Below are positions 1 to 46,718 of a stretch of DNA of 46,718 nt, piece by piece. The notes under the pieces are model-generated. The model searched no databases, was not told the origin of the DNA, and worked only from the letters and a program-made list of their open reading frames with translations. The stretch lies in contig JAQTOF010000002.1 of the NCBI GenBank assembly GCA_028713495.1, positions 1 through 46,718 on the forward strand. Direction: 5' to 3'. Position numbers and translations under genes: made by a program. How positions within the stretch are numbered: the stretch's first letter is position 1; the number at the start of each line of letters is the position of its first letter. The DNA comes from Candidatus Iainarchaeum sp. (GTDB taxonomy: Archaea > Micrarchaeota > Micrarchaeia > Anstonellales > Bilamarchaeaceae).

Positions 1-3000
1 TGAATATGCTGTTGGACATGTCCAGCACGAAGACACCGCTGTAGCTCTTGTTGACGTCCAGATCGCAGCTGTTGTTGTACATGATGTTGTCTGCCATGGT
101 GACGCCGTTGAAGCCCTGTATCCTGAGGCCGTAGCCGCCGTTGCTGAAGAGCCTGTTGGCGGTCAGGTTGATCGAGTAGTTGATTGTTGCGTCACCATAG
201 AGGTAGATAGCGTCGCCGCTGGTATTGTATATACTGTTGTTGGCCAGTGTGGTGTTGTAGGCGGTTTGGACGTGTATGGCACGGTTAGGCCAATTGAAGA
301 TGGTGTTGTTCGTCACGATGGTGCCGTTCGTCTGCGTGGTCAGCGTGATGCTGTAGTTGCTTGCCGTGGTGCCGCTGCCATCAATCGAGTTGTTGGCTAT
401 CGTGTTGTTGGTCGAGTACCGTAGGTATATCAGGCCTCGATAGATGTTGTTGCCGGAGAAGATGGTGTTGTTTGCGGTGTCCAGATAGAGGGCGTAGGGT
501 ATCGTTGTCGGGTTCGAGAACGTGCTGTTGGTTATCGTCGTGCCGTTCGACGTACCGATACTGATGGCATTGCTGGCGGAGGCGATGTCCGTTATCAGCA
601 GGCCGGAGATGGTGTTGTTGTTGGATGAGCTGCTGAGACTGATGAGCGTACCATTGACCATGCAGTTCGTCATGTTATTGCTGTTTGAACGGATGAGGAA
701 GAGCCCCCGTCCGCCGCTCCCGATAGTGAGCGACGTGTCGTTCAGGAGCGTGTTGAACGTGGAATCCGCTAATGTGAAGCCGGACTGGAAGGAGGTTGCA
801 CTGTTGCTATATACCGTGACGTTGGTGACGCTGGAGTAGTCGGCGTGATATAGATAGACGCCGGTCCCCGTGGTGCCGACGCTGTAGTTCCATATGCGCG
901 GGCAGTTCTGTATTGTTACGTTGTGGTAGGGGCTTGCGGCTGAGCCGTTCACAAAGATGGCCGTGGCGTTCACTGTGCCGAAGTTGTTGATTGAATAGCC
1001 GTTACAGTCATAGATGACATCGCTGGCCGTGATTTTCACGCAGACCTTGCCGCCGGCACCGAGTTCAGTGGCGTTATTCGGAGCGCCCACATAGTCGGCC
1101 CCCTGGATATAAGTGCCGCTGGAGGTTATTACCGGGCAGTTGTCGTTCTCCAGTATGCCATAGTCGGATGCAGGGTTCATGCCGGTGAGGGAAAGCTCGT
1201 GGTTGGTCGTGTCCGGGGTGCCGTTGAGCATTGTCCAGGTGCCGTTGTACTTCCACAGCTGGAACTTGGACTCGTTGTAGCCGCCTGCAGTGACTTCGTC
1301 ACCAGTCCAGCTCCAGACGATGCTGTCTATGGAGACCGTACTGCTGCCATTGGTGATGTTCACGAACTTCTGGGCGAAGCTGGGATACCCCGCTGGCAGG
1401 GCTGAGGAGTTCCTGGTCCAGTTGATGGAGTATATCTCCGCGTTGCTCGCGCCCAGACTGTCGTTTATGGACAGGTTGGTGTAGTTCTGCAGCGTGCCTG
1501 CCGGATTGAGGAACAGCGCGCGCGTCATATTGAGCGTCACCGCGCCGGTGCCATCAGCAGAGGCATAGACGTCGCCTTGGCTGTTGTTGAAGAAGATAGG
1601 ATCTATGAACGCAGCGGAAGCATTGTCCAGGTGCATGCCGTTGCCGGAGTTGTTGGCGGCTGTGATGTTGGTGAACGTGATGTTGACTGGCATGTAGCCC
1701 GCACCGGCGTAGGAAGAGACATGGATGCCATCACCGTTGCCTGTGAGTGTGGCATCGGTCACGCTGATGTTGTCCGAGCCGCCTATGTTAATGCCGTATT
1801 CCGTGTTGTTGAAGCCGGAGAGGTTGAGTATGACGCTGTTGGAACCGATCAGGACACCGTCGCTGTTATTGTACGCCGTGTTGTTCTCCATAGTGCTCTG
1901 GGACATCACGAATCCGTAGAGCCCGTTGTTGAAGGCGCTATTATTGACTATGAGACATCCGAGCTCTCCCTGGATGCCATAGTAACCATTGTTGTAGGCG
2001 AGATTGCCGGTCAGGTTGCTGGTCGGCGGGGAAGCGATACCGGCATTCGAGTTGTCATGGGCGGTGTTGTTGGTGAACACGAAGTATTGCGCCCAGTTGT
2101 TCATGCTGAACCCGTTAATATTGTCGTACGCCGTGTTGTTGGTGAGAGTGACCAGGATTATGTCCTTGTTTGGGGGGGGTGCACCGTCGGTGTCGAATCC
2201 GGCGCCATTGCCGCATGCGGTGTTGTTGATGAATGTTATGTTGCTTATCGGACCTGAGGATAGGGGGCCGCCGATGACGAATCCGGCGGCATTGCCGCAT
2301 GCTGTGTTGTTGACGAGCGTATGGTTACCTGCCTGCGTGCCAGTCAGTAGCCTGAACCCTGCACCGCTCGTGCCGTTGTTGTTGCTGGCGATGTTGTCGG
2401 CGATGTACCCGTCATGGGAGGCTGTTACCTGGAGGCCATCAGCGAAGTTGTCGCTGATATTATTCCCTATGACGCTGAAGTTGTACGACACGCCTAAGAT
2501 GTATAGGCCCGCGACCGTGGTGACACTGCCACCGTTATTGGTGATGGTGTTGTTGACGATTGAGAAATTGTGGCTTTTCAACGAGTATGCCATGCCGCCC
2601 TGATAGTTTCTGGTGGCTGTATTGTTGATGACGTTGGTGTGGTTGGAGACGTCGAAGTCGAAACCGATGGCGATGAGGCCCGTGTTGTTGTAGGCGATAT
2701 TGCTTATCACGTTGGTGTAGTCGCTTCCGAGCATGTAGAAGCCATTGGAACTGCAATTGGTGGCATTGTTGCTAGTCAGGTTGTTGTAGGGGCTGCTGAT
2801 GATACGGAAACCGTCGTCGCTCTGGCTGGCTAAATTAGCAGTGAGATTGTTGTTGCCGCCCCCTTCCACATAGATGCCATAGCCGCAGATGGTTGCGGTA
2901 TTTTCCACCACAGTATTGAGATTGCTGTTGAGCATGTAGATGCCGTAGCTGTCGAGGAAGCGGGTATTGCTGATATTATACGCACTATTATTGTATAACA

Positions 3001-6000
3001 TGCTGTCGTTGACCTCATTCAGATAGAAGCCTGCGACCGAGTTGTTGTACGCATTACTGCCATCTATCGTGACATTCACTGCCCTGAAGGCGTAGAAAGC
3101 GTAGTAATAGCTTTCGATGACATCAATATCCTGGATGGTGACATTGCCGGCAGGATTTGAGGAGGTACCGAAGACGCCGACGCCATAGGTGTAGTTGTTC
3201 TTGATCTGGCAGTTTTTCACAGTGACGTTGCTATTGGCTGATGCGTTGACGAATATGCCGTATGAGTTGTCAGTACCGTTGTTGGTGATGGTGTGGCCGT
3301 TGCAGTCCAGGCTCACATCCGGCGAAGCTACGACTATGCATGCCTTTGATAGCGTGGGCGCGGCGCTGAATGGCGCTCCGGTCGCGTCCGCTGAGAGCTG
3401 GTAGGCGCCAGGAGTATCTATCAGCAGGCAGTTTTCTGTGACATTGTTCTGTAGGATACCGTAATCTGATGCAGGATTCATGCCGGTGAGGCTGAGGGTG
3501 TTTGCTGAAGTGTCTGGAGTGCTATTGATCATCTCCCATTCCCCGGACATGTTGTACTTCCAGAGCTCGAACTTGGAATCGTCGTAGTAGGACTCTAGGG
3601 CGACGTCAGCATCCGTCCAATACCAGACTATGCTGTCTATGGAGACACCGGCCGTGAGATTGCTTATGTTCAAGAACTTCTGCTCGAATGAGAGGTAGTC
3701 GGTCGGCAGAGCCGACTCATTGCTGGTCCAGTTTATCGCGTAAGCTTCACTGGGAACCTCGAGAAGGTCAGTGAGGGAAAGGTTGGTGAAGTTCTGCGCG
3801 CTTCCGGCCCCGTCTTTGAACAGAACGTTGGTGAGGTAAAGAGTTACGTTTGCGCCGGTGCTGCGGTTGGCGACTAAAGAGTATTTGTTTCCGTATAATG
3901 TCGAGTCCACCAGACGGCTGCTGTTGCCCTTGAATGAGTAGAAGCCGTAATTGGAGTTGTTGTATATCGTGCAGGAAGTGAAATTGTTGTTGTTGACGTT
4001 CTGGAGGTGCACTCCGTGCCCGGCATTATCACGGATAGTGACATTCGTGAAGGAATTGCCTGTGGAGGCTGTGGACAACCATATGGCGCTTATGGAGGCG
4101 TTGGTGCTGTTATAGACCGTCTCATTGGCGGCTATAAGGTAGCTGGCAGCGGCCAGGACGATGCCGCTCTGGCTGCTGTGCCACACGTTGTTGGTCAGGT
4201 TGATATAAGAGCTGAAGGTTATCGCGAGAGCGTATTGCAGATTGTCGTAGGCCGTGTTGTTGTTGAGCCAGACGTCCTTGCTTATGTTAAGGAAAAAGCC
4301 GTGGTAAGAGCTATTGTAGACCGTGTTGTTCTGGATCAGGCTTCCGCCCGAAGCATTGACTGCCGCGATTCCGACGCCATATCCAGAGATGCTGGGGCAG
4401 TTTTTCACGGTGATATTCGTGTACGTGACGGCGGAGGAGCCGTTGATGAAGACCCCGATGGCATCCGCGGTCCCGTTATTCGTGATGGAATAGCCATTGC
4501 AGTCGAAGAGGACGTCCGAGGAAGCAATCATCACGCACGCGGCCGTCAGAGGAGGGACGCCTGAAATCGCGTTTGTGGCACCTACATAGTCGTTGTCCTG
4601 TAGGTATGCACCACTCTCGCTTAGGATCGGGCAGTTCTGATTCTCGAGTATGATGTAGTCCGAGGCGGGTTCCATATCGAAAAGGGTAAATGTGTGTGTG
4701 ACTGTATCAGGAGTGCCATTGAGCATGGTCCAGCCAGTGGAGTTGTACTTCCAAAGCTCGAATTTCGATTCGTCATATGTGGAACCGAGCTCATCAACGG
4801 TCCAGTGCCAGGTGATGCGGTCTATTGATGGCGTACCGGAAACCGTGGAGATATTCACGAATTTCTGGGTGAAAGAGACATAGCCGCTGGGGATAGATGA
4901 CGAGTTAAATGTCCAGTTGATTGTGTATTCCTGCCCTGATCCCGAGAGAGTGTCATTTATGTCCAAAACAGTGTAATTTTCTAAAGTGCCGGAGGGGTTG
5001 CGGAAAGTTGCATTGGTTATGTTAAGGACGGTGCCATATGCGCCAACGACATATACATCCCAGCCGTTGTTGTAGAGGGTATTGTTGAAAATGAGGCTTC
5101 GGTTGGCATTAATCACGCAGATTCCAGCGGTATTGTTATGGATAGTATTCTCCCGGATAGTGGTAGAACTGGCGTAGGCCCCATTTAATTCTATTCCTGC
5201 CCACGGCGTGGTAGCAAGCCCTCCCCTCCATCCATTATCGTAGATGGTGTTGTTGGTGAGGTTGTTGTATTGCCTCGTTATAATGAAACCCGAAATGCTG
5301 TTATTGTAGACTGTGTTGTTTTCAAAAACATTATAATCCGCGGGTGCGCCGCCGGCCGTTACAAAACCGTAGCCAGTAGCCGTATTTCCATTCCCGTGAA
5401 CCCGGTTCCCGTAAAACCGGCCCGAGGAGCCTGCAATGTAAACTCCATCTGCGTGGTTGTTGTATGAACTGCTGTTTATGAGGGAAATGTTATTGTCAGC
5501 AAGGTAGAATCCTGAGACATTATTGTTGTAAGAGCTGCAATTTGTGAAGCTGGCATCGAGATTGTTCCCGTTTCCGTAATAAACGACAAAACCATGGCCG
5601 TAATCCAAGGATGAATCGCCGTCTTGGCCGTAGGCGACATCGTCCTGGAACGTGTTGTAATCCGAGTAAGCGCTAACTAGGTATCCGTATTGGGTGTTGT
5701 TCGCGGCAGTGCAGTTGGTGATATTTATTCTTTTTGAACCGTGTATGAAAAACCCGCCATATGATAAGAATCCGATTTCGGTGTTTTTCATGGAAGTCGT
5801 GTTCTGGATTGTGACGTTTTCTGCGGATTCGATGTCAACTCCGATGTTATAGCCGTAAATCCTTGGGCAGTTCTTTATGGTGATGTTATGGTAGGCAAGT
5901 GTTGAATTGCCATCCGCATCAGTGCCGTTGACCATTATTCCTGCTGAAGGCGTATTGGCTCCGCTGTAAGTTATGTTGTAGCCGTTGCAGTCAAATACCA

Positions 6001-7735
6001 CGTCGGAAGAAGAGATGAGTATGCAGGAGTAGAGGGTAGCTGGGGGGACGGCGTAGTAATAAGCGCTGGATGCTGGATATGGGGCTCCGGCGACGTTTTG
6101 AGTGAGCGTATACGTTCCGGGATAGCTGATATTTGTGCACGCACTTACATCATGGATGTAATCGAATTCCGCATACCCTCCGGAATCGCCTAGGATCTCG
6201 AAGTCAAAAGTGTCTGTATCCGCTGAAAGGTTTTCCAGAGTTATGTAGGACCAGCCGCCTGAATCATTGAGAAGGCCGGAGGTTCCGAGAAGCGGGGAGG
6301 TTGTCCCGTTTGCATAGATGTTGAAGTAAACATTGTCCGCGCCTCCTTTCCTTGTATATACATCCACAACGCTTCCGTTGGTAAGGTTCTGCTCGAAAGT
6401 CGCACGGACGAAATCGCCGAGCGGAATCTGCTCAGACCAGTTGTCATCCTTATCTTTGACATATCCTGTGATATCAGAGATCAATCCGTAGCTGGAATCA
6501 AGATGCTCTACATAGCTGACGTTTATTTCACCTATTGAATAGTTCGAGAAACCGGAAACATCCATGGATGCCGTCCCGGTAGCCGGGTCGTAGATGAAAT
6601 TGGAGCATTCGCTTACGCATGGCTTACCGTTCCTCAACGGATAGGGCTGCCTGAGATGATTGAGACCGCGGAACTCAAGATGGGCAGAAGCATCGAACTG
6701 CGGATATGCGGCCGTATCGATGCCAAGCAGGTTCTGGGCGACTATGAATGCCTCAGAAAGATCAGCTTTTTGCACGCTGACCCTCAGCTCAGGATAGGTT
6801 ATGCTGCCCCCTTCGCCGTCGATCGTGAGGTTGGTGAAAAGGACATTGGTGAGGTTGCTGAAGAACGGACCGCCAGCCTTGCCATGTTCCCGCAGCTTGA
6901 GGAGGCCGGATGGTATCTCTTTGTCTGCCAGGTCCTTCAGCTTCAGGACTTTGCCTTCCTGGGCGCATTTGGAGGCTTCAAGGCCAGTGAGCTGACAGAA
7001 GCCAGGCACATCCTCAGGAGGTAAGTGCGTTTCATTGGGCCCCGTGAGAACATCAGGCCCGAAAGTCTCTGGTGGAGGTTCTGCCACATTTTCGGCAGGT
7101 TCGTCCTGGGGAACATCTTCAGGCTCCGGAGCTACATCGGTTTGCTCATCAGGTTGCTCTTCCCCAGGTGCATAGGTGCCTAAGCTGGCAGTGGTCATTA
7201 TCGTTATGGTCTCTCCATCTGCAGGGGCCCGCTCAAGTGCGATGATGGCCCATTCGCCCTCGCTTATCGAGATGATCGTGTAGAGGACATCCGAAGTAGT
7301 GCCGTCAGGAGCCACGAACTGTATGGCGAGGTTGGAGAAATCATATGCCAGCCCCTGCTGCCAGGATATCTCCAGGATGGAAGGGTCAGTATTTGATGTG
7401 AACTGTCCATCCACATCTGAAAGCACATTGAGGTCATACCCCCCTTCAGGGACAGATACGTTGACCAGGACCCACTGCCCTTCCTGCATGTCCACGATCT
7501 GGTAATCAGGATGGGAAGCCTCGCCGTTGGAGATTATCTCCAGGACCATGTCTGAGAAATCAGAGGCGAAACCCTCCATGTGGGTTATGTTTATGAGCTG
7601 TGAAACCGTGAAAAGGCTAAGGGTAATGAACATCAGGTTCATGGCAGGCGAAGGGCGAGAAGGCTGGCTACTTCGTGGTATGGGGATGAACCTGCTTGGA
7701 CTCATGGATGCACCGTCGCCTGTGCTAATCGGCAT
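1..7735 (-). CDS. Giant secreted surface protein, 3'-partial (>2,540 aa inside the window). It has an N-terminal domain, an acidic linker, and four right-handed parallel beta-helix (PbH1/NosD-like) units separated by a thrice-repeated ~135-aa module.
   Basis: Not in the supplied ORF track, because it has no stop inside the window. The reverse complement, read in the frame with codon first bases at positions = 1 mod 3, is stop-free from ATG 7735 down to position 2. In-frame alternative starts are ATG 7705 and ATG 7642 (MNLMFITLSLF...). The translation shows a hydrophobic N-terminus, a Pro/Glu-rich linker, repeated beta-helix rungs (NNT/NNS...G-x-Y/F) and four caps of the form SSDVxFDCNGYxI. 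It is paralogous to the N-terminus of 27677..31594. Confidence 0.85.
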   Translation of the reverse strand, partial: MPISTGDGASMSPSRFIPIPRSSQPSRPSPAMNLMFITLSLFTVSQLINITHMEGFASDFSDMVLEIISNGEASHPDYQIVDMQEGQWVLVNVSVPEGGYDLNVLSDVDGQFTSNTDPSILEISWQQGLAYDFSNLAIQFVAPDGTTSDVLYTIISISEGEWAIIALERAPADGETITIMTTASLGTYAPGEEQPDEQTDVAPEPEDVPQDEPAENVAEPPPETFGPDVLTGPNETHLPPEDVPGFCQLTGLEASKCAQEGKVLKLKDLADKEIPSGLLKLREHGKAGGPFFSNLTNVLFTNLTIDGEGGSITYPELRVSVQKADLSEAFIVAQNLLGIDTAAYPQFDASAHLEFRGLNHLRQPYPLRNGKPCVSECSNFIYDPATGTASMDVSGFSNYSIGEINVSYVEHLDSSYGLISDITGYVKDKDDNWSEQIPLGDFVRATFEQNLTNGSVVDVYTRKGGADNVYFNIYANGTTSPLLGTSGLLNDSGGWSYITLENLSADTDTFDFEILGDSGGYAEFDYIHDVSACTNISYPGTYTLTQNVAGAPYPASSAYYYAVPPATLYSCILISSSDVVFDCNGYNITYSGANTPSAGIMVNGTDADGNSTLAYHNITIKNCPRIYGYNIGVDIESAENVTIQNTTSMKNTEIGFLSYGGFFIHGSKRINITNCTAANNTQYGYLVSAYSDYNTFQDDVAYGQDGDSSLDYGHGFVVYYGNGNNLDASFTNCSSYNNNVSGFYLADNNISLINSSSYNNHADGVYIAGSSGRFYGNRVHGNGNTATGYGFVTAGGAPADYNVFENNTVYNNSISGFIITRQYNNLTNNTIYDNGWRGGLATTPWAGIELNGAYASSTTIRENTIHNNTAGICVINANRSLIFNNTLYNNGWDVYVVGAYGTVLNITNATFRNPSGTLENYTVLDINDTLSGSGQEYTINWTFNSSSIPSGYVSFTQKFVNISTVSGTPSIDRITWHWTVDELGSTYDESKFELWKYNSTGWTMLNGTPDTVTHTFTLFDMEPASDYIILENQNCPILSESGAYLQDNDYVGATNAISGVPPLTAACVMIASSDVLFDCNGYSITNNGTADAIGVFINGSSAVTYTNITVKNCPSISGYGVGIAAVNASGGSLIQNNTVYNSSYHGFFLNISKDVWLNNNTAYDNLQYALAITFSSYINLTNNVWHSSQSGIVLAAASYLIAANETVYNSTNASISAIWLSTASTGNSFTNVTIRDNAGHGVHLQNVNNNNFTSCTIYNNSNYGFYSFKGNSSRLVDSTLYGNKYSLVANRSTGANVTLYLTNVLFKDGAGSAQNFTNLSLTDLLEVPSEAYAINWTSNESALPTDYLSFEQKFLNISNLTAGVSIDSIVWYWTDADVALESYYDDSKFELWKYNMSGEWEMINSTPDTSANTLSLTGMNPASDYGILQNNVTENCLLIDTPGAYQLSADATGAPFSAAPTLSKACIVVASPDVSLDCNGHTITNNGTDNSYGIFVNASANSNVTVKNCQIKNNYTYGVGVFGTSSNPAGNVTIQDIDVIESYYYAFYAFRAVNVTIDGSNAYNNSVAGFYLNEVNDSMLYNNSAYNISNTRFLDSYGIYMLNSNLNTVVENTATICGYGIYVEGGGNNNLTANLASQSDDGFRIISSPYNNLTSNNATNCSSNGFYMLGSDYTNVISNIAYNNTGLIAIGFDFDVSNHTNVINNTATRNYQGGMAYSLKSHNFSIVNNTITNNGGSVTTVAGLYILGVSYNFSVIGNNISDNFADGLQVTASHDGYIADNIASNNNGTSGAGFRLLTGTQAGNHTLVNNTACGNAAGFVIGGPLSSGPISNITFINNTACGNGAGFDTDGAPPPNKDIILVTLTNNTAYDNINGFSMNNWAQYFVFTNNTAHDNSNAGIASPPTSNLTGNLAYNNGYYGIQGELGCLIVNNSAFNNGLYGFVMSQSTMENNTAYNNSDGVLIGSNSVILNLSGFNNTEYGINIGGSDNISVTDATLTGNGDGIHVSSYAGAGYMPVNITFTNITAANNSGNGMHLDNASAAFIDPIFFNNSQGDVYASADGTGAVTLNMTRALFLNPAGTLQNYTNLSINDSLGASNAEIYSINWTRNSSALPAGYPSFAQKFVNITNGSSTVSIDSIVWSWTGDEVTAGGYNESKFQLWKYNGTWTMLNGTPDTTNHELSLTGMNPASDYGILENDNCPVITSSGTYIQGADYVGAPNNATELGAGGKVCVKITASDVIYDCNGYSINNFGTVNATAIFVNGSAASPYHNVTIQNCPRIWNYSVGTTGTGVYLYHADYSSVTNVTVYSNSATSFQSGFTLADSTFNTLLNDTSLTIGSGGRGLFLIRSNSNNMTNCMVNGTLISLSSSSNNNTISGLLITDIASASNAISIGTSNGTTITNSTFSNPTTIPYALYLDTANNTIFSGNNIYRGLIYLRYSTNNTIANNSIDGSGTTASNYSITLTTQTNGTIVTNNTIFNWPNRAIHVQTAYNTTLANNSIYNTSGDAIYLYGDATINYSINLTANRLFSNGGYGLRIQGFNGVTMADNIMYNNSCDLDVNKSYSGVFVLDMSNSIF
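1133..1540 (-). repeat. Copy c of the ~135-aa inter-helix module in the giant ORF.
   Basis: Translation: ...LNMTRALFLNPAGTLQNYTNLSIND...INWTRNSSALPAGYPSFAQKFVNIT...SIDSIVWSWT...ESKFQLWKYNGTWTMLNGTPDT...SDYGILENDNCP. The boundaries are approximate. Confidence 0.75.
3426..3850 (-). repeat. Copy b of the ~135-aa inter-helix module in the giant ORF.
   Basis: Translation: ...LYLTNVLFKDGAGSAQNFTNLSLTD...INWTSNESALPTDYLSFEQKFLNIS...SIDSIVWYWT...DSKFELWKYNMSGEWEMINSTPDT...SDYGILQNNVTENC. The boundaries are approximate. Confidence 0.75.
4628..5030 (-). repeat. Copy a of the ~135-aa inter-helix module in the giant ORF.
   Basis: Translation: ...NITNATFRNPSGTLENYTVLDINDT...INWTFNSSSIPSGYVSFTQKFVNIS...SIDRITWHWT...ESKFELWKYNSTGWTMLNGTPDT...SDYIILENQNCP. 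The boundaries are approximate. Confidence 0.75.
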
Positions 7736-7765
7736 ACGCCGATAACGAATATATATCTTCCGCAT

Positions 7766-8788
7766 TCATTTCTTCGCTTTCGCCTCAGACTTCCACTTGC
7801 GGTAGATTACATACGCGATTATTGGTATGAGGATTAACAGCAAAATCCAGCATTGGAATTCTGGCTGGACGATTATCGTGACGATCTCCTCAGGCACGAT
7901 AGGCGGGGTCACATTTGTCGGAGTGACACCGCACTTCTCTATCCTGAAGACTTCTATGGTCGAACAGTTGCTCAAATCTTTGCATGACTGCTGGCGATAG
8001 CCATCCAAGCACGGCCCCCACTCGCCGCAATAAAGTACGATCTCGCACGTGACGTTCGTGATGTTTGGTGGCTGCGGAACGGTCACGTTGCTGACATTAT
8101 AATACGGGGTGTGTGTTCCACCCCCTCCTTCGCCCCCTCCAGGCGGCTCTGTCGGAGGCGGATTGCAGGCAAGATCTACGGTTAGATAGTAGCTGGTATT
8201 GCTGCCATTTGTCGGAAGCATGAACTGGAAATCGAATAACGAACCGTTGAAACCCGGCTGATCGCTCAAGACAGTCGTTATGAACACGAAATCGTCTGCC
8301 TGGTCTTTCAGGTATCCCATCCTGAAGATGTTCGGAGTGGGTGAATTGGTATATGCTGTCGGAACTCCGGTTATATCGCCGAAATTCGCGGTCGTGAAAG
8401 ACGTTGACAGCCCTAAGGTGGTTGTGCCGTTGTCGCCTGGTCTGTTTATGAAAAGGTCCAATGCTGTCAGATTGCCTCTTGAAAGCGCGGTTATGGCCGT
8501 AGACGAATTGGAGAATAGCAGATCAAGGTTTTTCACGCCATAGGTGCAGCTGGAAGAACCGGTGTTAATCGTGTAGCAGCTGATATTCCCTGGAACCGCA
8601 GTGATCGTGAGCGGCACTGCAGCGGCCGGAGAGGTCTGACCGCACACCCCGAACCAGAATGAGCTCTGGTTGCTGGTGACATTGAGGGCGGTTATGTTGC
8701 CTCCTTCAGTGTTAGCGGACTGGGCAAAGGCCAGGGCTGCCATCACGAAGAAAACAAGGAAAGAACGGGAGATGCTCATGTGAGTCAT
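7766..8788 (-). CDS. Secreted, C-terminally membrane-anchored surface protein, sequon-rich, with a small Cys/Trp module.
   Basis: In the ORF track. Signal peptide (SISRSFLVFFVMAALAFAQSA), many N-x-S/T sequons and a PPTEPPGGGEGGGG linker. Cys-rich block YCGEWGPCLDGYRQQSCKDLSNC...EKC, then a C-terminal TM helix plus a KWKSEAKAKK tail. GGAGG at 8789-8793 favours ATG 8779 as the true start. Shares the TEGGNI[TS]A[LV]NVT motif with 10585..11259. Confidence 0.8.
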   Translation of the reverse strand: MTHMSISRSFLVFFVMAALAFAQSANTEGGNITALNVTSNQSSFWFGVCGQTSPAAAVPLTITAVPGNISCYTINTGSSSCTYGVKNLDLLFSNSSTAITALSRGNLTALDLFINRPGDNGTTTLGLSTSFTTANFGDITGVPTAYTNSPTPNIFRMGYLKDQADDFVFITTVLSDQPGFNGSLFDFQFMLPTNGSNTSYYLTVDLACNPPPTEPPGGGEGGGGTHTPYYNVSNVTVPQPPNITNVTCEIVLYCGEWGPCLDGYRQQSCKDLSNCSTIEVFRIEKCGVTPTNVTPPIVPEEIVTIIVQPEFQCWILLLILIPIIAYVIYRKWKSEAKAKK

Positions 8789-8794
8789 CCTCCA

Positions 8795-10531
8795 TCATCT
8801 CTTTTTCTCCTTGCCTTTACGGCCCAGCATATAGTATGCCGCCACTGCCAAGAGCACCAGCAGGACTATCCCACCTAGGAGCAGGAGCAGAGGGAACTGC
8901 GTCTCCAGCGGCACGATGTAGGCTGCCTTCTTCATGAGGAAACCTTCCCTGCCGCCGTAGTCTACATACACTGTGACTTCCTTGTTGGCATCCAGGTCTG
9001 CCTGGCTGATCTCAAGCGGGAACTCTTCGACCATCATGGAGCCACGCTCAAGCGTCTTCGTGCCTGAGCTGCTTATGTTGGTCGGTACGCCACCGATGTT
9101 GAGGCTAAGCTTGGTGAAGAGATAGGCCGGACCGTTTCCAAGGTTCTGGAGGGTGACGAGCACGCTCTTCTTGTCGGCATCGTATTTGACATATTTGACT
9201 GTCACGTTGGAGGTGTCGGTGTAGCTCACACTCGTGAGCGGACCTTCTTTTGTGGTGTATTCTTCCAATGATTTCTTGGAGCTGCCATACTTGACTATGA
9301 CCGTGGCAGTCACTGAACCCTCAGAGACTCCCGAGAGATCCAGCGGGTATTCACTGCCTGCCTGTTCACCGCGCTCTATGAGCTTTGTTTCATTGCTGCC
9401 GAGCAATTTGTAGTCTTGCCCATTGACCTTTATGCGGACCTCGACAGCATAGTAGGCAGAGCCTTCGCCGATGTTGCCCACGCTAACCATGACCTTGTTG
9501 TTGTCCTTGTTGTAGATTATCTCTGTGACCTCAAGGCTGGGCTGGTATGCCGGCATGCTGAATGTGTCCAGCACAAGGACACTGGTGCCTGCGGACGGTA
9601 CGACCTGAGCGAACTTCACTGTTATGCCGAAGGTCTTGTTCAGACCCTCTGCCTTGAACTCATTCACCATCCGTTCGCGCATATCGTATATCGGCACGAC
9701 CAGATCATTGCCCACCAACATCACGCCGGTGAGCTTCCCATCCCGCACGTACTGCTTGATGAAGTCGTATGTTCCCTGGGGGACCAGCCGTCCTGTGAGC
9801 AGGATGGGCTGCTTGCCCTCTGCCATGCCTTCTTCTATGAATGTGCCGTCAACGACCAATGGCGATTTCAGCGAGAACTCGTCCATGGTCTTCTTCACCA
9901 TGATGATATTGTCTTCGTACTTATCTTCGCCTTTGCCCAAAATCTCTGGGTTGAATTCAGCGAGCTCGTCCTTGACTTCCTGATCAACGAGCCCGAAGAT
10001 GATTATCTTATCAGCATCCTTCACAGTCTCTTTTACAGAGGCGATGTTATTGCTGTTGGCAAGTATGACATATGATTTCGTGAGCGCGGCATAGGGTAGG
10101 ACTGATAACGCGCTATCCGAGTAGGATGAATCTACTATGATGAAGCTTGTCGCTCCGGATCTCTTGGCAAGGTCAAGGTTGGTTGCTGAAGCATCGGTTG
10201 ATGTGTAGACAGTGACTGTGTTGTTTTTGTTCTTTAGGTTGGATTCGACGAAACTGCTGATGGGGGTGCTTCCCTGGATGAGCAGGATGTCGTGATTTGA
10301 GCCCACCTTGGCAGCGAATACGTCAGCATTGCCGCCTGGGAGAGGCATGAATTTGACTGGGAGGCCCATGGCGTTGGCGTAGAAGATGCCTGAAAGAACA
10401 TCCCTGCCATCATTGGAATTTATGGCGACAAAATCCTCTGCGTAAGCCGTCAAGATGAGCGCAAGCATGAATAACGCGATTATCGGAAGCCTCATACACC
10501 TCTCCTCCCTTTTGTTGCTTTTTTCGCGCAA
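8795..10531 (-). CDS. Secreted, membrane-anchored surface protein with CWB2-like alpha/beta modules followed by Ig/CARDB-like beta modules.
   Basis: In the ORF track. The probable start is ATG 10495 (MRLPIIALFMLALILTAYA signal peptide). The N-terminal half has repeated modules reminiscent of cell-wall-binding repeat 2 (e.g. DVLSGIFYANAMGLPV, SDSALSVLPYAALTKSYVIL). The C-terminal half is beta-rich (EVTEIIYNKDNNKVMVSVGNIGEGSAYY). It ends in a TM helix plus RKGKEKKR. The domain names are recollection, not a search. Confidence 0.75.
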   Translation of the reverse strand: MREKSNKREERCMRLPIIALFMLALILTAYAEDFVAINSNDGRDVLSGIFYANAMGLPVKFMPLPGGNADVFAAKVGSNHDILLIQGSTPISSFVESNLKNKNNTVTVYTSTDASATNLDLAKRSGATSFIIVDSSYSDSALSVLPYAALTKSYVILANSNNIASVKETVKDADKIIIFGLVDQEVKDELAEFNPEILGKGEDKYEDNIIMVKKTMDEFSLKSPLVVDGTFIEEGMAEGKQPILLTGRLVPQGTYDFIKQYVRDGKLTGVMLVGNDLVVPIYDMRERMVNEFKAEGLNKTFGITVKFAQVVPSAGTSVLVLDTFSMPAYQPSLEVTEIIYNKDNNKVMVSVGNIGEGSAYYAVEVRIKVNGQDYKLLGSNETKLIERGEQAGSEYPLDLSGVSEGSVTATVIVKYGSSKKSLEEYTTKEGPLTSVSYTDTSNVTVKYVKYDADKKSVLVTLQNLGNGPAYLFTKLSLNIGGVPTNISSSGTKTLERGSMMVEEFPLEISQADLDANKEVTVYVDYGGREGFLMKKAAYIVPLETQFPLLLLLGGIVLLVLLAVAAYYMLGRKGKEKKR

Positions 10532-10584
10532 AGCCGCGCAAGGACGAAATGAAAGAAAAATGAAAAAAGAAAGGATGTACTACT

Positions 10585-11259
10585 TCAGTTCAGCTCTGCA
10601 TAGAAGTAATACGTCTCTATACCGCCAGGAGTGGTCGGAACCATGACCTGGTAGTTTGCAGTAGAGTCGTCATAAGCTGCTTTGGAATCCATGTTCACAC
10701 AGAACGCGAAGTTATCTTCAGTTGTGTTCCCAGCGTCCTTAACAAGACATGTGTCCCATCCACCAGCAGTCGTGACATTCGCGGTGTCGCTGATTGCAGT
10801 GATGCCATCTAAGGTGAGGTCGCAGTCTGCTGTTGTGAAGGTGTTTGCAGCGTTGTCGGATGCAGATCCGAGGCCGAACACAGTGTCGACATCTGGCACA
10901 AAAGTAAGCCCGGCAGTAACTGCGCTGCCCCAGGCATATGTGCTGTCGGTAGACAGGCATACCTCGCCGTCACCACCTGTCCAGACCCATGAGTAAACCG
11001 CGTCGGCTGCGCTGTCCTGCAACACGATCGTACCAGTCACATTACCGAAGTATGCAGCCCACCTGTCGGTGAGTGACATACCAGTGACGTTAACCGCGCT
11101 TATGTTGCCGCCTTCAGTGACATCTGAGCCACTAGAAGAATAGTTGCTCCACCTGGCTTTATCTTGAACCAGAGTAACAGTCGCACCGCTGATTGCCATT
11201 ACCAATCCAGCTCCTAAGAGCATGACCCAAAACAGGCCAAATATTGTTTTTGTATTCAT
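10585..11259 (-). CDS. Small secreted protein, first gene of the surface cluster.
   Basis: In the ORF track. AGGTGAT Shine-Dalgarno about 7 nt upstream of ATG 11259. Signal peptide (IFGLFWVMLLGAGLVMAISGA). Carries a TEGGNISAVNVT motif shared with 7766..8788. There is no C-terminal anchor. Confidence 0.8.
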   Translation of the reverse strand: MNTKTIFGLFWVMLLGAGLVMAISGATVTLVQDKARWSNYSSSGSDVTEGGNISAVNVTGMSLTDRWAAYFGNVTGTIVLQDSAADAVYSWVWTGGDGEVCLSTDSTYAWGSAVTAGLTFVPDVDTVFGLGSASDNAANTFTTADCDLTLDGITAISDTANVTTAGGWDTCLVKDAGNTTEDNFAFCVNMDSKAAYDDSTANYQVMVPTTPGGIETYYFYAELN

Positions 11260-11395
11260 TGGGTATCACCTGGTCGCTAAAGACCTGGTCTGTAAGATAA
11301 CAATATACTAACCAGACCTTGAACTGGCTACACCTGTAATATTTATAAACATGCGCCCGTTTTTCTGACGAAAGCGCAGACGTGAAAATAAAACG

Positions 11396-12157
11396 TCATC
11401 TCTCCACGGTCTTGCTCTTCCCATTCGGCAATATCTCAAGCAGCGCGTCAGGGTGGACGTCATACCGCTTCGCGAGCGATTTGGCGATCGCCCCTTTGTC
11501 TTTTCCTGATTTGGACGGGACCAGAACGAGCGCGTTTTTTATGGTGGTTTTTGAAATGGACGGGACAAGCACGAGCAGGCTTTTCTCATCCTTCCCTATG
11601 CGCAATTCCAGCTTCGTGTCCCTGAACCAGATCCTTTCTCCGGAAATGGCGAAAGCGCCGGTCGGGATGAACCCGCCGGAAACATGTTTTGATAATTGAG
11701 CTTTCTTCACTGCATAGACATCCACAGACGCGTTCGCGTTTATCCATGCCTTTGAGAAAGATGCAGCAAACTGCGCTGCCTCTTTCAATTCTTCTTCTTT
11801 TGCTTCAATCCCATCCTTCAATACCACTGCTGAAGCGCCCTGTATGTCCGCATGGAAGAACAAATCCTTATCCTCCATGTGTTTCGCGAATATCTGGTCA
11901 TTCTGCTGCGCATTACGCCCGCCGATCATCAGATGGCCGGCAGAAGTGAAGCAGGAATGGAACTTCTCGTACCATTCCTTCTGCCTTTTGGTGCGTACCT
12001 CTTTCTTCTTCCCTTTCTTGGCGTTCCCGATCTCCTTTTTCGTCTCTTCTATGGCTTTCTCCACGCCTGCGATCTTCTCCCTGCTCTCCTTTGCCAGCTC
12101 GTAGTAGTGGGCAGCATTCTCGTGGACGGATTTCTCGTAGAAGAGCTTGAGGTCCAT
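11396..12157 (-). CDS. NFACT-R (DUF814) domain protein, a truncated RqcH/NEMF/FbpA-like ribosome quality-control factor.
   Basis: In the ORF track. Lys/Glu coiled-coil segment, then WYEKFH...GHLMIGGRNAQQNDQIFAKHMEDKDLFFHADIQGASAVVLKDG, which matches the NFACT-R/DUF814 core. No NFACT-N domain is encoded. Confidence 0.75.
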   Translation of the reverse strand: MDLKLFYEKSVHENAAHYYELAKESREKIAGVEKAIEETKKEIGNAKKGKKKEVRTKRQKEWYEKFHSCFTSAGHLMIGGRNAQQNDQIFAKHMEDKDLFFHADIQGASAVVLKDGIEAKEEELKEAAQFAASFSKAWINANASVDVYAVKKAQLSKHVSGGFIPTGAFAISGERIWFRDTKLELRIGKDEKSLLVLVPSISKTTIKNALVLVPSKSGKDKGAIAKSLAKRYDVHPDALLEILPNGKSKTVER

Positions 12158-12186
12158 GTGATTATAAGAGACGGCATGAAATATAA

Positions 12187-13164
12187 TTGCAGCTGATGAA
12201 AAGCAGTGTGATGAGAGTCCGTTCCATAGATGCTTTCCGAGGCCTTGCGATAGTGCTGATGGTGTTCTTCACGCTCACCTTCGTGTTCAGCAGGAGCCTG
12301 CCGGACCTGATCACGCATAATGTCGCTGGTTCCTTGCATCTCGGCGATTTCGTTTTGCCTTTATTCCTTTTCGCCAGCGGCATGTCGCTTGTCTTCTTCC
12401 ATGAGAAACGGAAGGGGAACAAGGCGCGGGAGTATATCCTGGATGTCATTGAACGGTTCGGGAAGCTGGTGCTGATATCCTTCTTCATATCGCCATTCTC
12501 TGCTGGCGGGTTCCTGCAGATGGATGAGGTGATGCTGAGCGCCGTATTGTTCCTTGTTTGTATATTGCTGATAGGACTGCCTGACACATTGCTTGTGCTG
12601 ATCGCTTTGGCTGTTTTCGGATTGTATTTCGCGCTTTCTGACCTTTCATTATTGCCGGATTTCAGCGCTTATTATCTTGGAGGATATCCTGCTGCGATCT
12701 TCTATCTTCCCGTGATGCTTGGCGGAGTGATCGCAGGGAAACGGGTGATGGAAAGAAAGGAGCTGACCACTGCGCTTTTAGGCGCAGGCATGTTGTTCGT
12801 GGTTCTGCTGTTGATTGTGCCGCCATACAAAAGCGATGCCACCCCATCGTTCATGGCGCTTTCTATCTTGCTTTCGCTGGTGGTTTTTGTTTTGGTTGAA
12901 ACTGCACTGAAACAATTGAACAAGAAACGCGAGGGTGTGTTGGAGTATTTGGGAAGGCAGCCGATAAGATATTGGGTGCTGATGTTCGTGATGGTGAAGA
13001 TACCGGTCGAGGTCTATGCGTTTTCTGCAGGATTGGAACTGCCTTTGGAATTAGGATGGACGAATGCTGTGCTCATCGCAGTGGTATGCGTACCGGTGCT
13101 TTATGCAGTCTCCAAAGGGATCGACCTTATTTTGCTAAAGCCTCAGCCTAAGAAGAAGCGCTGA
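12187..13164 (+). CDS. Heparan-alpha-glucosaminide N-acetyltransferase-like (DUF1624) membrane acyltransferase.
   Basis: In the ORF track. The N-terminal RVRSIDAFRGLAIVLMVFF signature is followed by multiple TM helices. The likely real start is ATG 12196 or ATG 12211; a TATA-like aaatataat at ~12179-12187 lies about 28 nt upstream of 12211. Confidence 0.7.
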   Translation: MQLMKSSVMRVRSIDAFRGLAIVLMVFFTLTFVFSRSLPDLITHNVAGSLHLGDFVLPLFLFASGMSLVFFHEKRKGNKAREYILDVIERFGKLVLISFFISPFSAGGFLQMDEVMLSAVLFLVCILLIGLPDTLLVLIALAVFGLYFALSDLSLLPDFSAYYLGGYPAAIFYLPVMLGGVIAGKRVMERKELTTALLGAGMLFVVLLLIVPPYKSDATPSFMALSILLSLVVFVLVETALKQLNKKREGVLEYLGRQPIRYWVLMFVMVKIPVEVYAFSAGLELPLELGWTNAVLIAVVCVPVLYAVSKGIDLILLKPQPKKKR

Positions 13165-13824
13165 TAATCCCATCGCAGGGATGTCAGTGGAAAGCCTGAC
13201 CGAGCTGCCTTTGCTGTCAGTCCATTCAACAGGGATTTCAGTGACCTTCAGACCGTTCTTCTGAGCCCGGATAAGAAGCTCGCTATCCCAGAACCAGTGC
13301 TTGTCTTCCACTTCATTGAGGAGATGCAGGATTTTCGACTTCCTGAATGCCTTGAATCCGCACTGGTGGTCATGGATAGAGGTCCTGAAAAGCGCCCTCA
13401 GCATGAGATTGTAGCCCCTGCTGAAGAATTCCCTGAGGAAGCTGCGGCTGTGCACCTTTGAACCAGGTGCAAGGCGCGAGCCCGTGGATATGTCTGCGCC
13501 GTTCTCCACTTCTCTGATCAGCTCTTTCAGATGCTTCAGATCAGTGGCCAAATCCGCGTCCATATATACTACTATGTCCCCTTTCGCGGCTTTGATCGCG
13601 TTATTAAGGGCAAGGCCGCGGCCGAGTTTTTTTTCCGAAGCCAGGAGGCGTATCTTCGCTGATGCTAGCTTTCCTGCGATCTGCCTGGTGTTGTCTGTGC
13701 TGCCGTCTTCTGCGAGGATTATCTCGTAATCAAGGCCGAGGCTGTCCGCAGCCTTCCTGATTTTCTGGAAGTTGGCTGACAGGGCAGCGGCTTCGTTATG
13801 AAGAGGGATTATGAACGATATCAT
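13135..13824 (-). CDS. Family 2 glycosyltransferase.
   Basis: In the ORF track. GT2 motifs ISFIIPLHNE, ILAEDGSTDNT and YMDADLATD. Overlaps the convergent gene 12187..13164 by 30 nt. Confidence 0.85.
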   Translation of the reverse strand: MISFIIPLHNEAAALSANFQKIRKAADSLGLDYEIILAEDGSTDNTRQIAGKLASAKIRLLASEKKLGRGLALNNAIKAAKGDIVVYMDADLATDLKHLKELIREVENGADISTGSRLAPGSKVHSRSFLREFFSRGYNLMLRALFRTSIHDHQCGFKAFRKSKILHLLNEVEDKHWFWDSELLIRAQKNGLKVTEIPVEWTDSKGSSVRLSTDIPAMGLSALLLRLRL

Positions 13825-13826
13825 AC

Positions 13827-14456
13827 GTGGAATGTATCAGTCAATCAGGCGTTTTTAATATGTTGCGTCCGCGTATCCATCTTATGCATAAGAAGAATCC
13901 GATATCTATGCTTTTCCTCAAAGCCCGCCATAGGAAGACCGCAGGGCTGCTGGATGGCGTCGTTCCCAAAAGCGTCCTTGATGTCGGTTGCGATGATGGC
14001 CGTTTCCTCAGGATGCTGGCCGAGGCATACCCCAAAGCGACCCTCTACGGCTGTGATTCCGATCCTGAGGCGGCGAGGGAAGCGCGCGATGCCTGCCCTT
14101 CAGCTGCCATAGTGCAAGGGGACTTCATGAAGCTGGATTTCAAGCCCGTGGACGTGGTGGTGATGCTCGAGGTGCTTGAGCATGCATCGGAACCGGTCCC
14201 CATGCTGAAGAAGGCGGCGGCCCTGGTAGGGAAGAAAGGCCGCGTGCTTGTGAGCATACCGAGACCTGAGCTGCTGAGGTGGCGCCTGGTATGGAGCTTA
14301 TGGTCGAATACCTTCGGGAGGAGGTGGCATGGCCAGCACAGGCACCTAACCGAAGCCGAACTGACCGAGGCGGCTGCCCGGTGCGGCCTCAAAGTGGAAA
14401 AAAGGCAGCGTTTCTTTTTAGGATGCATATCCATGACCCTGTTCAGACAGATGTAA
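13827..14456 (+). CDS. Class I SAM-dependent methyltransferase.
   Basis: In the ORF track. SAM-binding motif VLDVGCDDGRF and VVVMLEVLEH. In-frame alternative starts are ATG 13860 and ATG 13884; a TATA-like tttttaatat at ~13852-13861 lies upstream. Confidence 0.8.
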   Translation: MECISQSGVFNMLRPRIHLMHKKNPISMLFLKARHRKTAGLLDGVVPKSVLDVGCDDGRFLRMLAEAYPKATLYGCDSDPEAAREARDACPSAAIVQGDFMKLDFKPVDVVVMLEVLEHASEPVPMLKKAAALVGKKGRVLVSIPRPELLRWRLVWSLWSNTFGRRWHGQHRHLTEAELTEAAARCGLKVEKRQRFFLGCISMTLFRQM

Positions 14457-14468
14457 GGTGCGGCCCAC

Positions 14469-16331
14469 ATGAAGCTGATCGGCGTTCCGCTTGAGCAACT
14501 GCTTTTGTGCCTTCTCATAACCTCAGTCCTGACTTTCCTGTTCTTCTATCCGGCAATCTCGGATTTCGGCAACACGCTCCTTGGAGTGGATGACATCCAT
14601 TTCTTCATGTGGCTTTTCTGGCATTATGGGCAGAGCCTGGAAAGCGGCAGCAACCCGCTGCTCGCGAACGAGACATACTACCCTTACGGAGTGAGCCTTG
14701 CGGCATCCACCATAACGCCCCTGCAGGGGGTTTTGTACCTCATTTTGCCTCAAGCATGGGGGGTTTTCGGAAGGATCACGTTCCTGCAGGTGCTGCCATT
14801 CATCCTTGGCGGCGTCTTCGCGTTCGCCCTGGCTTATAGGTTCTCAGGATCGTTCGGACCGTCCCTTATCGCATCTTTCATCTACAATTTCTCTGCATTC
14901 CATTTCGAGAAGGCCCTCCATCATCTTAATTACAACATGGCGATGCCGTTCATCCCGCTCTTTTTCCTTTTCTACTATGAATCGGTCTCGCGGCCATCAA
15001 AAGAGAGGCCGCTCCTTCTGCTTAGCCTTGCGCTCCTCCTGACCGCCTTGTGCGAGTTCACAGTTGCCATCATGATAGGATTCATCATCTTCCTGGATAT
15101 ATGCTGGCGTTATCTCAAGGACTCCGGCATCGATCCGCTTTCAGTGAGGAATGCGCCGCTTATAGCGGCAAGCATCATAGTTTCGGTCGTCCTGTTCGAT
15201 GGGCTGGCTGTGCTAGGGGCACCTCTTCCGCTCGTATATACCGTGCCGTCTTTGTCGTTCATAGGGACGTGCCTGTTCCTGGTGCTCGGCAAGCAGAACC
15301 TCATCCGCTGTGAAAAAGAACGTCGTTACCTCACGGATATGGCCGTGTGCGCAGCACCTTTGCTGATTTATGCGCTGGTGCTGTATCTTCAGCCGAGCTA
15401 CACGTTCCTGGCGGATACCGTCCTCGGCAATTATGTGGCTTGGTCCGTACCCATCGATTTCGTGCTGTGGCCCTCGGAGCTGCAGGAGATCTCACACGCG
15501 GGCATCTTCACCCCACTTGCCGCATCCACTGAATCAGGGGTCTACCTGGGCCCTGTGATCCTCCTTCTGGTGGTCGGCTCGTATCTGGCAGGCAAGGCCG
15601 GTGAGGAAGAGGGGTATTTCAGGAACATGTTCTGGCTGTGCCTCCTTTTCGCATTCCCTGTCGTGGGCATAGGCGACGCCATCGTGGCTGTGACGCCATT
15701 CTTCGTAGGACCGCTCTTCCCCATGCTCGGCGTCCTGAGGGACCCGTCCAGGTTCATCATGTTCGCCCTCCTGTTCCTCTCGGTCGCGATAGCGCTGTTC
15801 TGTACCAGATTGAGACACGGAGGGAAGCGTTGGCTCAGCCTCGCGATCGCGGCGGCCCTGCTGGTTTCGGTATGGCCGGCCCTATGGACCTTCAGGTTCG
15901 ACACCACCGTCCCTGGATTCTATGCCCAGCTCGCTGAAGACGATTCTGATGCCAGGATTTTCCTTTATCCGAACGGGAATTACTACACCATGCTGGAACA
16001 GACATATTACCAGACGCTGCATGGGAAAACCCTTTCGGTTGGGACGCTCTCGAGACTTCCGAAAGAGGGCAATGAGCTTTATCGCCTCTACTTTTATTCC
16101 GAGACGCATCTGGATGCGGGTGAAGTAGCCGCCATCGCGCGCAGGAACGGCTATGATTACATGGTGGTCCAGAAACTCCGTTGCGACGAGATCTCTGAGT
16201 GCTTTTATGGGACCCCAGGCACCATAGACGCGGAAAAACTTGAGAATGTGACCAGGCCGCTTGAAAACGAATTCGGAAAGCCGATCTATGAGGACAGTAC
16301 CATCATCGTCTATAAAATCGATGCGGACTGA
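14469..16331 (+). CDS. Large polytopic membrane protein with a C-terminal soluble domain, possibly a GT-C-type glycosyltransferase.
   Basis: In the ORF track. Many hydrophobic helices across ~470 aa, then a hydrophilic ~130-aa tail. It is embedded in the glycosylation cluster. The function is inferred from topology and context only. Confidence 0.6.
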   Translation: MKLIGVPLEQLLLCLLITSVLTFLFFYPAISDFGNTLLGVDDIHFFMWLFWHYGQSLESGSNPLLANETYYPYGVSLAASTITPLQGVLYLILPQAWGVFGRITFLQVLPFILGGVFAFALAYRFSGSFGPSLIASFIYNFSAFHFEKALHHLNYNMAMPFIPLFFLFYYESVSRPSKERPLLLLSLALLLTALCEFTVAIMIGFIIFLDICWRYLKDSGIDPLSVRNAPLIAASIIVSVVLFDGLAVLGAPLPLVYTVPSLSFIGTCLFLVLGKQNLIRCEKERRYLTDMAVCAAPLLIYALVLYLQPSYTFLADTVLGNYVAWSVPIDFVLWPSELQEISHAGIFTPLAASTESGVYLGPVILLLVVGSYLAGKAGEEEGYFRNMFWLCLLFAFPVVGIGDAIVAVTPFFVGPLFPMLGVLRDPSRFIMFALLFLSVAIALFCTRLRHGGKRWLSLAIAAALLVSVWPALWTFRFDTTVPGFYAQLAEDDSDARIFLYPNGNYYTMLEQTYYQTLHGKTLSVGTLSRLPKEGNELYRLYFYSETHLDAGEVAAIARRNGYDYMVVQKLRCDEISECFYGTPGTIDAEKLENVTRPLENEFGKPIYEDSTIIVYKIDAD

Positions 16332-17003
16332 TCAGGTGAAGCGGAGCCTGATGATGTCCAGGACATAGGTGAATATCTCGCCAGCGCCTAATTTCGTCCG
16401 GCCTGAATGGCGGTCGCTGAAGACATAGGGCACTTCGCTTATCCTGATGCGAGGGTTGTCCGCGAGGATATTGAGCAGGATTTTGTACCCGCGGGTGCGG
16501 AACTTGGTCTTCTTGAATACCTCTTTCCGGATGGCGAAAAAGCCGCTCATCGGATCAGAGACGGATACGCCTAGCATGGCACGCGCAAGGAAGTCGGCGC
16601 CGATAGATATGATTTTCCTGTGGAACGGCCAGGACGCCACCCCACCGCCTTCAAGCATCCTGCTGCCGATGACAAGATCGTGGTTATCCAGCGCAGACAC
16701 CAATGCAGGGACTTTTTCCGGCGGATGGGAAATGTCGCTGTCCATGATCACCAGATATCCGCCTTTGGCAGCTGCGGCACCTGCCACTATGGCAGCGGTC
16801 AGCCCCTGCTTTTTCTTCCGCTTCAGCAGGCGGACACAGCGATATGTTTTCATCGCCTCTTCTACGCAGGATGCGGTGCCATCAGGAGAATTGTCATCCA
16901 CGAATATCACCTCATGCTCTTTGTTGAGGCTCTTCTCAAGCCGCGACAGCAGAGGGATGATATTGTCACGCTCGTTGTACGTCGGGATGATGATCGATAG
17001 CAC
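16332..17003 (-). CDS. Polyprenol/dolichol-phosphate mannose synthase-like GT2 (Dpm1-like).
   Basis: In the ORF track. LSIIIPTYNERDNI, VIFVDDNSPDGT and IMDSDISHPPEKV (a DADLSHHP-type motif). The GTG start at 17003 directly abuts the stop of 17004..18479. Confidence 0.85.
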   Translation of the reverse strand: MLSIIIPTYNERDNIIPLLSRLEKSLNKEHEVIFVDDNSPDGTASCVEEAMKTYRCVRLLKRKKKQGLTAAIVAGAAAAKGGYLVIMDSDISHPPEKVPALVSALDNHDLVIGSRMLEGGGVASWPFHRKIISIGADFLARAMLGVSVSDPMSGFFAIRKEVFKKTKFRTRGYKILLNILADNPRIRISEVPYVFSDRHSGRTKLGAGEIFTYVLDIIRLRFT

Positions 17004-18479
17004 TTAGTCCACCTTATAGATAATGATGTTGCTCCTGTTATAAAGCACATCCACGACAGCGTGCGCAGAACCATAAGGACCGATGATCGCCACGTATTCA
17101 GGCATCGTGATGTTGGAATCCTTCCTATAGCTCCGGTCTTTCCTGTAGAAGATGCCGCTGAAAGAGCCGTCCGATACTGGATACGCATCGGTGTGGTAAT
17201 CGTGGATGTATGCTGACGCCATATCCGCGGTGAAATTATCTGCTGCTTGTATCCAGGCAACGTCAAGACTTCTGCCATAGTCTTGCTTCTCGCTGAGCAT
17301 CTTGTAGGCCAGTACGCCAGGAGCGTAGTTGCCCACCACAAGGACATTTTCTTTGCCTGAAAGCATTAGACCGGCCTCCTTCTGTGCGATGAAATCGCTG
17401 TTGATGCCGCTGTAGATGAAAGCCAGGAGGACCGCGCTCAGGCAAAGCAGCATAACCATGATTATGAAGAAGAACCGGTCCGGCTTCTCCTTGCCATCCC
17501 ACTTCAGGAGTGTGATGGCCGCGAAATAGGATATCGCAGGGAGTACCGGCAGGTAGTACCATGGCATGAAATAGCCGCCCATGATAGGCAGGATTATGAG
17601 ACAGTACCAGCCGGCCATGAAAAGGTTGTCTCTCCAATGCTTCCAAAGGCCGAAGATGGATAACGCGAACCATATGCCTGCGCCTGAAAGGAACATGCTG
17701 AGGGAGCCGAGGACCTGCACGGCGATGCCATCTGAGCCGAACAGATGCCCGCCTACATCTGATATGTAAGCATCACCTTCCAGACCCGACGATTGGAGGA
17801 TGGTGAAATGAAGCAGGAACGCTGCTGGAGCGGCGAGCAATGACAATATGAAAAGCGGGTTATGCAGGCTCTTTTTATCGTTGAGATAGAGATATGCGAC
17901 TGCCAGGATAGGAATGATGAATGCCACCACGAGCTTCGCGAAGAAAGCCGCGAACACGATGGCGCCGGCGGGAATGAACCGCCATGCGCCGAGATTTCTT
18001 TCGGTATATAAGTATAGGGAACTGCAGATGAGCAGGAAGAGCAATGAATCGATCAGCAGAGCCGCCTGCGGATAAAGCGATGGCAAAGCGAACAGGGATA
18101 TGAGGATCGTGAAAAACGCCAGATTGCGGCTCGCTCCGGCATTGCGGAGCAGGAAATAAAGCGGCAGGATGGCAGCGAGGCCGAATATCAAGGATGGCAG
18201 GCGATAGGCGGCTTCCATTGGCAGAACCTCCAGCAATGGACCGGTGAATGCCGCATAGGTCCAGAAGAATAACGGCGGCTTCCAGCTCACAGGATAGCTT
18301 AGGAAGGTCGGTATGAGCGATGCGTTGCCAATCTGTTCCTGGATCATGACCGCATAGAGCGCTTCATCCTGGACAAATGGCAGGTAGAAGATGGTGGGTA
18401 GGCGGGTGACCAGATACAGGATCGCAAGGATCAGCAGCAGAGAGCGGTCGCTCTCAGGCAATCGTATAGAAAAAACCAC
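17004..18479 (-). CDS. GT-C glycosyltransferase of the PMT/ArnT (PMT_2, GT39/83-like) type.
   Basis: In the ORF track. About 12 TM helices. The first-loop motif LPFVQDEALYAVM (D-E-x-x-Y) is typical of dolichyl-phosphate-mannose protein mannosyltransferase/ArnT-like enzymes. There is a soluble C-terminal domain. Confidence 0.75.
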   Translation of the reverse strand: MVFSIRLPESDRSLLLILAILYLVTRLPTIFYLPFVQDEALYAVMIQEQIGNASLIPTFLSYPVSWKPPLFFWTYAAFTGPLLEVLPMEAAYRLPSLIFGLAAILPLYFLLRNAGASRNLAFFTILISLFALPSLYPQAALLIDSLLFLLICSSLYLYTERNLGAWRFIPAGAIVFAAFFAKLVVAFIIPILAVAYLYLNDKKSLHNPLFILSLLAAPAAFLLHFTILQSSGLEGDAYISDVGGHLFGSDGIAVQVLGSLSMFLSGAGIWFALSIFGLWKHWRDNLFMAGWYCLIILPIMGGYFMPWYYLPVLPAISYFAAITLLKWDGKEKPDRFFFIIMVMLLCLSAVLLAFIYSGINSDFIAQKEAGLMLSGKENVLVVGNYAPGVLAYKMLSEKQDYGRSLDVAWIQAADNFTADMASAYIHDYHTDAYPVSDGSFSGIFYRKDRSYRKDSNITMPEYVAIIGPYGSAHAVVDVLYNRSNIIIYKVD

Positions 18480-18501
18480 GTACGCTCCTTGTGATGAACC
18501 T

Positions 18502-18513
18502 TTTTAAATATTA
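18502..18513. promoter_or_regulatory. AT-rich TATA element in a divergent intergenic region.
   Basis: ttttaaatatta lies ~27 nt from the minus-strand GTG 18479 (leaderless) and ~52 nt from the plus-strand ATG 18560, which has its own GGTGA Shine-Dalgarno. Confidence 0.4.
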
Positions 18514-18559
18514 AGGGACACATTAGCACAAACTAAAATAATCATGCAAAGGTGAAGAG

Positions 18560-18940
18560 ATGAATATCGTCAGCTATATCCAGAAGATTAATTCAGTTGG
18601 GAAATACCTATTGGTGGCAGTGCTTGCCTTAAACATACTGTCATTGTCATTCGCCCAATCTGCGATTGGAAGCGCGCTGAAGGAGCTTTGCAACGCTTCA
18701 CAGACCTTCCTTGGTGGCGCAATCATGATAATGATTCTGCTGGCCGGTGCGACCTATGCTCTGGGCCAGGTGCTCGGTGCAGAGACCAGGGCAAGGGCGA
18801 CTGTTTGGGCGACGGCCATGATGACCGGTGCACTTATAGGTGCGCTCATCTACCTGCTTACGCCGATAATAATCAAGACCCTGTTGCCGAGTGCGAGCTA
18901 CAGCTTCATATCTGAATCGACCAACCCCTGCAACTTCTAA
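18560..18940 (+). CDS. Small membrane protein with TrbC/VirB2-pilin-like organisation.
   Basis: In the ORF track. GGTGA Shine-Dalgarno at 18551-18555. A long signal-like N-terminus ends in FAQSA. It is followed by LCNASQTFLGGAIMIMILLAGATYALGQ and a second hydrophobic helix, which is the VirB2-like two-helix layout. Confidence 0.6.
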   Translation: MNIVSYIQKINSVGKYLLVAVLALNILSLSFAQSAIGSALKELCNASQTFLGGAIMIMILLAGATYALGQVLGAETRARATVWATAMMTGALIGALIYLLTPIIIKTLLPSASYSFISESTNPCNF

Positions 18941-18985
18941 TCCTTTTTTTCATCTCTTTTCCTTTCATCTTTTTCTATTTGCTTT
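18941..18985 (+). terminator. Oligo-T/pyrimidine-rich terminator after 18560..18940.
   Basis: tccttttttt catctctttt cctttcatct ttttctattt directly follows the TAA. Confidence 0.5.
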
Positions 18986-19052
18986 CAGCTTCAGCCATGC
19001 GATACGGCGCTATCGCTCGTCATAGAGAATAACGAAAAGAAGATGTATCTGC

Positions 19053-19235
19053 CTAGCCCTGGCCTTTGGTCATGAAATAGAATGCCACTGCCGCGAAAAG
19101 GCTGAGCACTATCGCTATGATTATTTTGGTCTGCTCGTCTATGCCTTTTATCAGTGATGTGCCAAGCATGGTTATGCCCACGCCCACCACTACGCCGGCG
19201 ATAAGAGCAAGGAAACTGACGAATTTGCTCGCCAT
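19053..19235 (-). CDS. 60-aa two-helix membrane microprotein.
   Basis: In the ORF track. Two hydrophobic helices. Its ATG overlaps the TGA of the upstream PRC-barrel gene (ATGA), which implies translational coupling. Confidence 0.6.
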   Translation of the reverse strand: MASKFVSFLALIAGVVVGVGITMLGTSLIKGIDEQTKIIIAIVLSLFAAVAFYFMTKGQG

Positions 19236-19492
19236 CAGCGCTCTCCCTCCGCAGGCGGGGACGGCCTGGAGACGACGATCACGTCATCCACGGATTTCAC
19301 GTTCTTGTGCAGTATGCTTTTCTGCAGCATGGCCTTCCTGGCCTCGGTCTTTCCCGGAGGCAACTGCTCCAGGAGAATCCTCGATACCTCGCCACCTTCC
19401 ATGTCCAGGACAAAGTCCTCGGCCTTGCCGATGAACTTGCCGGAATCGGTAAGGATATCCATTCCGTACATTCTTGAGAGTTTCGTGGTCAT
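19235..19492 (-). CDS. PRC-barrel domain protein.
   Basis: In the ORF track. LSRMYGMDILTDSGKFIGKAEDFVLDMEGGEVSRILL matches the PRC-barrel pattern. Confidence 0.7.
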   Translation of the reverse strand: MTTKLSRMYGMDILTDSGKFIGKAEDFVLDMEGGEVSRILLEQLPPGKTEARKAMLQKSILHKNVKSVDDVIVVSRPSPPAEGER

Positions 19493-19524
19493 ACTATTAC
19501 CTTGGTGTTGCTATCTGCGGCTAC

Positions 19525-19534
19525 ATTTATAAAA
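19525..19534 (+). promoter_or_regulatory. TATA box upstream of the KaiC-like/Roadblock/TldD genes.
   Basis: atttataaaa lies 25 nt upstream of ATG 19555. Confidence 0.45.
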
Positions 19535-19554
19535 CTTCCAAGCCCATTAAGGCC

Positions 19555-20259
19555 ATGGCGGAGACAACCCCCGGCGCGATGCCCATCCTGAAAAAGAACA
19601 GGATGAGCACAGGCATAGCCGATCTGGACATAATACTTGAAGGTGGATATCCCAACCCTGGCAACATACTGGTGGTGGGACCGGGTGGGACGGAGAAAGC
19701 GGCATTCGCATACCATTTCGCAGCAGCCGCAGGGCCGAACGAGAACGCATACATAATATGCGCCACGTCATCGCCTGCCAACATAATCAGCAAGGCCTCC
19801 AGCATGGGTATAAACCTCTCCAACGTATTTTTCATAGACTGCTACAGCACCACGCTGGGCAGCGGCGAAGTGAAGGGCACTGACAGGATAAGGATAGTGC
19901 CTGGCCCTTCAGCGTTGAACGAAGTCTCGCTCATGCTCAATGAAGCGATAAAGGAGAGCACAGGCAAGAAGATGAGGGTGGTCTTCGACACGCTATCCAC
20001 ATTCGTACTCTACAACGCCAAGGATTCCATAAGGAAATTCCTAAGCGTGATAGAGGGAAGGCTGAGCAGCGTGGGCGCGACGACGCTCTACCTGGTGGAC
20101 GAGGGAGTGCATGACAAGCAGCTCCTCAGCCTCTTGGAGCACGGCACGGACGGGACATATAACATAGCTGACAGGGGAGGGAAATTCGTGCTCGTGGTGC
20201 CTGGCGTAGAGATGGAGATACCGGTAAGGGCAGGGCCTTCGGGCATAAGCATAGTGTGA
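19555..20259 (+). CDS. KaiC/RecA-superfamily single-domain ATPase-like protein (ArlH/KaiC-like) with a degenerate Walker A.
   Basis: The ORF track gives 19474..20259. ATG 19555 is preferred because a TATA box (atttataaaa, 19525-19534) lies 25 nt upstream and this start removes the overlap with 19235..19492. STGIADLDIILEGGYPNPGNILVVGPGGTEKA shows the KaiC-like fold, but the P-loop is GPGGTEKA rather than GxxGxGK[ST]. Confidence 0.7.
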   Translation: MAETTPGAMPILKKNRMSTGIADLDIILEGGYPNPGNILVVGPGGTEKAAFAYHFAAAAGPNENAYIICATSSPANIISKASSMGINLSNVFFIDCYSTTLGSGEVKGTDRIRIVPGPSALNEVSLMLNEAIKESTGKKMRVVFDTLSTFVLYNAKDSIRKFLSVIEGRLSSVGATTLYLVDEGVHDKQLLSLLEHGTDGTYNIADRGGKFVLVVPGVEMEIPVRAGPSGISIV

Positions 20260-20588
20260 TCTTTATGGCTGCTGAACTTGAAGCGATACTGAACGAGATG
20301 AAGGAGAAAGGCATAGGGGGCGCCATAGTGAGCTCGGATGGCGTGGTGATCCATTCCACCATAGCGCTCAATGAGCCGGCTTCTAGTGTGATCGCCTCGG
20401 TGTCCAACATCTCAGACGCCCTGATGAAGAAGATGGGCGACCAGCACAAGGAGATAGAGATATCTTTCGGCGGCCTCATCGTGGTGCTGGTGCCTATAAA
20501 GAGCCACGTGTTCTGCGGCATGGTCAAGGACCGCGAGGAGAAGAAGACGGTCCTGGAGTATGCGCAGAAAGCCAGGGCTTATCTTTGA
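20256..20588 (+). CDS. Roadblock/LC7 (MglB-like) domain protein.
   Basis: In the ORF track. LEAILNEMKEKGIGGAIVSSDGVVIHST...EIEISFGGLIVVLVPI is typical of Robl/LC7. It overlaps the stop of the KaiC-like gene. Confidence 0.8.
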   Translation: MIFMAAELEAILNEMKEKGIGGAIVSSDGVVIHSTIALNEPASSVIASVSNISDALMKKMGDQHKEIEISFGGLIVVLVPIKSHVFCGMVKDREEKKTVLEYAQKARAYL

Positions 20589-20603
20589 GATTTCTGTGGT
20601 TTT

Positions 20604-21911
20604 GTGGAGTACGAACGAATCCTTTCCAGATATCCATATGCTGAGCTCAGGATTGAGCGCAGCATGGAATCCTCTGTCAGCATCAAAGATGATGAGGTCA
20701 AGCATACATCGGGCTCGGTGCATGGGATCAGCGTAAGGGTGCTTGAGGAAGGCTCCTGGGGATTCGCGGCAAGCAGCAGGGATGATAAGATAGAGGACCT
20801 GCTGGAAAAGGCCAGGAAGATGGCAAGGCTTGGCAAAGGCAGGATAGCGATCGACATCCCGCCAGCTGTGAAGAAGGAGATAAAAGAGAAGACGGATCCT
20901 GTGGACGACGACCAGCAGGTGAGGTCTCTTGTCGGGGCAGCCAAGGAGATGAAGGCGCAGAAGGTCACATCCCGCACGATCGCATGCACTGATTCTGTTG
21001 TCCGTGAGGAATTCCACAATTCGCACGGAACAGAGATAATCCAGGAATGCGGCTACACATACTTATCCTGTTCATGCATCGCGAAATCAGGGGAGCTAAT
21101 GCAAAGAGGCTCTGAAAGGGCCTGGTCAAGGAGCGGTTTCGGGAAGATAGATTCCTTGGAGGTCGCTGGAAAATCAAGGGAAAAGGCGCTGAGGCTGCTG
21201 GATGCTGCCCCACCGCCAAAAGGAAGGTTCATTGTGATCTTCGACCCTGAGATGAGCGGTGTCTTCTCCCATGAGGCCGTAGGACATGCCTGCGAGGCCG
21301 ACTCGGTGATAGACAGGGAATCCGTGCTTGCAGGAAGGCTTGGACAGATGATAGGCAACGAGCTTGTCACCATCATAGACGACCCCACTGCAGATGGATT
21401 CGGAAGATACGCCTATGATGACGAGGGCGTCCCTGCGAAGCCTGCGGTGCTTATGGAGAACGGAGTGCTCAAAGGCTACATGAATTCCATGGAGAGCGCC
21501 AAAGAGCTGGGCATCGAGCAGAACGGCCATGCAAGGGCAGGGGATTACAGCGAAGTGCCCATAGTCAGGATGAGCAATACCCATTTCCAGAAAGGCGAGA
21601 GCACGGTAGACGCCGTCTTTGACATAAAGGAAGGCATCTACCTCAAGGGCATGAAAGGCGGCAGCGTGGATATCTTCTCAGGTGGGTTCATGTTCAAGGC
21701 AGAGGAAGCCTATGACATAAGGAACGGCGAGAAAGGGAAGATAATGAGGGATGTCACAATAACGGGCAATATCCTCCAGACTCTGCTTGATGTGGAATGC
21801 GTAGGGAACGATTTCGGGACGAGTCCCGGCATGTGCGGCAAGTTCTCCCAGGAAGTGCCTGTGAGCGACGGGGGACCGCATATCAGGCTGAAGAACGTCG
21901 CTATCGGATAA
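20604..21911 (+). CDS. tldD: TldD/PmbA-family metalloprotease.
   Basis: In the ORF track (GTG start). SVRVLEEGSWGFAAS, the HEAVGHACEAD metal-binding motif and the C-terminal GMCGKFSQEVPVSDGGPHIRL. Confidence 0.85.
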   Translation: MEYERILSRYPYAELRIERSMESSVSIKDDEVKHTSGSVHGISVRVLEEGSWGFAASSRDDKIEDLLEKARKMARLGKGRIAIDIPPAVKKEIKEKTDPVDDDQQVRSLVGAAKEMKAQKVTSRTIACTDSVVREEFHNSHGTEIIQECGYTYLSCSCIAKSGELMQRGSERAWSRSGFGKIDSLEVAGKSREKALRLLDAAPPPKGRFIVIFDPEMSGVFSHEAVGHACEADSVIDRESVLAGRLGQMIGNELVTIIDDPTADGFGRYAYDDEGVPAKPAVLMENGVLKGYMNSMESAKELGIEQNGHARAGDYSEVPIVRMSNTHFQKGESTVDAVFDIKEGIYLKGMKGGSVDIFSGGFMFKAEEAYDIRNGEKGKIMRDVTITGNILQTLLDVECVGNDFGTSPGMCGKFSQEVPVSDGGPHIRLKNVAIG

Positions 21912-21912
21912 A

Positions 21913-24900
21913 TCAACCAGCGTATTCTTCCACGCGCCTGATGTCAAGCTCTTTTTCCCTGAGCTCAAGCATGGCTTTCAGCAGCTCCTGCGCAGTGCTG
22001 ACATTGGTTATGCATGGGATCCCGCTGAGGATGCTGGCCCTGCGCATCCTGAAGCCGTCGGTGTTCGCCGCACCGCCGTGCCTGGGACTGTTGATGACAA
22101 GGGTTACCTCGCCAGACTCTATGAGCTCCAGGGCATCCGGACGGCCTTTGCCGATCTTGGGCACAGCGATAGCGCCTTCGACAGAGCCCACTGTGCCCAT
22201 GGTGCCATAAATCGTGAAACCGAGCTTTTTTAGCAGCTTGACAAGCTCTGGCATATCTTTCTTGTCCTCGTCCCTGAGGCTGATGAATGCGCTGTGCTTT
22301 TTCCCGTTCTCCAATCGTATGCCCGCGGCCAATAGCGCCTTGTAATAGGCCATCTCGAATGATTTGCCTATGCCCATCGTCTCCCCTGTGCTGCGCATCT
22401 CAGGCCCGAGCCGGATATCTGTGCCCAAAAGCTTCAGGAACGGGAAGACCACGCTCTTCACAGCGAAATGCGTGACCCTTGGGCGGAATCTGGGGAGCTT
22501 CTCGCCAAGCATTGCACGTACCGCTATCTTGGTGATTGGTATGCCGATGGCCTTGCTGACAAAAGGCACGGTCCTGCTGGCCCTGGGGTTGGCCTCAAGG
22601 ATGTAGACAGTGCCGTTCCTGACTACATATTGGATGTTCACCAGACCGACCACGCCAAGGGATTTCGATATCTTCTCGGTGTAATCCACCAGCTCTTTCC
22701 TCTCAGTATCTGAAAGGCGGATGGACGGAAGGACTATGTTGGCATCACCGGAATGCACGCCAGCAGGCTCTATGTGCTCCATGAGGCCCCCTATGAAGAC
22801 ATTCTGGCCATCGCTGACTGCGTCCACCTCGCACTCTATGGCATTGTCTATGTATTTGTCTATGAGCACTGGCCTTTTCTGGCTGACTTCCACTGCTTCG
22901 TTTATATAGCGTCTCAGCTCTTCATCGCTCCTGACGATCTCCATGGCCCTGCCTGCGATGACATAGCTCGGCCGGACGACGACAGGATAGCCGATATGCG
23001 ATGCTGCTTCCAATGCCTCCTCTTCGTTTGTCGCAGTGCCGTTCTGGGGCTGGAGTATGCCGAGTTTGTTGGCCAGCTCGCGGAATCTCTCGCGGTCCTC
23101 TGCTATGTCTATTCCGTCTATCGGGGTGCCGAGCACTCTGGTCCCGGCATTGTGGAGCGGCTCGGCCAGGTTTATGCTTGTCTGGCCGCCGAGCTGGACT
23201 ATCACGCCTTCAGGCTTCTCGTTGTCCACGATGTTCATGACGTCCTCGAAAGTGAGCGGCTCGAAATAGAGCCTGTCGCTGGAGTCGAAGTCAGTGCTCA
23301 CGGTCTCAGGATTGTTGTTTATCATGATGCTCTTCAGGCCCATCTCTCGGAGCGCGAATGCTGCCTGGGAGCAGCAGTAGTCGAATTCTATGCCCTGGCC
23401 TATCCTGATGGGGCCAGAACCCAGGACGATTATCTTCCTGCCCTCGAGAGCTATGGCCTCGTTCTCATGCTCATATGTAGAGTAGTAATATGGCGTGAGC
23501 GCGGCGAACTCGCCTGCGCATGAATCCACTATCTTGTATGTCGGCAGGACACCGAATGACTTCCTCAGTTGCCGGACCGACGCCTCGTCGCTTCTGGTGA
23601 AAGAGGCGATCTGCGGATCTGAGAAACCAGAGCGCTTCGCCTCAAGCATCAGCTCTTTTGTCATCTTTTCCTGGCTGATCCTCTTCTCCAGCCGCACCAT
23701 GGCCTCCAGGCGCCTGAGGAACCAGCGGTTTATTTTTGTCCTCTGATGGAGCTCTTCGGTGGTGCGACCGCGGCGGAGGGCCTCGAGTAATGCGAATATG
23801 CGCAGGTCAGTGGGCGGAAAAAGATGCTCGTCAGGCTCTATGGACTTCGGGATCTTCGTCTCCAGGCTCCGGATGGCCTTGTTCAGGGCTTCCTGGAATG
23901 TCCTGCCGATGGCCATCACTTCTCCTGTGCTTTTCATCTGGGTGCCGATAGTCCTTGATGTCTTCGGGAATTTGTCGAACGGCCAGCGTGGGATTTTCAC
24001 CACGGCATAATCAAGGGCCGGCTCGAATGCGGCAGATGTGCAGGTTATCGCGTTCTTTATCTTCGGAAGGCTATGGCCAAGGGCGATTTTAGTCGCCACC
24101 CTTGCGATAGGATAGCCGGTCGCTTTGGAGGCAAGGGCTGATGAGCGTGAGAGCCGTGGATTGACTTCTATCACTACGAATTCGCCAGTCTCCTGGTTCA
24201 TCGCCAGCTGGACATTGCATCCTCCCTGTATGCCGATGGCATGGACTATCTTCAGGGAAGCATCGCGGAGGGTCTGGTGGTCACGGTCGCTGAGCGTCTG
24301 GGATGGCGCCACAACGATGCTCTCTCCGGTGTGCACGCCCATCGGGTCTATGTTCTCCATGTTGCAGATGATAGCAGCATTGCCAAAGGAATCGCGGACC
24401 ACCTCGTATTCGAACTCACCCCAGCCGATCACGCTCTTCTCCACAAGGGCTTCGCCGGTTGCGCTCAGCCTGAGGGCAAGCTCCATTATCTTCCTGAGCT
24501 CCTCCTTGTCGTATGCAGTGCCGCCGCCAGTGCCGCCAAGGGTGAATGAGGGCCGGATTATCACAGGGTAGCCATTGGAGCCTGCAAAACGCTCAGCGCT
24601 TTGGATATCTTTCACCACTGCCCCGGGGAGGATAGGGACCTTGATCTTCTCCATGAGCCGGTTGAACCTCTCTCGCGATTCAGCTGTCTCTATGGCCTCT
24701 GCATCGGTCCCGAGGAACTTCACATCGTGCTTCTTCAGGATCCCTTTGTGGTGGAGCTCCATGGCCAGATTGAGGCCGGTCTGCCCGCCCATGGTGGCGA
24801 TGATAGCGTCAGGCTTCTCTCTTTCTATTATCTTCTCAAGCACATCTGCTGTGAGGGGCTCGATGTAGACTATGTCTGCCGTGTCCTTATCGGTCTGAAT

Positions 24901-25047
24901 GGTGGCAGGATTGGAATTGACAAGCACCACTTCCGTGCCTTCCTCGCGCAGGGCCCTGCAGCATTGCGTGCCGCTATAGTCGAACTCGGCGGATTGACCT
25001 ATGACTATGGGACCTGAGCCGATGACAAGGACCTTCTGCTTGCCCAT
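21913..25047 (-). CDS. carB: Carbamoyl-phosphate synthase large subunit.
   Basis: In the ORF track (1045 aa). Duplicated ATP-grasp halves (VLVIGSGPIVIGQSAEFDYSGTQ, IIVLGSGPIRIGQGIEFDYC) and a C-terminal MGS-like domain. ATG 25047 overlaps the TGA of the upstream ORF (TGATG). Confidence 0.97.
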   Translation of the reverse strand: MGKQKVLVIGSGPIVIGQSAEFDYSGTQCCRALREEGTEVVLVNSNPATIQTDKDTADIVYIEPLTADVLEKIIEREKPDAIIATMGGQTGLNLAMELHHKGILKKHDVKFLGTDAEAIETAESRERFNRLMEKIKVPILPGAVVKDIQSAERFAGSNGYPVIIRPSFTLGGTGGGTAYDKEELRKIMELALRLSATGEALVEKSVIGWGEFEYEVVRDSFGNAAIICNMENIDPMGVHTGESIVVAPSQTLSDRDHQTLRDASLKIVHAIGIQGGCNVQLAMNQETGEFVVIEVNPRLSRSSALASKATGYPIARVATKIALGHSLPKIKNAITCTSAAFEPALDYAVVKIPRWPFDKFPKTSRTIGTQMKSTGEVMAIGRTFQEALNKAIRSLETKIPKSIEPDEHLFPPTDLRIFALLEALRRGRTTEELHQRTKINRWFLRRLEAMVRLEKRISQEKMTKELMLEAKRSGFSDPQIASFTRSDEASVRQLRKSFGVLPTYKIVDSCAGEFAALTPYYYSTYEHENEAIALEGRKIIVLGSGPIRIGQGIEFDYCCSQAAFALREMGLKSIMINNNPETVSTDFDSSDRLYFEPLTFEDVMNIVDNEKPEGVIVQLGGQTSINLAEPLHNAGTRVLGTPIDGIDIAEDRERFRELANKLGILQPQNGTATNEEEALEAASHIGYPVVVRPSYVIAGRAMEIVRSDEELRRYINEAVEVSQKRPVLIDKYIDNAIECEVDAVSDGQNVFIGGLMEHIEPAGVHSGDANIVLPSIRLSDTERKELVDYTEKISKSLGVVGLVNIQYVVRNGTVYILEANPRASRTVPFVSKAIGIPITKIAVRAMLGEKLPRFRPRVTHFAVKSVVFPFLKLLGTDIRLGPEMRSTGETMGIGKSFEMAYYKALLAAGIRLENGKKHSAFISLRDEDKKDMPELVKLLKKLGFTIYGTMGTVGSVEGAIAVPKIGKGRPDALELIESGEVTLVINSPRHGGAANTDGFRMRRASILSGIPCITNVSTAQELLKAMLELREKELDIRRVEEYAG

Positions 25048-25526
25048 CACTTCTTCTCCTCGTGCTTATGCTCGTGTTTGTGCTCATGGCCGTGCTCTTC
25101 ATGGCCGTGTCCCTCATGCTTGTGTTCGTGTCCATGCTCGTGCTTCTGCTCTTCCTGGGACATCTGCTGCATGAAGCTGAACATGAACCTCGCGCCCTCG
25201 AAGAACGACGCCCTCGACAGGTCCTGCCTGGACATCTCCTTCAGCTTCTTCTTCTCAGAATCCCAGAGCTGGACGAACGCCCTCTCGGTGGTCTCGTTCA
25301 GGAACCGCTCGAAATTCTCCTGCATCTTCTCAGGAGGGATGCAGATGTGGGTCCTGTCCCTGATGTTCTCAGGCAGCTGGCCAGCCATCTTCTGATAGCA
25401 GTCATAGCAGATATGCTCAGAGCCTGCCGCAGAGGCCGGCTCCACCATGCATCTCTCGCAGGTGGTGTCATTACCGCAGAAACTGCATTTCACTTCATGT
25501 CCGTGCTCTTCTTTTTTGCCTTCCAT
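25047..25526 (-). CDS. Zinc-ribbon-like protein with a His-rich C-terminal tail, nested between carA and carB.
   Basis: In the ORF track. Three CxxC pairs (CSFC, CERC, CYDC) lie in the first 45 aa. The tail is HEHGHEHKHEGHGHEEHGHEHKHEHKHEEKK. It sits 4 nt after the carA stop and overlaps the carB start by 1 nt. Confidence 0.7.
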   Translation of the reverse strand: MEGKKEEHGHEVKCSFCGNDTTCERCMVEPASAAGSEHICYDCYQKMAGQLPENIRDRTHICIPPEKMQENFERFLNETTERAFVQLWDSEKKKLKEMSRQDLSRASFFEGARFMFSFMQQMSQEEQKHEHGHEHKHEGHGHEEHGHEHKHEHKHEEKK

Positions 25527-25530
25527 CCAA

Positions 25531-26607
25531 TCACATCATCTTCACGAATTCATCGAACAGGAATCTTGTGTCGTGCGGGCCCGGGGATGCCTCAGGGTGG
25601 TACTGCACCGAGAATATGCCCTTAGCGTCATTGCGCATGCCCTCCACGCTAGTATCATTGGCATTGACCTGGGTGAGCTCAAAGCCTTCTGGTATCTTCC
25701 CTACAGCGAAGCCATGGTTCTGCGTCGTCACGAAGCTCCTGCCGGACTTCACATCCAGGACAGCATGGTTGGAGCCCCTGTGCCCAAACTTCAGCTTGTA
25801 GGTGTCGCCTCCGAATGCATGGCCGATGAGCTGATGCCCGAGGCAGATACCGAACATGGGCTTGTATCCGCCCAAAGCGCGTATGATGCTGTGTGCATCC
25901 TTCAATATCGCTGGATCGCCAGGGCCGTTGGACAGCAGGATGCCATCCGGCCCGACTGCCTTGACTTCTTCTGCGGTGCTGTGGCACGGCAGGAGATGGA
26001 CCTCGCAGCCTCTTGCCACAAGCTCGCGGACGATGCCCATCTTGGCACCGTAATCGATCATTGCGACGCGTTTCTTCCCGCCTTCCCCGAAAACGCGGAC
26101 GTGTTTGGTGGAGGCGAGCGAGACGAAATCTGTTTTCGAGTAGTTGAAGCTGTCTGGGCTGGCGAGTTTGGCTAGAAGTTTCTTTGGGTCTATAGCGCTA
26201 TCGTTTTTGGATGCCGCTATGATGGCTGGCATCACTCCTTTTTCCCTGATATGCCTGACCAGGAAACGAGTATCTATACCATGGATTCCTGGTATGCCGT
26301 GCTCCTTCAGGAACGAATCTGCTGTGAGGCCGGAATCCCTGTGCTCTGCGTCGGCGCTCAGTTCCCTGACGACAAAACCGCGGGCGTGGATAAGGCCGCT
26401 TTCGTGGTCTGTGGGATTGATGCCGTAGTTGCCGATGAGAGGATATGTCATGAGCAGTATCTGGCCGCCATAGCTCGGGTCGGTGAGGGCCTCCTGATAT
26501 CCCATCATGGACGTATTGAAGACGAGCTCGCCGACCTGCTCGGCTTCGGCTCCGAAACCTAGGCCATGTAGGATTGTTCCGTCACCTAGGGCGAGCACTG
26601 CTTTCAT
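25531..26607 (-). CDS. carA: Carbamoyl-phosphate synthase small (glutaminase) subunit.
   Basis: The ORF track gives 25531..26679. ATG 26607 is preferred because it is preceded by AGGTGG and does not overlap argF. MKAVLALGDGT..., the GATase triad context GICLGHQL and QYHPEASPGPHD. Confidence 0.95.
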   Translation of the reverse strand: MKAVLALGDGTILHGLGFGAEAEQVGELVFNTSMMGYQEALTDPSYGGQILLMTYPLIGNYGINPTDHESGLIHARGFVVRELSADAEHRDSGLTADSFLKEHGIPGIHGIDTRFLVRHIREKGVMPAIIAASKNDSAIDPKKLLAKLASPDSFNYSKTDFVSLASTKHVRVFGEGGKKRVAMIDYGAKMGIVRELVARGCEVHLLPCHSTAEEVKAVGPDGILLSNGPGDPAILKDAHSIIRALGGYKPMFGICLGHQLIGHAFGGDTYKLKFGHRGSNHAVLDVKSGRSFVTTQNHGFAVGKIPEGFELTQVNANDTSVEGMRNDAKGIFSVQYHPEASPGPHDTRFLFDEFVKMM

Positions 26608-26633
26608 GTTTTCCACCTGTCCTGAGGAGATCC

Positions 26634-27554
26634 TTAGGACTTTCCTGTGAGCTTTATCAGGAGGGCCATCTGAGCCCACATCCTGTTCTCTGCCTGGTCA
26701 AAGGCCAATGAACGCTGGCTGCGCAGGGCGTATTCATCGATTTCGTATCCGATATGGGCAGGCATGTCATGCATCGAGAACGCCTGGGGCCCTGCCTTCT
26801 CCAGCAATGCCTTGTTGAGCTGGTACGGCATGAGGGTCTTCTCCCTACGCTTCTTCTCAGACTCGAATTTCGGGTCAGTGAAGAATTCCATGTTCACCCA
26901 CGTGTCCGTGTATAATATGTCCGCACCTTTCACTGCCTTGTCTATGTTGGATTCCTCATGATAGTTCTGCATGGCCCTGAGGCCCTTGAGCTGCTCCTCG
27001 TCAAGGCTGTCGGGATCCCTTTCCGGAGTGCAGAGCGTGAAATCCGCGCCGGTCCTGGCGCAGGCCACTGAAAGCGAATTGCTGACGTTGTTGGCGATGC
27101 CCAGATATACTACTTTAGTGCCCTTGAGCTTGCCTTTCTTCTCCTTTATGGTCATCGCATCAGCCAAAGCCTGGCAGGGGTGGTATTTCTCGCACAGGCC
27201 GTTTATCACAGGCACCCGCGAGGCTTTGCCGAACTCTGCCACGGTAACGTGCTTCAACGGTCTTACCATGATGGCGTCTGCATAGCGCGAGATGACTTTC
27301 GCCTCGTCCTGCACGCCACCTATGGCCAGCTGGGTGGTCCGCCAGTCTATGAATATCCCATGGCCGCCGAGCTTGGTCATACCGGTCTCAAAAGACAGCC
27401 TCGTGCGTGTGGAGCTCTTCTGGAAGACCATTGCCAATGTCTTATGCTTGAGAGCTTCTGTGTATTTCTCAGGGTGCTTCTTGATGTCAAGCCCCAGATC
27501 CACCACGGATTCGATCCATTTCCCGTCGTATTCCTTCAGTGACAGCACATTCAT
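26634..27554 (-). CDS. argF: Ornithine carbamoyltransferase-family transcarbamylase with non-canonical second-substrate motifs.
   Basis: In the ORF track. STRTR, HPCQALAD and the C-terminal DQAENRMWAQ are present and OTC-like. DTWVNME replaces DxxxSMG, and HDMP replaces HCLP. Confidence 0.8.
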   Translation of the reverse strand: MNVLSLKEYDGKWIESVVDLGLDIKKHPEKYTEALKHKTLAMVFQKSSTRTRLSFETGMTKLGGHGIFIDWRTTQLAIGGVQDEAKVISRYADAIMVRPLKHVTVAEFGKASRVPVINGLCEKYHPCQALADAMTIKEKKGKLKGTKVVYLGIANNVSNSLSVACARTGADFTLCTPERDPDSLDEEQLKGLRAMQNYHEESNIDKAVKGADILYTDTWVNMEFFTDPKFESEKKRREKTLMPYQLNKALLEKAGPQAFSMHDMPAHIGYEIDEYALRSQRSLAFDQAENRMWAQMALLIKLTGKS

Positions 27555-27635
27555 CGCTACCGCCTCTATGTTAGTCGTTAGAACTAGGAAGACCTATCCC
27601 AACGATTATTTATAACTGTTTGCACTGGAGGCTGT

Positions 27636-27676
27636 GAAAACAAGGAAAAATAGGGAAAATAAGAAAGAAAAAAGAG
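27636..27676 (-). terminator. Oligo-T/pyrimidine-rich terminator after 27677..31594.
   Basis: The minus strand reads ctcttttttctttcttattttccctatttttccttgtttt directly after the TAA. A TATA-like gttataaataat (27606-27616) for the argF-like/carA/carB operon follows. Confidence 0.5.
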
Positions 27677-30600
27677 TTACTTCTTGCCCTTCTTCTCTGG
27701 CGGCTTGGCCTTCTTGCCACCCTGGCTTCTCCAGTAGAGCACTGCGAGGATTATCAGGGCCAGCAGCAACAGCAGGAACAGCAATGTGGTCCCTGCATCA
27801 GGAGCCGCTGTCGGCTTCTCGGGCTCGACCGGAGCGCTCTTGGGGAAAGCCTTGACTTCTATGGTCTTTATCGGCTGGCCATCCTTGAACAGGGTCACGG
27901 TGTAGGTGCCCTCAATGCCAAGCGGGACCTGGAAGTTGCCGTCCTCGTCGCTCTTGCCACTGGATGTCTTGCCAGCCGGGTCAGTGATCTGGTAGTCGCA
28001 GCTCACACATGGCTGTTCTCCGTCCCTGGCAGTGCAGGTCGTCGCCTCTCCGACCACGCCTGTGGTCGGGCAGGTCACATCGCCGCTCTTGCACTCACGG
28101 TTGACACAGGATTCACCCTGTGGGCAGCCTGGGCATCCTGTCTCGGAGCCGCATGCGTATGATACCCATACGTGGTTGTCTGCATAGCCGCACTGGCCAG
28201 GCACATTCTCGCAGGTGCCTCCAGCAGCACCGGCCGCTATGGCGCAGTATTCTGTGCCTTTGCAGTCAGCGTCGGTAACGCACTCGGGCTGTTCTGGCTT
28301 GGTGCAGGTGTGGTCCACGCACGTCTCGCCCTGTGCGCAGTCTGAGTCAGCGCAGCAGTCATATGCGCACATGCATTGGCTGTTTTCGCACTGCTGGTCT
28401 GTACCGCAGGCAGGCGTGCATTCCGGTTCACCGATGCATTGGCCATCGATGCACTGTTGGCCCGCTGTGCATTCAGGCACGCAGCCGGTCGGAACACAGT
28501 CGCAGGAATCCAGCATGGTGCTGCTCATCTCACCGGCATCATAACCGCCAGCGTTGGCTGTTATATATACTGCCTGGCCGCAGTCTTCGAAGGTGAACTG
28601 GCCAGCCGCATCGGCATAGCCAGCATCCACGATCGATCCTGCTGCGTTTATCACCGTTACATGGGCGCCGGCCACAGGTCCGTGTTCTCCTGTGACAGTC
28701 ACCGTATTCTCATTGCAGTTGCTATCGAGGCTTATGTGTAGCCTGGGCTCTCCGCCATCCTCCCCGCACTGCAGAGGCGCAGCGAAGAGGCCGTATATGC
28801 CCATGGCGGGGCTGTCCATGAAGGGCAGTATGGCAGGAGGGATCTGCCAGTATGGGGTCAGCTCCTGGACGCTTATCGTGTCGTCGCCCCAGGTCTGGTC
28901 TTCGAGATACGTCCAGTTGCCGGAGACGTTTATGTAGTACGTATCACCCGGCTCGGGTTCATCGCTTGTATTGACTTCTGAGCCCTGGAGATAGTAAAGT
29001 GCTATGCTCTCGCCGTCATAACACTCCGAAGGCGTCCACCATGCTGCGAATTCGTCAAGTACTGCGGCGGGTGGAGCCGAGAGGGCGTCATCTGCATAAT
29101 TGCTGACCAGCATGAGGTACTGGTTCTGGTAGGATGACAAGCCTTCGGGGTTCTTCCAGTCGAACTTTATGTCGACATTGTAGGTGTCGCAGAAGTCACA
29201 CCAGCCGTTTTCGTTCACATCCAAGCATTCTCTCGCCCCAAAGAGGTCTTCAGGAGGGAATTGGTACCAGTCGCAGATAGAATCACTGCCTGCGGTCTTT
29301 ACCCCGCCTACCCATTTGTACATATCATCGCAGGTCATATCCTGGTAATCCTTGCATTTCTGAGCTTCTGGATCGCAGTCCGTGCTGGTGCACTCATGGC
29401 CGCCCAGGTAATCCTGGTATTGCAGTCTCTGGATGGTCGGTATGTTGGTATCGCTCAGCAAGAACGATTCGCCGTTGGCTATGTCGTTATCCTGCAATGA
29501 AATCGTCATACCGTTCTGTGAGCCGATTTTGGTATGGTTCATCTGCCAGAGTGCAGTCGGAGCAGTGAAGGTGCCTGGGAAGAACAGGTCTAGGAGTTCA
29601 GACACGAGGGACGTCCCCTGGAGATACTCGGTCCAGAGCACTCCTTCAGGCCCGTGGTGTGCCAGAATGTTTGCGATGGTTTGCCACTGCGAAGCCGCAA
29701 AACCACCACTGAGAAGATTGAACAGCTCAGTTGCATCTTTCCCGTTATCATATATCATCGAATCCGTCACATTGGCGCCTTGTTTAGATGCGTCTATGAC
29801 TCCGAATATCCTGTTCTCGAATATGTATGAGTTGATTATCTGCGGTGTGGTAGGTGAGCCAGGCGTCACAATCACGGTCTCGAAGCCGCTCGAGAATCCT
29901 GGTGGAGGGGGCGGGGGAGGTGGAGGGGACTCTGAGCCCTGGCCAAGCAGCGCAATACCGTAGGCGTTGTTGTATATCCGGACGTTATTGTACGTATTCG
30001 CATAGGATATCGCAGAGAATGCACGCGCGGTAGTGTAATCCAATACGCCGAAGCCGAGCGGGATATCGCTCCAATCGAAGGACCTGACGCCCTTGCCGCC
30101 ATCGAAACCGAACATGCCGACCAGTTCCGAGAGGTTCCCGTAGTTATTATAGGATGAAAGATCCTTGAGGACGGTGCCGCCCGAACCAGCGAGCATATAG
30201 CCTGCGACAAGGTTGTTGTACGCGCTTCCGCGGGTTATGTTGCTCTGTATGCTGTCGTAGAGCCAGAAACCGACCGCATTATCGTGCGACACTGAGTCTG
30301 TTATCGTAGTGCGCGGGCTCCCTATGATCACCGCGCCATTGTTACCCAACGTGTCAGAGCCATCCACAGTCACCCTGTCGAGGACCGAGTCTGACGCATT
30401 GCACAGGATGATACCGGAATAGGTTCCGACCGGAACGGTCGTGGTGCTGTTAGCGAAATATATCGGACGACCGCCAGAACCGATCGTGCGCTCTATCGAG
30501 TTCTGGCAGACTAGCGGATCGAATTGCGCTGTGAAGATTCCGAAAGGACCGCCTTCCCAGATGTTCTGGCCGCCGACGAACAGGTCGGCGAACAGGTTCT

Positions 30601-31594
30601 CCTGGGCCGTGTTGTCCGTCAGGACGTTGTTATAGCTCTGGACATTTATGCCGATCAGGTTGTAGTTGGCCTTGTTGTTGGAGAAATTGATGCGTGAATC
30701 TGCGAGCTCGCTGCCCAAGTAGAATCCGTTGCCGTTATTGTGTTCGGCGATGTTGTCGGTCACGTAAGTGGTCGGGTCTATGGCAGCGCCGCCATATGCT
30801 GTGCGTGCGCCTATTACGATGATGATGCCCGGACGTGTAATTGTGAAACCTGCATGGTTCGGGCCCTGGAGCGAATTGTAGCGGGCGGTGTTGTTGGTTA
30901 CATTGTTGGCTACGCCGTTTATGACAAAGCCTGAAGAGGAGCAGTTGTATGCTGTGTTCTCCTTGAAGAGCATGAAGCTGGCATCATTGGTCTCGTAACC
31001 GGTCTGGTCGCTGAACTGCGCGTTGTTCCCGGTCACGTTGACCTCGCTAACACCGGTAGTGAAGTAGAAACCGCTCTTTGAGACTCCGTTGACATCGTTG
31101 CCTGAAACCGTGCTGACCGAGCCAGCGAAGAAAATGCCCATGTTGTAATTGGTCACAGAACCGTAACCTATCCGGTTATTGCTGATATTGCCGTTCTTGC
31201 CACCGAAAGAGATGGCGGTGGTGTCGGAGGTAGAGGTCCCTTCAGGGATGGAGATATTGTTGTTCGTTATAGCCACGAACTTGTTTTTACCGACAGAGAT
31301 GCCGATTTCGAAATTGTACAGCTTGCAGTTCTTCACTGTTATGTTGTCATAGCCATCTTCTAAGAGAATGGCGGTATTGTAATCCGTGCTGTTGGAGTCG
31401 TTTATGTAAAAGCCCTGGCAGTCGAACACCACATCAGAGCTGTTGATGTAGATACAATCAGGGTCGGCTCCGATGTCGACGATATTGCCGGGAAGAGTGA
31501 CTGTGCCCGGAGCATTTATGTCCGTGCAGCCAGCCGCCGCGAATCCAAATCCACCCAAAAGAACCGCCACGAGCAGCAAGATGTAGAATTTCAT
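27677..31594 (-). CDS. Large secreted mosaic surface protein: parallel beta-helix repeats, poly-Pro hinge, Cys-rich modules, beta-sandwich, C-terminal TM anchor.
   Basis: In the ORF track (1305 aa). The signal/lipobox-like N-terminus ends in FAAAGC. The cap SSDVVFDCQGFYI is paralogous to the giant ORF. It has beta-helix rungs, SESPPPPPPPPPGF, a C-terminal ~230 aa with dense Cys spacing, a carboxypeptidase-regulatory-like segment (DEDGNFQVPLGIEGTYTVTL), a TM helix and a KKAKPPEKKGKK tail. Confidence 0.85.
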   Translation of the reverse strand: MKFYILLLVAVLLGGFGFAAAGCTDINAPGTVTLPGNIVDIGADPDCIYINSSDVVFDCQGFYINDSNSTDYNTAILLEDGYDNITVKNCKLYNFEIGISVGKNKFVAITNNNISIPEGTSTSDTTAISFGGKNGNISNNRIGYGSVTNYNMGIFFAGSVSTVSGNDVNGVSKSGFYFTTGVSEVNVTGNNAQFSDQTGYETNDASFMLFKENTAYNCSSSGFVINGVANNVTNNTARYNSLQGPNHAGFTITRPGIIIVIGARTAYGGAAIDPTTYVTDNIAEHNNGNGFYLGSELADSRINFSNNKANYNLIGINVQSYNNVLTDNTAQENLFADLFVGGQNIWEGGPFGIFTAQFDPLVCQNSIERTIGSGGRPIYFANSTTTVPVGTYSGIILCNASDSVLDRVTVDGSDTLGNNGAVIIGSPRTTITDSVSHDNAVGFWLYDSIQSNITRGSAYNNLVAGYMLAGSGGTVLKDLSSYNNYGNLSELVGMFGFDGGKGVRSFDWSDIPLGFGVLDYTTARAFSAISYANTYNNVRIYNNAYGIALLGQGSESPPPPPPPPPGFSSGFETVIVTPGSPTTPQIINSYIFENRIFGVIDASKQGANVTDSMIYDNGKDATELFNLLSGGFAASQWQTIANILAHHGPEGVLWTEYLQGTSLVSELLDLFFPGTFTAPTALWQMNHTKIGSQNGMTISLQDNDIANGESFLLSDTNIPTIQRLQYQDYLGGHECTSTDCDPEAQKCKDYQDMTCDDMYKWVGGVKTAGSDSICDWYQFPPEDLFGARECLDVNENGWCDFCDTYNVDIKFDWKNPEGLSSYQNQYLMLVSNYADDALSAPPAAVLDEFAAWWTPSECYDGESIALYYLQGSEVNTSDEPEPGDTYYINVSGNWTYLEDQTWGDDTISVQELTPYWQIPPAILPFMDSPAMGIYGLFAAPLQCGEDGGEPRLHISLDSNCNENTVTVTGEHGPVAGAHVTVINAAGSIVDAGYADAAGQFTFEDCGQAVYITANAGGYDAGEMSSTMLDSCDCVPTGCVPECTAGQQCIDGQCIGEPECTPACGTDQQCENSQCMCAYDCCADSDCAQGETCVDHTCTKPEQPECVTDADCKGTEYCAIAAGAAGGTCENVPGQCGYADNHVWVSYACGSETGCPGCPQGESCVNRECKSGDVTCPTTGVVGEATTCTARDGEQPCVSCDYQITDPAGKTSSGKSDEDGNFQVPLGIEGTYTVTLFKDGQPIKTIEVKAFPKSAPVEPEKPTAAPDAGTTLLFLLLLLALIILAVLYWRSQGGKKAKPPEKKGKK

Positions 31595-31617
31595 GGTGGA
31601 TAGTTAGCCATCTGAGG

Positions 31618-31681
31618 TTTAAAAATATTGGGGTGGCGCCCTGCGGCCTTGGATTGCCGTAGGGAAGGAGCGGTTATAAAA
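31618..31681. promoter_or_regulatory. Bidirectional promoter region between the two divergent Cys-rich surface protein genes.
   Basis: tttaaaaatatt (31618-31629) lies ~29 nt from the minus-strand ATG 31594. ttataaaa (31674-31681) lies ~33 nt from the plus-strand ATG 31711. This spacing is typical for archaeal TATA boxes with (near-)leaderless mRNAs. Confidence 0.45.
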
Positions 31682-31710
31682 CTATTCTGCGGAGCTCAAG
31701 CGGTGCTAAT

Positions 31711-33393
31711 ATGGCGGATATAGCCGAAAAGGCGATGGATCTGCCCGCGAAAGCGGGATGTATTAAGGAATTTTTTCTTGGTCTGCTCTTAGGTGGCTTT
31801 GTGCTTTTCCTGCTGTTCTTCTTCGCTGGCCAGCAGTGCGGCACATGCACTGGCACGGACAACGTGAAAGAGTTTTTCAGCAATCAGAGCTCTTCCAGCA
31901 GTACGACCACGATCATAAGGGGAAGCGACGGCCAACTGCTGGCGCTCCGCCCTGACAGCCCTGGCGAGAGGACGACTTACACAGACAATGGAGGGAAAAC
32001 CAAGGATGTCATATGTTACACCGCGCTATACTGCGTCGAGGAGTGCCCAAACTGCACCAAGACCTGCGATGGTGAATGCGTCCAGGAGAACGCGAGATGC
32101 GGCTATGGCACAGGCACCCTCACAGCGCTGGTGCCCAACCAATCTGTCTTCTATGGAAACTGCTGCGAAGACATGGCATGCCTGGATGGTTATTGTAAGA
32201 GGAACCAGTGCGTAGAGGATGGGAACCTCTGTGGTGGCGGACCGACCGGAAATTACAATATGGTCGCCAACAACCCGGCTTATTACGGCGAATGCTGCGG
32301 CAACTCGCAGTGCATAGACGGCTACTGCACACCGCCTGAGCAGGAATGCATGCCCGAGGGAGAGACCTGCGGATATGGACATATGACTATCACAGCGCTG
32401 GTGCCTGCGAACGCCACGTTCCTGGGAACCTGCTGCGGTGACCTGGCATGCATAAACGGCCAGTGCACTGAAAGGACAGAATGCAGCGACAGAGGAGATT
32501 TCTGCGGTTATGGACCGACCACATACAGCAACTACCAGACGCCGACGTATTACGGCGAGTGCTGCGGGGATTACCAATGCCTGAACGGCTACTGCACCCC
32601 ATCCACGCAGACCTGTGTCAAGACAGGCGGGACCTGCGGCTATGGACAGTACACCACGGTTGGCACCCCCAACGCTAACTACTATGGCACCTGCTGCGAA
32701 GGCGACTCCTGCATAGACGGCAGATGCACGCCTGAGACCGGCTGCAGCGGACAGGGAGAGACCTGCGCGGTCGGACAGATAAACTGCTGCGACGGGTTCA
32801 TGTGCTCTGATGGCATATGCGTGACGCAATGCATGGACACGGGCGAGAAGTGCAGCTACGACAATGACTGCTGCGAAGGCTACTGCAGCGACGGCGTATG
32901 CACCACCCAGTGCATAGAAGCGGTTGGCGCGTCCTGTTGGCCAGGCGTGAGGGAGTGCTGCCAAGGCATGACCTGCAGTAACGGCAGATGCACAGAACCG
33001 TGCAAGAAGACCGGCGCTACGTGCAGCGCAGATAGTGAATGCTGCGACAACTATTACTGCAACGACGGCTATTGCGCTGAAGAGCAGAGCTGTCAGACTT
33101 CTGGCTCCTGCTCTAGCAGCTCGGACTGCTGCAAAGGATATTACTGCAGCGACAACGGATACTGCGCACCTGAGACAGGACCCAGCGGCTGCACGGACAG
33201 CGACGGCTCAGACTACTACAATGCCGGATATGTGACCGGCTACTTTGACGCCGTCTATGGCACCTATGACGACTACTGCGCGGATGATTCGCATGTGGTG
33301 GAATATACATGCTCAGCCACCTCGAACGAGGTAGTCGCCCAGCAGATAAGCTGCCCGGCCGGATGTTCTGCTGGCGCCTGCTACATGCCATAG
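31711..33393 (+). CDS. Membrane-anchored protein carrying ten tandem six-cysteine (C-C-CC-C-C, knottin-framework) modules.
   Basis: In the ORF track (560 aa). N-terminal TM helix (FFLGLLLGGFVLFLLFFFAG). There are five ~44-aa modules and five ~28-33-aa modules with invariant Cys spacing. The C-terminal 67-aa motif is CTDSDG..DYY..G...G......Y.DYC......EY.C. Confidence 0.85.
   Translation: MADIAEKAMDLPAKAGCIKEFFLGLLLGGFVLFLLFFFAGQQCGTCTGTDNVKEFFSNQSSSSSTTTIIRGSDGQLLALRPDSPGERTTYTDNGGKTKDVICYTALYCVEECPNCTKTCDGECVQENARCGYGTGTLTALVPNQSVFYGNCCEDMACLDGYCKRNQCVEDGNLCGGGPTGNYNMVANNPAYYGECCGNSQCIDGYCTPPEQECMPEGETCGYGHMTITALVPANATFLGTCCGDLACINGQCTERTECSDRGDFCGYGPTTYSNYQTPTYYGECCGDYQCLNGYCTPSTQTCVKTGGTCGYGQYTTVGTPNANYYGTCCEGDSCIDGRCTPETGCSGQGETCAVGQINCCDGFMCSDGICVTQCMDTGEKCSYDNDCCEGYCSDGVCTTQCIEAVGASCWPGVRECCQGMTCSNGRCTEPCKKTGATCSADSECCDNYYCNDGYCAEEQSCQTSGSCSSSSDCCKGYYCSDNGYCAPETGPSGCTDSDGSDYYNAGYVTGYFDAVYGTYDDYCADDSHVVEYTCSATSNEVVAQQISCPAGCSAGACYMP
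32077..33189 (+). repeat. Tandem array of ten six-cysteine modules (protein residues 123-493 of 31711..33393).
   Basis: Five long units have C-x6-C-x18/20-CC-x4-C-x4-C (residues 123-344). Five short units have C-x5/7-C-x5/6-CC-x3/4-C-x4/5-C (residues 345-493). I counted these residue by residue from the translation. Confidence 0.85.
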
Positions 33394-33395
33394 GT

Positions 33396-33422
33396 CTTTT
33401 ATTTTTCTTTTATTATTCTTTC
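33396..33422 (+). terminator. Oligo-T terminator after the knottin-array gene.
   Basis: cttttatttttcttttattattctttc directly follows the TAG stop (33391-33393). Confidence 0.5.
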
Positions 33423-33496
33423 ACGGCGGACAGCTCGAGACATTTAAATATGTTTGTAATCAATATCCATCCTGCAACTTCTATAGAGGTATAATC

Positions 33497-33802
33497 ATGA
33501 CAAAAGTAAGGATCAAGCTCAGCGGCGAGGACCCGACAGCCCTCGACAACGTGGTTTCCCAGATAAAGAACCTGTCCGACAGCCTCAGCATGACGTTCAT
33601 TGGGCCAGTCAGGCTTCCAAGGAGGAAGATGGAGATCGCCTGCAGGAGGACTCCCTGCGGCGATGGGACAGACACCTACGAGCACTGGGAGAAGAGGGTC
33701 CATAAGAGGCTCTGCGACGTGGAAGGCGACGAGAAGATGATAAAGCAGATCCTCAGGATAAAGGTCCCGACCAACGTCTTCGTCAAGATAAACCTCAGCT
33801 GA
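33497..33802 (+). CDS. rps10: 30S ribosomal protein uS10.
   Basis: In the ORF track. KVRIKLSGEDPTALDNVVSQIK...GPVRLPRRK...WEKRVHKRLCDVEGDEKMIKQILRIKVP is the archaeal S10 pattern. GAGGT Shine-Dalgarno at 33486-33490. Confidence 0.95.
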   Translation: MTKVRIKLSGEDPTALDNVVSQIKNLSDSLSMTFIGPVRLPRRKMEIACRRTPCGDGTDTYEHWEKRVHKRLCDVEGDEKMIKQILRIKVPTNVFVKINLS

Positions 33803-33811
33803 CTTCTTTTC

Positions 33812-34279
33812 ATGAAGTTCCTTTTCGACGAGATGCTCAAACGCACCGCATCATGGTGCAGGATATTCGGCCTGGATGTCGAATTCCTGCCAGGCAAGAC
33901 CGACAGCGCGCTTCTCGAATACGCCGAAACCAACAAACTCGTTTTCGTTACCCGTGATGTGGAACTGGCGGAGCGCTGCGCGAAACATGGTGTGACGCGC
34001 ATTTTTGTCACGAGTGATGACCGCGAGGAGCAGATAGCCCAGATCGTGCGGGAAACAGGAGCCAGGCTGTCTTTTCCTGATGAGACCAGGTGCCCGGACT
34101 GCAATGGCATGCTGGCCGTGGCCGACCGGGCGAGCGTGGAAGGCGATGTGCCTGAGAAGGTGGCTGAGCGGAACGAAAGGTTCTGGCGCTGCACAGCATG
34201 CAAAAAGGTCTATTGGGAAGGCGGCCACTGGAAGAATATAACACGGGTGTATGAGAAAGTCAAGGCCCTCCTGGCTTAG
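33812..34279 (+). CDS. Mut7-C/DUF82 PIN-like RNase with a C-terminal zinc ribbon.
   Basis: In the ORF track. FDEMLKRTASWCRIFGLDV...FVTRD...RCPDCNG...WRCTACKKVYWEGGHW matches the Mut7-C layout. It starts 9 nt after rps10. Confidence 0.8.
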   Translation: MKFLFDEMLKRTASWCRIFGLDVEFLPGKTDSALLEYAETNKLVFVTRDVELAERCAKHGVTRIFVTSDDREEQIAQIVRETGARLSFPDETRCPDCNGMLAVADRASVEGDVPEKVAERNERFWRCTACKKVYWEGGHWKNITRVYEKVKALLA

Positions 34280-34566
34280 GCCTTCTTCAGCCGCTCCAGG
34301 GTGTAATTGCCTTTGGACTTGGATTCTTCCTTCGGCCCGAAATAGCTTTTCATTAGGGCATAGATGACGTACCAGACGCCGATCAAAGCGACGGCTATGC
34401 CGAAAAGCACGATGAGACCCAGCACACCGGCGGCCATGATGGCGCCTAGCAGGACCAGTGGCGAGCCGAAAGTGAAAAGGAACATCACCGCGGCTATCAC
34501 CAGCACCACCAGGAGAGCAAGGACCGCAAGGGACGCGGCCGCGGACAATATGTCGTTCTTGTCCAT
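34276..34566 (-). CDS. Small three-helix membrane protein.
   Basis: In the ORF track. It is almost entirely hydrophobic with a basic C-terminal tail. Confidence 0.55.
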   Translation of the reverse strand: MDKNDILSAAASLAVLALLVVLVIAAVMFLFTFGSPLVLLGAIMAAGVLGLIVLFGIAVALIGVWYVIYALMKSYFGPKEESKSKGNYTLERLKKA

Positions 34567-34569
34567 CGG

Positions 34570-35247
34570 TTAGCCCCTTGGTATATATTGGACGATCTTC
34601 TGGGCGACGCTGCTGGCAGGCATGCTCTGGAGCCATATCTTGCCTGGCCCTTCCATGGTGGCGAGGAACAGTCCTTCGCCTCCGAAGAGCATGTTCTTGA
34701 CGCCCTTGACCATCTCGACCTCGTATTTCACGCTGGGCTCGAACATGGCTATGGAGCCGGTGTCTACCTTGAGCTTCTCGCCGGCCTTGAGCTGCATCTC
34801 GAAGACTTCGCCGTCTATCTCAGCGAAGGCAGTGCCCTTGCCAGAGAGTTTCTGGAGCAGGAAGCCTTCACCGCCGAAAAGCCCGACACCGATCTTCTTC
34901 CTGAAGATGGTCTCCAGGTTCACGCTCTCTTCGGCAGCCAGGAAAGCGTCTTTCTGACATATCAGCTCCTTGCCAGGGGCGATCTCAAGCGGCAGTATCT
35001 TGCCAGGGAATGAAGGAGCGAACGATACGAGGCCTTTGCCGCCGGTGGTCTTGAATTTGACCATGAAAAGCGATTCTCCTGTGAACATTCTCCCGATACC
35101 GGCGCCCAGGCCGCCGCGCAGGTAGGATTCCATGTTCATATTGGCGCTCATCCAGGCCATTGCCCCGGATTCGCAGTATACCTCCTCGCCCTCGTTGAGT
35201 TCCACGCTCAGGATCTGCATCACTTCGCCTTCTATCTTATACTTCAT
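34570..35247 (-). CDS. AIM24/DUF124 (TIGR00266) family protein.
   Basis: In the ORF track. MKYKIEGEVMQILSVELNEGEEVYCESGAMAWM...TGESLFMVKF...FGGEGFLLQKLSGKGTAF...GGEGLFLATMEGPGKIWLQS is the characteristic pattern. Confidence 0.85.
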   Translation of the reverse strand: MKYKIEGEVMQILSVELNEGEEVYCESGAMAWMSANMNMESYLRGGLGAGIGRMFTGESLFMVKFKTTGGKGLVSFAPSFPGKILPLEIAPGKELICQKDAFLAAEESVNLETIFRKKIGVGLFGGEGFLLQKLSGKGTAFAEIDGEVFEMQLKAGEKLKVDTGSIAMFEPSVKYEVEMVKGVKNMLFGGEGLFLATMEGPGKIWLQSMPASSVAQKIVQYIPRG

Positions 35248-35360
35248 AACGAACGCCTCCGTAAAACGAGCTGCGATAACACTGGCTCTCGAAAGATATT
35301 TAAGACAAACTATTGATTAAGATTCCACGACTTATATGTCATCATAGATTAGGTGAACTC

Positions 35361-35474
35361 ATGGGTGCTAAACCAAGAAAATGGAAGAAGAAGAACCGCA
35401 TGCGCTGGAAATGGGTCAAGAAGAAGCGCAAAAGGCTCAAGAGGAAGATGAAGAGAAGGGTAGGCGAGCTCTAA
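35361..35474 (+). CDS. rpl41e: 50S ribosomal protein eL41 (37 aa).
   Basis: Too short for the ORF track. ATG 35361 is preceded by AGGTGA (35351-35356). It translates to MGAKPRKWKKKNRMRWKWVKKKRKRLKRKMKRRVGEL and stops at TAA 35472-35474. RKWKKK.RMRWKW.KK...RLKR is the archaeal L41e signature. Confidence 0.8.
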   Translation: MGAKPRKWKKKNRMRWKWVKKKRKRLKRKMKRRVGEL

Positions 35475-35482
35475 CGTCATAG

Positions 35483-35490
35483 TTTATAAA
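35483..35490 (+). promoter_or_regulatory. TATA box upstream of the rpl1-rpl10-rpl12 operon.
   Basis: tttataaa. The predicted leader of ~35-40 nt contains the hairpin CTACTC-AGGG-GAGTAG (35525-35540) abutting the GGAGG Shine-Dalgarno. Confidence 0.45.
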
Positions 35491-35552
35491 TCAATCCACG
35501 GATAAACGCATTTACCCGTAATCACTACTCAGGGGAGTAGGAGGGCTTCATT

Positions 35553-35783
35553 ATGGACAAAAAGAAACTGGCCGACGGCATCGCCAAGGCTTTGGAAGAC
35601 AAAGGGAAGAAGAAATTCAAGCAGAGCGTAGAGTTAATAATAAACATGCGCGGCATCGACTTCGCGAAGAGCGAGAACAGGCTCAACCTCGATATCGTCC
35701 TTCCGAAAGGCAAGGGCGGCAAGGAGCTGAAATCAGCTGTCTTCGCCGAGGGCAACATGGCTGACGAGGCCAGAAGGGCGTAA
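35553..35783 (+). CDS. rpl1: 50S ribosomal protein uL1, N-terminal 76 codons, ending at an in-frame TAA (35781-35783).
   Basis: In the ORF track. GGAGG at ~35540-35545. KFKQSVELIINMRGIDFAKSENRLNLDIVLPKGKG is the L1 N-terminal pattern. The same frame continues as L1 after the stop. Confidence 0.85.
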   Translation: MDKKKLADGIAKALEDKGKKKFKQSVELIINMRGIDFAKSENRLNLDIVLPKGKGGKELKSAVFAEGNMADEARRA

Positions 35784-35885
35784 GCAGACCTGATAATCAC
35801 GCCCAACGACATCCCGGCCTATGCCGAACCTGCCAGGGTATCCGACCTGGCTGACAACTACTCACTGCTGGCCCAGCCCAACCTG

Positions 35886-36185
35886 ATGGGAGCTGTGGCG
35901 AAATCGCTTGGTCAGGTCCTCGGTAAGAGGGGCAAGCTGCCCAAGCCGATAACAGGCAACCTCGCGGAACTGCTGGAAAGGTCCAAGAAGACCGTGAGGA
36001 TAGCATCCAAAGGCAAATACCTGCCAGTGGCCCAGGCCCTCATAGGCACCGAAGCGATGTCATTGGATGACCTCGTGGAGAACGCAGAGACTGTCTACGA
36101 GGCTGTGAAGAACAAGGTCAACGAGGGCAACATCAAGTCGGTGTATGTCAAGCTGACCATGGGCAGGCCTGCGAGGATTGTATAG
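35886..36185 (+). CDS. rpl1: 50S ribosomal protein uL1, C-terminal part. It is in the same frame as 35553..35783, and L1-like sequence already resumes at 35784.
   Basis: In the ORF track (from the first ATG). Codons 35784-35885 read ADLIITPNDIPAYAEPARVSDLADNYSLLAQPNL, followed by MGAVAKSLGQVLGKRGKLPKPI...VYVKLTMG, which are the conserved L1 motifs. Confidence 0.85.
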   Translation: MGAVAKSLGQVLGKRGKLPKPITGNLAELLERSKKTVRIASKGKYLPVAQALIGTEAMSLDDLVENAETVYEAVKNKVNEGNIKSVYVKLTMGRPARIV

Positions 36186-36193
36186 GTGATCAT

Positions 36194-37051
36194 ATGGCTT
36201 ACAAGGCTGACACTAACAGGAAATCAGTGAAGAAAAAGATGGAGCAGGTCCAGACAGCTGTCGCTGACATGAAGAAATACAAGACAGTCATCATGCTGGA
36301 CCTCAGAAAGCTGCCGGATGCACTCCTCCAATCACTGAGGAGGAAAGTGAGGCAGGATGGCGGGCAGATGCTGGTCCTCAAGAAACCAGTGGTGAGCAGG
36401 GTGCTCCAGGCCAACAAGAAGCTCTCTGCCAAGGTATCAGAGTGCGACAAGCCTGTGGCGCTCATATATACCAACAAGTCCGCATATGAGATGAACACGT
36501 TCTTCAAGCAGCACAAGAAGAAGAGGGCGGCCAAGATAGGCGATGTTGCCCTGGCAGATATAATAGTGCCAGAAGGCGAGACCGACCTGCCGCCAGGACC
36601 AGCGCTCTCCGAGCTGAAGGCCGGGGGGCTGAATGTCCAGATAAAGGGCGGCAAGATAGTGGTCGCGAAGGAGAGCAAGGTTGCCAAGGCCGGAGAGAAA
36701 CTCACCGTGCCCAAGATCAAGGCTCTCCAGACCCTGAACGTCATGCCGTTCGAGATCATGGCCAACATGATATTCGGCTATGACGGCGAGTATATCTATG
36801 CCAGGGAACTGCTGGATATGGGAGATACGATAAACACGGATCTCGCTTCCGGACTGTCCCAGGCCATGAACCTCTCGCTGAACGTGAGCTACCCGACCGG
36901 ACAGAACATAAAGGTCCTCCTGGGGGAGGCTGTCAGGCAGTCGCTCAATCTCTCGCTGAACGCGAGCATATACTCATCAAGCTCCATGGAGCAGCTTCTC
37001 TCCTCTGCCGTAAGGCAGGGAATGGCTCTGGAGAGCTTGGGAAAGAAATGA
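36194..37051 (+). CDS. rpl10: 50S ribosomal stalk protein uL10 (P0), lacking the usual acidic C-terminal tail.
   Basis: In the ORF track. AGGTGATC Shine-Dalgarno at 36184-36191. KYKTVIMLDLRKLPDALLQSLRRKVR, then a stalk-helix region. It ends ...ALESLGKK. Confidence 0.9.
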   Translation: MAYKADTNRKSVKKKMEQVQTAVADMKKYKTVIMLDLRKLPDALLQSLRRKVRQDGGQMLVLKKPVVSRVLQANKKLSAKVSECDKPVALIYTNKSAYEMNTFFKQHKKKRAAKIGDVALADIIVPEGETDLPPGPALSELKAGGLNVQIKGGKIVVAKESKVAKAGEKLTVPKIKALQTLNVMPFEIMANMIFGYDGEYIYARELLDMGDTINTDLASGLSQAMNLSLNVSYPTGQNIKVLLGEAVRQSLNLSLNASIYSSSSMEQLLSSAVRQGMALESLGKK

Positions 37052-37063
37052 AGAGGTGTTGAT

Positions 37064-37375
37064 ATGACGAAGGTAGATCCATATTTGCATGCCGTGCTCG
37101 TATTGCACGGTGCTGGCAAGGAAGTAACCAAGGAAGGCATAGTAGCCGTAGTCAAGGCAAGCGGCGCTGAGGTAGATGATGCCCGCGCGAAAGTGCTCGC
37201 CGAAGCGGTGAAGGGAGTGAACTTCGAGGACCTCCTCAAGCAGTCCATGATGGTCGCCGCTGCACCTGCAGCTGCTGCTCCTGCTGCTGCCGAGGCCAAG
37301 AAGGAAGAGAAGAAAGAGGATGAAGGCAAGAGGGAAGAGCAGGCTGCTGAAGGCTTGGCTTCGCTGTTCGGCTGA
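37064..37375 (+). CDS. rpl12: 50S ribosomal stalk protein P1 (aL12).
   Basis: In the ORF track. LHAVLVLHGAGKEVTKEGIVAVVKASGAEVDDARAKVL, an Ala-rich hinge, and an acidic tail ending EGLASLFG. Confidence 0.95.
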   Translation: MTKVDPYLHAVLVLHGAGKEVTKEGIVAVVKASGAEVDDARAKVLAEAVKGVNFEDLLKQSMMVAAAPAAAAPAAAEAKKEEKKEDEGKREEQAAEGLASLFG

Positions 37376-37377
37376 AA

Positions 37378-37425
37378 TCTTTTCTTTCTTTTTATCTTAT
37401 TTTTATTTTCCTTTTTCCTATTTAT
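37378..37425 (+). terminator. Oligo-T/pyrimidine-rich archaeal terminator after rpl12.
   Basis: tcttttctttctttttatcttatttttattttcctttttcc lies immediately after the TGA. It contains several T4-T5 runs. Confidence 0.55.
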
Positions 37426-37451
37426 CCCTCATCCTGAACCATGTGAAAACC

Positions 37452-37459
37452 TATTTATT
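37452..37459 (+). promoter_or_regulatory. TATA-like box upstream of the R15P isomerase/AMP phosphorylase operon.
   Basis: tatttatt lies 25 nt upstream of ATG 37481 with no Shine-Dalgarno between, consistent with a leaderless start. Confidence 0.4.
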
Positions 37460-37480
37460 CCTAGTCCCTGTTAGTAGGGC

Positions 37481-38410
37481 ATGCACAGGGATGTGAAGAA
37501 GACCATAGGCGACATAAAATCCCTGAAGATACAGGGCGCCCGCAACGTGGCGAAAGCAGCGATGAAAGCCCTGGCTGTCGCTGCCAAGGATTCCAAGACC
37601 AGGAGCGCAGCCTCTTTCTGCAAGGAGATGTCGCATACGGCAGAGGCGCTGTCGCTCAGCAGGCCTACCGAGCCCATGATGAGGAACATCCTGGACGAAG
37701 CTGTCAGGTTCGCTTCAGGCACTGCGAAAAAAGAGAAGAATGCCACTGAACTGAGGAGGCTGCTGGTGCTCCATGAGAAGGAGATGCTGGCACGGCTGGA
37801 TGAGGAAGCAGAGAAGCTGGCCGAATGCGGGGCGAGGATAATACCTGATGGCGCGATCGTGCTCACGCACTGCCATTCCTCCACGTCCACAGCGGTGCTG
37901 ATAAAAGCGAAAAAGATGCACAAGAAGTTCTCGGTGGTTGCTTTCGAGACGCGACCGCGTTATCAGGGCAGGATAACCGCCGCAGAGCTGGCCAGGGCAG
38001 GCATAGATGTCACCCTCTCGGTGGATGGCGGCATGAACATGTTCATGAAGAAAGCGGACATCGTCATCGTGGGCGCTGATTCGGTGACATCGCGCGGCGA
38101 CCTGATAAACAAGATAGGGACCTCGACATTGGCGCACATAGCGCGGCTCAACGACGTCTCATTCTACAGCGCTGCCGAGCTGTTCAAGTACAGCCCGATG
38201 ACCATGTTCGGGACAAGGGAGAAGATAGAGGAAAGGGATCCGGCAGAGGTATGGGACAAGCCGCCCAAAGGGGTGAAGATACGTAACCCGGCGTTTGAGG
38301 CCACTGCCGCGAAATATATCAACGGCTACATCACAGAGATAGGCGTGATACCGCCGCAATCTTTCTTCACGATGGCGACCCAGAAGCTGGGCATACGACT
38401 CTATGAATAA
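37481..38410 (+). CDS. Ribose-1,5-bisphosphate isomerase (eIF-2B alpha/beta/delta-like, e2b2 type).
   Basis: In the ORF track. IQGARNVAKAA, RPTEPMMRN, VLTHCHSSTS, FETRPRYQGR, VIVGADSV...GDLINKIGT. A TATA-like box at 37452-37459 lies 25 nt upstream (leaderless start). Confidence 0.85.
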   Translation: MHRDVKKTIGDIKSLKIQGARNVAKAAMKALAVAAKDSKTRSAASFCKEMSHTAEALSLSRPTEPMMRNILDEAVRFASGTAKKEKNATELRRLLVLHEKEMLARLDEEAEKLAECGARIIPDGAIVLTHCHSSTSTAVLIKAKKMHKKFSVVAFETRPRYQGRITAAELARAGIDVTLSVDGGMNMFMKKADIVIVGADSVTSRGDLINKIGTSTLAHIARLNDVSFYSAAELFKYSPMTMFGTREKIEERDPAEVWDKPPKGVKIRNPAFEATAAKYINGYITEIGVIPPQSFFTMATQKLGIRLYE

Positions 38411-38422
38411 TCACGAGGGATC

Positions 38423-39988
38423 ATGATGGTCGAATACGTAGAGAAACAGATCAAGAAGGTCGATGTTTGGAAGCTGAAGACATATGTCTGCAAGGTCAAG
38501 CCGATGGATATCTTCACCGGCAAGAACATAATCGTGCTCAACAAGAGCGAGGCCCAGGAGCACGATATCTATTCCGGCTACCGCACCGAGATGCGGCATG
38601 ACGGCAGGAGCGCTGTCGTCATAGTGGATGTGAGCGACGAGATAGTAGAACCGGGCGAAGTGGGGGTCTTCAGGGACCTGGCGAGCTGGCACAAGCTGAA
38701 GAAAGGAGACACTGTCGAGATCGTCCACATGGACCGCCCTGAATCTATAGGATACATCAAAAAGAAGCTCGACAAGGAGGCGCTCCGCGAGAGCGAGATA
38801 AAGACAATAGTGAAGGAGATAATGCAGGACAAGCTGAGCGAGATAGAGACATCGGCATGGATAACCGGGGCTTACATAAACGGGCTGTCCGACGAAGAGA
38901 TAATCGCGCTTGCCCATGCCACCGTGGAATCAGGCGAACAGCTCAACCTTGGGAAGCACCCGATCGTGGACAAGCATTGCATAGGCGGCGTCGCAGGCAA
39001 CAGGACGACCATGGTCATGGTGCCGATAATCGCCGCTGCAGGGCTCTACATGCCGAAAACATCCTCCCGTTCCATAACATCCGCCTCAGGCACAGCAGAC
39101 ACCATGGAGGTACTCTCCAATGTCACGTTCTCCATAGAAGAGCTACGCTCCATTGTGCTCAAGGCGAAAGGAGCGATAGTCTGGGGAGGCGGCATGAAGC
39201 TGGCGCCTGTGGACGACAGGCTCATCAGGATAAGGCATCCGCTCAGCCTCGACCCGGAGGGCATGTTGCTGGCGAGCATCCTGGGCAAGAAGAAGAGCGT
39301 AGGGGCAGAGAGCATCATAATAGACGTCCCGGTCGGCCGCGGCGTTAAGGTGCCCTATGTGGAAAGAGGCAACGAACTCGCCAAGCACTTCATACGGATC
39401 GGAGACAAGATGAACATGAAGATAGAGGCGCTGATAACCGATGGCGCAGAGCCTGTGGGCAACGGCGTCGGGCCTGGCCTGGAATGCGTAGACGTGCTGG
39501 AGGTGCTCCAGGGCAGCGGACCTGACGACCTCAGGCACAAGAGCCTCCTCATGGCCGGCAAGCTCCTGGAGCTGAGCGGCAAGGTGGACAGGGGCAAGGG
39601 CTATGCTGCGGCTGAAGGCATTGTGAACAGCGGTAAGGCGATGGCCAAATTCATGGAAATTGTTGAATTACAGGGCGGTAATCCGAAGCTCAAGGTGTCA
39701 GACATAGCGCTCGGCTCATATACCCACACTGTGACATCGGATGCAGCAGGCAGCATATTCCACATAGACAACAAGACGATGTCGAAGATAGCCAGGATAG
39801 CAGGCGCCCCCCGCGATAAAGGGGCAGGCGTGCTCATCCATAGGGTGAGGGGCGATAGAGTGGATGTAGGCGACAAGGTTTTCACCATATTCGCCGAGAG
39901 CGAAGCCAAGCTTGATTTCGCGCTCAAGGCCCTGAAGGACCTGGAACCCATAGAGATGAGGAAGATGCTGCTGGGCAGCGTGAAATAG
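38423..39988 (+). CDS. deoA: AMP phosphorylase (thymidine phosphorylase family).
   Basis: In the ORF track. An N-terminal extension is followed by DKHCIGGVAGNRTTMVMVPIIAAAG...TSSRSITSASGTADTMEVL and the C-terminal PYNP domain. It starts 12 nt after the isomerase gene. Confidence 0.9.
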   Translation: MMVEYVEKQIKKVDVWKLKTYVCKVKPMDIFTGKNIIVLNKSEAQEHDIYSGYRTEMRHDGRSAVVIVDVSDEIVEPGEVGVFRDLASWHKLKKGDTVEIVHMDRPESIGYIKKKLDKEALRESEIKTIVKEIMQDKLSEIETSAWITGAYINGLSDEEIIALAHATVESGEQLNLGKHPIVDKHCIGGVAGNRTTMVMVPIIAAAGLYMPKTSSRSITSASGTADTMEVLSNVTFSIEELRSIVLKAKGAIVWGGGMKLAPVDDRLIRIRHPLSLDPEGMLLASILGKKKSVGAESIIIDVPVGRGVKVPYVERGNELAKHFIRIGDKMNMKIEALITDGAEPVGNGVGPGLECVDVLEVLQGSGPDDLRHKSLLMAGKLLELSGKVDRGKGYAAAEGIVNSGKAMAKFMEIVELQGGNPKLKVSDIALGSYTHTVTSDAAGSIFHIDNKTMSKIARIAGAPRDKGAGVLIHRVRGDRVDVGDKVFTIFAESEAKLDFALKALKDLEPIEMRKMLLGSVK

Positions 39989-41047
39989 CTAGGATACGGA
40001 CGCCAGCCGCCTCAATGCTTTTTCTTTTTCGCTTCCTTTAGCTTCTGCCAGGATGTCCCTGAGGAAGGATATCGAATGGTCGTAGTTGGATCTGTCCACC
40101 GGATAGGGGATCCCATCTTTCCCTCCATGGGCGAACGAGTATTTCACAGGGTCTTTCCAGTCCAATTCCGTGCCGTGGATGAGCCTTGCGACTAAAGCCA
40201 GAGCACGCAGCTTCTTTCCGCCCATGCCTTTGAGGCAGACCAGCTCCTCATAATTCTGCGGCTGCAGCTCATAGGCGTTCTGGAGCAGCTGCCAGTCTTT
40301 GCCGCTGAGATCGCATGGGAGGATTTCGTGACGTTCCGGCATGCTGGTATGGTCATCGGAGAGAGTGGTCTGGCCTGTGAAGTATCTGCGCAGATGGATG
40401 GGATTGTCATTGACCAGGTCAAGTGAGACTTTCCTGGCGTCTTCACTTACATCGCTCACCAGGTTGAGCGCGCTCGGCTCTGCGATCCCGGCGATCTTGT
40501 CAGGCGGGTCGTCCACGAACGTTTCTGCATCGAACCAGTGGTATCTCCTCGCATATCCATTGGCGTCGTTCATGCCTTGCTGCACTACTGCCCAATTGCC
40601 ATTCTCGTCGAAAAAGAAGCAATGATGATAGAGCTCGTAGCCGGCCTGGATGCATGAGGAATCCACCTTAGCTGACAGATAGCTCGCTTTCTTCAATCTC
40701 GCGCCATCCAAATTAAACTTACCTGCGCTCGCGTCGATCTCGCTCGGTGTTTTCCTTGAGGTTTTTCCCTTGCCGCCGCAGACGACTATGCCCATATCGC
40801 TCGTTATGGCTTCCTTTAGAGCGCCGCAGGTGGTGGTTGTGGTTCCGCTCGAGTGCCAATCGAATCCTATGACGCAGCTGAGGGCCTGGAAGAACATGGG
40901 ATCGGAGATGCGCTTCAGGAGTTCGGTCGTTCCGTAACTGTCTATTATCAGGCGGCTTATCTCCTTGGTGAGAGGTTTCATCCTCTGGAAAAGCCAGGCT
41001 GGGCATTTGCCTGGATGGAGCGGGAGAGATACGGTTCCGGTCCTCAT
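39989..41047 (-). CDS. Conserved hypothetical protein, DUF763-like.
   Basis: In the ORF track. The N-terminus VSLPLHPGKCPAWLFQRMKPLTKEI resembles the DUF763 family as I recall it. No search was possible. Confidence 0.65.
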   Translation of the reverse strand: MRTGTVSLPLHPGKCPAWLFQRMKPLTKEISRLIIDSYGTTELLKRISDPMFFQALSCVIGFDWHSSGTTTTTCGALKEAITSDMGIVVCGGKGKTSRKTPSEIDASAGKFNLDGARLKKASYLSAKVDSSCIQAGYELYHHCFFFDENGNWAVVQQGMNDANGYARRYHWFDAETFVDDPPDKIAGIAEPSALNLVSDVSEDARKVSLDLVNDNPIHLRRYFTGQTTLSDDHTSMPERHEILPCDLSGKDWQLLQNAYELQPQNYEELVCLKGMGGKKLRALALVARLIHGTELDWKDPVKYSFAHGGKDGIPYPVDRSNYDHSISFLRDILAEAKGSEKEKALRRLASVS

Positions 41048-41109
41048 GGTGATGGAGGCGTTTCGGCGATTTAAATGGCTGATTAGGGGTCATTTCCGCA
41101 GCGATGGGG

Positions 41110-41135
41110 TTCCGGATAGTTTTTAAAAACCGGAA
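41110..41135 (+). promoter_or_regulatory. TATA box (tttttaaaaa, 41120-41129) bracketed by the inverted repeat TTCCGG-N14-CCGGAA.
   Basis: Read directly from the sequence. The TATA centre is 25 nt upstream of ATG 41150. The 6-bp arms are at 41110-41115 and 41130-41135. Confidence 0.4.
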
Positions 41136-41149
41136 TAGAATCCAGTTGC

Positions 41150-41938
41150 ATGAAGACCATATCCGTTTTGGCCCTGATCCTTGTATTGCTTGGTGCCGGT
41201 TGCATCCAGACGCCCTCAGTGCCTCCTGGTTATGAGGTCAAGGATTACTGCGAAAAAGACAGCGACTGCGTGCGGCTGGACAAGTGCTGCGACTGCGGCC
41301 TCGGAGAATACGTGAACACCTATAACCAGCAGAATCCTGAATGCACCGGCCCGCAGTGCCTCTGCTCAATCATGCTTTCCAAGGGTGTTTGCCAGGAAAA
41401 CAAATGCGTTGCGGTGGAACAGAATCCCGGACCCGAAGTCACATTGAATTTCACGCCAGGGCAGGGGAAATGCGGAGAAGAGGTGGCTCCAGTGCGCATC
41501 GACACTGAGAATGGGATGACCTTCAATGGCTCAGTGGGCCTGATCAGCCCTTGCCACCGCGCGAAGGGAGAACTGGTCAGTAAAGACGGCGTCTATATCC
41601 TTAACATCACGACATCTGCTATACCGGGTGTGGCGACATGCATCAACTGCGCTGGCACCATACCCTGGGAAGCCAGCATAAGCGGGTATTTCGGAAGCGT
41701 GGATGTCTATTATAACGAAAGGAAGGTATTCCCGACCAAAGCTAAGTTCTGCGGATGGTCCACCAACGGCTCGTGCAGCGCAGATGAGGATTGCACAAGC
41801 GGCGGATGCTCGAATCAGGTATGCCAGTCTGAGAATGAGGAGCCGGTGATCACCACGTGCGAGTACACTGAATGCTACAACGCTGCTGCATTCGGGGTCA
41901 GCTGCGGCTGCGTCAGCGGGCAGTGCCAATGGAGATAA
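41150..41938 (+). CDS. Secreted lipoprotein-like protein with cysteine-rich N- and C-terminal caps.
   Basis: In the ORF track. Signal peptide with a lipobox-like LLGAGC. Cys-rich blocks are YCEKDSDCVRLDKCCDCG...C and FCGWSTNGSCSADEDCTSGGCSNQVC...CGCVSGQC. A TATA box lies 25 nt upstream. Confidence 0.75.
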   Translation: MKTISVLALILVLLGAGCIQTPSVPPGYEVKDYCEKDSDCVRLDKCCDCGLGEYVNTYNQQNPECTGPQCLCSIMLSKGVCQENKCVAVEQNPGPEVTLNFTPGQGKCGEEVAPVRIDTENGMTFNGSVGLISPCHRAKGELVSKDGVYILNITTSAIPGVATCINCAGTIPWEASISGYFGSVDVYYNERKVFPTKAKFCGWSTNGSCSADEDCTSGGCSNQVCQSENEEPVITTCEYTECYNAAAFGVSCGCVSGQCQWR

Positions 41939-41982
41939 GACACCGGTTCTGCCGAAGCCCCGTTTCCGCGGAGACGACTAAG

Positions 41983-41989
41983 TTTATAA
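41983..41989 (+). promoter_or_regulatory. TATA box of the tRNA-Tyr gene.
   Basis: tttataa lies 26-32 nt upstream of tRNA position 1 (42015). Confidence 0.5.
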
Positions 41990-42014
41990 GACGTTCTCAG
42001 GGATATAAGTCTAT

Positions 42015-42116
42015 CCCGTCGTAGCTCAACGGTAGAGCGGCCGGCTGTAGTTTTGGTTTGCTCGATTCTTACGAGTGGATACCGGCAGGTTGCTTGTTCA
42101 AATCAGGCCGACGGGA
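42015..42116 (+). tRNA. tRNA-Tyr (anticodon GTA at 42047-42049) with a 30-nt intron (42051-42080) at the canonical 37/38 position. CCA is not encoded.
   Basis: Folded by hand. Acceptor stem CCCGTCG/CGACGGG with C1:G72. D arm GCTC-AACGGTA-GAGC. Anticodon stem GCCGG/CCGGC with loop CT-GTA-G[intron]A. Variable loop AGGTT. T arm GCTTG-TTCAAAT-CAGGC. Discriminator A. A TTTT run follows, and a TATA box lies about 29 nt upstream. Confidence 0.85.
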
Positions 42117-42127
42117 TTTTTCTACTC

Positions 42128-43471
42128 CTATACCTCTTCGGCAGCCCTTTGCACCACCTCGCTCAACGAAGGGTGTATGTGCACTGTGTTGGTGATGTCT
42201 CTCAGCTTGCCGCTGCCTGCCTTCATGGCCACCAGGACCTCGTGGATTAGGGTCGAAGCATCAGGCCCGATAATATGGCAGCCCAGTATCTTGCCTTCAT
42301 AATCAGCTATGATCTTCACGAATCCGTCTTCCTCTGCTATCGCTTCTCCCATGCCTGTGTTGCTGTATTTGTACCTGCCGACAAGGTAATCCTCGCCTTT
42401 GGCCTTGAGATCCTGCTCTGTGATTCCGGCCCCTGCGACCTGTGGATTGGAGAAAACGGCATGTGGCATCGCAGCGTAATTGACAGGATGGCGGTGCGCT
42501 GGCGTGATAAGGGCGATGGTGACATATTCGGCTTCCAGGTTGGCCGAGTGCTTGAATAGGTATTTCCCTGCGATATCCCCTATCGCCCAGATGCCGGGGA
42601 CGTTCGTCTCCATGTATTCATTTGTCTCTATGTAGCCGTGCTCATTGACAGCCACGCTGGTCTTGGCCATATTCAGGATATCTGTGTTCGGGGTGCGGCC
42701 AGTGGCTACGAGGAGGTCGGTCCCTTCATAGGAGCTGCCGTCAGCAGTGTAGACGACGATCATCTTGTCTTTCTTCTCGACTTTCTTCACTGCGGATTTC
42801 AGCTTCACTGTGTATTGCTTTGAGAACAGTTCTGTGAACTTCAGGCCAATCTCCTCATCTTCATCAGGGAGCAGGCGCACATTCCTCTGGAGTATGGTTA
42901 TCTCAGAGCCCATGGAGCCGAAGAAATGGGCGAACTCGCAGGCGATATAGCCGCCGCCGATGATTATGAGCTTCTTGGGCAATTTTTTCACTTTCAGTGC
43001 CTCATCGCTGGTCATGTAGCGGACATTGTCCAGCCCGTCTATGGGCGGAATCGAGGGCCGGGTGCCTGCTGCGATGATAATCTTGTCTGCGGTTATCTCT
43101 TCCTTGCCGACTTTGAGGGTCTTCGGACCTGTGAAGCGAGCACGGACTTTGAAAAGCGTGATGTTCTTGCCTTTCTTCACCGCTTCTTCTATCTGCTGGG
43201 CGTCCTTGTCGACTATCCTTGCCCGTTCCATCACTTTCTTGAAATCTATCTTCGGCTTTTTGGCCTTTATACCGAAGAGGTGCGCCTTGTTTATGGTCTG
43301 GACGACATCAGCACTGTGGATCAGTATCTTTGTTGGTATGCATCCGCGGTTGAGACAGGTGCCGCCCATGGGACCTTCCTCTACAATCGCTACTTTCATG
43401 CCGCGGGCTGCCCCGGCACTTGCTATATCCAGGCCTGAGCCTGCTCCTATGACGATGAGGTCGAACTTCAT
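42128..43471 (-). CDS. Class I pyridine nucleotide-disulfide oxidoreductase (dihydrolipoyl dehydrogenase family).
   Basis: In the ORF track. GAGSG FAD motif, redox-active GGTCLNRGCIPTK, a second Rossmann motif IIIGGGYIACE, and the C-terminal HIHPSLSE His-Glu pair. Confidence 0.85.
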   Translation of the reverse strand: MKFDLIVIGAGSGLDIASAGAARGMKVAIVEEGPMGGTCLNRGCIPTKILIHSADVVQTINKAHLFGIKAKKPKIDFKKVMERARIVDKDAQQIEEAVKKGKNITLFKVRARFTGPKTLKVGKEEITADKIIIAAGTRPSIPPIDGLDNVRYMTSDEALKVKKLPKKLIIIGGGYIACEFAHFFGSMGSEITILQRNVRLLPDEDEEIGLKFTELFSKQYTVKLKSAVKKVEKKDKMIVVYTADGSSYEGTDLLVATGRTPNTDILNMAKTSVAVNEHGYIETNEYMETNVPGIWAIGDIAGKYLFKHSANLEAEYVTIALITPAHRHPVNYAAMPHAVFSNPQVAGAGITEQDLKAKGEDYLVGRYKYSNTGMGEAIAEEDGFVKIIADYEGKILGCHIIGPDASTLIHEVLVAMKAGSGKLRDITNTVHIHPSLSEVVQRAAEEV

Positions 43472-43508
43472 GGAGTGATAACGGAAAACAAGAATAAAAA
43501 CGGATTGC

Positions 43509-44729
43509 TCAAAGGAAAAGGGCCTTGATAGGGAACAGAGGATCGGTGAGCCGAGTATAGTCCTCGGAATCCAGCAGCGAATCGGTTATAGCATCCCTAA
43601 CATACTTGCTTTTCTTTGCTCGACCTATCAGGAAATCAGTAAGGAACGCGCTGGTTGCCATCCGCTGGAGCCTGTAGTTGAGCTTCACCTGCCTGGAGAT
43701 GGCTGCATTGAGCTCAGCGTCATACCTTGAAAGCGATTTCTCAGAGAAATCGTTCTCTTTGAATGCCTGGAGGATGGTTTTCGCCGCGAGTTTGCCGCTT
43801 GTGAGCGCATTTCCTATGCCTTCTCCCATGAACGGATCTATCAGGGACGCGCTATCACCGACAAGCACATAGCCATTGCCTGCGGCTTTGGGTTTCCTGG
43901 TGTTCACAGGCAGTAGCCAACTCTTCAGGTCGCTGATGCGCTTGGCATTCGCGAATCGGTCCTTGAAGACAGGATTCTTGGCTATCGTATCATTGAGTAT
44001 GTTGCTGAGATTGGCTTTTTTCTTCTTGACATCGCTCACCAACAGGGCCAGACCGACATTGGCTTTCTTGCCAGGCAGCGGAAATATCCAGAAATAGCCT
44101 GGCAGTGCATCTTTTATGAAGTGTATCTCTATCCTGTCGGCCATACCCTCCACATTGTCATAATAGGCCCTGATGCCTGCGAACTGGTGATCTTCTGCTT
44201 GGTTGTTTACACCCAGCTTCCTGGCAGTCATGCCTGCAACGCCGTCAGCGCAGACCACGACCTTGGCCTGAAATTCCATAGGCTTGCCTTCATAGGTGCC
44301 CTTGATTCCGGTTGTCATATCCCCATCGCGGATGAAATCCTCTGCGAAGAATCCCTCTAACGTTTTCGCGCACAACGATTTCGCGTTCTGGAAAAGGAAA
44401 TTGTCGAATACTTCCCTCCGGCAGACGAAGCCAGGAGGGGAGCCATCAGGCCGTCTTGCAGGTATCGGAACGATAGTACCATTGGGAGAGGAGAATGTGA
44501 CGCCGTACATATCTGCGTGCTCTATGTCTTTCACTTTGTCCAGGAGGCCGAGCTCCTTCAGCACGCCTACTGAGCTTCCACTGATGCCATCCCCGCAGGT
44601 CTTGTCTCTTGGGAACTTCGCCCGGTCAAGCAGGATGACTTTCTTGCCAGCCTTGGACAGGAAAGCCGCGGTGCTGGATCCGGACGGACCTCCGCCTATG
44701 ACTATCACGTCGTATGATTCCATCTGCAC
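43509..44729 (-). CDS. Geranylgeranyl reductase family flavoprotein (archaeal lipid saturation).
   Basis: In the ORF track. YDVIVIGGGPSGSS, RDKTCGDGIS, LVGDSASLIDPFMGEGIGNAL. Confidence 0.85.
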   Translation of the reverse strand: MQMESYDVIVIGGGPSGSSTAAFLSKAGKKVILLDRAKFPRDKTCGDGISGSSVGVLKELGLLDKVKDIEHADMYGVTFSSPNGTIVPIPARRPDGSPPGFVCRREVFDNFLFQNAKSLCAKTLEGFFAEDFIRDGDMTTGIKGTYEGKPMEFQAKVVVCADGVAGMTARKLGVNNQAEDHQFAGIRAYYDNVEGMADRIEIHFIKDALPGYFWIFPLPGKKANVGLALLVSDVKKKKANLSNILNDTIAKNPVFKDRFANAKRISDLKSWLLPVNTRKPKAAGNGYVLVGDSASLIDPFMGEGIGNALTSGKLAAKTILQAFKENDFSEKSLSRYDAELNAAISRQVKLNYRLQRMATSAFLTDFLIGRAKKSKYVRDAITDSLLDSEDYTRLTDPLFPIKALFL

Positions 44730-44774
44730 ACCGTAAAAATTCGTTTAATAAATTCAATAGACGTATTAGGAATT

Positions 44775-45278
44775 ATGCTTATAATCGTTTGCGGCCTGCC
44801 TGGGAGCGGCAAAAGCTCCCTGTCTAAAGACCTCGCGAAACGTTTCTCTGCGGTCCACCTCAACAGCGACATCATACGCAAGGAGCTGTTCCCGAAGCCA
44901 TCCTATTCTGAAGAGGAGAAAAGGGCGGTCTATGCTGAGATGGCGAAACGAGCTGGGGAGCTTCTGGCAAAAGGCTCCAATGTGATAGCTGATGCGACAT
45001 TCTCCAGAAAAGAATATAGGGAGACGATGGATGAAGTTGCAGGACAGACCGGGGCGAAGGTCTTCATCATAAAGTGCATACTGCATGAAGGAGAGACGAA
45101 AAAACGACTGGAGAAAAGGAAACAGGCTGGAAAAAGCCCGAGCGATGCTGATTACGACGTCTACGTGAAGCTCAAGGAGACCTTCGAGCCGCTTGAAGGC
45201 GGATATCTTGAAGTGGATTATATGAGGCCGAAGAAGGAAGTCCTGGCCAAAGTGAAGGAATTTATCGGTGAAAACTGA
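44775..45278 (+). CDS. P-loop kinase-like ATPase (AAA_33-like).
   Basis: In the ORF track. MLIIVCGLPGSGKSSLSK Walker A, with the size and layout of small nucleotide/sugar kinases. Confidence 0.75.
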   Translation: MLIIVCGLPGSGKSSLSKDLAKRFSAVHLNSDIIRKELFPKPSYSEEEKRAVYAEMAKRAGELLAKGSNVIADATFSRKEYRETMDEVAGQTGAKVFIIKCILHEGETKKRLEKRKQAGKSPSDADYDVYVKLKETFEPLEGGYLEVDYMRPKKEVLAKVKEFIGEN

Positions 45279-46240
45279 TGGAACGGCAACAGATAGACGC
45301 ATTGATGAAAAGCGGACGCTATGAACTGGTGGAGACGCATATCTCCTGGCTGCTTATGGACGGAAAGAATGTCTATAAGATAAAGAAGCCGCTGAAGTTC
45401 TCGTTTTTGGATTTCTCCACGCTGGAGAAAAGGAAGATGTTCTGCGAGGAAGAGGTCAGGCTGAATAGAAGGCTTTCTCCTGACGTTTATCTTGGGGTTG
45501 TAACTATAACGCTGACGCCAGATGAAATTGTTTTTGGCGGGAATGGAGAGATCGTCGATTACGCGGTGAAAATGAAACGCCTGGACCAGAAGACCATGAT
45601 GGACAAATCCCTCCGCGAGGGAAAGGTCACTGAAGCGGATATCAAGAAACTGTCTGTCATCGTGGCTGATTTCCATAAGAAAGCAGAGGTCGTGAAGGGC
45701 GATTATGGCTCTCCTGAGACAGTCTGGAGGCAGATTGCTGACTTGGGAGCTTTCAGGGATGCGATTGAGGAGGCATGCGGATTTGGTGCCAAGGTTGACT
45801 TCATACTGGAAAAATCGAAATCATTCATAGACGCGAACGGAGCATTGTTCAGGAAGAGGATGGCTGATGGAAAAGTCAAAGACTGCCATGGCGATCTGCA
45901 CTCAGGCAATATCTTCCTGCAGGACGGCATGAGGATTGTGGACTGTATAGAGTTCAACAGGGATTTCCGCTGCATTGACGTGGCAAGCGACATCTCTTTT
46001 ATGGCTATGGACCTGGATTTCTTCGGGAAAGAGGATTTCTCGAAGCTTTTTGTGGATGAGTACGTAGCCCGAGCGCATGATGACGGGGCACGGACTTTGC
46101 TCAGTCTTTACAAATGCTATCGGGCGAACGTTAGAGCGAAGGTCGCTGCCATAGAATGGACCCAGAACAAGAACAAGGGAAGCGAAGAGAGGATAAGGAA
46201 ATACATACTGCTTGCCGAGAGATACGCTAAACTATTATGA
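45278..46240 (+). CDS. Aminoglycoside/choline kinase-like phosphotransferase (APH fold).
   Basis: In the ORF track. The Brenner-type motif CHGDLHSGNIF is followed by VDCIEFN (DFG-equivalent). Its start overlaps the upstream stop (TGATG). Confidence 0.8.
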   Translation: MERQQIDALMKSGRYELVETHISWLLMDGKNVYKIKKPLKFSFLDFSTLEKRKMFCEEEVRLNRRLSPDVYLGVVTITLTPDEIVFGGNGEIVDYAVKMKRLDQKTMMDKSLREGKVTEADIKKLSVIVADFHKKAEVVKGDYGSPETVWRQIADLGAFRDAIEEACGFGAKVDFILEKSKSFIDANGALFRKRMADGKVKDCHGDLHSGNIFLQDGMRIVDCIEFNRDFRCIDVASDISFMAMDLDFFGKEDFSKLFVDEYVARAHDDGARTLLSLYKCYRANVRAKVAAIEWTQNKNKGSEERIRKYILLAERYAKLL

Positions 46241-46242
46241 TT

Positions 46243-46455
46243 TCAGTCTCGGGCCCTGACAAGCACGGGTTGCGGAAGATATGACGGTCTTACGCGGGAT
46301 TTAGCGTCTGATTCCGGAGGCCCGAAAATAGTATTGGCTAGTGCCTCGTACTTACTTAACATCTTTTGGAATTCTAGCCTACGCTCCTCTTTTGTTGAAT
46401 CACGAACTGGTCTCCACGGAATGTCAGCTTTATGGGAACTACGCATGGGGTTCAC
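46243..46455 (-). CDS. Hypothetical 70-aa protein (orphan ORF).
   Basis: Supported by the ORF track only. I recognise no motif. It may be a gene fragment or non-coding. Confidence 0.3.
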   Translation of the reverse strand: MNPMRSSHKADIPWRPVRDSTKEERRLEFQKMLSKYEALANTIFGPPESDAKSRVRPSYLPQPVLVRARD

Positions 46456-46498
46456 TCTCTACACATAGGCCTATCATTTACAATTTAAGAAGCTTTCG

Positions 46499-46718
46499 CT
46501 AGTGCCTGAAGTGCCTCACACCAGTGAAGACCATGGCCATATCATGCTCATCAGCGGCTTTTATCACGTCTTGGTCGCGGATGGAACCGCCTGGCTGGAT
46601 TATGGCGGTTATGCCTATCTTGGCAGCATAGTCTATGCTGTCACGGAACGGGAAAAAGGCATCCGAAGCCATTGCGCAGCCGCGGACCTCCTCGCCGTAG
46701 TCCTTGGATATCATGGCT
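46499..46718 (-). CDS. purH: Bifunctional purine biosynthesis protein PurH (AICAR transformylase domain), C-terminal end. The gene continues beyond the window.
   Basis: In the ORF track. [56 protein letters not shown] is the invariant PurH C-terminus. The reading frame is open to the window edge. Confidence 0.9.

Follow-up and report, generated by a model that had tools for sequence, protein, structure and literature searches.

The left end of the contig carries, on the minus strand, a genuine, incomplete gene for a surface protein of over 2,578 residues (hereafter the giant), which belongs to the already recognised class of DPANN giant surface proteins. We read its product as a secreted, probably heavily N-glycosylated adhesive surface fibre of a Micrarchaeota cell, tethered through a C-terminal domain (CTD), and we consider this explanation, taken as a whole, to have an even chance of being correct. 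New here are several of the domains and a conserved set of partner genes, undescribed before. The window, meaning the whole stretch of DNA that was analysed, is the complete contig (46,718 bp), and the gene is therefore truncated by the contig end.

Translation of the minus-strand frame from ATG 7735 to position 2 gives 2,578 codons and zero stops (giant ORF at 1..7735, 3'-truncated at the contig edge). This bears out an earlier note on this DNA, which had claimed a giant stop-free minus-strand ORF running to the window edge and had named in-frame stops on careful translation as the observation that would speak against it. The note placed the start at ATG 7735 with 7705 and 7642 as alternatives; all three are in frame, as are ATGs at 7765 and 7633, and the public gene call (P0001, 2,568 aa) starts at 7705. 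The ORF is absent from the ORF list because that list omits ORFs running off an end. The first in-frame stop upstream, TGA 7768-7766, separates the giant from a 340-aa ORF in the same frame. Readthrough or fusion of the two was considered and rejected, as the 340-aa protein ends normally, with a transmembrane (TM) helix and a Lys-rich tail, and a separate hydrophobic N-terminus is present in the giant. Exact look-ups of the 340-aa protein and of P0001 gave no match, and a metagenome scan with the last 513 aa returned no orthologue, only relatives at 34-60% identity.

The host lineage can be narrowed. The earlier note had recognised an archaeon, and CarB, marker genes and the homologues of the giant now place it within the Micrarchaeota (DPANN). 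The window contains archaeal marker genes and an intron-containing tRNA, the CarB matches bearing organism names (64-81% identity) are all labelled Micrarchaeota, Micrarchaeia, Bilamarchaeum or 'ainarchaeum', and the nearest giant homologues come from Micrarchaeota genomes. No synteny was found between the giant's neighbours and the two nearest genome loci (L001, L002). A split or frameshifted NFACT gene at 11396-12587 was also considered and rejected, the adjoining space being taken up by a plus-strand gene for a multi-pass membrane protein. Micrarchaeota are tiny symbiotic archaea and, like other DPANN archaea, live attached to archaeal hosts.

The giant is a member of the right-handed parallel beta-helix repeat proteins (PF13229/PbH1, TIGR03804). 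Four parallel beta-helix units had been claimed, and each, scored separately, lies well above the Pfam Beta_helix cut-off of 25.9 bits: unit 1 (aa 571-900; 5036..6025; cap SSDVVFDCNGY) with 79.4 bits, unit 2 (aa 1067-1295; 3851..4537; cap SSDVLFDCNGY) with 70.9 bits, unit 3, the longest at about 600 aa (aa 1466-2065; 1541..3340; cap SPDVSLDCNGH), with 133.4 bits, and unit 4, cut by the contig end (aa 2232-2578; 2..1042; cap ASDVIYDCNGY), with 67.6 bits, all on the minus strand. Over the whole giant, PF13229 Beta_helix gives 3e-84 (280.9 bits) and NCBIfam TIGR03804 passes with 69.9 bits (cut-off 19.45), so the Beta_helix/NosD/PbH1 profile search proposed earlier as a check returned significant matches. 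The four caps, described previously by the motif S-[SP]-D-V-x-[FLY]-D-C-N-G-[YH], are likewise in place, with DCNG codons at 5992-5981, 4504-4493, 3307-3296 and 1009-998. Each cap is accompanied by four Cys residues (533/571/583/623 in unit 1) whose spacing is conserved: 38/12/40, 32/12/34, 30/12/31 and 32/12/34 residues. This spacing is compatible with extracellular disulfides. The giant was further said to be saturated with N-x-S/T sequons, and it does contain 146 (5.7 per 100 aa), against 60 +/- 6.6 expected from composition-preserving shuffles. The N-N-[ST] turn inherent in the beta-helix repeat accounts for part of this excess, and glycosylation of every site is thus not required.

The Pfam NosD model also matches the giant (2.6e-48), and the two proteins share PbH1 repeats. 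However, identity with NosD, the periplasmic beta-helix component of the NosDFY machinery that matures nitrous-oxide reductase, was rejected: the NCBIfam family model TIGR04247 NosD_copper_fam scores 42 bits against a cut-off of 300, and the Pfam match reflects repeat-level similarity only. The giant also differs from NosD in its size and multi-domain architecture, and Pfam scans of 20 neighbouring ORFs gave no nosZ, nosF, nosY or ABC-transporter partners.

Successive helices are linked by a conserved, unnamed beta-sandwich of ~125 aa, here termed D. It occurs three times on the minus strand: D1 with the lead-in to the next cap (aa 901-1066; 4538..5035; HMM match aa 907-1033), D2 (aa 1296-1465; 3341..3850; match aa 1302-1432) and D3 (aa 2066-2231; 1043..1540; match aa 2071-2198). 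The block comprising helix end, D and next cap is 48-62% identical among the copies, and a model of the region shows a beta-sandwich following the helix coils (pLDDT 65-89). A ZU5/FIIND fold was not adopted for D, the top PDB matches reaching only E 1.6e-3 with TM below 0.5. From relatives of the giant we define in the present analysis a cap-helix-D family, in which a cap motif [SD]-x-[DN]-V-x-[FLY]-[DS]-C-x-G-[YHF] with flanking Cys residues is followed by PbH1 coils and then by D, with the signature Y-x-I-N-W ... S-I-D-x-I-x-W-x-W ... T-P-D ... S-D-Y-G-I; the giant, with four caps and three D copies, falls within this definition. Among the collected proteins, 21 of 214 carry D copies, with up to 8 per protein, and metagenomic relatives have up to 8 helix-D modules. 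Related proteins have clear signal peptides, and their C-termini are formed either by a TM helix followed by a Lys-rich tail or by the CTD. A paralogue of the giant at 27677-31594 is of the kind that terminates in a TM helix and Lys-rich tail.

The N-terminal region is more complex than previously described. The hydrophobic N-terminus that had been claimed is evident as the segment MNLMFITLSLFTVSQLI (aa 32-48; 7592..7642, minus strand), read directly from the sequence and preceded by an Arg-containing stretch; it would be either a signal peptide or an N-terminal anchor. An acidic Pro/Glu linker had been placed at ~7070-7200, and composition supports one of Pro, Glu and Asp at aa 188-232 (about 7040-7171, minus strand), with 10 P, 9 E and 5 D in 45 residues. 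The unnamed domain of ~330 aa reported earlier does exist as an unnamed region, but it is really two domains, A and B. Sub-domain A (aa ~245-400; 6536..7003, minus strand), with Cys pairs 247/257 and 373/377, was seen solely in Micrarchaeota relatives (P0002, P0003/L002, L001, P0005 and P0006); neither Pfam nor the PDB yielded a match to it, and its AF2 model is of low confidence.

Sub-domain B (aa ~401-532; 6140..6535, minus strand) is a jelly-roll beta-sandwich for which Pfam has no model. Its profile of ~130 aa, A-E-H-L-D ... W-S ... D-F-V-R-x-T-F-E ... F-D ... F-D-x-I-x-D, is matched by aa 400-531 of the giant. An exhaustive HMMER search at E<=1e-3 recovered 1,953 representatives, the majority of them between 1,000 and 5,300 aa long, and the domain is present at 43 genome loci, nearly all of them DPANN. 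Sub-domain B is widespread in large DPANN surface proteins. When the confident part of a model built on 4 sequences was used as the Foldseek query, matches were obtained to carbohydrate-binding modules (CBM4/6/29/32/61) and to F5/8-C (E ~1e-3, TM 0.45-0.57); the modelled fold weakly resembles carbohydrate-binding modules. The N-terminal domain gave no match to such modules at the sequence level, and PDB sequence searches with the whole giant, the N-terminal domain and helix units 1-3 gave no usable match.

An enzymatic interpretation was also considered. Phage tailspikes and pectate lyases classically adopt the right-handed parallel beta-helix, and the four helices could be polysaccharide lyases or hydrolases that erode the host's glycosylated envelope for cytoplasmic contact. 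A comparable role, degradation of the host wall, has been proposed for the pectin-lyase-like surface proteins of the DPANN archaeon Nanobdella (10.1101/2023.10.27.564410), and a CBM-like N-terminal domain would suit a carbohydrate-active enzyme. However, Pfam matches are limited to the generic Beta_helix and NosD repeat models, with no catalytic family (pectate lyase, GH28, pectinesterase etc.) at E<=0.01, and phmmer searches with units 1-3 retrieved no solved beta-helix enzyme even at E<=5. The model of the D junction likewise gave no convincing match to a tailspike in the PDB or to any entry of the viral library (BFVD). Pfam, PDB sequence and fold searches therefore identified no membership in a catalytic beta-helix enzyme or tailspike family, and four unequal helices with conserved spacers resemble a stalk more than four enzymes. 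We regard an array of depolymerases as unlikely.

Three genes lie upstream of the giant on the same strand. The nearest (7766..8788) encodes the 340-aa protein, with a signal peptide, a CTD-homologous domain, a Pro-rich stretch, a Cys-rich module, a TM helix and a Lys-rich tail; its sharing a frame with the giant is a 1-in-3 chance. The second (8795..10531) encodes a 578-aa protein that has a signal peptide and, at its C-terminus, a TM helix followed by a Lys-rich tail; the gene is conserved in the cluster (57% identity in L052, 32% in L051 and 28% in L055). A weak Pfam call of a CWB2 cell-wall-binding domain in this protein (27.9 bits) is absent in three homologues and was discarded as unreliable. 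The third (10585..11259) encodes a 224-aa protein consisting of a signal peptide and a free-standing CTD that ends in ...ETYYFYAELN. The 224-aa protein aligns end to end with the last 209 aa of P0002 (E 2e-24), and the 340-aa protein is related to the CTD by hhalign (98.4%, E 9e-15) and by reciprocal HMM matches. A CTD of ~215 aa is moreover fused C-terminally in six complete giant relatives, so that the domain occurs in three forms: free, membrane-anchored and fused to complete giants. The CTD profile gave no usable match among PDB sequences.

At L051, L052 and L055, homologues of the 224-, 578- and 340-aa genes are neighbours of giants, though their order is shuffled. Wherever a free or anchored CTD gene was found, the giant at that locus was either of the CTD type or truncated short of its C-terminus, and loci of TM-type giants yielded no such gene; the association covers about six loci with short flanks. 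This recurrence suggests that the three upstream genes are conserved partners of related giants. Because free and anchored CTD genes share its operon, we predict that the giant is of the CTD-terminated subtype, whose hallmark is a C-terminal CTD of ~215 aa ending in Y-[YF]-x-x-E-L-x-COOH, and that such a domain is encoded by the missing 3' end. It is possible, though on balance doubtful, that the CTD represents an undescribed archaeal surface-display system in which free, anchored and giant-fused forms co-assemble and so tether TM-less giant adhesins. Co-assembly would proceed, for example, by hetero-oligomer formation or strand exchange, and the system would be analogous in function to bacterial sorting/docking modules and unrelated to PGF-CTERM/archaeosortase or any Pfam family.

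The same gene cluster could instead point to a component of the cell's own coat. In that case the giant would be an S-layer-associated or sheath-like part of its own envelope, with no host-binding role, and the 224-, 340- and 578-aa proteins would assemble with it as subunits of a lattice or filament. Consistent with this, the giant belongs to a compact cluster of genes in one orientation, the other three of which have secreted or membrane-anchored, glycoprotein-like products, and self-assembling structures typically have a domain that occurs free, anchored and fused. Beta-helix domains are also known in archaeal S-layer-associated proteins, according to the citation of Jing et al. 2002 in PMC5498576. 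However, the described S-layer protein of Micrarchaeota, that of Ca. Micrarchaeum harzensis, carries the S-layer domain PF05123 (10.1101/2021.04.28.441871), and Pfam found no match of this type in the giant or in its three upstream partners, which places the giant outside that S-layer protein family. Both the number of modules and the added LamG/pentaxin domains also vary greatly within the family, and orthologues of the giant among Micrarchaeota are just 35-54% identical, a variability that fits interaction proteins better than a core lattice. A coat function is accordingly improbable in our view.

That the ORF is an artefact (a frame open by chance, a pseudogene, or a repeat that was collapsed or wrongly assembled) might be suspected from the position of a giant gene at a contig end, where repetitive genes frequently break assemblies, but this is for practical purposes already refuted by the chance probability of 2,578 stop-free codons (~e^-124 by our own arithmetic), by Pfam thresholds passed in 4/4 helix units, by homologues in independent assemblies, and by direct DNA repeats within 1-7800 that are at most 65 nt long and 60-89% identical, with no tandem arrays, so that nothing suggests repeat collapse or chimera.

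The preferred reading, an adhesive fibre, would connect these elements as follows. The hydrophobic N-terminal segment would serve in export or anchoring, and the four helices with their D spacers would form a stiff stalk tens of nanometres long; at least about 65 coils at the usual rise of 0.48 nm would give at least about 30 nm, other domains excluded. Micrarchaeota have an S-layer and N-glycosylation (10.1101/2021.04.28.441871), and the stalk would project the N-terminal jelly-roll domain past the S-layer, so that this domain could attach to the glycans of a host or partner cell. The predicted CTD of the giant would dock onto the membrane-anchored 340-aa protein, which carries the same domain and is proposed as the membrane tether, and the free 224-aa copy may act as a third partner or filler subunit; docking through the CTD is inferred from the conserved gene neighbourhood. 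An uncleaved N-terminal anchor could reverse this topology, keeping the N-terminal domain close to the cell and making the C-terminus the tip. Host-contact roles have been proposed in the literature for giant, beta-helix and LamG surface proteins of DPANN archaea (PMC10266531; 10.1101/2023.10.27.564410; PMC5498576), and the candidate role of the giant as an adhesin or cell-cell contact factor is a reasonable one that agrees with them.

Comparison with known systems places the giant among several partly similar proteins. Like the giant, the Nanobdella surface proteins carry a signal for export, have a parallel beta-helix along with accessory beta-sandwich domains, contain N-glycosylation sequons by the dozen and are proposed to act at the symbiont-host interface. 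Compared by description, they have 908-1,320 aa, one helix and Ig-like folds, whereas the giant has more than 2,578 aa, four helices, D spacers, the A/B domain and partner genes. The SPEARE/membrane-anchored extracellular proteins of Nanohaloarchaeota (5,385-9,409 aa; PMC10266531) are, like the giant, very large surface proteins of tiny-genome DPANN ectosymbionts with an N-terminal signal and a proposed role in host interaction. However, their Ig/FN3-like arrays and VirB4/TraG-like ATPase domain were not found in the giant's 2,578 residues, where Pfam gives only Beta_helix and NosD, and no sequence relationship between the two was seen. LamG-like jellyroll surface proteins are expanded in Micrarchaeota such as Mia14 (PMC5498576), the same phylum, and in the two nearest homologues of the giant (P0002 and P0003) the N-terminal domain and beta-helices that it possesses are accompanied by three Laminin_G_3/pentaxin domains; in contrast, Pfam gives no LamG match in the available part of the giant. 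Bacterial beta-helical adhesins, such as pertactin-type autotransporter passengers, TpsA/FHA, pneumococcal PfbA (PMC3718772) and the binding regions of SRRPs (PMC5866549), rely, as proposed here, on a rigid right-handed beta-helix for projection or binding at the surface. They belong to another domain of life and rely on other secretion and anchoring (type V barrels, sortase), and no sequence similarity to them was detected; the resemblance is one of mechanism, by analogy, and does not amount to membership.

In Micrarchaeota and other DPANN archaea, whose genomes are roughly 1 Mb (e.g., Mia14; PMC5498576), a gene of at least 7.7 kb takes up close to 1% of the genome. The locus offers a dissected example of one recurrent architecture, together with three domain families for which databases hold no model (sub-domain B, with about 1,950 clusters, the D spacer and the CTD), and the conserved four-gene cluster provides a testable hypothesis for how TM-less fibres are fixed to the cell. 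If the proposed role is not true, the giant remains a well-annotated member of the known class of DPANN giant surface proteins. If it is true, these domains and genes would help to find and classify proteins of host contact in DPANN metagenomes and would supply candidates for work on structure and binding.

Translation of the reverse complement over window positions 7735..2 left the reading frame of the giant minus-strand ORF (hereafter the giant) open, with 2,578 sense codons and zero stops, confirming the ORF described in the earlier note. The closest in-frame stop upstream is a TGA at 7768-7766, in-frame ATGs occur at 7765, 7735, 7705, 7642, and 7633, and the public gene call (P0001; 2,568 aa) starts at 7705. 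The giant is absent from the ORF list solely because ORFs running off an end go unlisted, and since the window is the entire record of exactly 46,718 bp, the contig end truncates the gene, whose true 3' end lies beyond. A DNA repeat search found no tandem arrays within the gene and gave no sign that repeats had been collapsed or joined into chimeras: direct repeats within it reach 65 nt at most (69-72% identity), and the repeat pair with the highest similarity (89% identity) covers just 37 nt. The modules of the giant are old, diverged duplications.

Numbered from ATG 7735, the protein begins with a moderately hydrophobic segment, read from the sequence, behind an Arg-containing stretch (aa 32-48), followed by a weak internal repeat (aa 47-91 and 120-165) and the acidic linker noticed previously (aa 188-232), in which Pro, Glu, and Asp make up 24 of 45 residues. 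Beyond the N-terminal domain lie four beta-helix units, at aa 571-900, 1067-1295, 1466-2065, and 2232 to beyond 2578. These score 79.4, 70.9, 133.4, and 67.6 bits, respectively, against Pfam Beta_helix, each singly above the gathering cut-off of 25.9 bits (whole giant, 3e-84), and the beta-helix call is thus upheld. The DCNG motifs that start the helices (the caps) were located at 5992-5981, 4504-4493, 3307-3296, and 1009-998 in the context originally described, and four Cys with almost fixed spacing mark the start of every unit (533/571/583/623, 1035/1067/1079/1113, 1436/1466/1478/1509, and 2200/2232/2244/2278). The reported saturation with N-x-S/T sequons also holds, at 146 versus 60 +/- 6.6 expected from composition-preserving shuffles; in our reading, part of this excess stems from the helix repeat itself, whose turn is N-N-[ST]. 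The inter-helix block is conserved (copies 48-62% identical), and its core is a spacer domain of ~125 aa, D, without match to any Pfam family. The helix-1/D1 junction, as modelled by AF2, displays helix coils followed by a beta-sandwich (pLDDT 65-89); a fold search with this model returned weak ZU5/FIIND-like matches only, with nothing convincing among viral proteins. These results support the structural interpretation of the earlier note.

The N-terminal domain (aa ~245-532), which had been reported as one unnamed domain, is indeed present, but it splits into halves of differing distribution when aligned with the first three homologues to be found. Sub-domain A (aa ~245-400) is confined to close Micrarchaeota relatives, whereas sub-domain B (aa ~401-532, window 6140-6535) is also found alone in a Woesearchaeota protein. 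A search of 1.84 billion representatives with the N-terminal profile gave 1,953 proteins at E<=1e-3, of which 1,452 reach E<=1e-10; in nearly all of them, the match covers the sub-domain B part of the profile alone. Proteins carrying sub-domain B are mostly 1,000-5,300 aa long (median 1,761 aa, with 26 exceeding 3,000 aa, among the 151 comprising the listed top matches and earlier homologues). The domain also occurs in 43 loci of species-representative genomes (L003-L043 among them), in ORFs of 738-4,252 aa. These loci carry the labels Woese-, Pace-, Nano-, Aenigm-, and Micrarchaeota or Altiarchaeales, with one Thermoplasmatota and several 'Methanosarcinales', and almost all DPANN lineages sampled have the domain. 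Among 21 sampled members, Beta_helix is present in seven and Laminin_G_3 in six; sub-domain B itself is covered by no Pfam model. The AF2 model of the N-terminal domain is confident for sub-domain B alone (pLDDT about 70-95), where the fold weakly resembles CBM4/6/29/32 and F5/8-C jelly rolls (E ~1e-3, TM 0.45-0.57). In members from outside Micrarchaeota, an alignment shows sub-domain B preceded by another conserved region, with consensus ...D-Y-x-E-W-x-x-P-H-L-S-N-Q-T-F....

When metagenomes were scanned with the final 513 available aa of the giant, 18 loci (34-60% identity) were recovered whose ORFs repeat the cap-helix-D module, for instance L046 (at least 4,401 aa, 7 caps, 6 D domains) and L053 (at least 3,888 aa, 6 caps, 8 D domains), indicating that this architecture is a recurrent type and not a one-off. 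Family members with complete N-termini have typical signal peptides, and complete C-termini are of two kinds. In the first, found in L045, L049, L054, L058, L060, and a paralogue within the window, a TM helix precedes a Lys-rich tail; the second, a C-terminal domain (CTD) of ~215 aa ending Y-[YF]-x-x-E-L-x-COOH, is present in the near homologue P0002 and its upstream neighbour in L044, and in L047, L051, L053, and L055. The window paralogue (27677-31594, minus strand) is complete at 1,305 aa: it starts with a signal peptide, carries the cap SSDVVFDCQGF (aa ~54) together with Beta_helix and CarboxypepD_reg/Big_6 domains, and closes with a TM helix whose Lys-rich tail reads ...AVLYWRSQGGKKAKPPEKKGKK. 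Over its last ~350 aa, identity is 51% with L049 and 43% with L045, and it has just 1.5 sequons per 100 aa versus 5.7 in the giant. In L044, P0002 (complete, 3,543 aa; 1286-11917) is directly preceded by a CTD-ended family gene (2-1213; ...DIYVELI), so CTD-type giants can be encoded in tandem.

Directly upstream of the giant, three closely packed genes on its strand encode exported proteins of 224 aa (10585-11259), 578 aa (8795-10531), and 340 aa (7766-8788). After its signal peptide, the 224-aa protein aligns end-to-end with the last 209 residues of P0002 (30% identity, E 2e-24), which makes it a CTD that stands alone. In the 340-aa protein, the CTD comes first, and behind it lie a stretch rich in Pro, a Cys-rich module, and finally a TM anchor; its family and the CTD family give reciprocal HMM matches and align profile-to-profile over 167 columns (98.4% probability, E 9.4e-15). 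The CTD has no match to Pfam families or PDB sequences. In L055 and L051, all three partner genes have homologues beside a giant of the family. L052 shows clear homologues of the 224- and 578-aa genes and a weaker 340-aa match (25% identity), and shares the flanking NFACT gene as well; in L047 a free CTD gene immediately follows the giant; gene order and orientation vary among loci. In this small sample with short flanks, free or anchored CTD genes were found solely in loci whose giant is CTD-ended or cut before its end, and in none of five TM-type loci. The 340-aa ORF and the giant share one reading frame, separated by a single TGA (7766-7768) that ATG 7765 abuts. Readthrough between them was rejected because the upstream protein ends with a normal TM helix and Lys-rich tail.

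The earlier attribution to an archaeon is correct and can be narrowed to Micrarchaeota (DPANN) by marker genes, CarB matches, and the nearest relatives of the giant. The markers include ribosomal protein P0 with the archaeal/eukaryotic insertion domain, a geranylgeranyl-reductase domain protein, and an IF-2B-family gene adjoining a nucleoside/AMP-phosphorylase-like gene (37481-39988, plus strand). The IF-2B-family protein is probably ribose-1,5-bisphosphate isomerase, and we interpret the pair as two archaeal AMP salvage steps, isomerase and AMP phosphorylase; RuBisCO was not found among the window ORFs scanned. A 102-nt tRNA (42015-42116, plus strand; Rfam 54.5 bits), missed by ARAGORN, has a length that suggests an archaeal intron. 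The best CarB matches are metagenome proteins (93% and 89% identity), and the organism-named matches at 64-81% are all Candidatus Micrarchaeota, Micrarchaeia, Bilamarchaeum or 'ainarchaeum'. The closest relatives of the giant are in L001, a Micrarchaeota bin (54% over the N-terminal domain), and L002/P0003, a Micrarchaeia MAG. No same-species genome was found among GTDB representatives.

Elsewhere in the window, a GT2 glycosyltransferase (13135-13824, minus strand) adjoins two multi-pass membrane proteins without Pfam match, one of 620 aa with ~10 hydrophobic segments (14469-16331, plus strand) and one of 491 aa with ~7 (17004-18479, minus strand). Their C-termini are similar (...IIVYKIDAD and ...IIIYKVD), and the latter has a D-E-A-L-Y motif behind its first hydrophobic segment, reminiscent of GT-C glycosyltransferases; the genes at 13135-18479 may belong to protein-glycosylation machinery. 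The window encodes two more proteins that are exported or lie in the membrane; each is rich in Cys and lacks a Pfam match. They are of 560 aa (31711-33393, plus strand; N-terminal TM segment, C-terminus ...SCPAGCSAGACYMP) and 262 aa (41150-41938, plus strand; lipoprotein-like N-terminus ...LLGAGCIQ).

The giant is an export-competent, cysteine-patterned, sequon-rich protein of four beta-helix rods and beta-sandwich spacers, encoded in a Micrarchaeota genome. Its gene belongs to a conserved cluster whose three other products are exported, and the domain found at the end of complete relatives recurs in two of them. In parallel beta-helices, a coil takes up about 23 residues and rises by 0.48 nm. 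At that rate, the roughly 1,500 helix residues would form a rigid rod of at least ~30 nm, extended by the spacers and N-terminal domains, which would be long enough to cross an S-layer; Micrarchaeota have both an S-layer and N-glycosylation (10.1101/2021.04.28.441871). From the gene neighbourhood and the CTD distribution, we infer that the missing C-terminus would be a CTD docking onto the membrane-anchored 340-aa protein, possibly joined by the free 224-aa protein. In that arrangement, the distal tip would carry the CBM-like sub-domain B, which could bind host or partner-cell glycans. We give even chances to a surface fibre with a role in cell contact or adhesion, the kind of role that the earlier note proposed; the specific CTD-docking step is tentative and rather doubtful. 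It should be noted that this function is inferred and that an uncleaved N-terminal anchor would reverse the polarity of the model.

An unlikely alternative is a depolymerase array, with the beta-helices as enzymes, which agrees with the fold and with a proposal for Nanobdella (10.1101/2023.10.27.564410), although neither a catalytic family nor a solved enzyme matches the giant. Equally improbable is a component of the Micrarchaeon's own coat: the CTD triad has a self-assembly flavour, yet the variability of the family fits this less well and an S-layer domain is absent. That the frame is an artefact is excluded by the stop-free translation, the short, diverged repeats, the metagenome relatives, and the passing of Pfam by each helix unit, taken together.

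Giant surface proteins are already recognised as a feature of DPANN genomes. Nanohaloarchaeal giant proteins reach 8,880-9,409 aa (PMC10266531), LamG-type expansions occur in the Micrarchaeon Mia14, with four surface proteins occupying about 2.5% of its genome (PMC5498576), Nanobdella has beta-helix 'pectin-lyase-like' surface proteins with 36-52 sequons (10.1101/2023.10.27.564410), and knowledge of beta-helix domains in the surface proteins of archaea dates back to Jing et al. 2002 (as cited in PMC5498576). The giant is not NosD (42 bits against a family cut-off of 300), nor is it SPEARE-like, since in its available residues Pfam detects Beta_helix and NosD only, with no Ig arrays or ATPase domain. 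What is new lies in detail and not in kind: the tandem helix-D modular design, three domain families that no database model covers (the CTD, D, and sub-domain B), and a conserved four-gene cluster in which the CTD is used three ways. The locus is of interest chiefly for the lead offered by the CTD and its partner genes and for the large, unnamed sub-domain B family, rather than for the size of the ORF.

Follow-up and report, generated by a model that had tools for sequence, protein, structure and literature searches.

A membrane-anchored protein with ten tandem knottin-type cysteine modules, very probably displayed at the surface of a Micrarchaeota archaeon

The whole stretch of DNA that was analysed (hereafter the window; 46,718 nucleotides) contains a complete gene for a protein of 560 amino acids, given with an ATG start in the ORF listing, in which 74 cysteines account for 13% of the residues. 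The features of the gene and of its product are collected in Table 1. The gene stands alone as a monocistronic unit, preceded by a TATA-like element and followed by a T-rich tract. Given what is generally known of archaeal promoters, the element TTATAAAA is a putative archaeal promoter that would yield a leaderless or short-leader transcript, and the T-rich tract is a putative archaeal terminator. No DNA-level tandem repeat was found in the gene, and an open reading frame shadowing it on the minus strand (32026..32964) was unsupported. Other large surface proteins are encoded in the same region. The neighbouring gene in the window encodes a 1305-residue beta-helix protein with a cysteine-rich region; this region is considered unrelated because the module profiles described below give no match to it. 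Six-cysteine modules of the kind found in the array protein were absent from every other open reading frame in the window, as judged by regular expression and by module profiles.

Table 1 Features of the cysteine-knot array gene and its product (nucleotide positions in the window).
Feature	Residues	Position	Strand	Basis
TATA-box-like element TTATAAAA, about 30 nt 5' of the ATG		31674..31681	+	read from sequence
Complete gene, cysteine-knot array protein, stop codon included	1-560	31711..33393	+	ORF listing; 43 full-length homologues
Short N-terminal tail and single hydrophobic helix	1-40	31711..31830	+	Kyte-Doolittle, AF2
CxxC pair just outside the membrane, then low-complexity Ser/Thr linker	41-68	31831..31914	+	sequence
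Conserved juxtamembrane domain ending in a Cys cluster	69-122	31915..32076	+	30 homologues
Long knot modules L1-L5		32077..32727	+	regex
L1	123-162	32077-32196	+	
L2	167-206	32209-32328	+	
L3	213-252	32347-32466	+	
L4	258-295	32482-32595	+	
L5	302-339	32614-32727	+	
Short knot modules s1-s5		32743..33165	+	regex, family profile
s1	345-370	32743-32820	+	
s2	374-397	32830-32901	+	
s3	401-427	32911-32991	+	
s4	431-455	33001-33075	+	
s5	461-485	33091-33165	+	
Six-Cys all-beta C-terminal domain (67 aa)	494-560	33190..33390	+	AF2, alignment
T-rich tract directly behind the stop codon		33395..33425	+	sequence; TRF row 33395-33421

The protein has a single hydrophobic segment (about residues 15-44), the only Kyte-Doolittle window above 1.6, and AlphaFold2 (AF2) places a helix at residues 16-39 with pLDDT values of up to 90. 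This helix, a signal-anchor or uncleaved signal peptide, is kept in homologues; in some distant relatives a lipobox-like LLGC was seen by eye in its place. The stretch behind the helix (residues 41-68) is poorly conserved and has pLDDT values below 50. It leads to a juxtamembrane domain of about 54 residues, absent from the first-pass annotation, with a cluster of five further cysteines (C102, C108, C112, C115 and C119). Across 30 homologues, G74, G85, D92, G95, C102, Y107 and C108 are invariant, and AF2 predicts beta strands at residues 86-110 with low confidence. A profile search returned no other proteins with this domain, and there was no Pfam match either. An N-x-S/T sequon conserved at the start of the domain in most homologues is suggestive. 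N-glycosylation sequons as a whole are not enriched (0.71 against 0.81 per 100 residues predicted from composition), and sequon enrichment as a sign of surface exposure was rejected on this ground.

Ten back-to-back six-cysteine units follow, five long and then five short, as located by regular expression and separated by linkers of 3-6 residues. The long units have the pattern C-x6-C-[GYG...YYG, 18-20 aa]-CC-x4-C-x4-C and the short ones C-x5-7-C-x5-6-CC-x3-4-C-x4-5-C. With the module profile of the family, each of the five short units reaches 27-41 bits. When the residues of the protein were shuffled 2000 times, a mean of 0.36 modules was obtained, with a maximum of four; ten modules are far above chance. 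Long and short modules are homologous (HHalign probability 96.7%, E 3.7e-10), and their alignment indicates that the long module is a short module with an insertion of 12-30 residues in loop 2. The modules share only 16-50% non-cysteine identity with one another inside the array protein, and orthologous module positions are conserved between species, so the array is not a recent repeat expansion. The ectodomain is strongly acidic (pI 4.05, with 65 Asp and Glu against 20 Lys and Arg) and contains 39 tyrosines and an odd number of cysteines (73). Much of this layout had been proposed in the first-pass annotation. Its N-terminal transmembrane helix agrees with the single hydrophobic segment and the AF2 helix, and its Ser/Thr linker with the low-complexity stretch that comes next. 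Its array of ten units at residues 123-493 begins where it was placed and has the proposed number of units, but ends at residue 485. Its five long units with GYG hold in count and cysteine framework, except that the second carries GGG. The five short units, described there as falling within the inhibitor cystine knot (ICK) consensus, all do so by their loop lengths.

The array protein belongs to a family of about 44 members, with 43 full-length homologues at 25-82% identity, and its gene is single-copy wherever it was seen. In a genome scan performed with a 7-sequence alignment, 10 of the 10 close genome matches were to Micrarchaeota or Bilamarchaeaceae, in keeping with the archaeal origin previously suggested. 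The named members and genome matches are Micrarchaeota/Bilamarchaeaceae throughout, save for one 'bacterium' record and one weak Myxococcales locus. No relatives were found on viral contigs. From the names of their metagenome-assembled genomes (MAGs), close relatives appear to come from sediment or subsurface samples. Among the relatives both the number of modules (2 to 13) and their order vary. Short-module arrays extend beyond the Micrarchaeota, with 1263 protein clusters at E<=1e-3, Myxococcota included, and are not unique to archaea. Pilin-like signals were noted by eye in P0062 and P0081, and Pfam gave no confirmation of them. The gene of the closest homologue, P0002, is flanked, like the array gene in the window, by rpS10 and a carbamoyltransferase gene, but the gene for the 1305-residue beta-helix protein is missing there; P0013 and P0015 have unrelated neighbour genes. 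Because these neighbours differ, there is no conserved operon, and gene neighbourhood, which supports no particular function, was rejected as a functional clue.

All ten modules of the array protein, and 432 modules in 44 family proteins, share the six-cysteine order C-C-CC-C-C. Loop lengths of the short modules across the family are 5-7, 4-6, 0, 3-4 and 4-5 residues, and the long modules differ in loop 2 alone (12-30 residues). A profile built from 91 short modules matched 93 sequences in the PDB at a cut-off of E<=1, and the best 60 of these 93 are nearly all knottins. The matches listed are spider, cone-snail and remipede toxins and the plant alstotides and wrightides, plus Dickkopf CRD1. 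The top E-values belong to Xt3a (7rz3; 4.7e-8), Aca toxin 1 (3.7e-6) and cyriotoxin-1a (3.1e-5); in Xt3a, the best sequence match, both modules were aligned. When the 91 modules were scanned singly against Pfam, 65 matched Toxin_12 and many matched conotoxin families. EGF was never matched and granulin only once (E 0.067), and the whole array protein gave no EGF or granulin match at E<=1. The first-pass annotation had read the modules as ICK (knottin) units and had set an EGF- or granulin-type repeat against that reading. With no EGF match and one marginal granulin match, the ICK reading is not refuted, and the PDB profile and Toxin_12 matches support it at the level of sequence.

For the whole array protein, nothing was above threshold in Pfam and NCBIfam, and Toxin_12 (PF07740; gathering score 21 bits) gave no match at E<=1. 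Several relatives exceed the 21-bit cut-off (P0055, 36.2; P0054, 31.8; P0079, 27.7; P0102, 44.6), P0055 and P0054 being archaeal. Automated annotation already flags the likeness, with PF07740 precomputed for P0032, P0036, P0039, P0041 and P0042, and with the PGAP name 'dickkopf-related protein' on one Bilamarchaeaceae relative. In related arrays of four-cysteine modules (P0103, P0192 and P0101), the two cysteines missing from the HMM-aligned matches inspected are precisely Cys I and Cys IV, as expected if both are partners. A contingency test of this co-loss by regular expression was dropped because of out-of-register matches across adjacent modules. Conotoxin framework VI/VII normally has I-IV, II-V, III-VI connectivity. 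The array modules may share this arrangement, which in a true knot has the III-VI bond passing through the ring. Taken as a whole, the array protein is very probably a surface-exposed array of knottin-type modules.

In the AF2 model the short modules have pLDDT values of 75-87, and every module ends in a beta-hairpin that carries Cys V and Cys VI. A short helical turn precedes the CC pair in s2, s4 and s5. Confidence falls below 50 for the long loop 2, where binding sites are proposed below. Foldseek returned local matches to EETI-II, squash inhibitors, Jingzhaotoxin-XI and Aptotoxin VII, with target-normalised TM-scores (TMt) of 0.64-0.79 at E-values of 0.95 or worse. The EETI-II match (probability 0.95, TMt 0.72) and the Jingzhaotoxin-XI match (TMt 0.79, rmsd 1.3) both have E-values that are not significant. 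The knottin-like geometry of the model may simply have been reproduced from training.

A quite improbable account of the cysteines is that the protein is a thiol-rich metal or redox protein, in which they would be reduced in anoxic habitats and would bind Fe, Zn or Cu or buffer redox. The cysteine content, the very acidic ectodomain with its odd cysteine count, and the apparent sediment or subsurface origin of relatives are compatible with this, as are the CxxC that follows the membrane helix and, at residues 108-123, a cluster of the form CxxxCxxCxxxCxxxC. However, cysteine spacing is invariant in the 432 modules and follows the knottin framework, not the CxC/CxxC pattern of metallothioneins, and AF2 gives compact hairpin modules. 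Metallothioneins largely lack aromatic residues, whereas the array protein has 39 Tyr. With this tyrosine content, the invariant CC-centred framework and a single profile match (Metallothio_6, 1 of 91 modules, E 0.007), the array protein falls outside the metallothioneins.

Within the close clade no part of the protein is better conserved than the long modules, with non-cysteine identities of 0.55-0.77 (L4 0.77, L5 0.73); the short modules are moderately conserved (0.47-0.58). Loop 2 of L2 takes inserts of 40-50 residues in P0004 and P0006-P0014 and is therefore likely exposed. Across the family, linkers are 2-6 residues long in 356 of 386 junctions. This shortness is one argument against a polyprotein precursor that would be cut at the linkers into ten free knottin toxins, antimicrobials or signals, like TIPTOP or cyclotide precursors. 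Plant precursors with several knottins in a row are known, and the modules resemble toxins. Nevertheless such a precursor is highly improbable here: the T/P/E/Q-rich linkers of the array protein have no conserved cleavage motif that could be seen by reading, and the modules are conserved by position and not homogenised. The protein is anchored in the membrane, conserved non-knot domains flank the array at both ends, and no peptidase or maturation gene linked to the array gene was found in the neighbourhoods inspected.

Behind the array lies the distinct 67-residue C-terminal domain that had also been recognized previously, and that is confirmed here with the boundaries in Table 1. It has the pattern C-x-D-S-D-G-x-D-Y-Y ... 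D-Y-C ... E-Y-x-C ... C-x3-C-x4-C, and AF2 run on its own alignment predicted five strands (pLDDT 94.2, pTM 0.80). No structural match was found in the PDB or BFVD, and no sequence match in Pfam or the PDB. Most relatives have one copy, P0030, P0037 and P0040 have 3-4, and in P0007-P0014 another knot replaces the domain, which is the least conserved region of the array protein. A word-indexed search for its spread gave only nine small proteins.

In the proposed arrangement, the array protein would sit on the cell surface of a tiny archaeon of symbiotic type, a member of the Micrarchaeota (DPANN), with its single N-terminal helix in the membrane and, by the predicted topology, everything past about residue 41 outside the cell. 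Moving outward, the flexible Ser/Thr linker would be followed by the juxtamembrane domain, by ten knots strung like beads into a rod and, at the tip, by the three-disulfide beta domain. Each knot would be a rigid unit expected to resist proteases. As the linkers are only 3-6 residues long, the ten knots would form a semi-rigid, strongly acidic rod, estimated from typical knottin dimensions at a few tens of nanometres. The Tyr/Gly-rich loops of 18-20 residues between Cys II and Cys III, together with the tip domain, are the proposed binding surfaces of what would be a multivalent adhesin or receptor touching a partner cell, its glycans or the extracellular matrix. The phylum Micrarchaeota depends on cell-cell contact with hosts. 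We regard a rigid and acidic rod that binds multivalently at the cell surface as the best explanation and its chance of being right as about even; binding or adhesion as the role itself is put forward with slightly less assurance. Counting against the binding rod, the tip domain is dispensable in P0007-P0014 and is the least conserved region, and the possibly anoxic sediment or subsurface habitats and the odd ectodomain cysteine count may weigh in the same direction.

The same architecture could serve as a passive stalk or spacer, a rigid, degradation-resistant rod that would span the envelope without a binding function of its own and would position the juxtamembrane or tip domain or prop up a surface layer. 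Arrays of small disulfide domains, for example EGF repeats, are spacers in eukaryotic surface proteins. This precedent, the short linkers and stable fold, the variation in module number and order and the moderate conservation of the short modules are all in its favour. We nonetheless consider it unlikely. Module identity is kept position by position between orthologues, and the long-module loops are the best-conserved non-cysteine sequence (L4 0.77), beyond what a spacer needs; the constraint on the long modules argues against purely inert spacers. Moreover, the tip domain that was to be presented is lost in P0007-P0014.

Also unlikely in our judgement, if slightly less so, is a surface-tethered, multi-headed inhibitor. 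All or some of its knots would block an extracellular protease, or another enzyme or channel, belonging to the host or to competitors, in the manner of squash knottins, Kazal domains or spider toxins, with the anchor keeping this shield at the cell surface. The knottin fold is the classic inhibitor scaffold, squash trypsin inhibitors are among the best structural matches, and one module scanned singly matched Pfam Squash (E 4.3e-4). In one relative, P0130, three Kazal domains (PF07648, E 7.6e-17) occur alongside both long and short knot modules and the C-terminal domain seen in the array protein, and P0043 has Kazal-like segments by eye. But that reading of P0043 was unconfirmed by Pfam at E<=1, and Kazal domains are absent from the array protein and most family members. 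In loop 1, as read from the sequences, a structural Gly stands in place of a canonical reactive-site motif of the P-[KR]-I-L kind. Conservation peaks in the long loop 2, for which known inhibitors offer no equivalent.

Should the modules be true cystine knots, the array protein would belong to the first knottin family described in Archaea, as far as could be found, and would be among by far the longest natural knottin concatemers noted here, with ten modules and up to 29 in bacterial relatives. It would also be a concrete candidate for the poorly understood DPANN cell-surface machinery for cell interaction. Because knottins serve as engineering scaffolds, a natural variant that accepts loop 2 inserts of 18-50 residues would be of practical interest. 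True knots would further raise the question of whether, and by what means, organisms from low-oxygen habitats form about 36 extracellular disulfides within a single protein. More tentatively, knottins could be a native prokaryotic surface building block. The long-loop knottin of the Micrarchaeota might then be a loop-display scaffold for host recognition, and the more than 1000 short-module clusters (Myxococcota, further archaea) a large, largely undescribed and maybe ancestral counterpart of the animal and plant toxin fold. If true, archaea could no longer be said to lack knottins, as was reported in the 2017 paper on the curated KNOTTIN database. No later paper tying knottins to DPANN or Micrarchaeota was found in the searchable literature, which agrees with the first-pass annotation's view that the array is not a described family. 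A repeat named 'CysRRep' (2026 bioRxiv) was considered as a relative and judged unrelated because its cysteine pattern differs (Cx6-9Cx5-7Cx8-11Cx7-8CC).

Among known systems, the array modules share the framework C-x5-7-C-x4-6-CC-x3-4-C-x4-5-C and conserved Gly positions with ICK peptides: the Toxin_12/huwentoxin spider toxins, the omega- and delta-conotoxins of framework VI/VII and the squash trypsin inhibitors. The knottins known from animals, plants and fungi are secreted singly, as peptides of about 25-40 residues released from a propeptide, whereas here ten modules are fused in a membrane-anchored archaeal protein of 560 residues, and half of them have a loop 2 of 18-20 residues that is not found in the solved knottins matched. 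Wheat germ agglutinin (WGA) and hevein arrays are likewise built from tandem small disulfide-rich modules of the knottin fold class, and WGA binds glycans multivalently via exposed aromatic residues. WGA was the top-ranked Foldseek row but a poor match (TM 0.13, rmsd 17), hevein domains have eight cysteines in a different framework, and no module matched Pfam Chitin_bind_1. In Dickkopf CRD1 (PF04706), profile positions 25-50 align with one short module of the array protein, which at 14.7 bits (E 0.041) covers half of the profile and lies below the cut-off of 25; in P0042 an alignment across two neighbouring modules brings the score to 37.1 bits. The Dkk domain packs 10 cysteines into 51 residues, and the array protein lacks the colipase-type CRD2 and its organism any Wnt pathway context.

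The double-knot toxins or 'SCREPs' (DkTx, Hi1a, Xt3a) also carry tandem ICK modules in one chain (PMC6262176). Found in venoms, they are soluble and bind ion channels in a bivalent manner (PMC6262176); they have two modules in place of ten and, unlike the array protein, neither a membrane anchor nor extra domains. The same short module recurs, in up to 29 copies, in bacterial arrays, for example Myxococcota/Polyangiales lipoproteins (P0053, P0064, P0199) and Tat-signal proteins, several of which pass Pfam Toxin_12 or Dickkopf_N cut-offs. Their N-terminal signals, read by eye, are of the lipoprotein or Tat type, unlike that of the array protein. Modules with an extended loop 2 also occur in several other matches, whereas the GYG...YYG long modules and the juxtamembrane and C-terminal domains were seen only in Micrarchaeota-type relatives.

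The ORF under study encodes a protein of 560 amino acids with 74 cysteines, in which a regular expression (C-x3-9-C-x3-30-CC-x2-6-C-x3-8-C) located ten consecutive units, five long (L1-L5) and five short (s1-s5), joined by linkers of 3-6 residues. Residue shuffling of the same protein (2000 shuffles) yielded a mean of 0.36 units and a maximum of four. No such units occurred in other reading frames of the 46.7-kb window, and no tandem repeat was found at the DNA level at this gene. A single hydrophobic segment was present, which overlaps a helix in the AlphaFold2 model, and the ectodomain is rich in Tyr, with an acidic pI of 4.05. The first-pass annotation had described a membrane helix followed by a ten-unit array, and this held with three minor corrections: the array stops at residue 485 rather than 493, the GYG ascribed to the long units is GGG in the second of them, and a conserved juxtamembrane domain with five further cysteines had been overlooked. 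Profile searches detected no relatives of this domain beyond the query family. Immediately after the membrane helix comes a CxxC pair, and the first knot is preceded by a CxxxCxxCxxxCxxxC cluster. The number of additional non-module cysteines (3-5) differs among homologues and leaves the ectodomain with an odd cysteine count; these residues could link to another molecule through a disulfide or coordinate a metal. If low-oxygen habitats prevent disulfide formation, the whole protein might instead be a thiol or metal protein.

Features of the knot gene product and of the surrounding window
Feature	Query residues	Window position (strand)
Knot gene ORF	1-560	31711..33393 (+)
Hydrophobic segment	about 15-44	
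Helix (AlphaFold2)	16-39	
CxxC pair	43-46	31837-31848
Juxtamembrane domain	69-122	
CxxxCxxCxxxCxxxC cluster	108-123	32032-32079
L1 (regex)	123-162	
L2 (regex)	167-206	
L3 (regex)	213-252	
L4 (regex)	258-295	
L5 (regex)	302-339	
s1 (regex)	345-370	
s2 (regex)	374-397	
s3 (regex)	401-427	
s4 (regex)	431-455	
s5 (regex)	461-485	
C-terminal domain	494-560	
Giant beta-helix ORF		2-7765 (-)
340-aa protein		7766-8788 (-)
578-aa protein		8795-10531 (-)
1305-aa protein		27677-31594 (-)
tRNA		42015-42116 (+)

A profile built from 91 non-redundant short modules was searched against all PDB sequences and gave 93 matches at E<=1; the 60 listed were almost exclusively inhibitor-cystine-knot (ICK) peptides. 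The best matches were Xt3a (4.7e-8), Aca toxin 1 (3.7e-6), cyriotoxin-1a and huwentoxin/hainantoxin, with omega- and delta-conotoxins and the plant alstotides and wrightides following at E 0.003-0.05; CRD1 of Dickkopf-4 was also matched (E 4.6e-4). When the 91 modules were scanned singly against Pfam, 65 matched Toxin_12, 56 matched Dickkopf_N and many matched conotoxin families. The long modules gave weak matches only, likewise to ICK families. An EGF or granulin repeat, the alternative raised in the first-pass annotation, was not borne out (granulin in one of the 91 modules, E 0.067; EGF in none), and its ICK interpretation is supported. The whole query reached no Pfam or NCBIfam threshold; the curated Pfam cut-off for Toxin_12 was exceeded by the archaeal relatives P0055 (36.2 bits), whose cluster includes a Bilamarchaeaceae protein, and P0054 (31.8 bits).

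The AlphaFold2 model of the whole query, based on a 30-sequence alignment, had a mean pLDDT of 66.8, with values of 75-87 for the short modules, about 65-75 for the long-module cores and below 50 for loop 2 of the long modules. In this model a hairpin carrying Cys V and Cys VI closes every module, and in s2, s4 and s5 the CC comes right after a short helical turn. Foldseek returned no significant match to the model in the PDB; the rows of highest probability, all non-significant, were knottins, namely EETI-II (probability 0.95, TMt 0.72), squash inhibitors, Jingzhaotoxin-XI (TMt 0.79, rmsd 1.3) and Aptotoxin VII. Among the module-profile matches, P0103, P0192 and P0101 contain tandem four-Cys modules from which precisely Cys I and Cys IV are missing, a joint loss that, as indirect evidence from sequence, is the pattern expected if these two cysteines are partners. 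The four-Cys pattern, C-x5-C-x4-5-C-x4-C, aligns to the knot module, and about 10-20 copies are present in P0103 and P0192. A two-disulfide "disulfide-directed hairpin" has been proposed as the ICK core; the four-Cys modules are reminiscent of it and may be related to the knot as two-disulfide hairpins. We consider it highly probable that the query is a surface protein carrying an array of knottin-type modules. Anchored at its N terminus, it would present the acidic, Tyr-rich ectodomain as a rod of ten such modules.

The query and its 43 homologues (457-756 aa; 25-82% identity) contain 432 modules fitting the regular expression, 278 short and 154 long, with 2-13 per protein. Short-module loops measure 5-7, 4-6, 0, 3-4 and 4-5 residues. 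The long modules share this framework except in loop 2, which spans 12-30 residues framed by CGYGP and YYGxCC, and profile-profile comparison related the two types (96.7% probability, E 3.7e-10) with the insertion in loop 2 as the difference. Less probably, the protein would be a polyprotein precursor. Non-Cys identity among the query's own modules is only 16-50%, and comparison with a 52%-identical homologue showed orthologous modules to be clearly more similar than non-orthologous ones; the array is therefore old, with each position individually maintained. Within the close clade, non-Cys conservation was highest in the long modules (0.55-0.77; L4 0.77, L5 0.73), followed by the juxtamembrane domain (0.52) and the short modules (0.47-0.58), and was lowest in the C-terminal domain (0.28), in part because P0007-P0014 have another knot in its place. 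Low-complexity inserts of 40-50 residues in loop 2 of L2 (P0004 and P0006-P0014) indicate that this loop is exposed and tolerates insertion. A passive stalk is one rival reading. The most constrained non-Cys sequence lies in the long-module loops, and array positions are individually kept; for these reasons multivalent binding or adhesion is favored over an inert spacer, and is tentatively proposed as the role of the query.

Predicted on its own alignment, the C-terminal domain formed five strands with high confidence (pLDDT 94.2, pTM 0.80). It had no structural match in the PDB or BFVD and no sequence match in PDB sequences or Pfam. Read by eye, the motif at its start, C-x-D-S-D-G-x-D-Y-Y, resembles an acidic loop that might bind cations. 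Three or four copies of the domain occur in P0030, P0037 and P0040. A search with this domain also found P0047-P0052, proteins of 139-148 aa with a single C-x-D-S-D-G-G...E-Y-Y-C...C-P-N-G-C domain and with membrane helices at both ends or at the N terminus only; the domain therefore also occurs by itself as a surface module.

When 1.84 billion cluster representatives were searched exhaustively by HMMER for the short-module profile, 1263 proteins matched at E<=1e-3, of which 205 reached E<=1e-10. The matches included proteins of Myxococcota and Polyangiales that carry lipoprotein-like signals and as many as 29 modules, some proteins with Tat-like N-termini, one insect protein and further archaeal-looking proteins; several passed the Pfam cut-offs for Toxin_12 or Dickkopf_N. 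P0130 (1040 aa) combines three Kazal-type protease-inhibitor domains with long and short knots and a query-type C-terminal domain, a fusion that lends some support to a tethered multi-headed inhibitor as a rival to binding or adhesion. Kazal-like segments were also seen by eye in P0043 (607 aa), although not reported by Pfam, and the Kazal content of both proteins may point to inhibition as a role. P0062 (886 aa) and P0081 (828 aa) contain 18-19 short knot modules by module-profile search, and their N-termini resemble archaeal class III (pilin-type) signal peptides (…QTSVEYMITLAVVLL and …GATDYLLLVAVVLL), without Pfam confirmation.

Archaeal housekeeping genes in the window encode carbamoyl-phosphate synthase, a carbamoyltransferase, ribosomal proteins S10 and L10 and an aIF-2B family protein. 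A 102-nt tRNA, detected by the Rfam model (54.5 bits) and missed by ARAGORN, probably is an intron-containing archaeal tRNA. Named homologues belong to Candidatus Micrarchaeota or Bilamarchaeaceae, with the exception of one whose record says just "bacterium". When one genome per GTDB species was scanned, the family turned up at 11 loci: 10 in Micrarchaeota-type MAGs, among them the complete Candidatus Fermentimicrarchaeum limneticum genome, and a weak match in Myxococcales. The knot gene looks monocistronic by the usual features of archaeal promoters and terminators, with a TATA-like TTATAAAA about 30 nt 5' of its ATG and a T-rich tract directly 3' of its stop codon. The closest homologue, P0002 (70% identity), is flanked by the same carbamoyltransferase gene and rpS10. 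Neighbors of more distant homologues are unrelated, and gene context therefore provides no functional clue.

Other large proteins are encoded nearby. The giant ORF (at least 2588 aa) continues past the left edge of the window, which keeps it out of the ORF listing, and accounts for the strong GC and AT skew in the first 6 kb. It encodes a repeat protein of the right-handed beta-helix/NosD type (Beta_helix E 3.9e-84), as is typical of large DPANN surface proteins. The 340-aa protein (signal peptide, C-terminal anchor, 4.7 N-x-S/T sequons per 100 aa) and the 578-aa protein (weak CW_binding_2 match, C-terminal anchor) are two more probable surface proteins. Divergent from the knot gene is the gene for the 1305-aa protein, comprising a signal peptide, beta-helix/NosD and CarboxypepD_reg domains, a Cys-rich region and a C-terminal membrane anchor. 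The Cys-rich region was considered as a relative of the knot module and rejected as unrelated, since the module profiles do not pick it up. The closest relative's genome lacks the 1305-aa gene at the corresponding position, and the gene thus looks like an insertion.

In 2017 the paper on the KNOTTIN database stated that archaea lack the fold and that bacterial knottins are without experimental structures (PMC5753296), and PredSTP detected no peptides of this kind in PDB chains from archaea (PMC4491269). No literature tying knottins to DPANN, Micrarchaeota or Myxococcota was found. The query would extend an already known fold to a further domain of life, and its architecture and long-loop module are new. 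The tandem ICK proteins of the SCREP survey are two-domain venom toxins (PMC6262176), whereas the query has ten modules and is anchored at its N terminus.
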